Positions 1 to 35,517 of a DNA stretch of 35,517 nucleotides are shown one piece after another. The notes under the pieces are model-generated. The model was given only the letters and a program-made list of their open reading frames with translations, made no database searches and was not told the DNA's origin. Every line of letters begins with the position of its first letter. Within the stretch, counting starts at the first letter, position 1. Position numbers and translations under genes: made by a program. The stretch comes from a virus (taxonomy: Duplodnaviria; Caudoviricetes): positions 1 through 35,517 of IMG/VR virus record IMGVR_UViG_3300037465_000689, one strand, 5' to 3'.

Positions 1-120
1 GTCTCGCGCCACGAGATCAAGCATGTTCAGGACCTCATGAACGGCCGCCCGCGCAAGGTGCTGAACTGGCGCACCCCCAGCGAGGCGTTTTACAACCTGC
101 CTGTTGCGTTAGGAACTTGA
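1..120 (+). CDS. 3' fragment of IS30-family transposase (5' part outside window)
   Basis: Frame 1 reads VSRHEIKHVQDLMNGRPRKVLNWRTPSEAFYNLPVALGT*. The N-x-RPRK-x-L-x-W-x-TP ... VAL C-terminus is typical of IS30 transposases. Confidence 0.85.
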   Translation, partial: VSRHEIKHVQDLMNGRPRKVLNWRTPSEAFYNLPVALGT

Positions 121-129
121 AACCGCGCC
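1..129 (+). mobile_element. Right end of IS30-family insertion sequence
   Basis: Transposase end overlaps a probable terminal IR (tgttgcgttaggaacttgaaaccgcgc). The exact boundary cannot be fixed without the left IR. Confidence 0.6.
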
Positions 130-293
130 ATATTGGTCCCTCATCTTACTGGAGAAACTGGCTGGAATGGTGAACGACAAGGCTGTGGAGATATGGCAAT
201 CCCCACAGCCTCGGTCGTCAGGATGACCGTCCTGAAGCGGTAGTAATTACTTCTTCTTGCCGCGACCCGTATCGCCACGCCTGTTCTGCCGCT

Positions 294-724
294 GTGCTGG
301 GCGTGTCGAGTCTCGCGTCTGCGCAGTTTGCCCCGTCGAGCGTTTCCGGAAAGATCGCCTCGGTCGATCCGGTGCAGCAGCGGATTTCGCTGCGGACGTG
401 GCTGTTTTTCACCAGGGCGTTTGACGTGAAGTCGGGGGCGAAGATCAGCGACGGCCGGCGCTCCTTGCAGCTCGACGAGCTGAAGCCGGGCGCTCAGGCA
501 ACGGCGGAGTACACGAGGAGAACGGCAGGCCGATCGCGCAGGCGATCACGGTGGAACCGTCAGCGGCCATGACCGGCGCCGAGTCCATGGCACCGGCCAG
601 CCCGCCGCCAGCCGCACCCGCGCCGGAGCCGACACCGCAGCGTCCGGAGCCAATGGAGAGCGCTGCGCCATCGACCCCGGCCCCGGAGCCTTCCGAGCCT
701 TCCGGGGGCGCGTCCTCCTATTGA
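294..724 (+). pseudogene. Frameshifted, 5'-degraded host gene for an exported small beta-barrel (OB/DUF5666-like) protein with a Pro/Ala-rich tail
   Basis: ORF 294 reads ...SVSGKIASVDPVQQRISL...LDELKPGAQATAEYT. A -1 shift at ~514 continues EENGRPIAQAITVEPS...PAPEP...SSY* (TGA 722-724). No clean start or signal peptide upstream. Could also be a sequencing error. Confidence 0.5.
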
Positions 725-750
725 ATCCAGGCTGCCCGCCGCCTGAAGCG

Positions 751-781
751 AGAGGCCGGCGCGATCGCCGCGCCGGCCTCT
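751..781 (+). terminator. GC-rich hairpin, possible terminator of the upstream gene
   Basis: 13-bp stem agaggccggcgcg/cgcgccggcctct; U-tract is weak. Confidence 0.4.
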
Positions 782-833
782 TGGCACTCACTTTTACCCT
801 TCCGGCCCATTCCCCCCTAAGGTACAATACGAC

Positions 834-997
834 CATTCCCCGGTAGCTCACCCGCCACTAGATCGTCGGCGGGTGCCCGCCGAAGCTTTAGTGGCGGGCA
901 GCTTCCGCCACAGAACGTGGCGGACCCGTTTCACGCGCGGTGGAATGGGCAGGGCTGCGCTACACTTTGACAATCGAATTCATTCCCCGGTAGCTCA
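834..997 (+). repeat. 17-bp direct repeat (CATTCCCCGGTAGCTCA, 834-850 and 981-997) duplicating the tRNA 5' end and enclosing palindromic units
   Basis: Exact match seen. A TACAAT -10-like box at 823-828 precedes the first copy. Confidence 0.85.
851..949. repeat. Cluster of REP-like palindromes
   Basis: 851-873 and 876-898 are inverted copies of a 23-bp unit (20/23 identical), each itself a CCCGCC..GGCGGG hairpin. Further hairpins at 904-924 and 925-949. Confidence 0.75.
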
Positions 998-2696
998 GCT
1001 GGTAGAGCGGCTCACTGTTAATGAGCATGTCCGTGGTTCGAGTCCACGCCGGGGAGCCATTTTTAATTTGTCCGAACCTCCCGCCGCCTCCATGCGGCGG
1101 TCCCGATCCACCGGAACCACCGGGGCCGCCGCTTGGAGGGTCGCGGAGGTCGATGCGGTCCCGCTCGGTGGTGAAGGTCGGGTTGTACGAGAGATTGGCA
1201 TAGCGGTCGTCGATCTTCACGGAGACGACCAGCGACTGCACGAACGCCTTCCGGGCCAGCGCGGACTCGTCCGTGAAGAGTGCCTCGAAGAACTCCACCC
1301 ACTCCTTGATCGTCTGCTTCGACAGCTTGATCGGTTTCGCAGCCAGTTGAGCCTTCAGTTCGTCGCGCTCCAGTTCCTTCTGGACCTTCAACTCCGCCAG
1401 CTCTCTGAGCCGCGGCGCGACGTCCCGTTTGGTCAGTCCCGTCTCTTCATCTTCGATGGCCTCGAACAACCGGCGCTGCTTGCGTTCGATCCCCAGGATC
1501 TCCCGCTCGAGAGTCGGCAGCTGCTTGCCACGCTGAGCCTGCGCTTCTTTCAGCGCTTCGTTGTGCCCCCGCACCATATCGGTGAGCGCCTGCTCGCTCG
1601 TAAGCCGCGTCTTGAGCTTCTCCAGGAACACCCGCTCCACATCATCGGCGTTGAGAGTCCGCTGCGTGCAGGCTTCGGTGCCTTTGCTGACCTGCGTGTT
1701 GCATCGGTAATAGCGATACCGGCCGCCCGAGCCGTGTGCAGCGTAGCCGACGAAGCTCGCGCCGCAGAGCACGCACTCCATCAAGCCGGAGAACAGGTAG
1801 TCGCTGGCGACAGCGCGGGGATGTTTCGCTGTGCGCTGCCGTCCTTCCAGAAGCTCCTGCACCCGGTTCCAGGTCTTCCGATCCACGATGGCCTCGTGGG
1901 CGTCCTTGACCGTGATCGGCTCCAGCTTCCAATCGATGGGTCGCTGGCGCTTGTTCAGCCGCTTGCCGAAGGTCGCATCCCCGCAGTACTTCTCATTCCG
2001 TAGGATGCCCAGCACGAGGTTCCGGCTGAAGGCATACCCGCCGCGGTACTTCACGCCCTCGGTGTTGAGGCGATGACGGATGGCGTTGGCCCCGGTGCCT
2101 TTGACATACATCGAGAAGATCCGGCGTACGATCTTGGCTTCGGATTCCTCGATGGCGAGCTTGCGCTTCGGTCCCTTCTCGGTCTGCACGGACACGAACG
2201 TGTAGCCGAAGGGTGCGAAGCCGCCGTTCCACCACCCGTGCCGGGCGTTTTCCGCCATCCCCTTGAGGCTCTCCCGCGACAGATTGAGGCTATAGAACTC
2301 GTCCATCCCTTCCAGCATGGCCTCGAGCAGGACCTCGGTCGGATCGCCGGAGCCCAGGATGGGCTGGGTCGCGGAGACGACGCGCACACCTTTCCGGCGG
2401 AGGATGTGCTTGTACTTCACCGAGTCGTAGCGGTTGCGGGCGAACCGGTCGAGCTTGTGGACCAAAATCATCTGAAACGGCAAATGCTTGCCGGTGGCCT
2501 CGGCAATCATGGTTTGAAAGGCATCCCGCTGGTCGGAGGTGCCCGACCGCGCTTCGTCGACGTAGATCTTATGGACCTTCCAACCTTGCTTCTCGGCGAA
2601 CTCCGTACAGCCGCGGCACTGCGCCTCAATGGACATCGAGTCGCGCTGCTGCTCGGAGGAATAGCGACAGTAGATGGCGCAGGTAGTGGTGCCCAT
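960..2696 (-). CDS. Large serine recombinase (integrase)
   Basis: AIYCRYSS catalytic motif, DEARSGT, KLDRFAR, recombinase domain, Zn ribbon (CVLC...RC...C), coiled coil. Start taken at MGTTT (2696) because 2777 overlaps the upstream gene. The C-terminus runs through the tRNA. Confidence 0.95.
   Translation of the reverse strand: MGTTTCAIYCRYSSEQQRDSMSIEAQCRGCTEFAEKQGWKVHKIYVDEARSGTSDQRDAFQTMIAEATGKHLPFQMILVHKLDRFARNRYDSVKYKHILRRKGVRVVSATQPILGSGDPTEVLLEAMLEGMDEFYSLNLSRESLKGMAENARHGWWNGGFAPFGYTFVSVQTEKGPKRKLAIEESEAKIVRRIFSMYVKGTGANAIRHRLNTEGVKYRGGYAFSRNLVLGILRNEKYCGDATFGKRLNKRQRPIDWKLEPITVKDAHEAIVDRKTWNRVQELLEGRQRTAKHPRAVASDYLFSGLMECVLCGASFVGYAAHGSGGRYRYYRCNTQVSKGTEACTQRTLNADDVERVFLEKLKTRLTSEQALTDMVRGHNEALKEAQAQRGKQLPTLEREILGIERKQRRLFEAIEDEETGLTKRDVAPRLRELAELKVQKELERDELKAQLAAKPIKLSKQTIKEWVEFFEALFTDESALARKAFVQSLVVSVKIDDRYANLSYNPTFTTERDRIDLRDPPSGGPGGSGGSGPPHGGGGRFGQIKNGSPAWTRTTDMLINSEPLYQLSYRGMNSIVKV
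984..1059 (+). tRNA. tRNA-Asn (GTT)
   Basis: 76 nt. Acceptor TCCCCGG/CCGGGGA, D arm GCTC..GAGC, anticodon arm GCTCA-CT GTT AA-TGAGC (GTT 1017-1019), T arm CGTGG-TTCGAGT-CCACG, encoded CCA. Confidence 0.97.
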
Positions 2697-2703
2697 GATG
2701 GTC

Positions 2704-2925
2704 TTACTGAGCTTGCGATTCTCGCTGTTGGATATAGTCTTCAAAGTACTGAACGGACTGCCGCAATTCGGCGTCATTCGGTCTGGATTGTAGAGCAGCC
2801 CTCAATCTCTCCAGATCCAGTTTCAGTTGTGGAAGAGCGGTCGTTCTCTGAAACGTATGCCCGGTGATGGACGTCAGCAACGCTGCCTTCCGGTCAAGGA
2901 AATCCTCAAAGTCCTTTTGGTTCAT
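2704..2925 (-). CDS. Hypothetical helical protein (73 aa) in the repressor-integrase operon
   Basis: ATGA overlap with the upstream gene, GGAG RBS, ends 7 nt before the integrase ATG. Confidence 0.65.
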   Translation of the reverse strand: MNQKDFEDFLDRKAALLTSITGHTFQRTTALPQLKLDLERLRAALQSRPNDAELRQSVQYFEDYIQQRESQAQ

Positions 2926-3173
2926 TGTGCCCCGCCTACTCGGTATCGATAGTCATGTGCCTGAACGTCTGTGGCGAACTGTTGAAAGATGCGGCGGTAT
3001 GCGTCAACGGTCTTGCAGAGGCGGAGGCTTTGCGAGGTGATCGGAGTCCAGGTCTGCTCGGTGATCGCGAGCTTGCCCGTCAGATCCAGGGCGGCGGTCA
3101 AGTGGAGTCTGGAGTTCGGATGCGCCTCCATCTGAGCTCGTTGCAGGTTGGGTGGGTCGTCATGTCGCGGCAA
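2922..3173 (-). CDS. Hypothetical protein (83 aa)
   Basis: Overlaps both neighbours in the leftward operon; GAGGA upstream. Confidence 0.55.
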   Translation of the reverse strand: MPRHDDPPNLQRAQMEAHPNSRLHLTAALDLTGKLAITEQTWTPITSQSLRLCKTVDAYRRIFQQFATDVQAHDYRYRVGGAQ

Positions 3174-3552
3174 GGGCTTCCTCAGGCTCCTTCAACGCTT
3201 GATCGATCAGTTTCCGATGCGGGGAGTTCACCTTGGTGAACTCGAAGCCGTGATACCAGAGCTGCTCGCCCTCGACCTTGCGCGACTTCTGCCAGACCAG
3301 CTTGGCATCCGCCTCGACGACCTGCCGGTCGTTCGGCGGACGGAACAGGATCAGGCAGATCACGCTCGCCCCGGCGGGCAGCTGCTTCGTCGAGCAGCAG
3401 CAAAAACCGTTCGGGCCGATGTTGACCCCCACCTCGTCATCCCATTTGCGCTTCAGGGAGATCGTATTGATCTGGACGATATCGGTGCCGAAGGCGAGCG
3501 ACTTCCGAAACCCTTTCCGCCGCTCCAATCCGGCATAGCGCTTCGCGGTCAT
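3160..3552 (-). CDS. PilZ-domain protein (putative c-di-GMP receptor)
   Basis: ERRKGFR (RxxxR), VNIGPNGF ([D/N]h[S/G]xxG), AKLVW and HGFEF strands, and a C-terminal helix typical of PilZ. ATGA-coupled to the repressor stop. Confidence 0.8.
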   Translation of the reverse strand: MTAKRYAGLERRKGFRKSLAFGTDIVQINTISLKRKWDDEVGVNIGPNGFCCCSTKQLPAGASVICLILFRPPNDRQVVEADAKLVWQKSRKVEGEQLWYHGFEFTKVNSPHRKLIDQALKEPEEALAAT

Positions 3553-4373
3553 TTGAACAGTTCCTCCACTTTTTTCAGCAATTCCTGCACCTCGAACGGC
3601 TTCTCGAAGTACCCTTCGATGTTGAGGTCCATGGCGTGCAGATCCACGATATCCTGGGCGTGCGCCGTCACGACGATGACCTTGGAGTGGGTGTTGATCT
3701 TGCGCAGCTTCCGCAGGAACTCCAACCCACCCATCAAGGGCATGTGGAGATCCAGGAGGATGAGGTCCGGCTTTTCTTGGCGCTTGATCAGCAACCCGAG
3801 GGCGGATTTGCCGTTGAAGGCGTAGTCGACTTGGAATCCCCGGTCGCGCAGCGCACCGGCCACCAGGTGGCAGATCTTGATCTCATCCTCCACGATGAAA
3901 ACCGTCTTGCCCTTCTCAACGGGAGCTTTGTTGCCGACCTTGGCCTTGCGCTCGAGCAGCTTCTGGATGAGAGGCGCCACGACACTCCGGACGGTCTCCC
4001 AATCCTCTTCGCTGAGCTTGTTCAGATCGTCCGGCGTGAAGCCCAGTTTTCTGAGGATCGCCCAGAGGGCTTCTTCGCCGCCGGCCGCTGGCCGCTCGAG
4101 GGGCATCTCGACACCCATGTCCCGGAACTCCTGGAGCACCCGCGCCGAGCGCTTCTGCAGCTTGGCTTCGAGGACCTTGTGCAGCAGCTCGCCCTGCTTC
4201 AGCTTGAGCGCTCGCTCGAGCTTCATAGCCATCTGGGGTGAAGGGATCGTCTTGCCGGTTTCGAGGCGGTTGATGTAGGAGGTGGTGCAGCCGACCATCT
4301 GAGCGACGTTTTCTTGCTTCAGGTCGGCGCGGGCCTTGCGGAGGTACTGGCCGATTTCGGGAGCGATGACCAT
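3549..4373 (-). CDS. CI-position repressor: XRE HTH fused to a C-terminal response-regulator receiver domain
   Basis: N-terminal LRKARADLKQENVAQMVGCTTSYINRLETGK HTH. C-terminal receiver with E162/D163, D208 (LLDLHMP), T236, Y255, K258 (KPF). Divergent from a cro-like gene. Confidence 0.9.
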   Translation of the reverse strand: MVIAPEIGQYLRKARADLKQENVAQMVGCTTSYINRLETGKTIPSPQMAMKLERALKLKQGELLHKVLEAKLQKRSARVLQEFRDMGVEMPLERPAAGGEEALWAILRKLGFTPDDLNKLSEEDWETVRSVVAPLIQKLLERKAKVGNKAPVEKGKTVFIVEDEIKICHLVAGALRDRGFQVDYAFNGKSALGLLIKRQEKPDLILLDLHMPLMGGLEFLRKLRKINTHSKVIVVTAHAQDIVDLHAMDLNIEGYFEKPFEVQELLKKVEELFK

Positions 4374-4382
4374 CGCAGGTTC

Positions 4383-4411
4383 ATGGTAGCGTGGCCGTTA
4401 AAATTTCTCAA
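4383..4411 (-). promoter_or_regulatory. Leftward (PRM-like) sigma70-type promoter
   Basis: Minus strand TTGAGA-N17-TACCAT, 9 nt from the repressor ATG with no SD, implying a near-leaderless mRNA. Confidence 0.6.
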
Positions 4412-4421
4412 AGGATATTTA

Positions 4422-4451
4422 TTGACACTTTATGGTTGATTCAAGTAAACT
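4422..4451 (+). promoter_or_regulatory. Rightward (PR-like) promoter
   Basis: TTGACA-N18-TAAACT, 10 nt before the cro ATG (4462). The spacer holds ATGGTTGATT, which is repeated at 4698-4707. Confidence 0.7.
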
Positions 4452-4461
4452 CCCAGGTGAG

Positions 4462-4686
4462 ATGGACACCCCGACCGTCATCCAGAAGGACCGGTTCAAC
4501 GGGCAGCGGATCTACCAGCGGCGGCTGGAGCTGGGCTTGTCGCTGGAGCAGGTGGCCATGCTGATCCGCCGCAACGTGGCTTCGATCCACGGATGGGAAA
4601 CTGGCAAGCACCGGCCGACCCCGCGCTCGCTCTACCTGCTGAGCCATGCGCTGCGGGTGAAGCCCCAATATTTTTTTGCCCCATGA
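4462..4686 (+). CDS. Cro-like XRE HTH regulator
   Basis: RRLELGLSLEQVAMLI...SIHGWETGKHRP...LSHALRVKPQYFF; divergent from the repressor. Confidence 0.88.
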   Translation: MDTPTVIQKDRFNGQRIYQRRLELGLSLEQVAMLIRRNVASIHGWETGKHRPTPRSLYLLSHALRVKPQYFFAP

Positions 4687-4690
4687 ATAT

Positions 4691-4707
4691 ATCAATCATG
4701 GTTGATT
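4691..4707. promoter_or_regulatory. Candidate operator palindrome ATCAAtcatggTTGAT
   Basis: Imperfect palindrome in an AT-rich patch; shares 10 bp with the PR spacer. Confidence 0.45.
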
Positions 4708-4711
4708 AAAT

Positions 4712-4924
4712 ATGAACGTACCGAGGCGGGTCGGCGACAAACACACTACCTCGCTCGTTCTGGGCCCACCCGAACAGAGTCCGGGGGAATTGGCCGCTCT
4801 GTTCGTCGCGGATCGACCCGGAGCCATGGAACTGCAGATTCTATCGGAGCCGGAGATCGCCGAAGTCGTCCGGAAGTTGCGGAGGCGCCTGCTGAGGCGG
4901 CAGCGCGTCCAGAGCCGAGCATGA
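4712..4924 (+). CDS. Hypothetical early protein
   Basis: Follows cro; ATGA-coupled to the next ORF. Confidence 0.5.
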   Translation: MNVPRRVGDKHTTSLVLGPPEQSPGELAALFVADRPGAMELQILSEPEIAEVVRKLRRRLLRRQRVQSRA

Positions 4925-5079
4925 CCGAGACCTGGTTACTTCATAGGCCATCGACGATATGGCGATGGTGGTGCCGGCGGTTCCATCGGCGATGGCATGC
5001 CTCGTTCGGCAGCTTGGGACTACCGCATCGTGCGCGATGCAGCCGGTGTTCGCTTATCTGGCCGTACGGGGTGGATTGA
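4921..5079 (+). CDS. Small Cys/His-rich hypothetical protein
   Basis: MTETWLLH...WCRRFH...RCSRC; starts at the ATGA overlap. Confidence 0.4.
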   Translation: MTETWLLHRPSTIWRWWCRRFHRRWHASFGSLGLPHRARCSRCSLIWPYGVD

Positions 5080-5134
5080 CATGGAGTTCGGGATCCATGG
5101 AGCGCATCGGCTGCCAGTTTCGGGTTGAGCAGCC

Positions 5135-5485
5135 ATGGCATGGCGGAAGAGCTGGTGTAACCAGAATCTCGATCCCGACGGCACGAAGCGCAAGCTCGCA
5201 CCGGAGCACCGCAGCGTGTGGGACGACCTGCTCGACCTCGCGGAGGTGTCGCCCGTGACCGGCCGGGTGTGCGCATTCCCCGGAATCGGCTACACGACCG
5301 AGCAGCTTGCGGCCATCCTCAACACGCCGGCGAAAATCATCCAGGAGGCCCTGGAACGGTTCGAGAGCAAAGAGTTCGACATGGTCGACGTCGACAAGCG
5401 CGGCGTCATCACGATCAAGAACTGGCCGAAATACCAGAGCGAGTACCAGCGGCAGAAAGGGTACAGGCAGAAGTTACACAAGTAG
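5135..5485 (+). CDS. Replication initiator (replisome-organiser-like N-terminal winged-helix domain)
   Basis: W..LL.LA...G....YT.EQLA..L...ITIKNWPKYQ pattern typical of phage replisome organisers; position after cro. Confidence 0.7.
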   Translation: MAWRKSWCNQNLDPDGTKRKLAPEHRSVWDDLLDLAEVSPVTGRVCAFPGIGYTTEQLAAILNTPAKIIQEALERFESKEFDMVDVDKRGVITIKNWPKYQSEYQRQKGYRQKLHK

Positions 5486-5518
5486 GTTACGGGTCGAAGT
5501 GACGACGGAGGGTTACAC
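5460..5518 (+). repeat. 13-bp-period iteron-like array (candidate replication origin)
   Basis: GGTAC 5460, GTTAC 5473, GTTAC 5486, GTGAC 5499, GTTAC 5512, exactly 13 bp apart. A-rich tract follows at ~5560-5582. Confidence 0.6.
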
Positions 5519-5581
5519 GGCTGAATTCATCGGAAGGTGCGGGTCCAGATTTCAGAATGCAGAGTACAGAGAAAGAAAAAG

Positions 5582-5932
5582 ATGACGCTTCGCGTCTTCA
5601 TGCAACACCTCACCCGAGCCCTCAAAACCAAGACCGGCTGCCCGAAACCGGAAGTCGTTCGAGCGGCGAGGAAAGCCTATGGGACTATCGTCGGATACGC
5701 CAAGCAGCATCCGGACCGCCTGGAATGGCTGAGCCTGCAGGTCGATTACCTACCGGGCGGCCGGGATCCCATCTGGTACGCGATCTACCTGAAAGAGCTC
5801 ATCGCCGATGAACAGTGTGCAGAGAAAGAACGAGCCATCAGAGGACGATCATGGAACAGCGACCGGAAGCGCCAGCCGATCGACAGCTTAGTGGCGTCGG
5901 TGGTCGCTTCTATGACGAGCCGCCGCCGTTGA
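5582..5932 (+). CDS. Hypothetical protein in the replication region
   Basis: ORF MTLRVFMQHL..., same frame as the initiator. Confidence 0.55.
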   Translation: MTLRVFMQHLTRALKTKTGCPKPEVVRAARKAYGTIVGYAKQHPDRLEWLSLQVDYLPGGRDPIWYAIYLKELIADEQCAEKERAIRGRSWNSDRKRQPIDSLVASVVASMTSRRR

Positions 5933-6212
5933 ACGTCAGCCTGTTCGTGTGGCTGCTCAGTTTGTGTTCACAAGAGCTCTACCAGGCCGAGCTGCTGGGC
6001 AAAGGGAAGAACTGATGCATGAGAAGAAAGCCTGCGGACATGAACGAGGTTACCGGTGCGCTGCCACCCGCTGTCAGGCAAGCGACGACGGCAGGCGGAC
6101 CTGGTCGATCTGATGAACCAACCGATGGGTGTCCGTCTCGCCCGGGTCGAACAGGATGATGCGGAGACTCTGGAGGACGAGGGACAGGATTCCGAGTAGT
6201 CGATCAAGCCTC

Positions 6213-6365
6213 ATGCCCGCATGGTTCATCGTGATCATGGCGTTGCTCAACGCCGGCGCCGGCGCCAGCTTCTTGCGACAGGGGAATCGGCCGTGGGCGT
6301 TGATCTACTTCGGCGCCTGCCTCATCCAGGTCGGTAGTCTATGGGCGATCCGGCGCGGTTCTTGA
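6213..6365 (+). CDS. Small two-TM membrane protein
   Basis: MPAWFIVIMALLNAGAG...WALIYFGACLIQVGSLW hydrophobic segments. Confidence 0.55.
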   Translation: MPAWFIVIMALLNAGAGASFLRQGNRPWALIYFGACLIQVGSLWAIRRGS

Positions 6366-7309
6366 CCCATGGCAGTCTCTTTACAGGAATCGGCGGCTTC
6401 GACCTCGGGTTCGAATGGGCTGGATTCGCCACCGCGTGGCAAGTCGAAATTTCCTCGTACTGCACCAGAGTCCTCGAGCGGCGATTCCCAGGCGTGCCGC
6501 GCTACACCGATATCACCGAATGCGGGGCGCACAACTTGGTGCCAGTTGACGTTCTTACAGGAGGATTTCCATGTCAACCATTCTCGCTCGCCGGAAAGCG
6601 ACGCGGCGCCGCGGATGACCGCTTTCTCTGGCCGGAAATGTATCGCGTTGTTGCGGCGCTGCGGCCGCCTTGGGTTGTGGCTGAGAATGTGCCTGGCATC
6701 GTCGGAGTTTGCCTGGACGACGTCATGGCTGACCTGGAAGCCGAAGGTTACGAAGCGGGGGCGCTTGTACTTCCAGCTTGCGCCTTCGGCGCATGGCATC
6801 GGCGAGATCGAGTCTTCGTTGTTGCCCACACCGCTTGCGAGCCAAGGCGGGCAGGGAGATCCGAACGATCCCAAGCGCGGCAGGAAGTTGGCGGTGGCGG
6901 CGCAGTGGTGGCCGACGCCGACTCGGTCGGACGGCGTGGGAGGGCCGGCCCACTCAGGTCGAAACGGCGGCAGGAATCTGCGGACGGCCGTGGCGTTGTT
7001 CCCGACGCCCACCGCCACGAATACGAAGAGCATACACAGCCGGACCGGCGGCAGGCCGCCACGGAGCTATCTCAAGACGCCGACGTCCGCGCCGTTCAGC
7101 CACGGCGGATCCGGCGGAGAGCTGCACAAACAGGTGGCCAAGAGTGGTGGGCCGTTGAACCCCGCGTGGGTCGAGTGGCTTATGGGGTTCCCCATCGGCT
7201 GGACCGCCTTGCCGCGCTCGGTAACGCGGTCGTCCCGCACGTCGCCTACTGGATCGCTTGCAGGATCCGTGAGGCCGTCGAACGGCAAGGCTGCGATAAC
7301 GCGGTGTAA
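6341..7309 (+). CDS. C5 cytosine DNA methyltransferase, alpha polypeptide
   Basis: Motif I LFTGIGG, IV GGFPCQ, VI ENV, VIII HRRDRVF, X LGNAV; no motif IX in this frame. Confidence 0.93.
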   Translation: MGDPARFLTHGSLFTGIGGFDLGFEWAGFATAWQVEISSYCTRVLERRFPGVPRYTDITECGAHNLVPVDVLTGGFPCQPFSLAGKRRGAADDRFLWPEMYRVVAALRPPWVVAENVPGIVGVCLDDVMADLEAEGYEAGALVLPACAFGAWHRRDRVFVVAHTACEPRRAGRSERSQARQEVGGGGAVVADADSVGRRGRAGPLRSKRRQESADGRGVVPDAHRHEYEEHTQPDRRQAATELSQDADVRAVQPRRIRRRAAQTGGQEWWAVEPRVGRVAYGVPHRLDRLAALGNAVVPHVAYWIACRIREAVERQGCDNAV

Positions 7310-7313
7310 ATGA
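6369..7313 (+). CDS. Overlapping +1-frame ORF: putative beta polypeptide of the methyltransferase (true start uncertain)
   Basis: Repeated LLPTP/WWPTP/LFPTP/LKTP units and LNPAWVEWLMGFPIGWT (motif IX-like). Its stop overlaps the rusA ATG. Confidence 0.7.
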   Translation: MAVSLQESAASTSGSNGLDSPPRGKSKFPRTAPESSSGDSQACRATPISPNAGRTTWCQLTFLQEDFHVNHSRSPESDAAPRMTAFSGRKCIALLRRCGRLGLWLRMCLASSEFAWTTSWLTWKPKVTKRGRLYFQLAPSAHGIGEIESSLLPTPLASQGGQGDPNDPKRGRKLAVAAQWWPTPTRSDGVGGPAHSGRNGGRNLRTAVALFPTPTATNTKSIHSRTGGRPPRSYLKTPTSAPFSHGGSGGELHKQVAKSGGPLNPAWVEWLMGFPIGWTALPRSVTRSSRTSPTGSLAGSVRPSNGKAAITRCK

Positions 7314-7672
7314 GCGTGCGGTTCATCGTGGAGGGAGAGCCCATCGGCCAGCAACGCGCCCGCATGGGACGAAGCGGAAAGCGGGGCGAGAGGACGCACT
7401 GGTACACACCGGACAAGACCCTCGAATACAAGCAGCGGATCGCACAGGCCTTCTTGCGGGCGAACGGGTTCCGATGGCTGGATCCACCGGCTGTCACGGT
7501 TCACGTCCGGTGTTTCTTCGGCGCTAAGGACCACCCCGATCCGGACAACGTCCAGAAACTGGTCCTCGACGCGTTAACGAAGCTGGCCTATCCCAACGAC
7601 CGCCACATCGCGTCGAGCAACACTCACGAGTATGACAGGCGGCGTCCGCGCATCGAGGTGGAGGTGGCCTGA
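7310..7672 (+). CDS. rusA: RusA-family Holliday junction resolvase
   Basis: GEP..QQRAR, YTP..T..Y, PDPDNVQKLVLDAL...Y.ND, PRIEVEV. Confidence 0.85.
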   Translation: MSVRFIVEGEPIGQQRARMGRSGKRGERTHWYTPDKTLEYKQRIAQAFLRANGFRWLDPPAVTVHVRCFFGAKDHPDPDNVQKLVLDALTKLAYPNDRHIASSNTHEYDRRRPRIEVEVA

Positions 7673-7710
7673 ATGGATCCGGATACCCGGCAAACCGAAG
7701 AGGACGGGCG

Positions 7711-7914
7711 ATGAAGTGCAGCTATAGACAATGCAGGCGAGAATTCATCTGCGGCGCATTCCGTCCCCAGCGCTACTGCTCCACCCGATGCAAGACTCTA
7801 GCGAAGAACGCCCGTCGTCGATGGCGCTATCGTCGTGACGAGGCGTTGAGAACCCGCGCACAGGAGCGGATGCGCGCGTACCGCCGATGGTGTTCCGCGA
7901 CCGTCCCCACGTAA
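7711..7914 (+). CDS. Small basic Zn-finger protein
   Basis: CxxxxC...F...QRYCSxxC followed by an Arg-rich helix; GAGGA RBS. Confidence 0.6.
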   Translation: MKCSYRQCRREFICGAFRPQRYCSTRCKTLAKNARRRWRYRRDEALRTRAQERMRAYRRWCSATVPT

Positions 7915-7915
7915 G

Positions 7916-7967
7916 CGTTCGTCCCCCGTTCGTCCTCTATCGTTCGTCCCCCAATCCGTTCTAACGT
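7916..7967 (+). promoter_or_regulatory. Three direct repeats CGTTCGTCC(C/T)C plus a -10-like TAACGT upstream of the late operon
   Basis: Copies at 7916, 7927 and 7941; partial CGTTC at 7957. Confidence 0.55.
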
Positions 7968-7981
7968 CTTGCTGGCAAGCC

Positions 7982-9031
7982 ATGTGGAGCCGATTCAACG
8001 CCCTGATTCCATACTTTGGCGGCAAACGATCACTCTGTCCGGTGATCTTCAAGGCCATCAGCCAGCACATCCCGCAGCAGGAGTGGCTGCGGACCACCTT
8101 CGTCGATGGCTTCTTCGGCGGCGGGGCGACCGCGCTCTTCGCCAAGGCGCAGGGGATGCGGGTGCTGACCAACGACCTCGCCAACCGCGCCAAGATCGCC
8201 GCCGATGTCTTCATCGCCAATGACCGGATCACGATCGCCGACGAGGACCTGCATCGGCTCTTTGTCAACGGCGCGGAGCATGCCCACTTCGTGGAGGAGC
8301 ATTTCGTGCCCTCGATGTTCATGCGCAAGCACGCGCAGTTCATCGACAACGCGCTCGCTCAGATCGACCGCATCCAGCACATGACCAAGCGGCAGCTGAT
8401 GAAGTTCGCGCTGATCCAATACATGCTCCGCATCACGCCCTACAGCCAGATCCACTCGGTCGACTACTTCCAGAAGATCGAAGGCGAGGAGTTCCACCGG
8501 CTGGGGATGTCGCGGGTGAAGAAAATCCCGTACACCTGCATGCACCCGATCCGCATCCTCACCGAGCTGCAAGCCAAGATCAACCGGGCGATCTTCCCGA
8601 ACGGCCACCGCAACGAAGCGCACCAGCGGGACGTCTTTGAGTTTCTGGCAAGTGTCGAAGGGGATATCTGCTACCTGGATCCGCCCTACGCCGGCGCTCA
8701 GCCCTACGAAATCTTCTACAGCGTGCTCGACCAGATCCTCGACCGAGAGTTCCGCCGGCTGCGCTGGTCGCCGCGGGACCATGAGGCGAACCCGTTCAAC
8801 GGCCCCGAAGCGAAGGCCATGCTCGTCCGATTGCTGGAGGCGACCAAGAAGTTCCGGGTCGTGGTCCTCAGCTACGGCAGCCAGCGCTACACGTTCGAGG
8901 AGTTCGAGGAGACGGTCAAACAGGTCGAGCCGCAGGCGGAGGTCTTCAAGGTGAATCTGCGCTATCCCTTCACCCGCAAGACGGACCAGGAAGCGGTGCG
9001 GAAAGAACTCATGGCGGTCATCGCCCACTGA
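7982..9031 (+). CDS. N6-adenine DNA methyltransferase (Dam/D12-like)
   Basis: PYFGGK, FVDGFFGGG (SAM binding), YLDPPY (catalytic). Confidence 0.9.
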   Translation: MWSRFNALIPYFGGKRSLCPVIFKAISQHIPQQEWLRTTFVDGFFGGGATALFAKAQGMRVLTNDLANRAKIAADVFIANDRITIADEDLHRLFVNGAEHAHFVEEHFVPSMFMRKHAQFIDNALAQIDRIQHMTKRQLMKFALIQYMLRITPYSQIHSVDYFQKIEGEEFHRLGMSRVKKIPYTCMHPIRILTELQAKINRAIFPNGHRNEAHQRDVFEFLASVEGDICYLDPPYAGAQPYEIFYSVLDQILDREFRRLRWSPRDHEANPFNGPEAKAMLVRLLEATKKFRVVVLSYGSQRYTFEEFEETVKQVEPQAEVFKVNLRYPFTRKTDQEAVRKELMAVIAH

Positions 9032-9042
9032 AGGAGCGGCGG

Positions 9043-9207
9043 ATGGAGCGAACGAACGATCCGAACCTGCAGGAGCTGTGCGTCGTGCCCGGCTGCGGCG
9101 CGCTGACGACCCACCGGGCCGTCATCGGCGACACGCTGCTGGTGCCGGCCTGCGCGCATCATTCAGACCACGAGATCGAGGCGGCCGCCGCGGAGCGCCA
9201 GGGATGA
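9043..9207 (+). CDS. Small Cys/His protein (54 aa)
   Basis: AAGGAG RBS; MERTND...CVVPGC...CAHH; ATGA-coupled to the ParB-like gene. Confidence 0.55.
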   Translation: MERTNDPNLQELCVVPGCGALTTHRAVIGDTLLVPACAHHSDHEIEAAAAERQG

Positions 9208-9878
9208 GCCAGGTCTTCCATACGGTCGAGCTGATCGACGTCGAGCGCATCCGCCCGAACGACTACAACCCCAACGCCATGCCGGCCACAACCTACGAGG
9301 CGCTGGTGGCCAGCATCAAGGCGCGGGGCTTCAAGAGCGCGATCTACGTCCGTCCGCCGGATGACAGCGGTGTGTACACCATCGTGGATGGCGAGCACCG
9401 CTGGCGGGCGGCGAAAGAAAGCGGCCTGCTCCACGTGCCCTGCGTCGTCCTTCCGGCCAACCAGGACGAGGCGATGATGGACACCATCGCCATGAACCAG
9501 CTGCGCGGCAGCCTGGTGCCGGTCAAGGTGGCGCTGGTCATCGCGGAGCTGTCCAAGCGCATTCCTGTCGAAGCCTTGGAGAAGGAACTGGGCTTCGAAG
9601 AGCACGAGTTGGAAGACCAGCTGGAGCTGCTCAAACTCCCGGATGACATCGAGAAGACCATCGAGCTGCAGGCGGAGATGGAGGAGCGCGAGGCGCTGCA
9701 GGTGGTCACCTTCGTCATGCGCAAGCCGCAGGCCGAGCTGGTGGAGCGCGTCATCACGGAGGTCGAGAAGGAAGTGGACGGGCCGAACCGGCGCGGCCAT
9801 GCGCTGGAAGTGATCGTGAAGGGGTATCTCCGGGCCGCTGGAAAGGGAGCGCCGGAGGTACCAGTTCCGCAACCATGA
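9204..9878 (+). CDS. ParB/Srx N-terminal domain protein
   Basis: IRPNDYNPN, SI...GF..AI.V, IVDGEHRWRA, N.LRG. Confidence 0.85.
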   Translation: MSQVFHTVELIDVERIRPNDYNPNAMPATTYEALVASIKARGFKSAIYVRPPDDSGVYTIVDGEHRWRAAKESGLLHVPCVVLPANQDEAMMDTIAMNQLRGSLVPVKVALVIAELSKRIPVEALEKELGFEEHELEDQLELLKLPDDIEKTIELQAEMEEREALQVVTFVMRKPQAELVERVITEVEKEVDGPNRRGHALEVIVKGYLRAAGKGAPEVPVPQP

Positions 9879-10357
9879 ACCGCCAGCAGCAAATCAACGC
9901 AAGTAAAAAGGCCAGCCAGGTTTACGGCTTGCGCGTGAGGGGCTGGAGGGTCGCCGAGATTGCAACGTCCCTGGGGATTCCGGAGCGCACCGTGTACTAC
10001 CTGCTGCAGGAGGGCGACCGGATCACCGGCGGGCGCATCCGCGCCCTCACGCGGGACGGCGCCCTGCGGCAACTCTTCCTGGCGCATGAGGAGCGCGAAC
10101 GGAAGCTCTGGGACCTGATCGTGACCAGCCGGGTGGACATCGTGAAAGCCCACTGCTTGAAGCAGCTCGTCGAAGAGGAGCGGCGCTTCGAGGAACTGCT
10201 CGTGCGGATGAAGGTGCTGCCGAAAGCCGCCGATCTCAAGACCGAGCACGACATCACCTACACCGAGCGAAAGGACCTGCGCCTCCGCGTGGAGGTGCGC
10301 TACCCCGATGACCAGCTCGTTGGCCGCGCCGCTGATCTCTTCGGACGAGTACGTTGA
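9875..10357 (+). CDS. Terminase small subunit (putative)
   Basis: N-terminal HTH (GWRVAEIATSLGIPERTV) followed by helices, directly upstream of terL. Confidence 0.6.
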   Translation: MNRQQQINASKKASQVYGLRVRGWRVAEIATSLGIPERTVYYLLQEGDRITGGRIRALTRDGALRQLFLAHEERERKLWDLIVTSRVDIVKAHCLKQLVEEERRFEELLVRMKVLPKAADLKTEHDITYTERKDLRLRVEVRYPDDQLVGRAADLFGRVR

Positions 10358-11777
10358 GCTCGTGCGGTCGGTCGCGCCGCGCCGGCTGGACGTGTTCGTC
10401 AACCACGTCTTCCGCGACAGCCTGGAGCTGATCGACGGGCGGTTCGTGCCGGGCCGGCACATCGACCAGTGGTGCGCGCGGCTGCAGGAGCGGAATAAGA
10501 CCGGGACGATCTCCGCCCGGAAGCACAGCAAGAGCACGACGTTCTACGGCTTCCTCGCCTGGCGGCTGTTCCGGATCTTGTTCGGCCAGGAGGTGCCGGC
10601 GTTCGAGGAGCTGCTCTACATGAGCTACAGCGCGGATCTGTCGCAGTACCACCTGAAGAAGGTCAAGCGCTACATCGAGGCGAACCCGTGGTTCAAGCCG
10701 CTCGTGAGCCTGACGGACGCGGAGAGCATTCTGCACTACCGCACCCCGGAGGTGGCCGGCACGAGCGAGCGCCGGGAGGTGCTGATCGAGCCGGCCGGGG
10801 TCATGACGTTCAAGCGTGGCCGCCATCCGCACGGGGTGCTGTGCGACGACATCCTCCGCGATCCAGAGGTGCGGCTGGATCTCACCCAGATCGAGAAGAT
10901 CACGCGCATCTTCCTGGAGGAGATCGTCAGCATGCCCCAGGAGGGCGGCTTCCTGCACATCGCCGGCACGCCGCAGGACAAGGAAGACCTCTTCACCGCG
11001 CTGAAGCAGATGGAGAGCTTCGACGTGGCGGAGTACCCGGCGGTGATCGACTTCGAGCGGCGGGAGGTGCTCTGGCCCGAGATGTTCCCCTTCGAGCGGC
11101 TCATTGAGATTCGGGATAAGGAGGTCGGCAAGAAAGCTTTTCTGAAGGAGTACCAGTGCCGGCCGGTGCGCGAGGTGAGCGGCTACTTCGAGGACGCGGA
11201 GATCGACGCGGTCATTGATCCGCAGCTGAACCCACTGTCCATCGGTGCGCAGACGCCGGCTACCCGCTACGTCGGGGGCATGGACCTCGGCAAGAAGAGC
11301 CACCCGTCGCACTTCGTGCTCTTCGAGGATACCGGGACCGAGCTTATCCAGCGCGTCTCGCGGTGGTTTGACCACACGGACTACACCGAGCAGGTGGCCT
11401 TCGTGAACGCGCTGGATCGGCTCTACGACCTGGTCGGCCTGTGCTACGACGACACCCGGGCCGAACTGGAGAGCTTCAAGGAGCGCCGCGAGCTGCCGGC
11501 CTGCGCGGTCGGAGTGCCGCTGACCGCCAAGGCGAAGTTCGAGTCAGCAGCACTCTTCGGCACCCGGGTGCGGCAGCGCACGATCCGGCTGCTCGATGAT
11601 CCGCGCCAGCGTCGGCTGCTGCTCTCCGTGGATGACAATCTCAACGCGCCGGAGACGGCCGAGGGCCACGGCGACAGCTTCTTCAGCATCATGCTCGCCT
11701 GCAAGGCGGCCCAGCAGAGGGTCCGGCCCACGCTGGGGATCGTCACCGTGGGTGGCGGCAATGGAGACGAGGACTGA
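10308..11777 (+). CDS. terL: Terminase large subunit
   Basis: Walker A-like ARKHSKST, RG.H, Walker B LCDD, AGTP, RNase H-like GMDLG...HGD. Confidence 0.88.
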   Translation: MTSSLAAPLISSDEYVELVRSVAPRRLDVFVNHVFRDSLELIDGRFVPGRHIDQWCARLQERNKTGTISARKHSKSTTFYGFLAWRLFRILFGQEVPAFEELLYMSYSADLSQYHLKKVKRYIEANPWFKPLVSLTDAESILHYRTPEVAGTSERREVLIEPAGVMTFKRGRHPHGVLCDDILRDPEVRLDLTQIEKITRIFLEEIVSMPQEGGFLHIAGTPQDKEDLFTALKQMESFDVAEYPAVIDFERREVLWPEMFPFERLIEIRDKEVGKKAFLKEYQCRPVREVSGYFEDAEIDAVIDPQLNPLSIGAQTPATRYVGGMDLGKKSHPSHFVLFEDTGTELIQRVSRWFDHTDYTEQVAFVNALDRLYDLVGLCYDDTRAELESFKERRELPACAVGVPLTAKAKFESAALFGTRVRQRTIRLLDDPRQRRLLLSVDDNLNAPETAEGHGDSFFSIMLACKAAQQRVRPTLGIVTVGGGNGDED

Positions 11778-13891
11778 TGGGCCTGCTCTCGGTGGTTCGC
11801 CACAAGCTCATCGATGCCCTCCGTAGCGCCCCTGAGCATTCAGGGCGCGCGCCCTCCGCCCTGAAGCAGTCCCGGACGTTCGAGGTCATCACTCAGCCCT
11901 GGATGGCGCCGCAGGGTGTTCCCCGTCCGGAAACCATCGCCACCTTTGAGGACTTCGGGCGAGTGTTCAAACGCGAGGTGTGGGTCTTCGCCTGCGCCAA
12001 GCGCATCGCGGAGGCGGCCGCGGATGTGCCGATCAAGGTCTGCCGCCTCCGGCGGGACGGTACCGAGGAGCCGCTGAAGCGGCACCCGCTGCTGGAGCTG
12101 CTGCAGGGCATCAACCCCCACATGGGCCGCGCCCTGTTCCTGGAAACCCTCTTCGCCGGAGTCGAGTTGATGGGCAACGCCTACATCGAGAAGGTCCGCA
12201 AGACGCCCGCCGGCCCGCCGGTCGAGCTGTATCCCCTGCGGCCGGACCGGATGAAGATCGTGCCCGATGCCAAAGCGTACATCGCGGGATTCCTGTACGA
12301 CGTCAACGGCCGCAAGATCGCCTTCGAGTCGCGGGACGTCATCCACCTCAAGACCTACAACCCCTGCGACGACTACTACGGCCTCAGCACCCTGGAGGCC
12401 GCCGCGCTCTCGGTCGAGAACGATCAGTACAGCATCGCCTACAACCGGAACTTCTTCCGCAACAACGCGCTGCCCGCCGGCATCTTCGTGACCTCCGATG
12501 CCGTGAAGCAGGAGGACGTGGAGCGGCTCAAGGCCGAGTTCGAGAAGCTCTTCAAGGGGGTGAAGAACGCCCACCGGGTGGGCTGGCTCTCCGGCACCTG
12601 GCAATGGCTCGACATGGGCCTGAAGCAGCGCGACGCCCAGTTCATCGACAGCCGCAAGCTCAGCCGCGAGGAGATCCTCGCGGCCTTCGGGGTGCCGCCG
12701 GTGCTGGTGGGGATCTTCGAGTTCGCCAACTACGCCAACAGCCGGGAGCAGATCCAGATCTTCTGGAAAACCACGATGCTGCCCCGGCTGCAGCGGATCG
12801 AGGATCAGCTCAACGAGCAGCTCGCGCCGGACTTCGGCGAGGACATCCGGATCCGCTTCGACCTCAGCGAGATCGAGGCGCTGCGGGAAGACCAGGACGC
12901 CCGCACGAGCCGGGTGCGGGGGCTGGTGCAGGACGGCATCGTCACCCGCAACGAGGCGCGGGAGCAGCTGGGCCTGGAGCGGCTGGAGGCACCTGAGATG
13001 GACCTAATCTTCCTGCCGCTCACCATGATCCCGATCGGGGTGGGTTCCTCGATTCCCGAGCAGCCGGCGGAGGACCAGAAGGCGCGCCGCCCCTTCCAGG
13101 AAGAGATCAAGACCGCGAAGTGGCGGGAAATCATGGCGGACGTGGCGCTCTTCGAGGCGCCGATGACCGCGGCCCTGCGCAGCTTTTTCACCCGGCAGCG
13201 CGAAGAAGTCATGCGCCGCTTCCATGACGCCATCATGGCGGACACGCTGCAGCTCTCCGGCAACGGCTCCCTGGTCGTCAAGCAGCGCGTGACGCTTGAG
13301 CAGATCACCTTCGACGTCCTGGAGGCGGAGCGAGAGCTGGAGCGGATCGGCCGGCGGCAGCTGGCGGCCAGTATCGCGCGGCGCGGCAGCCGCGCGCTCG
13401 CCAGCCTCGGGGTCGACTTCGACTTCAACGTCAAGGATCCGCGGGTCCTGGAGTTCCTGGAGCGGCAGGTGTTCAAGTTCAAGCGCGGCATCAACGAGAC
13501 GACCCGCGAGGCGATCCGCGAGGCGCTGCTGGCCGGCGAGCGGCTCGGCGAGGGGGTCACGCAGATCGCCGACCGCATCAACGCGCTCTTCGAGGAGGCG
13601 AATCAGGTGCGGGCCCTGCGCATCGCCAGGACGGAGACGCTGGGCGCGGTCAACTTCGGCCAGCTGGAGGGCATGGCGCAGTCCGGACTCGTCAGCCACA
13701 AGCAGTGGCTCAGCGCGCGGGACGGCCACGTGCGGGCGTCGCATCAGCAGTTGGATGAAGACACGCAACACACACCCATTCCGCTGATGCAGCCCTTCAG
13801 CAACGGGCTGATGTTCCCCGGCGACCAAACCGGCCCAGTGGAAGAGGTCGTCAACTGCCGGTGCGTGCTGCTGGAAGTCATCGAGCGATGA
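11777..13891 (+). CDS. HK97-type portal fused to a Mu gpF/SPP1 gp7-like minor head domain
   Basis: WVFAC..RIA, GNAY, L.PDRM, YYGLS, FFRNNA.P, I..FGVPP. C-terminal RIARTE, KQWLSA.D..VR..H, FPGD...NCRC. Confidence 0.92.
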   Translation: MGLLSVVRHKLIDALRSAPEHSGRAPSALKQSRTFEVITQPWMAPQGVPRPETIATFEDFGRVFKREVWVFACAKRIAEAAADVPIKVCRLRRDGTEEPLKRHPLLELLQGINPHMGRALFLETLFAGVELMGNAYIEKVRKTPAGPPVELYPLRPDRMKIVPDAKAYIAGFLYDVNGRKIAFESRDVIHLKTYNPCDDYYGLSTLEAAALSVENDQYSIAYNRNFFRNNALPAGIFVTSDAVKQEDVERLKAEFEKLFKGVKNAHRVGWLSGTWQWLDMGLKQRDAQFIDSRKLSREEILAAFGVPPVLVGIFEFANYANSREQIQIFWKTTMLPRLQRIEDQLNEQLAPDFGEDIRIRFDLSEIEALREDQDARTSRVRGLVQDGIVTRNEAREQLGLERLEAPEMDLIFLPLTMIPIGVGSSIPEQPAEDQKARRPFQEEIKTAKWREIMADVALFEAPMTAALRSFFTRQREEVMRRFHDAIMADTLQLSGNGSLVVKQRVTLEQITFDVLEAERELERIGRRQLAASIARRGSRALASLGVDFDFNVKDPRVLEFLERQVFKFKRGINETTREAIREALLAGERLGEGVTQIADRINALFEEANQVRALRIARTETLGAVNFGQLEGMAQSGLVSHKQWLSARDGHVRASHQQLDEDTQHTPIPLMQPFSNGLMFPGDQTGPVEEVVNCRCVLLEVIER

Positions 13892-13908
13892 ACGCGAAGG
13901 AGGCGGAT

Positions 13909-14913
13909 ATGCAGTATCGGACGATCGACGAGGGCGGGCTGTGGCGCAGCTATGAGGCCGGCCGCGTGATCACCAGAAGCGGCGCAAGCTCCCCATTGCT
14001 GCGCATGCCGATGGCGGTGGAGGTGAAGCAGCTCGGAGACAAGACCTCGCGCGTGCTGCGGTTCATCGCCTCCACGGAGGATGAAGACCGGGACGGCGAC
14101 ATCATCCGCGTGGCCGGGTGGGATCTGACCAACTTCCTCACCAACCCCGCGCATCTCTGGGCCCACAACATGCGCGAGGACCTGCCGCCCATCGGCAAGA
14201 CGATCCGCCTCGAGATCCAGGACACCCGAATGATCAACGATGTGGACTTCTTCATGGCCGAGGAGTTCGAGCTGGCCCGGCTCGCCTTCAAGGCGCACCT
14301 GGCCGGGGTCTGCGCGGAATCCGTGGGGTTCCGGCCGCTGGAGGCCTCGGAGCGGCACGGCAGCGACGGCCGGCTGATGGGCTTCGAGTTCAAGCGGCAG
14401 GAGCTGCTGGAAATCTCCTCGGTGCCGGTGCCCTGCAACCCGAACGCGCTGATGATGGCGACGCAGAAGGGGCTCTTGACCTCCGAGGAAGCGACCAAGA
14501 TCGAGAACGTCTGGACGCCGGAGCGCGCGCGACCCATCGAAATTTATCTGCCGGAGGCGAAGACGGCTGCGGCCGAGCCTCCTCCGCCCGCCGGGGCACC
14601 GGCCTCGCCAAAGCAGGCGGAGGATCCGAGGGATGAACAGGTTCGAGCCGGGCAGCTGGAAGCCGCCGCAGCGTTCGCCCAGGCGCTCGATGAGGCGGGC
14701 CGGAAGATGATGCAGGCGCACTGCTTGCGCCTGGCGGAGGTCTACGGGCTGAAGATCACGATCGAGACAGGCGAGGCGCGCGAGGGCGAGGCGAAACAGG
14801 TCGAGGCGTTGGCAGAGACGGTCCAGGCGCTCTCCCAGCGGTGGGATGAGCGGGAGCAAACGATCGGTCGCACCGTGAGCCAAGCGGTGCAGGACGCGGT
14901 CAAGGCATCGTAG
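13909..14913 (+). CDS. HK97-family prohead protease with C-terminal extension
   Basis: ASTEDEDRDGD, LWAHN, PIGK, SVGF, LLEISSVPVPCNPNA. AGGAGG RBS (alternative start 13888). Confidence 0.9.
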   Translation: MQYRTIDEGGLWRSYEAGRVITRSGASSPLLRMPMAVEVKQLGDKTSRVLRFIASTEDEDRDGDIIRVAGWDLTNFLTNPAHLWAHNMREDLPPIGKTIRLEIQDTRMINDVDFFMAEEFELARLAFKAHLAGVCAESVGFRPLEASERHGSDGRLMGFEFKRQELLEISSVPVPCNPNALMMATQKGLLTSEEATKIENVWTPERARPIEIYLPEAKTAAAEPPPPAGAPASPKQAEDPRDEQVRAGQLEAAAAFAQALDEAGRKMMQAHCLRLAEVYGLKITIETGEAREGEAKQVEALAETVQALSQRWDEREQTIGRTVSQAVQDAVKAS

Positions 14914-14929
14914 CCCAGAGGAGGAGCGA

Positions 14930-16363
14930 GTGATGGTTGCGACGTTGGAGGAACTCACGAAGCTGGTCCACGACCTGAAGGACAAGGTCGAGCAAGGGGT
15001 CAACCCCGACGCCTTGGCCGAGACGGTGCGCGGCGAGATCACGAAGGCGCTCTCGGCGGTCCGGACGCCGGAGCGGCGGGGGCAGTTCGACGTGGGGACG
15101 CACCGGCTGGCGCGCGGCGGGGACGTCAAGTTCCTGGTCCACGGCATCACGCCGAAGTACGTGCATCCGGCGCCCTGGGCGCCGCCGGTGGCCACGAACC
15201 CGCTCTTCACCCCGGATGTCGAGGAGCTGACCAAGCTCAACGACGCGGCGGTGATCACGGCCATGATCATGGCCAAGGCGGACGGCATCGAGGAGCTCGA
15301 CACCGAGGAAAAGGTCGGCCGCTACATCCAGCGGCGCATCGAGCACGGGAGCAAGGCGTTTCTCCAGTGGCGCGAGCAGTTCAGCAGCTTGAGCAAGGCG
15401 CTGGACACCGCCACCACGGCGGAGGGCGCGGAGTTCGTGCCCACCGGCTTCTCGCGGGATCTGATCGACCGGGTCCGGATCGCGGCCAACGTGGGCAATC
15501 TCTTCCCCGAGGTCAACATGCCGCAGGATCCGTTCAAGCTGCCCGCCCGGGCGTTCGCGCGGCAGAAGGCGCGCAAGCTCAGCGAGTCCACGGCCGACAG
15601 CGCGACGAAGATCACCGCGGTCACCCCCGGCACCCGGCAGGTGACGCTGGACGCCAAGAAGCTCGGCGTGCGCGTGCTGGAGTCGCTCGAGTTGGAGGAG
15701 GACTCCATCATCGCGATGGCGCCCTTCATCCGGGACGAGATCATCGAGGGGCTGGCCTACGGGCTGGAGGACGCGTACCTCAACGGCGATGACTCCGGCA
15801 CCCACATGGACAACGACACCAACGGGGGCGCGGCGGACCTCGCGGCCAAGACCTGGATCGGGCTGCGCAAGCACGCCCAGGCCAACAGCGTGACGCAGGA
15901 TCTCTCCACGTTCAGCACGGCGAACCTGCGCGCGCTGCGCAAGAAGCTGGGCAAGTACGGCGCCGATCCGCGCAACCTGGCGTGGATCGTCTCGATCAAG
16001 GGCCTGATCGCCATGATGGGCCTGGCCGAGGTCATCACGCTCGATAAGTTCGGGCCGCTGGCCACCGTCATCACCGGGCAGCTGGCGATGTTCGACGGCA
16101 TCCCGGTCATCGTCTCGGAGGAGATGCGGGATGACGTGGCGGCCACCGGGGTCAACACGGGTGCTGGGCCGAACACGCTCTCGAACCTCGTGCTGGCGAA
16201 CCGGCGGGCCTGGATCCGCGGGATCCGGCGGGCGCCGACGGTCAAGACCAAGGAGGACATCGAGACGGACCAGCTCATCGTCGTGGTGACGTGGCGCGGC
16301 GATTTCCAGCGCACGCTCGGCACGGCGGAGACGCACATCGGTCAAGGGATCAACTTCTCGTAA
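14930..16363 (+). CDS. Major capsid protein (HK97 fold, N-terminal delta domain)
   Basis: Coiled N-terminus, KAL...G.EFVP, TL.AKKL, D.YLNGD, GIPVIVS. Confidence 0.92.
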   Translation: MMVATLEELTKLVHDLKDKVEQGVNPDALAETVRGEITKALSAVRTPERRGQFDVGTHRLARGGDVKFLVHGITPKYVHPAPWAPPVATNPLFTPDVEELTKLNDAAVITAMIMAKADGIEELDTEEKVGRYIQRRIEHGSKAFLQWREQFSSLSKALDTATTAEGAEFVPTGFSRDLIDRVRIAANVGNLFPEVNMPQDPFKLPARAFARQKARKLSESTADSATKITAVTPGTRQVTLDAKKLGVRVLESLELEEDSIIAMAPFIRDEIIEGLAYGLEDAYLNGDDSGTHMDNDTNGGAADLAAKTWIGLRKHAQANSVTQDLSTFSTANLRALRKKLGKYGADPRNLAWIVSIKGLIAMMGLAEVITLDKFGPLATVITGQLAMFDGIPVIVSEEMRDDVAATGVNTGAGPNTLSNLVLANRRAWIRGIRRAPTVKTKEDIETDQLIVVVTWRGDFQRTLGTAETHIGQGINFS

Positions 16364-16373
16364 CGAGCAGACG

Positions 16374-16412
16374 GCCGGCGGAGGGCGCGCGAATGGCGCG
16401 TCCTCCGCCGGC
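16374..16412 (+). other. Strong stem-loop after the capsid gene
   Basis: 17-bp stem (one G-T pair), no U-tract. Confidence 0.6.
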
Positions 16413-16432
16413 AACTCAAGGAGGTCGTTGGC

Positions 16433-16639
16433 ATGGCCACGAAAGGCATCTACGTGGGCAAGCACGCCACCACGATCGGCGCGCGGACCTACAAGCCCAA
16501 AGAAGTGTTCGAGTGCGACGCGGCGGAACTGCAGCGGCTCTGCGCGCAGCACGGCGGCTTCACCACCTACAACCCGGAGGTCCACGATGCCTCGAACCCG
16601 GCGGACGAGGCGCCGGCCGGCGAGCAGCCCTCCGCCTGA
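16433..16639 (+). CDS. Small head-associated hypothetical protein
   Basis: AAGGAGG RBS; position after the capsid gene. Confidence 0.7.
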   Translation: MATKGIYVGKHATTIGARTYKPKEVFECDAAELQRLCAQHGGFTTYNPEVHDASNPADEAPAGEQPSA

Positions 16640-16749
16640 GGCGGACGAGGGGGAGGCGCGGGAGGCCGCGCGAACCCCTCGGAGGCCGAAGGGGCTCCGC
16701 TCGCCCTGCGACAAGCAGTACCGGGCCGGCCTGACGAAATGAGGCACTG

Positions 16750-17112
16750 ATGCCACTCCAACCACGCGCCATGCAAGATGCGCTGAATCCTCGCTCGCTG
16801 GTGCTGCAAGCCTCGGGGGCCCAGATGGTCTCCGGGAACACGGCGGCCATCGAATGCTACGGCAAGGAGCTGACCGTCACCCTCGACGTCACGGCGGCCG
16901 GCGGCACCTCGCCCACGCTCGATGTGAAATTGCAGCACTCCCCGGACGGCGGCAAATGGTCGGACCTGGGGACGGCGTTCGCGCAGAAGACCGGGGTCAG
17001 CCGCGAGGTCAAGGCGTTCACGCAGCTGCACGGGTATCTCCGAGTTGTCTGGACGATCGGCGGGACGGGCCCGAGCTTCACGTTCTCGGTGGAGGCGACG
17101 GAGCGACAGTAG
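16750..17112 (+). CDS. Putative virion/decoration protein (beta-sandwich)
   Basis: LDVTAAGGTSPTLDVKLQHSPDG..W...YLRV pattern common in head-region genes. Confidence 0.6.
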   Translation: MPLQPRAMQDALNPRSLVLQASGAQMVSGNTAAIECYGKELTVTLDVTAAGGTSPTLDVKLQHSPDGGKWSDLGTAFAQKTGVSREVKAFTQLHGYLRVVWTIGGTGPSFTFSVEATERQ

Positions 17113-17125
17113 AGCAAATACGGCG

Positions 17126-17689
17126 ATGGCGGAGCTCGTGCCCCTGGATCGGCTCAAGACGTACCTGGAGATCGCGGCCACCGACACGGGCCAGGATGTG
17201 CTGCTGCAGGACCTCAATACGCGCCTGAGCGCGTGGGTCGAGCAGTACTGCGACCGGCGGTTCGCCAAGGCCACGTACACGGAGCAGCAGGACGGCGACG
17301 GTACGGACGTCGTGGTTGTGACGCACTGGCCGATGATCAGCGTCGCCAGCCTCTACGACGATACGGACCGGGCGTTCGGCGCCGGCACGCTGATCGCGCC
17401 GGCCGACTACGTCATCTACAAGGACGAGGGGCGGATCCAGCTCGACGGCCTGACCTTCTCGCGCGGGCTGCAGAACGTGAGGGTGACCTACGACGCCGGC
17501 TACGCGGAGATCCCGCCGGATCTGCAGCAGGCGGTGTGCGAGCTCATCGCGGACCGGTTCCGGAACAAGGAGCACCAGGGGCTGCGGAGCCTGTCGATCG
17601 GCGCGTACAGCGTCGGCTTCACCGACGCGGAGCTGCCGGAGGAGGTGCGGGCCATCCTCGACAGCTACCGGCGGATCCGGGTGGCGTGA
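17126..17689 (+). CDS. Head-tail connector (gp6-like)
   Basis: L..LK.YL, D.LL, E.YC.R.F, V.Y.AGY..IP.DL..A, V..ILDSYR. Confidence 0.85.
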   Translation: MAELVPLDRLKTYLEIAATDTGQDVLLQDLNTRLSAWVEQYCDRRFAKATYTEQQDGDGTDVVVVTHWPMISVASLYDDTDRAFGAGTLIAPADYVIYKDEGRIQLDGLTFSRGLQNVRVTYDAGYAEIPPDLQQAVCELIADRFRNKEHQGLRSLSIGAYSVGFTDAELPEEVRAILDSYRRIRVA

Positions 17690-18018
17690 TGGCGCAGGGG
17701 CTGCCGAACGCGCTGCTGATTCACAGCGTGACGATCCTCCGCCCGGTGCGGTCCATGGCGGCCGGCACCAAGCAGCCCATCGTGACGGAGACGGCGCAGG
17801 CCACCGGGGTCAAGGCGCGGATCGAGCCGCTCTCCGGCGGGCTGCGGGAGACGGTGCTCGGCCGGCTGCCGGAGGCGACGCACCGGCTGTTCACGAACCA
17901 CCAGGACATCAAGGTGAACGACGTGATCCAACGAGGGACGCAGAAGTACCTCGTGCGCGAGGTGGGCGATTTCTTCGACCATCATCTCGAGGCGATCCTG
18001 GAGCAGAAGAACGACTGA
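17689..18018 (+). CDS. Head closure/adaptor protein
   Basis: Synteny, size and beta-rich pattern (DIKVND...KYLV...HHLE). Confidence 0.7.
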   Translation: MAQGLPNALLIHSVTILRPVRSMAAGTKQPIVTETAQATGVKARIEPLSGGLRETVLGRLPEATHRLFTNHQDIKVNDVIQRGTQKYLVREVGDFFDHHLEAILEQKND

Positions 18019-18590
18019 TGGCCGGCGTGGGATTCAAGATTGTCATCGAGGGGCTTGAGCGGTTCCGCCAGGCCCGCCTGGAGCAGGCCCAGGGCCGGAT
18101 CCGGCGCGGGATCGCCACCGCGCTCGAGACCGCGGTGCATCTCGTGCGGCGCGACGCGGTCCTCAACGCGCCGCATGTGAGCGGCCGGCTGCGCTCCAGC
18201 ATCCGCGGGCGGGTGGAGCACAGCGCGCTGCTCGGGGGCAGCTTCGGCGTCGTCGGCTCGAACGTCGTCTACGCGCGAATCCAGGAGCTCGGCGGGGTCA
18301 TCAAGGCGCGCCATGCAAAGTACCTGACGATTCCGCTCTCCGGCGCCAAGACCAAGGCCGGCGTGGTCCGCGGCAGCGCCCGCTCCTTCCCGGACACCTT
18401 CGTGATGCGCTCGCGCAGCGGGGATCTGCTCATCGTGCAGCGTCGAGGACAGGGGGTGCTGCCGCTGTTCGTTCTCAAGCCGGAGATCACCATTCGCGGC
18501 AAGCACTACCTCGAGCGCGGGCTTGAGCAAAACCGCGCGGCGATCCGCTCGCTCTTCGGCCGCGAAGTCAAGGCGGCCCTGGAGGCCTGA
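18018..18590 (+). CDS. HK97 gp10-like tail completion protein
   Basis: AP..SG.LRSSI, VGSNVVYARIQELGG, HYLERG. Confidence 0.8.
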   Translation: MAGVGFKIVIEGLERFRQARLEQAQGRIRRGIATALETAVHLVRRDAVLNAPHVSGRLRSSIRGRVEHSALLGGSFGVVGSNVVYARIQELGGVIKARHAKYLTIPLSGAKTKAGVVRGSARSFPDTFVMRSRSGDLLIVQRRGQGVLPLFVLKPEITIRGKHYLERGLEQNRAAIRSLFGREVKAALEA

Positions 18591-19090
18591 TGGCGCAGCG
18601 GCTCCACACCAACGAGATCCTCGACCGGCTCATCAGCCTGATCGACGCGAACCTGAGCCCGGCCCAGCCGGCCGGCTTGGGCCTGAAGACCATCGCCAAG
18701 GGCGATACGGCGTTCTATGCGGGCAAGGAGGGGCTGACGGTGGAGCTGCCGGCGGTGTTCATCAAGCCGTTTCCGACGACGGAGCTGAGCTTCGCCGCGA
18801 TCGGCAAGGAGTATCAGGCGATCTACAGGCACCGGCTCGTGTACGTGCGCAACTTCTGCACGACGGAGAAAGTCGTGGAGGAGCAGATCAAGGACACGCA
18901 ACGGATCGTCGAGCTGCTCATCGACCACCTGACCCTGAACGAGCTCGCGCTCTCCAACGCGCAGCTCATCCACAGTCTGCCGACCAGCATCGAGTGGCAA
19001 CCGGAAGAGGATCAGTTCGTCTCCAGCCTCAATCTCTGGATGCTGGCGACGGCCATCACATTCGACGTGACGGTACGAACGCGGAGGTAA
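18590..19090 (+). CDS. Tail terminator-like protein
   Basis: Synteny between gp10-like and tail tube genes; LPAVFI motif. Confidence 0.6.
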   Translation: MAQRLHTNEILDRLISLIDANLSPAQPAGLGLKTIAKGDTAFYAGKEGLTVELPAVFIKPFPTTELSFAAIGKEYQAIYRHRLVYVRNFCTTEKVVEEQIKDTQRIVELLIDHLTLNELALSNAQLIHSLPTSIEWQPEEDQFVSSLNLWMLATAITFDVTVRTRR

Positions 19091-19096
19091 CGAACC

Positions 19097-20068
19097 ATGC
19101 CCACCGGACTCGGTCACAAAGCGTATCTCGGCCTCGGCCAGGAAACCACCTGGGGCACGCCGGTCGCGCGCGCGAAGTTCCTGGAATTGGTCAGCGGCGG
19201 CGACACGCTGGTGGTCAACGAGCAGAAGATCATCAGCCAGGGCGTGCAGGGCATCGGGGTGCGCGGCGACCTGGAGGTCGCCAAGGGGGCGATCTCCGTC
19301 GAAGGATCGCTCACCGTCGAGCACACCTACGATGGCCTGGAAGTGCTGCTCAAGCACGCCTTCGGGGCGGTGACCAGCACGCAGCCCAACGCGGCGGGCG
19401 ACCCGACCGTGTGGTCGCACGTCTTCACGATCGCGGATGCGCTGCCGGCCGGACTCACGATCGAGGTCGCGCGGGATCTCACCGCCTTCATCCACGAGGG
19501 CTGCAAGATCAACGGCCTCGAGTTCTCGGTCGGCGGGCCCGATGAGCTGCTGCGGCTCGTGCTGGAGATCCTCGGCGAGGATGTGGCCACCGGCTCGCCT
19601 ACATCGCCGACGTTTCCGGCGGTCGGCCGCTTCAACGCGCCCGAGGCGGTCCTGAAGTGGAACACCGCCGCGCTGAAGGTCAGCCAATTCAGCATCAAGC
19701 TGGACAACAAGCTGGACGCGGACCGCCGGCAGATCGGCGCGCGGCAGCGGCTCGAGCCCGTCCGCTCCGGCAAGATCGAGGTCACCGGCTCGTTCGTGGC
19801 GGAGTTCGAGGACACGACACTCCTGACCGACTTCCGCAACGCCACCAACCGCGCGCTGCAGGTCAAGTTCACCGGGCCGGCGATCGGCGTCCAGACGCGG
19901 ACCTACGAGATGACCTTGGACTGCAACGTGAGCCAGATCACGGACTACCCGCTCAACGTGGATGACGAGGGCCGGATCACGGTGGAGGTCGCGTTCCGGG
20001 CCTTCCGCAACGCGACGGACAACGAGCTGAAGGTCACGCTGCAGAATCTGACCGCCGGGCCCGTCTGA
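19097..20068 (+). CDS. Major tail tube protein
   Basis: G.ETTWGT, LTIEV, GCKIN.LEFS, FSIKLDN.L, R.G.IEVTG; no sheath gene present. Confidence 0.85.
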   Translation: MPTGLGHKAYLGLGQETTWGTPVARAKFLELVSGGDTLVVNEQKIISQGVQGIGVRGDLEVAKGAISVEGSLTVEHTYDGLEVLLKHAFGAVTSTQPNAAGDPTVWSHVFTIADALPAGLTIEVARDLTAFIHEGCKINGLEFSVGGPDELLRLVLEILGEDVATGSPTSPTFPAVGRFNAPEAVLKWNTAALKVSQFSIKLDNKLDADRRQIGARQRLEPVRSGKIEVTGSFVAEFEDTTLLTDFRNATNRALQVKFTGPAIGVQTRTYEMTLDCNVSQITDYPLNVDDEGRITVEVAFRAFRNATDNELKVTLQNLTAGPV

Positions 20069-20080
20069 CGCGGAAGGCCG

Positions 20081-20275
20081 ATGGCCCGGCTGGTGGTCTA
20101 TGTCAAGCGCATGCGGCCCGGGCACCTGTGCCGGGTCTCGCTGACGAGGACCGGCCGGCAGGCGGTGACGATCTGTTACGAGGATGGCGCCAGGATGCTG
20201 GTCGGCCGTGAGCTGGCGCCGAGCGAGCAGGTCAAGCTGGAGATTGTGTCGAGGGAGCGACGCGAGGAGGAGTGA
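20081..20275 (+). CDS. Hypothetical protein
   Basis: Fills the operon gap; GGAAGG upstream. Confidence 0.55.
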   Translation: MARLVVYVKRMRPGHLCRVSLTRTGRQAVTICYEDGARMLVGRELAPSEQVKLEIVSRERREEE

Positions 20276-20276
20276 C

Positions 20277-20552
20277 ATGCGGATCGAGATCGAGACGGAC
20301 GGCAGCGCCGAGCATACCAGGGTTTGGCTCAACGGCCGGCTGCAGGAGGCGGTCGTCGAGCTGGACTTCACCTTCAGCCGGCTGCGCGCCGGGCGCGGCG
20401 GCCGCGGCAAGCCCTGCCTGCACCTGGTGACGACACGGCCGGGCCAGCCGGACCGGATCGACGCCTTCAGCCGGTACTTCGGCAACGACTTCCTGAAATT
20501 CGACCAGTACTTTCCTGCGGAGCCGGCCGCAATCCCAGGGGGTGTCTCATGA
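20277..20552 (+). CDS. Hypothetical protein
   Basis: GAGGAG RBS; MRIEIETDG...; ATGA-coupled to the chaperone. Confidence 0.6.
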   Translation: MRIEIETDGSAEHTRVWLNGRLQEAVVELDFTFSRLRAGRGGRGKPCLHLVTTRPGQPDRIDAFSRYFGNDFLKFDQYFPAEPAAIPGGVS

Positions 20553-20944
20553 GCGAGCTCTCGACGATGACCGGCGAGGCGTTCCGGACCGTCACGGCGT
20601 CGGATGGGCGGAGCTTCCGGCTCTATCCGCTGCGGCTCTCCGACATCAGCCAGCTGCAGGAGAAGGTCGGCAAGTCCTCGAGCTGGAACACCCCCGAAGT
20701 GCAGGCGAAGTTCCAGGACATCGACACGATCGCGTTCATCATCTGGCTGGGCATCCGCCGCAACCAGGAGGCGCAGGGGCTGAAGCCGGAGGAGGTCGCG
20801 GACCTCTTCGAGTTCAACCAGGCGACGCAAATCATCCAGCAGCTCATGGAGGCCTCAGGCTTGTCGCCAAAAAATCTCCCCGGAGCGGCGGGAACGGCCC
20901 CGGCCGCTCCGGCAACTGGGCAGCCGTCTGGCTCGACGCCATGA
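20549..20944 (+). CDS. Tail assembly chaperone (gpG-like)
   Basis: Upstream of the tape measure gene; ends ...PKN... at a slippery site. Confidence 0.8.
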   Translation: MSELSTMTGEAFRTVTASDGRSFRLYPLRLSDISQLQEKVGKSSSWNTPEVQAKFQDIDTIAFIIWLGIRRNQEAQGLKPEEVADLFEFNQATQIIQQLMEASGLSPKNLPGAAGTAPAAPATGQPSGSTP

Positions 20945-21096
20945 AGCTCGGCATTCCGCCCAGCGAGATCCCGCAGCTCACCCTGCCGGCGCTGCAGGCG
21001 CTGTTTGACGAGGCGAACCTCCGGCGCAGCCGGATGCTCAACCGGGCCAAGCAAGCCAAGGCGATGGGCGTCATCGATTACGCGGCATTGGGGTAA
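20549..21096 (+). CDS. Tail assembly chaperone, -1 frameshifted long form (gpGT-like)
   Basis: A AAA AAT at 20869-20875; the -1 frame is open to 21096 and contains LGIPPSEI..LT...L. Confidence 0.75.
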
Positions 21097-21101
21097 GGCG
21101 C

Positions 21102-23234
21102 ATGGCTGACACGGTCCGGGTCGTCATCGAAGGCGTGGATGCGGCCTCGAGTGTCCTGGCCGGGATCCGCAAGGAGACCGACCAGCTCAACCGCTCCCTG
21201 CGCCAGGTCGGGCTCGCCATGGCGGCGGCCGGGGCCGCGATCACCGGCGTCTTGGGCCTGGCGGTCAAGGCGGCCGCGGAGCAGGAACAGGCGACGGAGA
21301 CGCTGGCCGTCGCCATGAAGACCGTTGGCACCTTCACCCAGGAAGCCCTGGAGCGGCAGCTCGAGTTCGCCGGCGCCCTGCAGCGCGCGACGATCTTCGC
21401 CGATGACCAGATCACCCGCATGCAGGCGCTGCTCGTCAACCTCGCCCATCTCTCCGGGCCCGGACTTGAGCAAGCGACGCAGGCGACGCTCGGCTTTGCG
21501 GCGGTCCTTGGGATCGACCTGGACGCGGCTGCGCGCCAAGTCGCCCAAGTGATCAACGGCGCTTCGACCTCGGTCGGGCGCTTCAGCCTGGACCTGAAGG
21601 AAGGCGCGACCACGCTGGATCGGTTCAACGCGGTCATCGAGACCGGCACGGGCTTCATGCGGACCGCGGAGGCGCAGGCGGCCACGTTCGGCGGCCGGCT
21701 GCAGCAGTTCCGCAATCAGCTCAGCGACCTGGGGGAGTCCATCGGGGTGACCCTGCTGCCGGCGCTGACGAACCTGCTCAAGACCGCCACCCAGCTCATC
21801 GACCGCTTCAACGCCTTCGCCGCGGCCCATCCGAAGCTCACCAGCGCCCTGGTCCAGCTCACGGCCGCTGTCGCCGCCTTCGCCTTGGTGGTGGCCCCGA
21901 TCCTGACCTCCTTCGGCGCGCTGGCCCGGCTGTTTCAGGCGATCTGGCCGGTGATCGCGGCGGTGGCGGTCGAGCTCGGGCCCCTGCTGGCGGCCTTGGC
22001 CGTGCTGCTCCTGTTGATCCAGAAGCTGGATCCAGGCTTCACCGTCCTCATCGGCACCATCGATGCGTTCATCAGTACGCTGCAGTTGCTGGGCCAGATC
22101 ATCATCGGCGTGGTGGTGACGGCGGTGGACCTGCTCGCCCGCAAAGTCGAGCAGACACTCCAGCTCTTCGCCCTGCTGCCAGGGAAGTTCGGCGAGCCGT
22201 TCCGCGCCGCACTCGAGCACGTGCGAGCCTTCCGCGAGGAGATGGATCTGCTGGTGCGCGCCTCCGGCGCCGCCATCGGCGGGGCGGCCGGAGGGATCCC
22301 CGGGGCGTTCGAGGGCCAGGGGCCGCTGGCCGGGGCGATCCAGCAATTCGGCGCCGTGATCAGCCGGCCGGCCGCCGGGGCGGTGGCGCCCGAGGCAGGC
22401 GGAGTCGGCGGGCCGGCGCAGGGCTTCCAGACGCAGCTGCAGGAGCTGCAGAAGACGTTCGATGAGCTGACGGTCAAGTCGCAGGAGTCCTTCACCATCA
22501 TGCAGCAGGGGCTGCTGGGCTTCGGCGAGGGCATCGTCCGCTTCCTGGAGCAGATGAAGACCAAATGGGGCGAGCACTGGACGACCCTGCGCGGCTTCGT
22601 GACGAACTTCACGACCACCGCGGCCAACGCCATCGCCGCGAACCTCGGCCAGGCCATCGGGGACATCATCCTCGGCACGCAGTCGGCCAGCGACGCGTTC
22701 AAGGAGCTCGGCCGCGCCATCATCGAGGCGATCGTGCGCTTCATCGCGGAGTACGCGGCCCAGCTGCTGGTCGCCAAAGCGCTCTCGCTCGTCTTCAGGA
22801 GCTTCATCACCTCGACGGCGATCCAGATCGCGGATGCCTGGCTGCCGGCCGCGGTCCTGGCGACGATCGCCACGCTGGGCGCGGCCGCGGTGCAAGCCCC
22901 CTTCACCATCACCGGAGCCCTCGGCGTCACGAAGGGGGCGCTGGCGGCCTTCATCCAAGGCTTCGGAGCCGGCGGCGGCAACGTCCCGCAGCTGGCCCAA
23001 GGCGGCCTGGTGACCCGGCCGACGCTGGCGCTGCTCGGCGAGGCGGGCCCGGAGGCGGTGGTTCCGCTCGACAAAGCGGTCGGGGGTGTGGGTGCCACGA
23101 CCATCTCCATCACGATCGACAAGGCCGAGCTGACCAGCCCGGAGAACATCGATCAGTTCGCGGAGGCGCTGACCGCGCGGATCGGCCGGCTCATGGAGAT
23201 CCGCAACATGATGCCCGCGGGAGCGCAACTCTGA
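21102..23234 (+). CDS. Tape measure protein (710 aa)
   Basis: I.GVD.AS N-terminus, Ala/Leu-rich helical repeats, C-terminal LAQGGLVTRPTLALLGEAGPEAVVPL. Confidence 0.92.
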   Translation: MADTVRVVIEGVDAASSVLAGIRKETDQLNRSLRQVGLAMAAAGAAITGVLGLAVKAAAEQEQATETLAVAMKTVGTFTQEALERQLEFAGALQRATIFADDQITRMQALLVNLAHLSGPGLEQATQATLGFAAVLGIDLDAAARQVAQVINGASTSVGRFSLDLKEGATTLDRFNAVIETGTGFMRTAEAQAATFGGRLQQFRNQLSDLGESIGVTLLPALTNLLKTATQLIDRFNAFAAAHPKLTSALVQLTAAVAAFALVVAPILTSFGALARLFQAIWPVIAAVAVELGPLLAALAVLLLLIQKLDPGFTVLIGTIDAFISTLQLLGQIIIGVVVTAVDLLARKVEQTLQLFALLPGKFGEPFRAALEHVRAFREEMDLLVRASGAAIGGAAGGIPGAFEGQGPLAGAIQQFGAVISRPAAGAVAPEAGGVGGPAQGFQTQLQELQKTFDELTVKSQESFTIMQQGLLGFGEGIVRFLEQMKTKWGEHWTTLRGFVTNFTTTAANAIAANLGQAIGDIILGTQSASDAFKELGRAIIEAIVRFIAEYAAQLLVAKALSLVFRSFITSTAIQIADAWLPAAVLATIATLGAAAVQAPFTITGALGVTKGALAAFIQGFGAGGGNVPQLAQGGLVTRPTLALLGEAGPEAVVPLDKAVGGVGATTISITIDKAELTSPENIDQFAEALTARIGRLMEIRNMMPAGAQL

Positions 23235-23974
23235 TGGCGGTCCAGATCGCGTTCGGCGGCTACGCCTTCGGCAGCTCGGTGGAGCGCTACGCCGTGACCC
23301 AGAAGCCGCGCGCCAAGCAGATCGTCGTGCCACGCCGTGATGGCGTGCGGATGGACATCCCGCCGCTGGGGCCGCTGGAGATCCGCCTCAGCGGGCGGAT
23401 CATCGACACCACGCCAACCGGCCTGCGCGGCCAGTTCGACAGCCTGAAGGCAGCACTCCTCAAGAAGCGGGATCGGCTCACGCTCTTCGATGACCGCTTC
23501 GTCGACGCCCTGCTGGCCAGCTACGGGGATGACTTCGTGGCCGGCTCCGCGATGCTCGCGGCCCGCTACGATCTCACCTTCATCGGCGAGCTGCCATTCC
23601 TGCAGTCGGTCGCGCTCAACAGCAACAGCCAGACCGCGTCCGTCTCGCCGCACAGCTGGTCGGTCACCGCGGGTGGGAGCGTCCGCACCCGGCCGACGAT
23701 CCGCATCACCAACAACAGCGGCGGCAGCATCGCCAACAACGTCAAGATCGAGAACCTCACCCTCGGCAAAGCGCTCGTCTTCACCGGGACGCTGGCAGCC
23801 GGCCGGACCCTGGTCATGGATATGCAGGCCCGGACGATTACCAACGACAACGTCGAGGATTTGACCAACTGGCAAGGAGAGTTCTGGGAGCTGGAGGTCG
23901 GAGGCAATTCACTCAAATACACCGGCGGCGTCTCCGTGGGGATTCTCACGGAATGGCGCGATCGGTGGGTATAG
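23234..23974 (+). CDS. Distal tail (Dit-like) protein
   Basis: Follows the TMP; VPRRDG, P.I.I, L.AG..LV.D, L..G.N.L.Y, W.DRW. Confidence 0.75.
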   Translation: MAVQIAFGGYAFGSSVERYAVTQKPRAKQIVVPRRDGVRMDIPPLGPLEIRLSGRIIDTTPTGLRGQFDSLKAALLKKRDRLTLFDDRFVDALLASYGDDFVAGSAMLAARYDLTFIGELPFLQSVALNSNSQTASVSPHSWSVTAGGSVRTRPTIRITNNSGGSIANNVKIENLTLGKALVFTGTLAAGRTLVMDMQARTITNDNVEDLTNWQGEFWELEVGGNSLKYTGGVSVGILTEWRDRWV

Positions 23975-23992
23975 CAGGCAGGAGGAGAACCA

Positions 23993-24976
23993 ATGCCAAT
24001 TGATGCGCGGGACCTGGTGATCTACGGCTCGGCCACGATGCCGGATGACGACACGGTCAACAACATCGGCGGCGCGATCGACACCGCGAAGAAGGTCGTC
24101 TTCAAGGACGTCGATCCGGCCGGCAACGTGCAGATCGTCTCCAGCGCGGTGGGGGATACGACGCAAAGCGTGACCGTCACCGGCCGGGACGCGGGCGGGG
24201 CGATCATCAGCGAGGCGAAGACGCTCAACGGCCAGACCGCGGTGGCGATGACCACGAATACGACCTGGGAGCGGCTGCTCAAGGCGGTCAAGTCCGCGAC
24301 CGCGACGGGCGACGTGGCGGTCGAGGCGGCGACCGCGGAGCGGACCGGCACGGCGCAGGCGGGGGCGGCAGATACCATCACGCTGGACGCGGGAGCCAGC
24401 GGGGTCGATGACGCTTACACGGGGATGGTGATTCGGCTGACCGGCGGCACGGGCGCCGGGCAGATCCGGGAGATCACCAAGTATGTGGGCGCGACCAAAG
24501 TCGCCACGGTCAGCCGGGCATGGGGCACGAACCCGGACGCGACCTCGACCTTCCGCGTCTCGGAGGGCATGGTCTTCGACAAGAGCCCGAACGAAGTGAC
24601 GCAGGTGCGGAGGGTCTTCTACAACGCCTCCGCCCCGACCAGCGGCACCCGGAAGTACTACGAGAAGGTCTTCTATCGCAACAATCACGGCACGCTGACG
24701 CTGACCTCCGCGCAGGTCATCGAGCAGGCGGATCCCACCGGCAAGGTCGCCTTCGGGCTGCCCGCGACCAAGAACGACACCGGCGGCACCGGCGCCGGCA
24801 ACAATCGGCAGGTCGCGCCCTCCGGCATCACCTTCGACAGCGCGGCCAAGAACGTCCCCGGCACGACCCTGGAGGCGGCCAGCGCCATCGGGGTGTGGCT
24901 GGAGCTGTCCCTAGCGGCCGGGGATACGCCGCTGGATAGCAGCGTCACCATGCGGCTGACCGGCAACACCGTGTAA
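23993..24976 (+). CDS. Putative virion structural protein
   Basis: AGGAG RBS; Gly/Thr/Ala-rich; internal DDAYTG..I..TGGTGAGQ.R.I..Y module; IGVWL C-terminus. Confidence 0.65.
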   Translation: MPIDARDLVIYGSATMPDDDTVNNIGGAIDTAKKVVFKDVDPAGNVQIVSSAVGDTTQSVTVTGRDAGGAIISEAKTLNGQTAVAMTTNTTWERLLKAVKSATATGDVAVEAATAERTGTAQAGAADTITLDAGASGVDDAYTGMVIRLTGGTGAGQIREITKYVGATKVATVSRAWGTNPDATSTFRVSEGMVFDKSPNEVTQVRRVFYNASAPTSGTRKYYEKVFYRNNHGTLTLTSAQVIEQADPTGKVAFGLPATKNDTGGTGAGNNRQVAPSGITFDSAAKNVPGTTLEAASAIGVWLELSLAAGDTPLDSSVTMRLTGNTV

Positions 24977-25003
24977 ACGCAAGCCGAGAAGGAGGAACCA
25001 CCC

Positions 25004-25438
25004 ATGCGAGTCTACACGGTGAACCGGAAGAACGTCACCCCCACGGTCGGCAACGACCTCATGACGATCGTCGCCCCCGCCACCAGCGTGATCCGCATCA
25101 AGCGGATCCGCGCGAGCGGGGAGGCGGCGGCCTCGACCGTCATGCGGACGATCATCCAACGCTCCACGGGCGGGGCGACGGGCGGCGGAGCGCTCACGCC
25201 TGAGAAGGCGAACACCAGCGATCCGGCCGCCAGCTCGACGGTCAACACGACGTGGGGAACACAGCCCACGTTGTCAGGCAGCCCCCTCTATAACGAGGGC
25301 TGGAACGCTTTCGGCGGCGGCTTTGATCTGACGCTGGATGGGCGCGAGATTTACCTGGTCAACTCCGAGCAGCTGTCCATCCGGGCTGATGCTGGAACGG
25401 GCGTCATGGATGTGGAAGTCGAATTCGAGGAGCTCTGA
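25004..25438 (+). CDS. Putative virion protein
   Basis: AGGAGG RBS; beta-rich; within the tail operon. Confidence 0.65.
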   Translation: MRVYTVNRKNVTPTVGNDLMTIVAPATSVIRIKRIRASGEAAASTVMRTIIQRSTGGATGGGALTPEKANTSDPAASSTVNTTWGTQPTLSGSPLYNEGWNAFGGGFDLTLDGREIYLVNSEQLSIRADAGTGVMDVEVEFEEL

Positions 25439-25782
25439 TGCCGCAGTGGGCGATCGTGCACGCCACGACGAGGGTGATCCGGCGGGTCACGACTGACCCC
25501 GACCATTCGATTACTGCTGATGAGGCGAGGGTAGAGATCGTCGGGTCGCCACTTGATCTGGCAGGCGGGCCATGGAGGCTCGCGGCAGACAACCAGACGA
25601 AACTCGCGCCGACACAGCAGGAGATCGATGATGCTGACGTGGATGAAGCGCGAGTCGCGCTCAAACTGCAACAGCGGAACACGGCCTACCTGAACGCGTT
25701 GGACACTCTCATCAACGACGCGCTGACTCCCCCCAAGCTCAAGGCGCTGTTCCAGGCGATGAGGAATCTCCGGAGCTCGTGA
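25438..25782 (+). CDS. Hypothetical (possible fibre chaperone)
   Basis: Coupled ORF; beta N-terminus and helical C-terminus. Confidence 0.55.
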   Translation: MPQWAIVHATTRVIRRVTTDPDHSITADEARVEIVGSPLDLAGGPWRLAADNQTKLAPTQQEIDDADVDEARVALKLQQRNTAYLNALDTLINDALTPPKLKALFQAMRNLRSS

Positions 25783-27041
25783 TGCTGGTCAAGGCGGGGG
25801 TCTTTGACTCGGCCACCGTGGCTGGCAACCAAGCCATCGCCGGAGTCGGCTTCAAGCCCAAGCTCGTCATCCTGTTCAGCTGCAAGAACACCGCCGACAC
25901 CGTGCAGAGCGTGGAGGCGAACTTTCTCTCGATGTTCGGGGCCGGGACCGGGCCGACGGAGCGCTTCGCGGGCAGCAGCTGGGAGCGGAACACCTCAGAC
26001 CCGACGGAGGCGGACCGCCGGTTCATCAGCACCGCGATCCTGACGATGAACGAGAACGCGGTCATCACGATGGAGGCCGACCTGGCCTCCATGGACGACG
26101 ATGGCTTTGCCCTCAACTGGACCGCCGTGAACGGGACGGCCCGCAAGATCTTCTACCTCGCCATCGGAGGCGATGGCGTCCAGGTCAAGATCGGCTTTTT
26201 CAACACCAACACCACGACGGGGAACCAGGCGGTGACCGGGGTTGGCTTCAAGCCGCAGATGCTCCTCTCGTTCCTCAACATCAATGGCACGACGGAGGGG
26301 AGCTCGACGAACCACTCCCGCAGCATGGGCTATGCGGATACCCCGGGGGTGTCCAGCACCGTCCACGCCTTCTCGTATCTGGGCTTCGACAACGTCGGAA
26401 CGAGCGACGAGCAACGTGGGAACCGGACCGCCGAGTGGATGGTGGTCGCCTCCGGCTCCGCCTTCGACTTCCTGGCGACGTTCGTGTCCATGGACGCCGA
26501 CGGGTTCACCTTCAACATCGCGACCGCGGCGGCCACGAGCCGCAAGTGGGCCTATATCGCCATCAGCGGCGTCCGAGCGAAGGTCATCCGGGTCGCCTCG
26601 CCGACCGCCAACGGCACCCAGCAGATCACCGGGGTTGGGTTCAAGCCTCTGGTGCTCTTCTTCAACAGCACGCACACCAGCGGCACCGCGTTCACCGGAA
26701 ACTCGAAGGAGACCTTGGGAGTAGCGACGGGCCCCACCAACCGCTTCTACACGGCCCAACGGGCCCAAGGAGGCCAGGCGGCCGCCGTCGCCAGTCATCG
26801 TCAGCGTCAGGATAAGTTCATCGCCTCGATTGACGGCTCGGTGACCAGCGAAGCCGACCTGCAATCGATGGATGCGGATGGGTTCACGCTCAACTGGACG
26901 ACGACTGATACAAGCACGCGGCACTTCGCGGGGTGGGCGCTGGCCGAGAGCACCGAGGTGCTGGAGCGGCAACGCTACAAGATCGAGGAGAGCGCGTTGT
27001 TGAGAGTCAACCGGATCGCTGAACACCTGGTGGGCGCATGA
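25779..27041 (+). CDS. Three-repeat beta-domain virion/receptor-binding-like protein
   Basis: Three ~130-aa units, each with G.Q...GVGFKP ... SMD.DGF..N. Confidence 0.7.
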   Translation: MMLVKAGVFDSATVAGNQAIAGVGFKPKLVILFSCKNTADTVQSVEANFLSMFGAGTGPTERFAGSSWERNTSDPTEADRRFISTAILTMNENAVITMEADLASMDDDGFALNWTAVNGTARKIFYLAIGGDGVQVKIGFFNTNTTTGNQAVTGVGFKPQMLLSFLNINGTTEGSSTNHSRSMGYADTPGVSSTVHAFSYLGFDNVGTSDEQRGNRTAEWMVVASGSAFDFLATFVSMDADGFTFNIATAAATSRKWAYIAISGVRAKVIRVASPTANGTQQITGVGFKPLVLFFNSTHTSGTAFTGNSKETLGVATGPTNRFYTAQRAQGGQAAAVASHRQRQDKFIASIDGSVTSEADLQSMDADGFTLNWTTTDTSTRHFAGWALAESTEVLERQRYKIEESALLRVNRIAEHLVGA

Positions 27042-28162
27042 GTCTGTTCGGGCCGAGGATCACGCGGTGGCGGGCGCTCTTTCTTCCGAGCCAACGCAAC
27101 CCGACAATCCTGACGCTGCTCGGAAGTGAGTCGGCCGATCGGAGCCATATCATTGGATTTGAAGCGCTGGCGGCCCCGACCAGGGATCGCATGGCGCCAT
27201 GCGAAACGGAGAGCCCGATCCGTCGGGATCACGAGCTGGCGATCGAGCGACTGCTCGATGAGCGAGCTGACTTCACACTGCCGTTTGAGAGCCTCGGGAC
27301 TACCCTCCGCGACCAGCTCCCACTCATCGAGAGCGAGGGCTTTGGGACGCGCGATACGATGCTCCCCTGGGAGTCGGAGAGCCCCGCGATTCGCAACCAC
27401 CCAATCCCGCTCGAGACGCTCATCGGGCTGCTGCGCGATTGGCCCGCGCTCTGGACGGCGCGGGCCGCAGTCCTCCATGACGATGGGATCCTCTTTGAGT
27501 TCGGGAGCCAGCTTGTTCTTCACGACGCCGTCATGCCGTGGGAGAGCCTCAGCCCGATTCACCGCGACAGGATGCTCCTCTGGGAGTTAGTCAGGGCGAT
27601 CAGCCAGGACTCAGGCGCCCCGCTCGAGTGGCTCGGAGGCCTCATGCGCGACGGGCGCCTCCTCTACGAGGCGGATGCGCTGGCTATCCGGAGCAGCGTG
27701 ATGCCGTGGGAGGCCGGCGCGCCGCTCGCGCGGGATCACGCGGTGGTGTGGGAAGCGTTAGGTGTCGTGCTTCAAGACACGGCCCTGCTGCTCGACAATC
27801 TGCTGGCGCTGGCGTGGGATGGCGCCATGCCATGCGAGTCGATGACGCCGCTACTCCGTGATGGCGCGATGCTCTGGGAGTCATTCTCCTCGGCGCTCCG
27901 CGATCATCTGCTCCTCGTTGAATCCCTGGCGCCACGGGCAGCCGATCGCGCGATTCCCATCGAATGGACCCTGTCGCTCCTCCTCGATGGCGCATTGCTG
28001 CTTGAGGTCGTGCAGGCCTGCATCCGCAATCACGAGCTGCCCTGGGAGTCGACGGGGCGCAACATCGTGATCCGCTTGACCGGAGGAGCGCCGACCGTGC
28101 CTGGTCTCGCTGGCGGCGCGCTGAAGACCCCGGATCTGGCCGGAGGGACGCTGACCGCGTAG
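27038..28162 (+). CDS. Fibrous protein with ~22 tandem 14-residue repeats
   Basis: Consensus RDxxLPWESxxxxx repeated with 14-aa period. Confidence 0.7.
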   Translation: MSLFGPRITRWRALFLPSQRNPTILTLLGSESADRSHIIGFEALAAPTRDRMAPCETESPIRRDHELAIERLLDERADFTLPFESLGTTLRDQLPLIESEGFGTRDTMLPWESESPAIRNHPIPLETLIGLLRDWPALWTARAAVLHDDGILFEFGSQLVLHDAVMPWESLSPIHRDRMLLWELVRAISQDSGAPLEWLGGLMRDGRLLYEADALAIRSSVMPWEAGAPLARDHAVVWEALGVVLQDTALLLDNLLALAWDGAMPCESMTPLLRDGAMLWESFSSALRDHLLLVESLAPRAADRAIPIEWTLSLLLDGALLLEVVQACIRNHELPWESTGRNIVIRLTGGAPTVPGLAGGALKTPDLAGGTLTA

Positions 28163-28170
28163 GAATAGCC

Positions 28171-28566
28171 ATGTCGATCGCCATCCTCGCCGAGATCAAT
28201 GAGAAATCCACCGCCCGCATCGACGGGCTGAAGCTGACGGATGAGACCGGCGCCGCCATCGCCGGGACCTCGCTGGCCACCTTCACGCTGACCCTGTACG
28301 ACCGGCTCACCGGCGCGATCATCAACAACCGCAACGCCCAGGACATCAAGGGCAGCGGCAGCGGCGCCAACGATGTGACGATCGATGAAAGCGGCAATGT
28401 CGTCTGGACCATGCGCTCGGCCGACAACGTCCTCGTGGCGACCGACGCGCCGGAGTTCGAGGAGCATGTCGCCCTCTTCGAATGGACCTGGGGCTCGGCC
28501 CCGGTCAAGCGCAGCAGCGAGGAATACGTGCTGCGGATCAAGCGGGTGCCAAAGGTGAGCCCCTGA
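28171..28566 (+). CDS. Putative tail/baseplate accessory protein (BppU-N-like)
   Basis: LTDETG.AI..., G.V.W....D pattern; AGGA RBS. Confidence 0.5.
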   Translation: MSIAILAEINEKSTARIDGLKLTDETGAAIAGTSLATFTLTLYDRLTGAIINNRNAQDIKGSGSGANDVTIDESGNVVWTMRSADNVLVATDAPEFEEHVALFEWTWGSAPVKRSSEEYVLRIKRVPKVSP

Positions 28567-29750
28567 TGCCGGCGGTCACGCGCGATCTCATGCTGCCGTT
28601 CGAGCTGGTGAGCGACGTCTTCACCTGGCGCCTGGAGCTGCGCAACAAGAGCTTCACCATGGTGGACGTGTTCGAGCCGGACCAGGAGGCGAGCAACCTC
28701 CGCTGGGAATACCGGCGCATCGGCGGCGTGGGCACGATGCGCTTTACCCTCAGCCGCCCCTACGACAGCAAGGGCAATATCGACGGCACCTACGATGTCC
28801 AGCTCTTGCTCAGCAACCGGTTCACCGGGCAGCTGGAGCTGTGGTACCGCGGCTTCATCCAGCAGATCGCCCCCAGCCTGGAGGATCCCAGCGAGAAGAT
28901 CGACATCGTCTGCGCCGGCTACGGGGCCCAGCTGGCCTGGATCCGCGTCAATCAGACCTACAGCGGGCCGCAGACGATGGAGGCCATCGTCCAGGACATC
29001 CTCCAGAACAAGGTCGCCCCCAACTCGAAGATTCTCTATGACGCCGGCCTGATCGAGGCGACCGGGGTCTCGCTGCAAAGCGGCGAGTCGCTGAAGTTCG
29101 ACACGACCGCCGATGTGGCGCTCAAGACGATCGCCACGATCGTCGGCAGCCGGGAGTGGGGCGTCGGCGTGGACCGCACATTCTTCTTCCGGCAGCGCAG
29201 CGCGACGATCAAGCACCGGTTCATTCCCGGCCATGACGTCGTGCGCTTCGAGGACTTCATCGACTACAGCCGCATCAAGAACCGCCTGTTCCTGAAGGGC
29301 GGCGGCAACCCGGCCTTCGCCACGAGCCGGGAGGACACCGGCAGCCAGGCCTCCTGGGGGCTGCGCGAGGAGATCATCACCAACGCCAGCATCACCAGCA
29401 ACCCCACCGGCAACAACTACCTCAACGCCCTCTTGGCGGAGAAAGCCATCCCAGTTCGGCGCTCCACACTGGATATCGGCCGGCGGCGCACGCGCCTCGA
29501 GACCCAGGTGCCGATCGGGGGGATCGCCGTCACCGCCGGGGTGTTCGTGAACAAGTACGGCACGTTCAAGTATGGGGCCGCCGGCAAGAAGTACGGCGGC
29601 GAGTTCGGCTACCAGCTCGACAGCGCCGGCTACGCGCTCGATGACAACGGCGTCCTGATTGCGATGGACCTCGGACAGGAGCGCCCCTCCGTCGCCGAGC
29701 AGGTGGGGCGGATCGAGTTCCAGGTCGAGCAGCTGGAGCAAGCGAGGTAG
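28566..29750 (+). CDS. Tail tip/hub (Tal-like) protein
   Basis: W.Y.R.GG.G...F.L, YRGFI, WGV..DR.FFF, I.NR....G, SQ..WGLRE. Confidence 0.75.
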   Translation: MPAVTRDLMLPFELVSDVFTWRLELRNKSFTMVDVFEPDQEASNLRWEYRRIGGVGTMRFTLSRPYDSKGNIDGTYDVQLLLSNRFTGQLELWYRGFIQQIAPSLEDPSEKIDIVCAGYGAQLAWIRVNQTYSGPQTMEAIVQDILQNKVAPNSKILYDAGLIEATGVSLQSGESLKFDTTADVALKTIATIVGSREWGVGVDRTFFFRQRSATIKHRFIPGHDVVRFEDFIDYSRIKNRLFLKGGGNPAFATSREDTGSQASWGLREEIITNASITSNPTGNNYLNALLAEKAIPVRRSTLDIGRRRTRLETQVPIGGIAVTAGVFVNKYGTFKYGAAGKKYGGEFGYQLDSAGYALDDNGVLIAMDLGQERPSVAEQVGRIEFQVEQLEQAR

Positions 29751-29753
29751 CGG

Positions 29754-30458
29754 ATGCCGGCCTCCTATCCCTCAGCGATCAAGACGTTCACGCAGTTGGT
29801 CGACGGCGTCGACGATGTGCTGGCGCTGCATCCGAACGAGCGCGGCGATGAGATCACCGCCATCGAAACGGAGCTGGGGACGAATCCCCGCGGCTCCGCG
29901 ACCGACGTCAAGACCCGGCTCGACGCCAGCCAGAACGCCGACGGCACGATCAAGAACGACCACATTACGACCCCGCGCATCGCCGATGGCGCGGTGACGC
30001 TGGCCAAGATTGCCGCGGCGGTGCTCAAGATCGTCAACATCTACCAGGCGGAAACCTCCAGCCCCACGAACATCGGCACGGGGTGGACGGACATCGGGGG
30101 CCTCTCGCTGGGGGTCACCCCGCAGGCGACGACGAGCAAGTTCTTCGTCATCGCCACCATCGGCACGGCATGCCAAGGGGCCGGCTGCGGCTCAAGCGGC
30201 GAGCATGGCTTCCGGCTGCTGCGCGACGGCAGCGAGCTGGACAAGAAGGTCTACGACGAAGGCGGCGCGGAAGGCCGGTCGTCCATGGCGCCCTGCTGCC
30301 TCATCTACCGGGACTCCCCGGGGACCACGTCCTCGATCACCTACAAGGTCCAGGGCATCGCCGGCAACGCCGGCATCTACGCCGCCCCGGGCAACGCCAC
30401 CCAGATCGGCCAGCAGTCGAAGGCCGTTTTGATCGTCATCGAGTACCGCGACACCTAA
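29754..30458 (+). CDS. Tail fibre/receptor-binding-like protein
   Basis: N-terminal YP..I...A.H.N...D.I.AIETELG, IADGAVT.AKIA, C-terminal DSP.TTS.ITYKVQ jelly-roll. Confidence 0.75.
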   Translation: MPASYPSAIKTFTQLVDGVDDVLALHPNERGDEITAIETELGTNPRGSATDVKTRLDASQNADGTIKNDHITTPRIADGAVTLAKIAAAVLKIVNIYQAETSSPTNIGTGWTDIGGLSLGVTPQATTSKFFVIATIGTACQGAGCGSSGEHGFRLLRDGSELDKKVYDEGGAEGRSSMAPCCLIYRDSPGTTSSITYKVQGIAGNAGIYAAPGNATQIGQQSKAVLIVIEYRDT

Positions 30459-30469
30459 CGGAGGGGCAC

Positions 30470-30736
30470 ATGGCGTAAATCGTGTTGACCGTGAACGACG
30501 CGCAGCTCACACGGTTGGCGGAGGCCGTGGCGCGGCGGCAGGGCTATCGGGACACGATCCAGGATCCGCTGGATGCGATCAAAACCATCCCGAATCCGGA
30601 AACCAAGGCGCAGTTCGTCCGGCGCTGGCTGATCAACATGCTCAAGAACGAAGTCGTGCTCGATGAGCTCCAGCAGCGTATCAAGCAGGCGCAGGATGAC
30701 GCGGTCGCCAACGCGCCGGTCATGGACATCACATGA
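30470..30736 (+). pseudogene. Small protein with an in-frame TAA at codon 3 (or restart at GTG 30482)
   Basis: GGAGG-N5-ATG GCG TAA ATC GTG TTG..., in frame with ORF 30482-30736. Confidence 0.55.
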
Positions 30737-31233
30737 CGCGAGACCAACTGCGCGACTTGCACTGGACGTTCCCGCCGCTGGCGGCCTTCCTGGGCGCACT
30801 GGGCGGCTGGTCCTTCAAGTGGCTCCGCCGCTACGCCCTGCCGGTGACGGGTGGGCTGCTGGCGATGGCGTATGGCATCGAGCGGAGGCGCTGCGTCAGC
30901 TACGCGGTGGCCACCACGATGGCGTTCAGCCTGCCGTACTCGCCGGATCGGCAGAGCTGGATGTCGATCGCGTTAGTCGGCGCGACGTATGGCATGACGC
31001 CGTGGCTGCTGGTTCGATGGGTGACGGCCGGGCTTAAGCCGCGGTTCCGCTGGCAGGCGCTGCTGTGGCCGGCGCTCACCGCGGCCGCGCTGACCGGGCT
31101 GCTGTGGTGCTCATCGGTAGCCGACTGGTGGGCCCATAAGTGGACCGAAACCGTGGTGTTCGGCCTGCACGGCTTCCTGGTCGCTTACGCGATCGACCGG
31201 CACAAGCTGGAAGTATCGCATGCGCGATCTTGA
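30733..31233 (+). CDS. Multi-pass membrane protein
   Basis: Several hydrophobic segments; ATGA-coupled. Confidence 0.7.
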   Translation: MTRDQLRDLHWTFPPLAAFLGALGGWSFKWLRRYALPVTGGLLAMAYGIERRRCVSYAVATTMAFSLPYSPDRQSWMSIALVGATYGMTPWLLVRWVTAGLKPRFRWQALLWPALTAAALTGLLWCSSVADWWAHKWTETVVFGLHGFLVAYAIDRHKLEVSHARS

Positions 31234-31486
31234 GCAGCGCATCGAGCAGCTCGAGGAAGCCATGGGCCGCATCGAGCGGACCTTGTACGGCAACGGGGAT
31301 CCGGGGATCAAAGAGCAGCTGGTGGCGATTGCGACGAGCACCGCCGATCTCATCAAGCGCTTCGACGAATTCCGCCACGAGGTGTGGAAGCGGATCTCCG
31401 GCCGGCCGAGCTGGGCGGTCTCCATCGTGATCACGGTCATGAGCTCGCTGCTGGTAGGAGTGGTGGTGGCGTATCTGGGCCGCTAG
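31220..31486 (+). CDS. Coiled-coil plus C-terminal TM protein (holin/XhlA-like)
   Basis: LYGNG.PG motif, coiled coil and one C-terminal TM; lysis-module position. Confidence 0.6.
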   Translation: MRDLEQRIEQLEEAMGRIERTLYGNGDPGIKEQLVAIATSTADLIKRFDEFRHEVWKRISGRPSWAVSIVITVMSSLLVGVVVAYLGR

Positions 31487-31510
31487 GCGGCGCAACCAGG
31501 GGGGTGACGG

Positions 31511-32092
31511 ATGAAACGGGTTGGGGTCGTGGCAGCGTGCGCGCTGCTGTTGGTGGTGGCCGGCTGCAAGCCGGTCGAGAACTACAAGACCGGACGGGAT
31601 ACTCCGCTGCAGGAAAACGAAATCAGCTCCACGGACCAGGCCAAGCAGGACGCGGAGCCGATCAAGAGTCTGCCCTACGGCAACGTGGCCTATCCCTTCG
31701 TCGCGGCCATCCTCAGCGCGTGGTACACGGAGCGGCGCGGGGCGCGGATCCGTCAGGGGCTGCCGCCGAGCGCGCGGCCGTTCACTGGGGCCTTGGGCGA
31801 CCGGGTCCCGGTTCTGGAAGGGCTGATGCAGACGCTCTCGAACTTCTCGACCGGCCTCTTCACGCTGCTGGGCAAGCAGGACACCGGCGCGCAGCGCGCG
31901 TGGAAGATCGCCGTCTCGTTCGGGCTGGCGACGGTCGCTGCAATACCCACCATTCCCGGCTTCCAAGAGTGGCTGGCCGGTCACGCCAAGTATGCGCTGG
32001 CCTTGGTCGGGCTGGCCGGATTCTTCGGCGCCGTCAACGTCGAGCTCAACAAGGTCAAGCCGGTGGCGGAGGTGAAGCCGCCAACCTCCTAA
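31511..32092 (+). CDS. Lipoprotein with additional TM segments
   Basis: MKR...LLLVVAG-C lipobox; 2-3 later hydrophobic helices. Confidence 0.7.
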   Translation: MKRVGVVAACALLLVVAGCKPVENYKTGRDTPLQENEISSTDQAKQDAEPIKSLPYGNVAYPFVAAILSAWYTERRGARIRQGLPPSARPFTGALGDRVPVLEGLMQTLSNFSTGLFTLLGKQDTGAQRAWKIAVSFGLATVAAIPTIPGFQEWLAGHAKYALALVGLAGFFGAVNVELNKVKPVAEVKPPTS

Positions 32093-32116
32093 CGCTGGCG
32101 GGCACGGCTGCGCGAC

Positions 32117-32149
32117 GACCCCCGGAGGCCTACCGCCGGGGGTCTTTTT
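32117..32149 (+). terminator. Rho-independent terminator ending the late operon
   Basis: 9-bp stem gacccccgg/ccgggggtc followed by TTTTT. Confidence 0.88.
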
Positions 32150-32158
32150 CATCCGATT

Positions 32159-32208
32159 TGCCTTGCTCTCTCCTGCCGATTCTGGCCTCCTCCTGCCCGC
32201 ACGATGGG
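32159..32208 (+). repeat. 50-bp intergenic motif, copy A
   Basis: Gapless 36/50 identity with 32930-32979. Confidence 0.7.
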
Positions 32209-32241
32209 TACGGGGAGCGGACGACCACAGCGGAGGCGAGG

Positions 32242-32457
32242 ATGAGCGCGGAGAAACAGCAGCAGTGGCTCAATGAGGTCCACCGAGCCATTCGGGAGGG
32301 GCGGGCCTACCTGGAGACGTTCGTGGGCGCGCGGAGGGTGACCGCCTACAACGACGCGACCGGCTGGGCAACGACCAGCAACGGGGCGTGGATGGATCAG
32401 CGGTCGTTCGTGGTGACCCTCGACGACATCAAGATCACCCCCGAGGCCCAGCGATGA
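32242..32457 (+). CDS. Hypothetical protein (71 aa)
   Basis: GGAGG RBS; MSAEKQQQW...; ATGA-coupled to the radC-like gene. Confidence 0.7.
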   Translation: MSAEKQQQWLNEVHRAIREGRAYLETFVGARRVTAYNDATGWATTSNGAWMDQRSFVVTLDDIKITPEAQR

Positions 32458-32915
32458 GCGAGGCGGGGGTCCCCATCTGGAAGGTGCAACTGGTGCGAGA
32501 GAGTGCCGTAAAGGCGGCGCGGCGACCGGTGGCCAGCGCCGAGGATGCGGCGGCGGTGGTCGCCGCGTACCTGAAGGGCGCGGATCGGGAGCACTGCGTG
32601 GTCGTCCTGCTCGATGCGCGCCACAAGGTCATCGGCCTCAACACGGTCTCCATCGGGACGGTCAGCGCCTCGCTCGTGCATCCCCGCGAGGTGTTCAAGC
32701 CGGCGATCCTGGCCAACGCCAGCGCGATCATCTTGGCGCACAACCATCCCAGCGGCAAGCTGGAGCCATCCGAGCACGACGTGGAGCTCACGAGGCGGCT
32801 GATCGAAGCCGGGAAGCTGCTGGGCATCGAGCTGATGGATCATCTGATCCTCTGCGAGGGGGCCCATCTGAGCTTACGTGCCAGCGGCAAGGTTTTGTGG
32901 GGACGCACGCGATGA
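32454..32915 (+). CDS. radC: RadC-like JAB/MPN domain protein
   Basis: DRE, VHPREVFK, HNHPSG..PS..D, DHLI. Confidence 0.93.
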   Translation: MSEAGVPIWKVQLVRESAVKAARRPVASAEDAAAVVAAYLKGADREHCVVVLLDARHKVIGLNTVSIGTVSASLVHPREVFKPAILANASAIILAHNHPSGKLEPSEHDVELTRRLIEAGKLLGIELMDHLILCEGAHLSLRASGKVLWGRTR

Positions 32916-32929
32916 GCACCGCTCCTTTC

Positions 32930-32979
32930 TGCCTTGACTCCCGCGGCCGGTTCCGGCCTCCTGTGTCCCGCGCGATGGG
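32930..32979 (+). repeat. 50-bp intergenic motif, copy B
   Basis: Gapless 36/50 identity with 32159-32208. Confidence 0.7.
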
Positions 32980-33010
32980 ACAGGACAGCACGGCAACGCG
33001 GAGGCAGGCG

Positions 33011-33178
33011 ATGGCAGAGGAACGGAGAGCTCAGGTAGTGCTGACAGCCCGGGAGCTGCGGTGGCTCCTGGAGCAGATCGGGGCGGCGGTGGATCCGGAC
33101 TCGCGGCCGGATGCGATTCGGGAAGAAGTCGAGGACCAGCTCGAGCAAGCACTCTTCGAGCTCGAGGAACGCGAATGA
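33011..33178 (+). CDS. Small acidic hypothetical protein
   Basis: GGAGG RBS; MAEERRAQ...ELEERE. Confidence 0.65.
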   Translation: MAEERRAQVVLTARELRWLLEQIGAAVDPDSRPDAIREEVEDQLEQALFELEERE

Positions 33179-33197
33179 GAAAGGAGGCGAGGCAGCG

Positions 33198-33440
33198 ATG
33201 GGCAGAATGAGTCTGCAGCAGCGATTGGACGAGGCGGTGGTCGGCCTGACGCGGTTCAAGAGCGAGGTGGGGTTGAGCCAGGTGGACAGCCGGGCCCTCC
33301 GGAAGGCCGGCATCCTCCCGGGCAGCGAGCCCTTCCAGGCGCGGGGCTGGTGGTGGACGCCGGTCGCGTGGGAAGAGGGGCGGTTGATCGTCAAACGGGG
33401 CCGCAAGGTGACTCGGTCACAACGGAGGAAACAGCCATGA
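33198..33440 (+). CDS. Hypothetical protein
   Basis: AAGGAGG RBS; MGRMSLQQRL... Confidence 0.6.
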   Translation: MGRMSLQQRLDEAVVGLTRFKSEVGLSQVDSRALRKAGILPGSEPFQARGWWWTPVAWEEGRLIVKRGRKVTRSQRRKQP

Positions 33441-33667
33441 CACACCCCATCAGCGAGATCGGGCGGCGGCTCCTGAACAACGAGGACGCCGCGATTGAGC
33501 GCTACGCGATCTTCCAGGGCATCGACACCGACGTCCTGGTGGAGATCGCCAGCGGCACGGTGGACCCAGGGGAGCTCGTCCGGATCGAGCTGGCCCAGCG
33601 GGGTCTGGGCAAGGACGGTAAGTGGATCGGATTTCCGCAAGCGCGGCAGCTCTGGGGAGTCGCCTGA
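33437..33667 (+). CDS. Small mobile-element protein
   Basis: GGAGG RBS; ELAQRGL.KDGKWIGF motif reminiscent of small MGE proteins. Confidence 0.7.
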   Translation: MTHPISEIGRRLLNNEDAAIERYAIFQGIDTDVLVEIASGTVDPGELVRIELAQRGLGKDGKWIGFPQARQLWGVA

Positions 33668-33861
33668 TGGGCCGGCAGATCGATGAGCGGGCCTACCGGC
33701 TGACGGTGGAGGACTTCAAGGCGCGCTTCACCTTCCCGTTGACCCCGGAGCAGCAGGCGCTGCTGGACCGCGCCGAAGGGCTCGGGCTCAAGCTGGACGT
33801 CGTGATCGGCTACGCCTGCGGTCGGCGGTACCTCATGGACCTGGACGCGGTGGAGGACTGA
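33667..33861 (+). CDS. Hypothetical protein
   Basis: TGATG coupling; MGRQIDE... Confidence 0.6.
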   Translation: MGRQIDERAYRLTVEDFKARFTFPLTPEQQALLDRAEGLGLKLDVVIGYACGRRYLMDLDAVED

Positions 33862-33865
33862 AGAC

Positions 33866-34069
33866 ATGGCGATGACGGAGGGGCAGTTGCGAGGCCAGGC
33901 CGGGCTGGATGCGGCCAGCGCCGACGCGCTCGAGCGCGCCAAGAGCGCGATGCAGGAGTGGCTCGACCAGGCGATCAAGGACGACAACGTAGCAGCGGCG
34001 CGGGCGATGGCGGTCAGCGTGGTGCTGATCGAGCGGCAGATCAATCGGTTGTTCGAAGCAGCGCGATAG
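33866..34069 (+). CDS. Hypothetical helical protein
   Basis: GGAGG RBS; operon position. Confidence 0.6.
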   Translation: MAMTEGQLRGQAGLDAASADALERAKSAMQEWLDQAIKDDNVAAARAMAVSVVLIERQINRLFEAAR

Positions 34070-34082
34070 AGGAATTGAGGCG

Positions 34083-34268
34083 ATGGAGGACAAACCACGC
34101 GTGAAGCTTGTCGGAACAGACGGCAACATCTTCGCGATCCTCGGCCGGTGCAAGCAAGCCCTGAAGGATGCGGGACAGCCGGATCAGGCCGAAGAAATGA
34201 TGCAGCGGGTCTTCAAGGCGACGTCCTACGACGAGGCGCTGGGGATTTGCCAAGAGATGATACGTTAA
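34083..34268 (+). CDS. Small phage protein (G.DGNIFAILG family), last codons possibly replaced by the IS110 end
   Basis: KPRVKLVGTDGNIFAILGRC..AL...G...A.EM......SYDEAL. Confidence 0.75.
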   Translation: MEDKPRVKLVGTDGNIFAILGRCKQALKDAGQPDQAEEMMQRVFKATSYDEALGICQEMIR

Positions 34269-34270
34269 AC

Positions 34271-34450
34271 GTCCAGGGGAGTCGGTGAACGCTTCGGGAG
34301 TAGAATCGCTCCCGGAGTAGATAGGTGGTAGGTTGCATGCGCGTACTGGGGCTTGACCCCGTCCAGGAGATTAACCCGCGCCTATCACCGAATGGTCACC
34401 CTAGGGCACCGACCCTGGATAGGAGAATGGGGACACCGACTCAGCACTCT
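34271..34450 (+). ncRNA. Putative IS110 bridge RNA
   Basis: Closing stem 34279-87/34434-42, 5' hairpin 34292-34317, and two parallel internal loops of form N7-CT/4-bp hairpin/N7-AG. Confidence 0.65.
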
Positions 34451-34491
34451 ACTCCATGTTGTCACAGCGCCACACAACGCGGAGGGGAGGC

Positions 34492-35517
34492 ATGGGGCGG
34501 TCGATCGGGGTGGATTTACACAAGACCAGTTTTACCGTGTGTTTCTACACGGCCGAAGAGGCGTACACGTTCAAGACGTACCGGATGAGTCGCATGGGGT
34601 TGGCGGCATTTCGGAAGCACCTGCAGCCCGACGATGAACTGGCAGTGGAATCCACGGGGAATACCGCGTTCTTCGTGCGGGAGATCCAAGCGGCCGTCAA
34701 GCGCGTGCGCATCGTCAACCCGGTGCAGTTCAAGGTCATCGCCAACTCGGTCAAGAAGACCGACCGCATCGATGCCCTCACGATTGCCCGCTTCTTGCGG
34801 CGAGATCTGATTCCTGAGGTGCGCATGCGCAGTCAAGAGGAATCGCAACGCAGCTCCCTGATCGGGACGCGGGATAAGTTCGTGAAACTGCGGACGGTCT
34901 TGAAGAACAAGCTCCACAGTATCCTCCACGCCAACGGGATCATGAGCAAACCCGAGATGTTCACGTCCGAGAAGGGGCTGAAGACGCTCCTGACGGTGCC
35001 GTTGGAGGGCTCGTACCGCTTCGAGGTCGGCTGGCTCGTGACCGAGATCCGGCACCTGAACGAGGCCGTCAAGCAGCTCGACGAGGAACTGAAGCGCCAA
35101 GGGCAGTCCTTGCCCGGTTATCAGAACTTGACGAGCATCAAGGGCATCAGCGATACCGGGGCGACGATTTTCTTGACCGCGATCGGCAACATCGCGGACT
35201 TCAAGGATGAGAAGGCCCTGGCGAGCTACTTCGGCATCGTCCCGCGCGTCTATCAGTCGAACCAGACCCTGCGGTACGGCCGGATCACGAAACAAGGCAA
35301 CAAGATCGCCCGGACCGCGCTGGTCCAGTCGACGCTCGTGGCCATCAAGTACAGTCCCTATCTCCGGGCCTTCTATGAGCAGGTGAAAGGTCGGCGCGGC
35401 AGTGGCAAGGCCATCATCGCCACGGCCCGGAAGCTGTTGGGGATCATCTACAACACCCTCAAGCACCATTGGGTGTTCGAGGACTTCACCACGTTCAAGT
35501 TAGCGACCAGTTCGTAA
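34492..35517 (+). CDS. IS110-family transposase/recombinase
   Basis: IGVDLHK, AVESTG, KTDRIDA (DEDD); G..P...QS serine loop; ITKQGN..AR; KAIIATARKL. GGAGG RBS. Confidence 0.96.
   Translation: MGRSIGVDLHKTSFTVCFYTAEEAYTFKTYRMSRMGLAAFRKHLQPDDELAVESTGNTAFFVREIQAAVKRVRIVNPVQFKVIANSVKKTDRIDALTIARFLRRDLIPEVRMRSQEESQRSSLIGTRDKFVKLRTVLKNKLHSILHANGIMSKPEMFTSEKGLKTLLTVPLEGSYRFEVGWLVTEIRHLNEAVKQLDEELKRQGQSLPGYQNLTSIKGISDTGATIFLTAIGNIADFKDEKALASYFGIVPRVYQSNQTLRYGRITKQGNKIARTALVQSTLVAIKYSPYLRAFYEQVKGRRGSGKAIIATARKLLGIIYNTLKHHWVFEDFTTFKLATSS

Follow-up and report, generated by a model that had tools for sequence, protein, structure and literature searches.

An XRE-receiver protein as candidate CI-equivalent repressor in the switch region of an apparent Omnitrophota prophage

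The window, a stretch of 35,517 nucleotides analysed at its full length, carries a probable CI/Cro-type switch built from a host regulator, and this module is real, conserved and selected. The protein in the repressor position, a fusion of an XRE helix-turn-helix (HTH) to a receiver domain (XRE-REC), would work like CI yet stands outside the self-cleaving CI family. The reading favoured here, with a probability of about 0.5, is that this 274-residue protein is the CI-equivalent of the prophage and that its repression would be tuned by host phosphotransfer, possibly with an input from c-di-GMP. Judging from the sequence, the prophage would likely wake by reading host signalling and not by cutting its own repressor. 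If the reading is true, a repressor that is itself the phospho-acceptor would connect lysogeny with host signalling by the most direct route possible.

The prophage and its repressor protein

The window apparently holds a whole tailed prophage of about 33 kb at a tRNA-Asn gene, likely spanning about 1.05–34.28 kb (Table 1). The cover by related sequence in two other runs stops near 34274, beside a GGGGAG that also ends the tRNA. No excision junction occurred in the contigs compared, whose two stretches could not have contained one. The early and late genes encode a replisome organiser, two DNA methyltransferases, RusA, ParB-N, terminase, portal, protease, capsid, tail tube, tape measure and Dit; no lysis gene family was recognised in the window. 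The labels of proteins with 93–96% identity suggest that the host is likely Ca. Omnitrophota. Recombination at the tRNA would alter the C-terminus of the integrase, whose frame runs antisense through the tRNA-Asn (window 960–1060), and in the related locus L001/L046 the sequence beyond the common tRNA end differs. A C5 methyltransferase gene and a second long frame overlap at 6341–7309 and 6369–7313, and this second frame stays open in L046 (82%) and L048 (38%). A RadC-like JAB gene (32388–32915) was observed among small ORFs at the right end of the prophage, and an IS110 transposase gene (34456–35517) just beyond the candidate boundary.

The sequence-only reading had described the repressor candidate as an XRE HTH, a helical linker and a receiver with a full catalytic set, and this architecture was borne out by Pfam, the sequence and AlphaFold2. 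Pfam matched HTH_3 at residues 11–58 (47 bits, cut-off 23) and Response_reg at residues 158–270 (91 bits, cut-off 30), with no match to Peptidase_S24 in the protein. The receiver residues present are the acidic pair E162 and D163, the phospho-Asp D208, T236 and K258. The AlphaFold2 model contained an N-terminal XRE helical bundle and a five-strand receiver; residues 62–145 between them were all-helical, of low confidence and poorly modelled (pTM 0.46), and the solved structures that best matched the model were receivers, with an rmsd of about 2 Å. A contig from a possible source run corresponds to window 983–6500 with 0 differences; the fusion is therefore no error confined to the one record. 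The arrangement described earlier was also found, with the repressor gene divergent from cro and the integrase downstream, as given by Pfam-matched neighbours. The sequence-only reading had seen neither an S24 peptidase domain nor a histidine kinase in the window, and the ORFs scanned, which were the long ORFs and likely genes (Pfam sets of 30, 43 and 4 and a PHROGs set of 49, out of 249 ORFs in total), gave no match to the histidine-kinase, S24 or GGDEF/EAL families.

The receiver, claimed to be intact, is also conserved. All 40 of the 40 full-length relatives have D163, D208 and K258, with either Thr or Ser at position 236, and the dN/dS of the receiver is 0.05–0.19 in all six pairs of the four prophage copies, these being rough values with several dS above 1. 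Identity among six subfamily representatives averages 31% in the HTH and 52% in the receiver, which points to a DNA specificity that changes, and a sensor that is kept, across the XRE-REC subfamilies.

These residues bear on an alternative in which XRE-REC is the repressor, the receiver is only a constitutive oligomerisation domain, and induction, which may still follow DNA damage, is brought about by an antirepressor, either Cro in a MOR-like role or the product of a small unassigned ORF. As described in the accessible parts of two papers, the CI of phage TP901-1 has no peptidase domain, does not cleave itself, has a helical middle domain and is countered by MOR; its operators lie at the lytic promoter and in the distal part of mor, the small divergent gene, which resembles the window site after cro (PMC7250872, PMC8516035). 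For the small divergent protein as antirepressor the likeness is one of layout only. The TP901-1 CI of those texts has no receiver and is controlled by the MOR antirepressor. A constitutive domain would also agree with the lack of a kinase match on the element among the ORFs scanned. However, a mere scaffold would be expected to lose its phosphorylation residues, and none of these has been lost from any prophage copy, although the copies span a divide with 43% receiver identity; no antirepressor family was matched among the window ORFs scanned either, and this alternative is considered unlikely. The favoured reading, with a phosphorylated repressor, does not include the earlier argument that induction is SOS-independent for want of an S24 domain. 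This does not follow, because TP901-1 CI has no peptidase and is under the control of MOR, and because VP882, in the accessible part of its description, retains an SOS route alongside the VqmA-Qtip signal route (PMC10426928).

The switch region and related elements

Table 1. Positions of the prophage, repressor and switch features in the window.
Feature	Position	Strand	Detail
Large serine integrase	960-2696	-	Frame antisense through tRNA; Pfam, PHROGs
tRNA-Asn(GTT), likely integration site	984-1059	+	GGGGAG at 1051-1056
Single-domain PilZ protein	3160-3552	-	130 aa; RKGFR and NIGPNG motifs
XRE-HTH, helical linker and receiver protein, candidate CI-equivalent repressor	3549-4373	-	274 aa ORF
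D208 codon of the XRE-REC repressor	3750-3752		
PRM-like consensus promoter	4383-4411	-	-10 ends 9 nt before repressor ATG
PR-like sigma-70 consensus promoter	4422-4451	+	TTGACA-18-TAAACT; conserved in L001, L047, L048
Candidate operator half-site in PR spacer	4432-4440	not assigned	ATGGTTGAT
Cro-like XRE protein, first gene of rightward early operon	4462-4686	+	74 aa from ATG 4462; Pfam HTH_3
Weak match to a leftward promoter beyond cro, in the position of an establishment promoter	4695-4667	-	Overlaps palindrome 4691-4706
Candidate full operator just past cro	4691-4706	not assigned	16-bp near-palindrome
Phage early and late genes	5135-23974	+	Pfam, PHROGs
Candidate right attachment core	34276-34281	+	GGGGAG; one of 11 window copies

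The longest cro ORF begins at 4432; the ATG at 4462 is the likely start because ATG 4432 falls inside the predicted promoter spacer. The repressor message is predicted to be leaderless or near-leaderless, and the lambda repressor promoter is similarly near-leaderless. The operator overlapping the lytic promoter is a candidate only, a conserved half-site in the PR spacer whose motif was chosen post hoc, all operator motifs having been picked after the alignments were viewed. This half-site occurs twice in the window, in the PR spacer and in the palindrome after cro, a count reached by 2 of 100 shuffles, and both places are conserved in L001, L047 and L048. The PR-spacer site agrees with one half of the downstream palindrome and not the other, with mismatches at 5 of 16 positions, and 38 window 16-mers are as self-complementary as that palindrome. 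Cro could also bind the window motif.

The claim that XRE-REC occupies the CI slot was strengthened by relatives with XRE-S24 repressors in the equivalent position. The related integrase was found at 76 IMG/VR loci, of which the one close locus, L167 (67–69% identity), was alone examined; this provirus has the same tRNA-Asn end, and an XRE-Peptidase_S24 gene faces a small HTH gene upstream of the integrase. A strong integrase match was obtained in 13 of 401 genomes; 12 regions were retrieved and 11 of them mapped. L260 (integrase 40%) has an XRE protein with Peptidase_S24 in the repressor slot, upstream of the integrase and facing a small HTH gene, L263–L266 have XRE proteins without a recognised C-terminal domain, and the remaining regions showed no comparable switch or were cut short. 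The slot thus appears to take interchangeable repressors, XRE-REC among them. A HaeII-type restriction-modification pair lies between CI and integrase in L167 (6574–8735).

When the XRE-REC/cro layout was searched for elsewhere it was found, together with PilZ, in four other loci with identities of 37–96%: L001 (= L046; 96%), L048 and L047 (70%) and L002 (37%). L047 is a 1.9-kb contig that is phage-like by synteny only, and the L002 contig also carries a terminase and a methyltransferase 59% and 61% identical to those of the window. The IMG/VR records scanned with the protein, two alignments and the promoter motif, a set from which neighbours of the window may be missing, gave no full-length relative. 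XRE-REC matched 45 of 50,697 GenBank phage records, none across 80% of the query, and the 25 matches listed covered the receiver part only. Matches in BFVD were receiver-only or HTH-only, bar one response regulator of 16% identity at 13.7 Å rmsd; the best 60 of 260 PDB sequences were all receiver-only, with no repressor-receiver fusion, and four phages with a related terminase gave no XRE-REC or S24 match, an uninformative result at 18–74% completeness. Downstream of the L002 switch is a large RHS-repeat gene with SpvB and TcdB-midN domains (L002:12958–19929, L115:7204–12999), and a second long ORF with the same start was seen further along the contig. A MerR-family gene with small partners (L114:10149–11137), also present in L272, lies in the early region of the L002 prophage.

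In overall layout the window is like the lambdoid CI/Cro switches (lambda, phi13 and the XRE-S24 loci L167 and L260), with a divergent XRE repressor and cro, a candidate operator-like site in the lytic promoter and an integrase downstream. It differs from them in that the repressor is without Peptidase_S24, has a receiver as its C-terminus and is coupled to a PilZ gene.

Chromosomal relatives in Omnitrophota

XRE-REC appears to be a host-type Omnitrophota regulator that is also used by phages, and not a phage invention. Among loci with a readable context, 18 of 23 show no phage genes in the stretch read and five are prophage-type, in a tally that omits L055, L131 and L151 (partial or without HTH) as well as proteins whose DNA context was not available. 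Two draws of about 400 genomes each around genome G001, at phylum and class level, yielded 13 Omnitrophota chromosomes with XRE-REC and PilZ and no phage gene in the 6–20 kb read; a Pfam-confirmed comEC is near the pair in six of them. In nine further loci a stand-alone receiver precedes the PilZ gene. The closer relatives (42–54%) include L049 (= L050) and L051 (= L052), which face a fabF-fabG-acp-fabZ cluster, L054, a 2-kb fragment of the same type, and L053, which faces a broken PAS kinase gene; L149 lies inside a signalling island.

The palindrome TATCAC-N5-GTGATA (at most one mismatch) was located within 160 nt upstream of XRE-REC in 12 of the 13 chromosomal loci, with 0 occurrences in the other 191,643 nt of these loci. 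In 11 of the 13 loci it lies across a divergent consensus promoter, mostly within the spacer, and the regulator's own -10 ends 4–10 nt before the ATG in 12 loci. The exact palindrome is unique, at the XRE-REC locus, in three of five genomes searched; of the remaining two, one carries a site with a single mismatch, and in the other the PilZ locus lacks XRE-REC. The divergent gene, of about 80 residues and often ahead of comEA/comEC, encodes no HTH, so XRE-REC is the only local candidate binder; this gene could be assigned to no family, and the idea that it is a Cro remnant was rejected. The chromosomal XRE-REC would likely repress this one divergent promoter, giving a first predicted regulator-operator pair for an uncultured phylum. 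Its Gln-Ser recognition helix and the TATCAC half-site are similar to those of lambda CI and the lambda operator. The phage switches show the geometry of the chromosomal loci with different motifs, and the family has the look of a locally acting repressor exchanged between host and phage. The conserved switch, with a 17-bp palindrome in the promoter of the ~80-residue gene and a leaderless regulator, was observed at L110–L113 and L152–L160. No operator was found at the fab-type and L053 loci.

Three HTH types pair with three different motifs. The L002-type motif TACTG-N7-CAGTA occurs four times in genome G002, in two pairs with spacings of 64 and 62 nt, each pair ahead of a cro-like gene and the two genes unlike each other, and the backwards control of the motif gave one site. 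One XRE-REC was found in G002, and it is favoured as the binder because the same site precedes unlike Cro proteins. At L272:2553–5600 (G002:C13) two L002-type sites precede a cro-like XRE gene, which is accompanied by two tyrosine recombinases. The sites have no repressor gene next to them, and phage late genes lie about 16–36 kb further along the contig (L273); the XRE-REC encoded on contig C21 may act on this locus in trans.

In a receiver tree of 66 rows and 119 columns, with many forks open, the prophage copies formed two sister subclades mixed with non-phage copies (joint support 98/91), and a single clade for the five prophage copies was rejected (AU test, p 1.4e-5). Homologues that are chromosomal regulators without phage context had been held to speak against a phage switch; such regulators account for the 18 non-phage loci, but the layout also recurs in prophages. 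Because of those loci and the AU test, the active site may have been conserved more for its role in the host than for the switch. Exchange both ways after a presumed origin in the host would be the simplest reading. The receiver-PilZ pair most likely entered the phage family from an Omnitrophota chromosomal module, and most likely moved between phage and chromosome more than once.

The fall of the phage copies among non-phage ones, with 18 of 23 relatives chromosomal, could also indicate that the receiver-PilZ pair is cargo taken from the host, with which the phage reprograms signalling of the host as a lysogen, and that immunity comes from another protein such as the 74-residue XRE protein. 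Against cargo, the ORFs scanned hold no other repressor candidate on the lysogenic strand, and the window-type motif has its exact match in G001 only at the switch. The window-type HTH is 17–31% identical to the chromosomal types and so should not read their operators, and the gene is present in one of 37 genomes of the order of G001, where that copy sits in a prophage. Such a cargo role is distinctly improbable.

The PilZ partner, host signalling and a proposed mechanism

The proposed coupling of PilZ to the repressor proved to be conserved. The PilZ gene overlaps the repressor stop by 4 nt in the window, the two genes abut or overlap in 19 of 19 loci tabulated, and the receiver and PilZ trees yield identical three groups, L047 having been excluded from the PilZ tree. 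In L047 (1464–1856) the PilZ frame runs into FtsK-like sequence at the contig end, likely marking a chimeric contig. The window protein scored 22.3 bits, just below the Pfam cut-off of 22.5, with orthologues above it; its model had a pLDDT of 83, and the top 10 Foldseek ranks listed were all PilZ-containing entries (best E 1.7e-4). The RxxxR motif is present as RKGFR and the (D/N)xSxxG position reads NIGPNG, with Gly for Ser, a Gly found in phage-side PilZ proteins where the chromosomal ones have Ser/Thr.

The pairing could alternatively mean that c-di-GMP is the main signal, PilZ serving either as an antirepressor gated by its ligand or as an adaptor for the kinase, with the receiver mainly its docking site. 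Receiver and PilZ are neighbours across the class, including the nine stand-alone pairs, and their trees agree. In L151 (8620–11311) a kinase, an HTH-less linker-receiver, PilZ and an HD_5 protein follow one another directly behind a type IV pilus cluster, and an HD_5 or REC-GGDEF gene adjoins the REC+PilZ pair in L164 and L155. The L151 row is possibly an intact ancestral circuit and a candidate for the kinase family. HapZ and MapZ are likewise stand-alone PilZ proteins tied to a phosphosignalling protein, HapZ working with the kinase SagS; in the accessible part of the source they are chromosomal Pseudomonas adaptors, whereas the window PilZ is known from a phage gene and its partner binding is putative (PMC12564702). 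A main role for c-di-GMP is nevertheless quite unlikely, given that the phage PilZ has NIG instead of DxS, that several chromosomal PilZ proteins are without both c-di-GMP motifs, and that four non-phage loci have no adjacent PilZ gene, as is so for the fab-type and L053 regulators.

The favoured reading, in which XRE-REC is a phosphorylated repressor, may be set out in four steps. XRE-REC would probably repress PR; as position and sequence suggest, it would bind the PR-spacer site and the post-cro palindrome and shut the cro-replication operon, the repressor itself being made from its near-leaderless message. Given repression, we lean towards control through D208 by a host kinase. The conservation of D208 suggests that it would be phosphorylated in vivo, and the phosphodonor would be host-encoded because no kinase was found on the prophage among the ORFs scanned. 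The third step is the weakest: phosphorylation may favour an operator-holding oligomer, so that the signal would keep lysogeny and its loss would induce. The phosphorylated form is the active one for most response regulators, an analogy that gives a slight preference to it as the repressing form. Finally, the PilZ protein might add a c-di-GMP input via the receiver or its kinase, as gene coupling hints, an input that we place somewhat short of even odds. Also tentative, and rather doubtful, is the general proposal that Omnitrophota prophages swapped the RecA-triggered peptidase of CI for a host receiver-PilZ module, making the master repressor a response regulator that integrates an Asp-phosphorelay and c-di-GMP without a phage-made sensor, kinase or peptide.

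Arbitrium is a signal-reading phage switch, and a prophage kinase-phosphatase module was reportedly described by Guo et al. in 2024. Host CtrA and Spo0A sites were found on phage DNA, according to the accessible part of the source (PMC9437464). These systems and VP882 are like the favoured reading in coupling phage fate to a host or population signal; as far as the accessible texts go, their sensor is a protein of its own, or a regulator of the host acts on promoters of the phage, whereas in the window the phospho-acceptor is fused to the candidate repressor. Orphan response regulators with a C-terminal receiver and the chromosomal Omnitrophota XRE-REC+PilZ pairs resemble the window module in a canonical receiver, no adjacent kinase, a PilZ partner and a candidate operator in a divergent promoter. 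The chromosomal copies differ in facing the ~80-residue non-HTH gene (often before comEA/comEC) or fabF-fabG-acp-fabZ, and in their HTH and operator. A literature search of titles and the starts of abstracts, covering few subscription journals and no supplements, gave no phage repressor with a receiver domain, and the words 'two-component', 'response regulator', 'phosphoryl', 'receiver' and 'c-di-GMP' do not occur in a 2026 mini-review of SOS-independent induction (PMC13760530).

Histidine kinases are encoded elsewhere in G001 and G002. Comparison of nine kinase-specificity positions pointed to no partner: the non-phage XRE-REC types agreed with the window protein at 2–5 of the 9, and one outgroup agreed at 5. 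The PAS-kinase gene that faces XRE-REC in L053 (8143–9142) is frameshifted and lacks the His of the H-box, and it was rejected as an intact partner. A repeated signalling island in L117, L118 and L149 contains a 7TM-GAF histidine kinase, several receivers and an XRE-cupin protein, to which L149 adds an AfsA-type hotdog protein and an acyl carrier protein; it is possibly a small-molecule signalling cassette near prophage genes.
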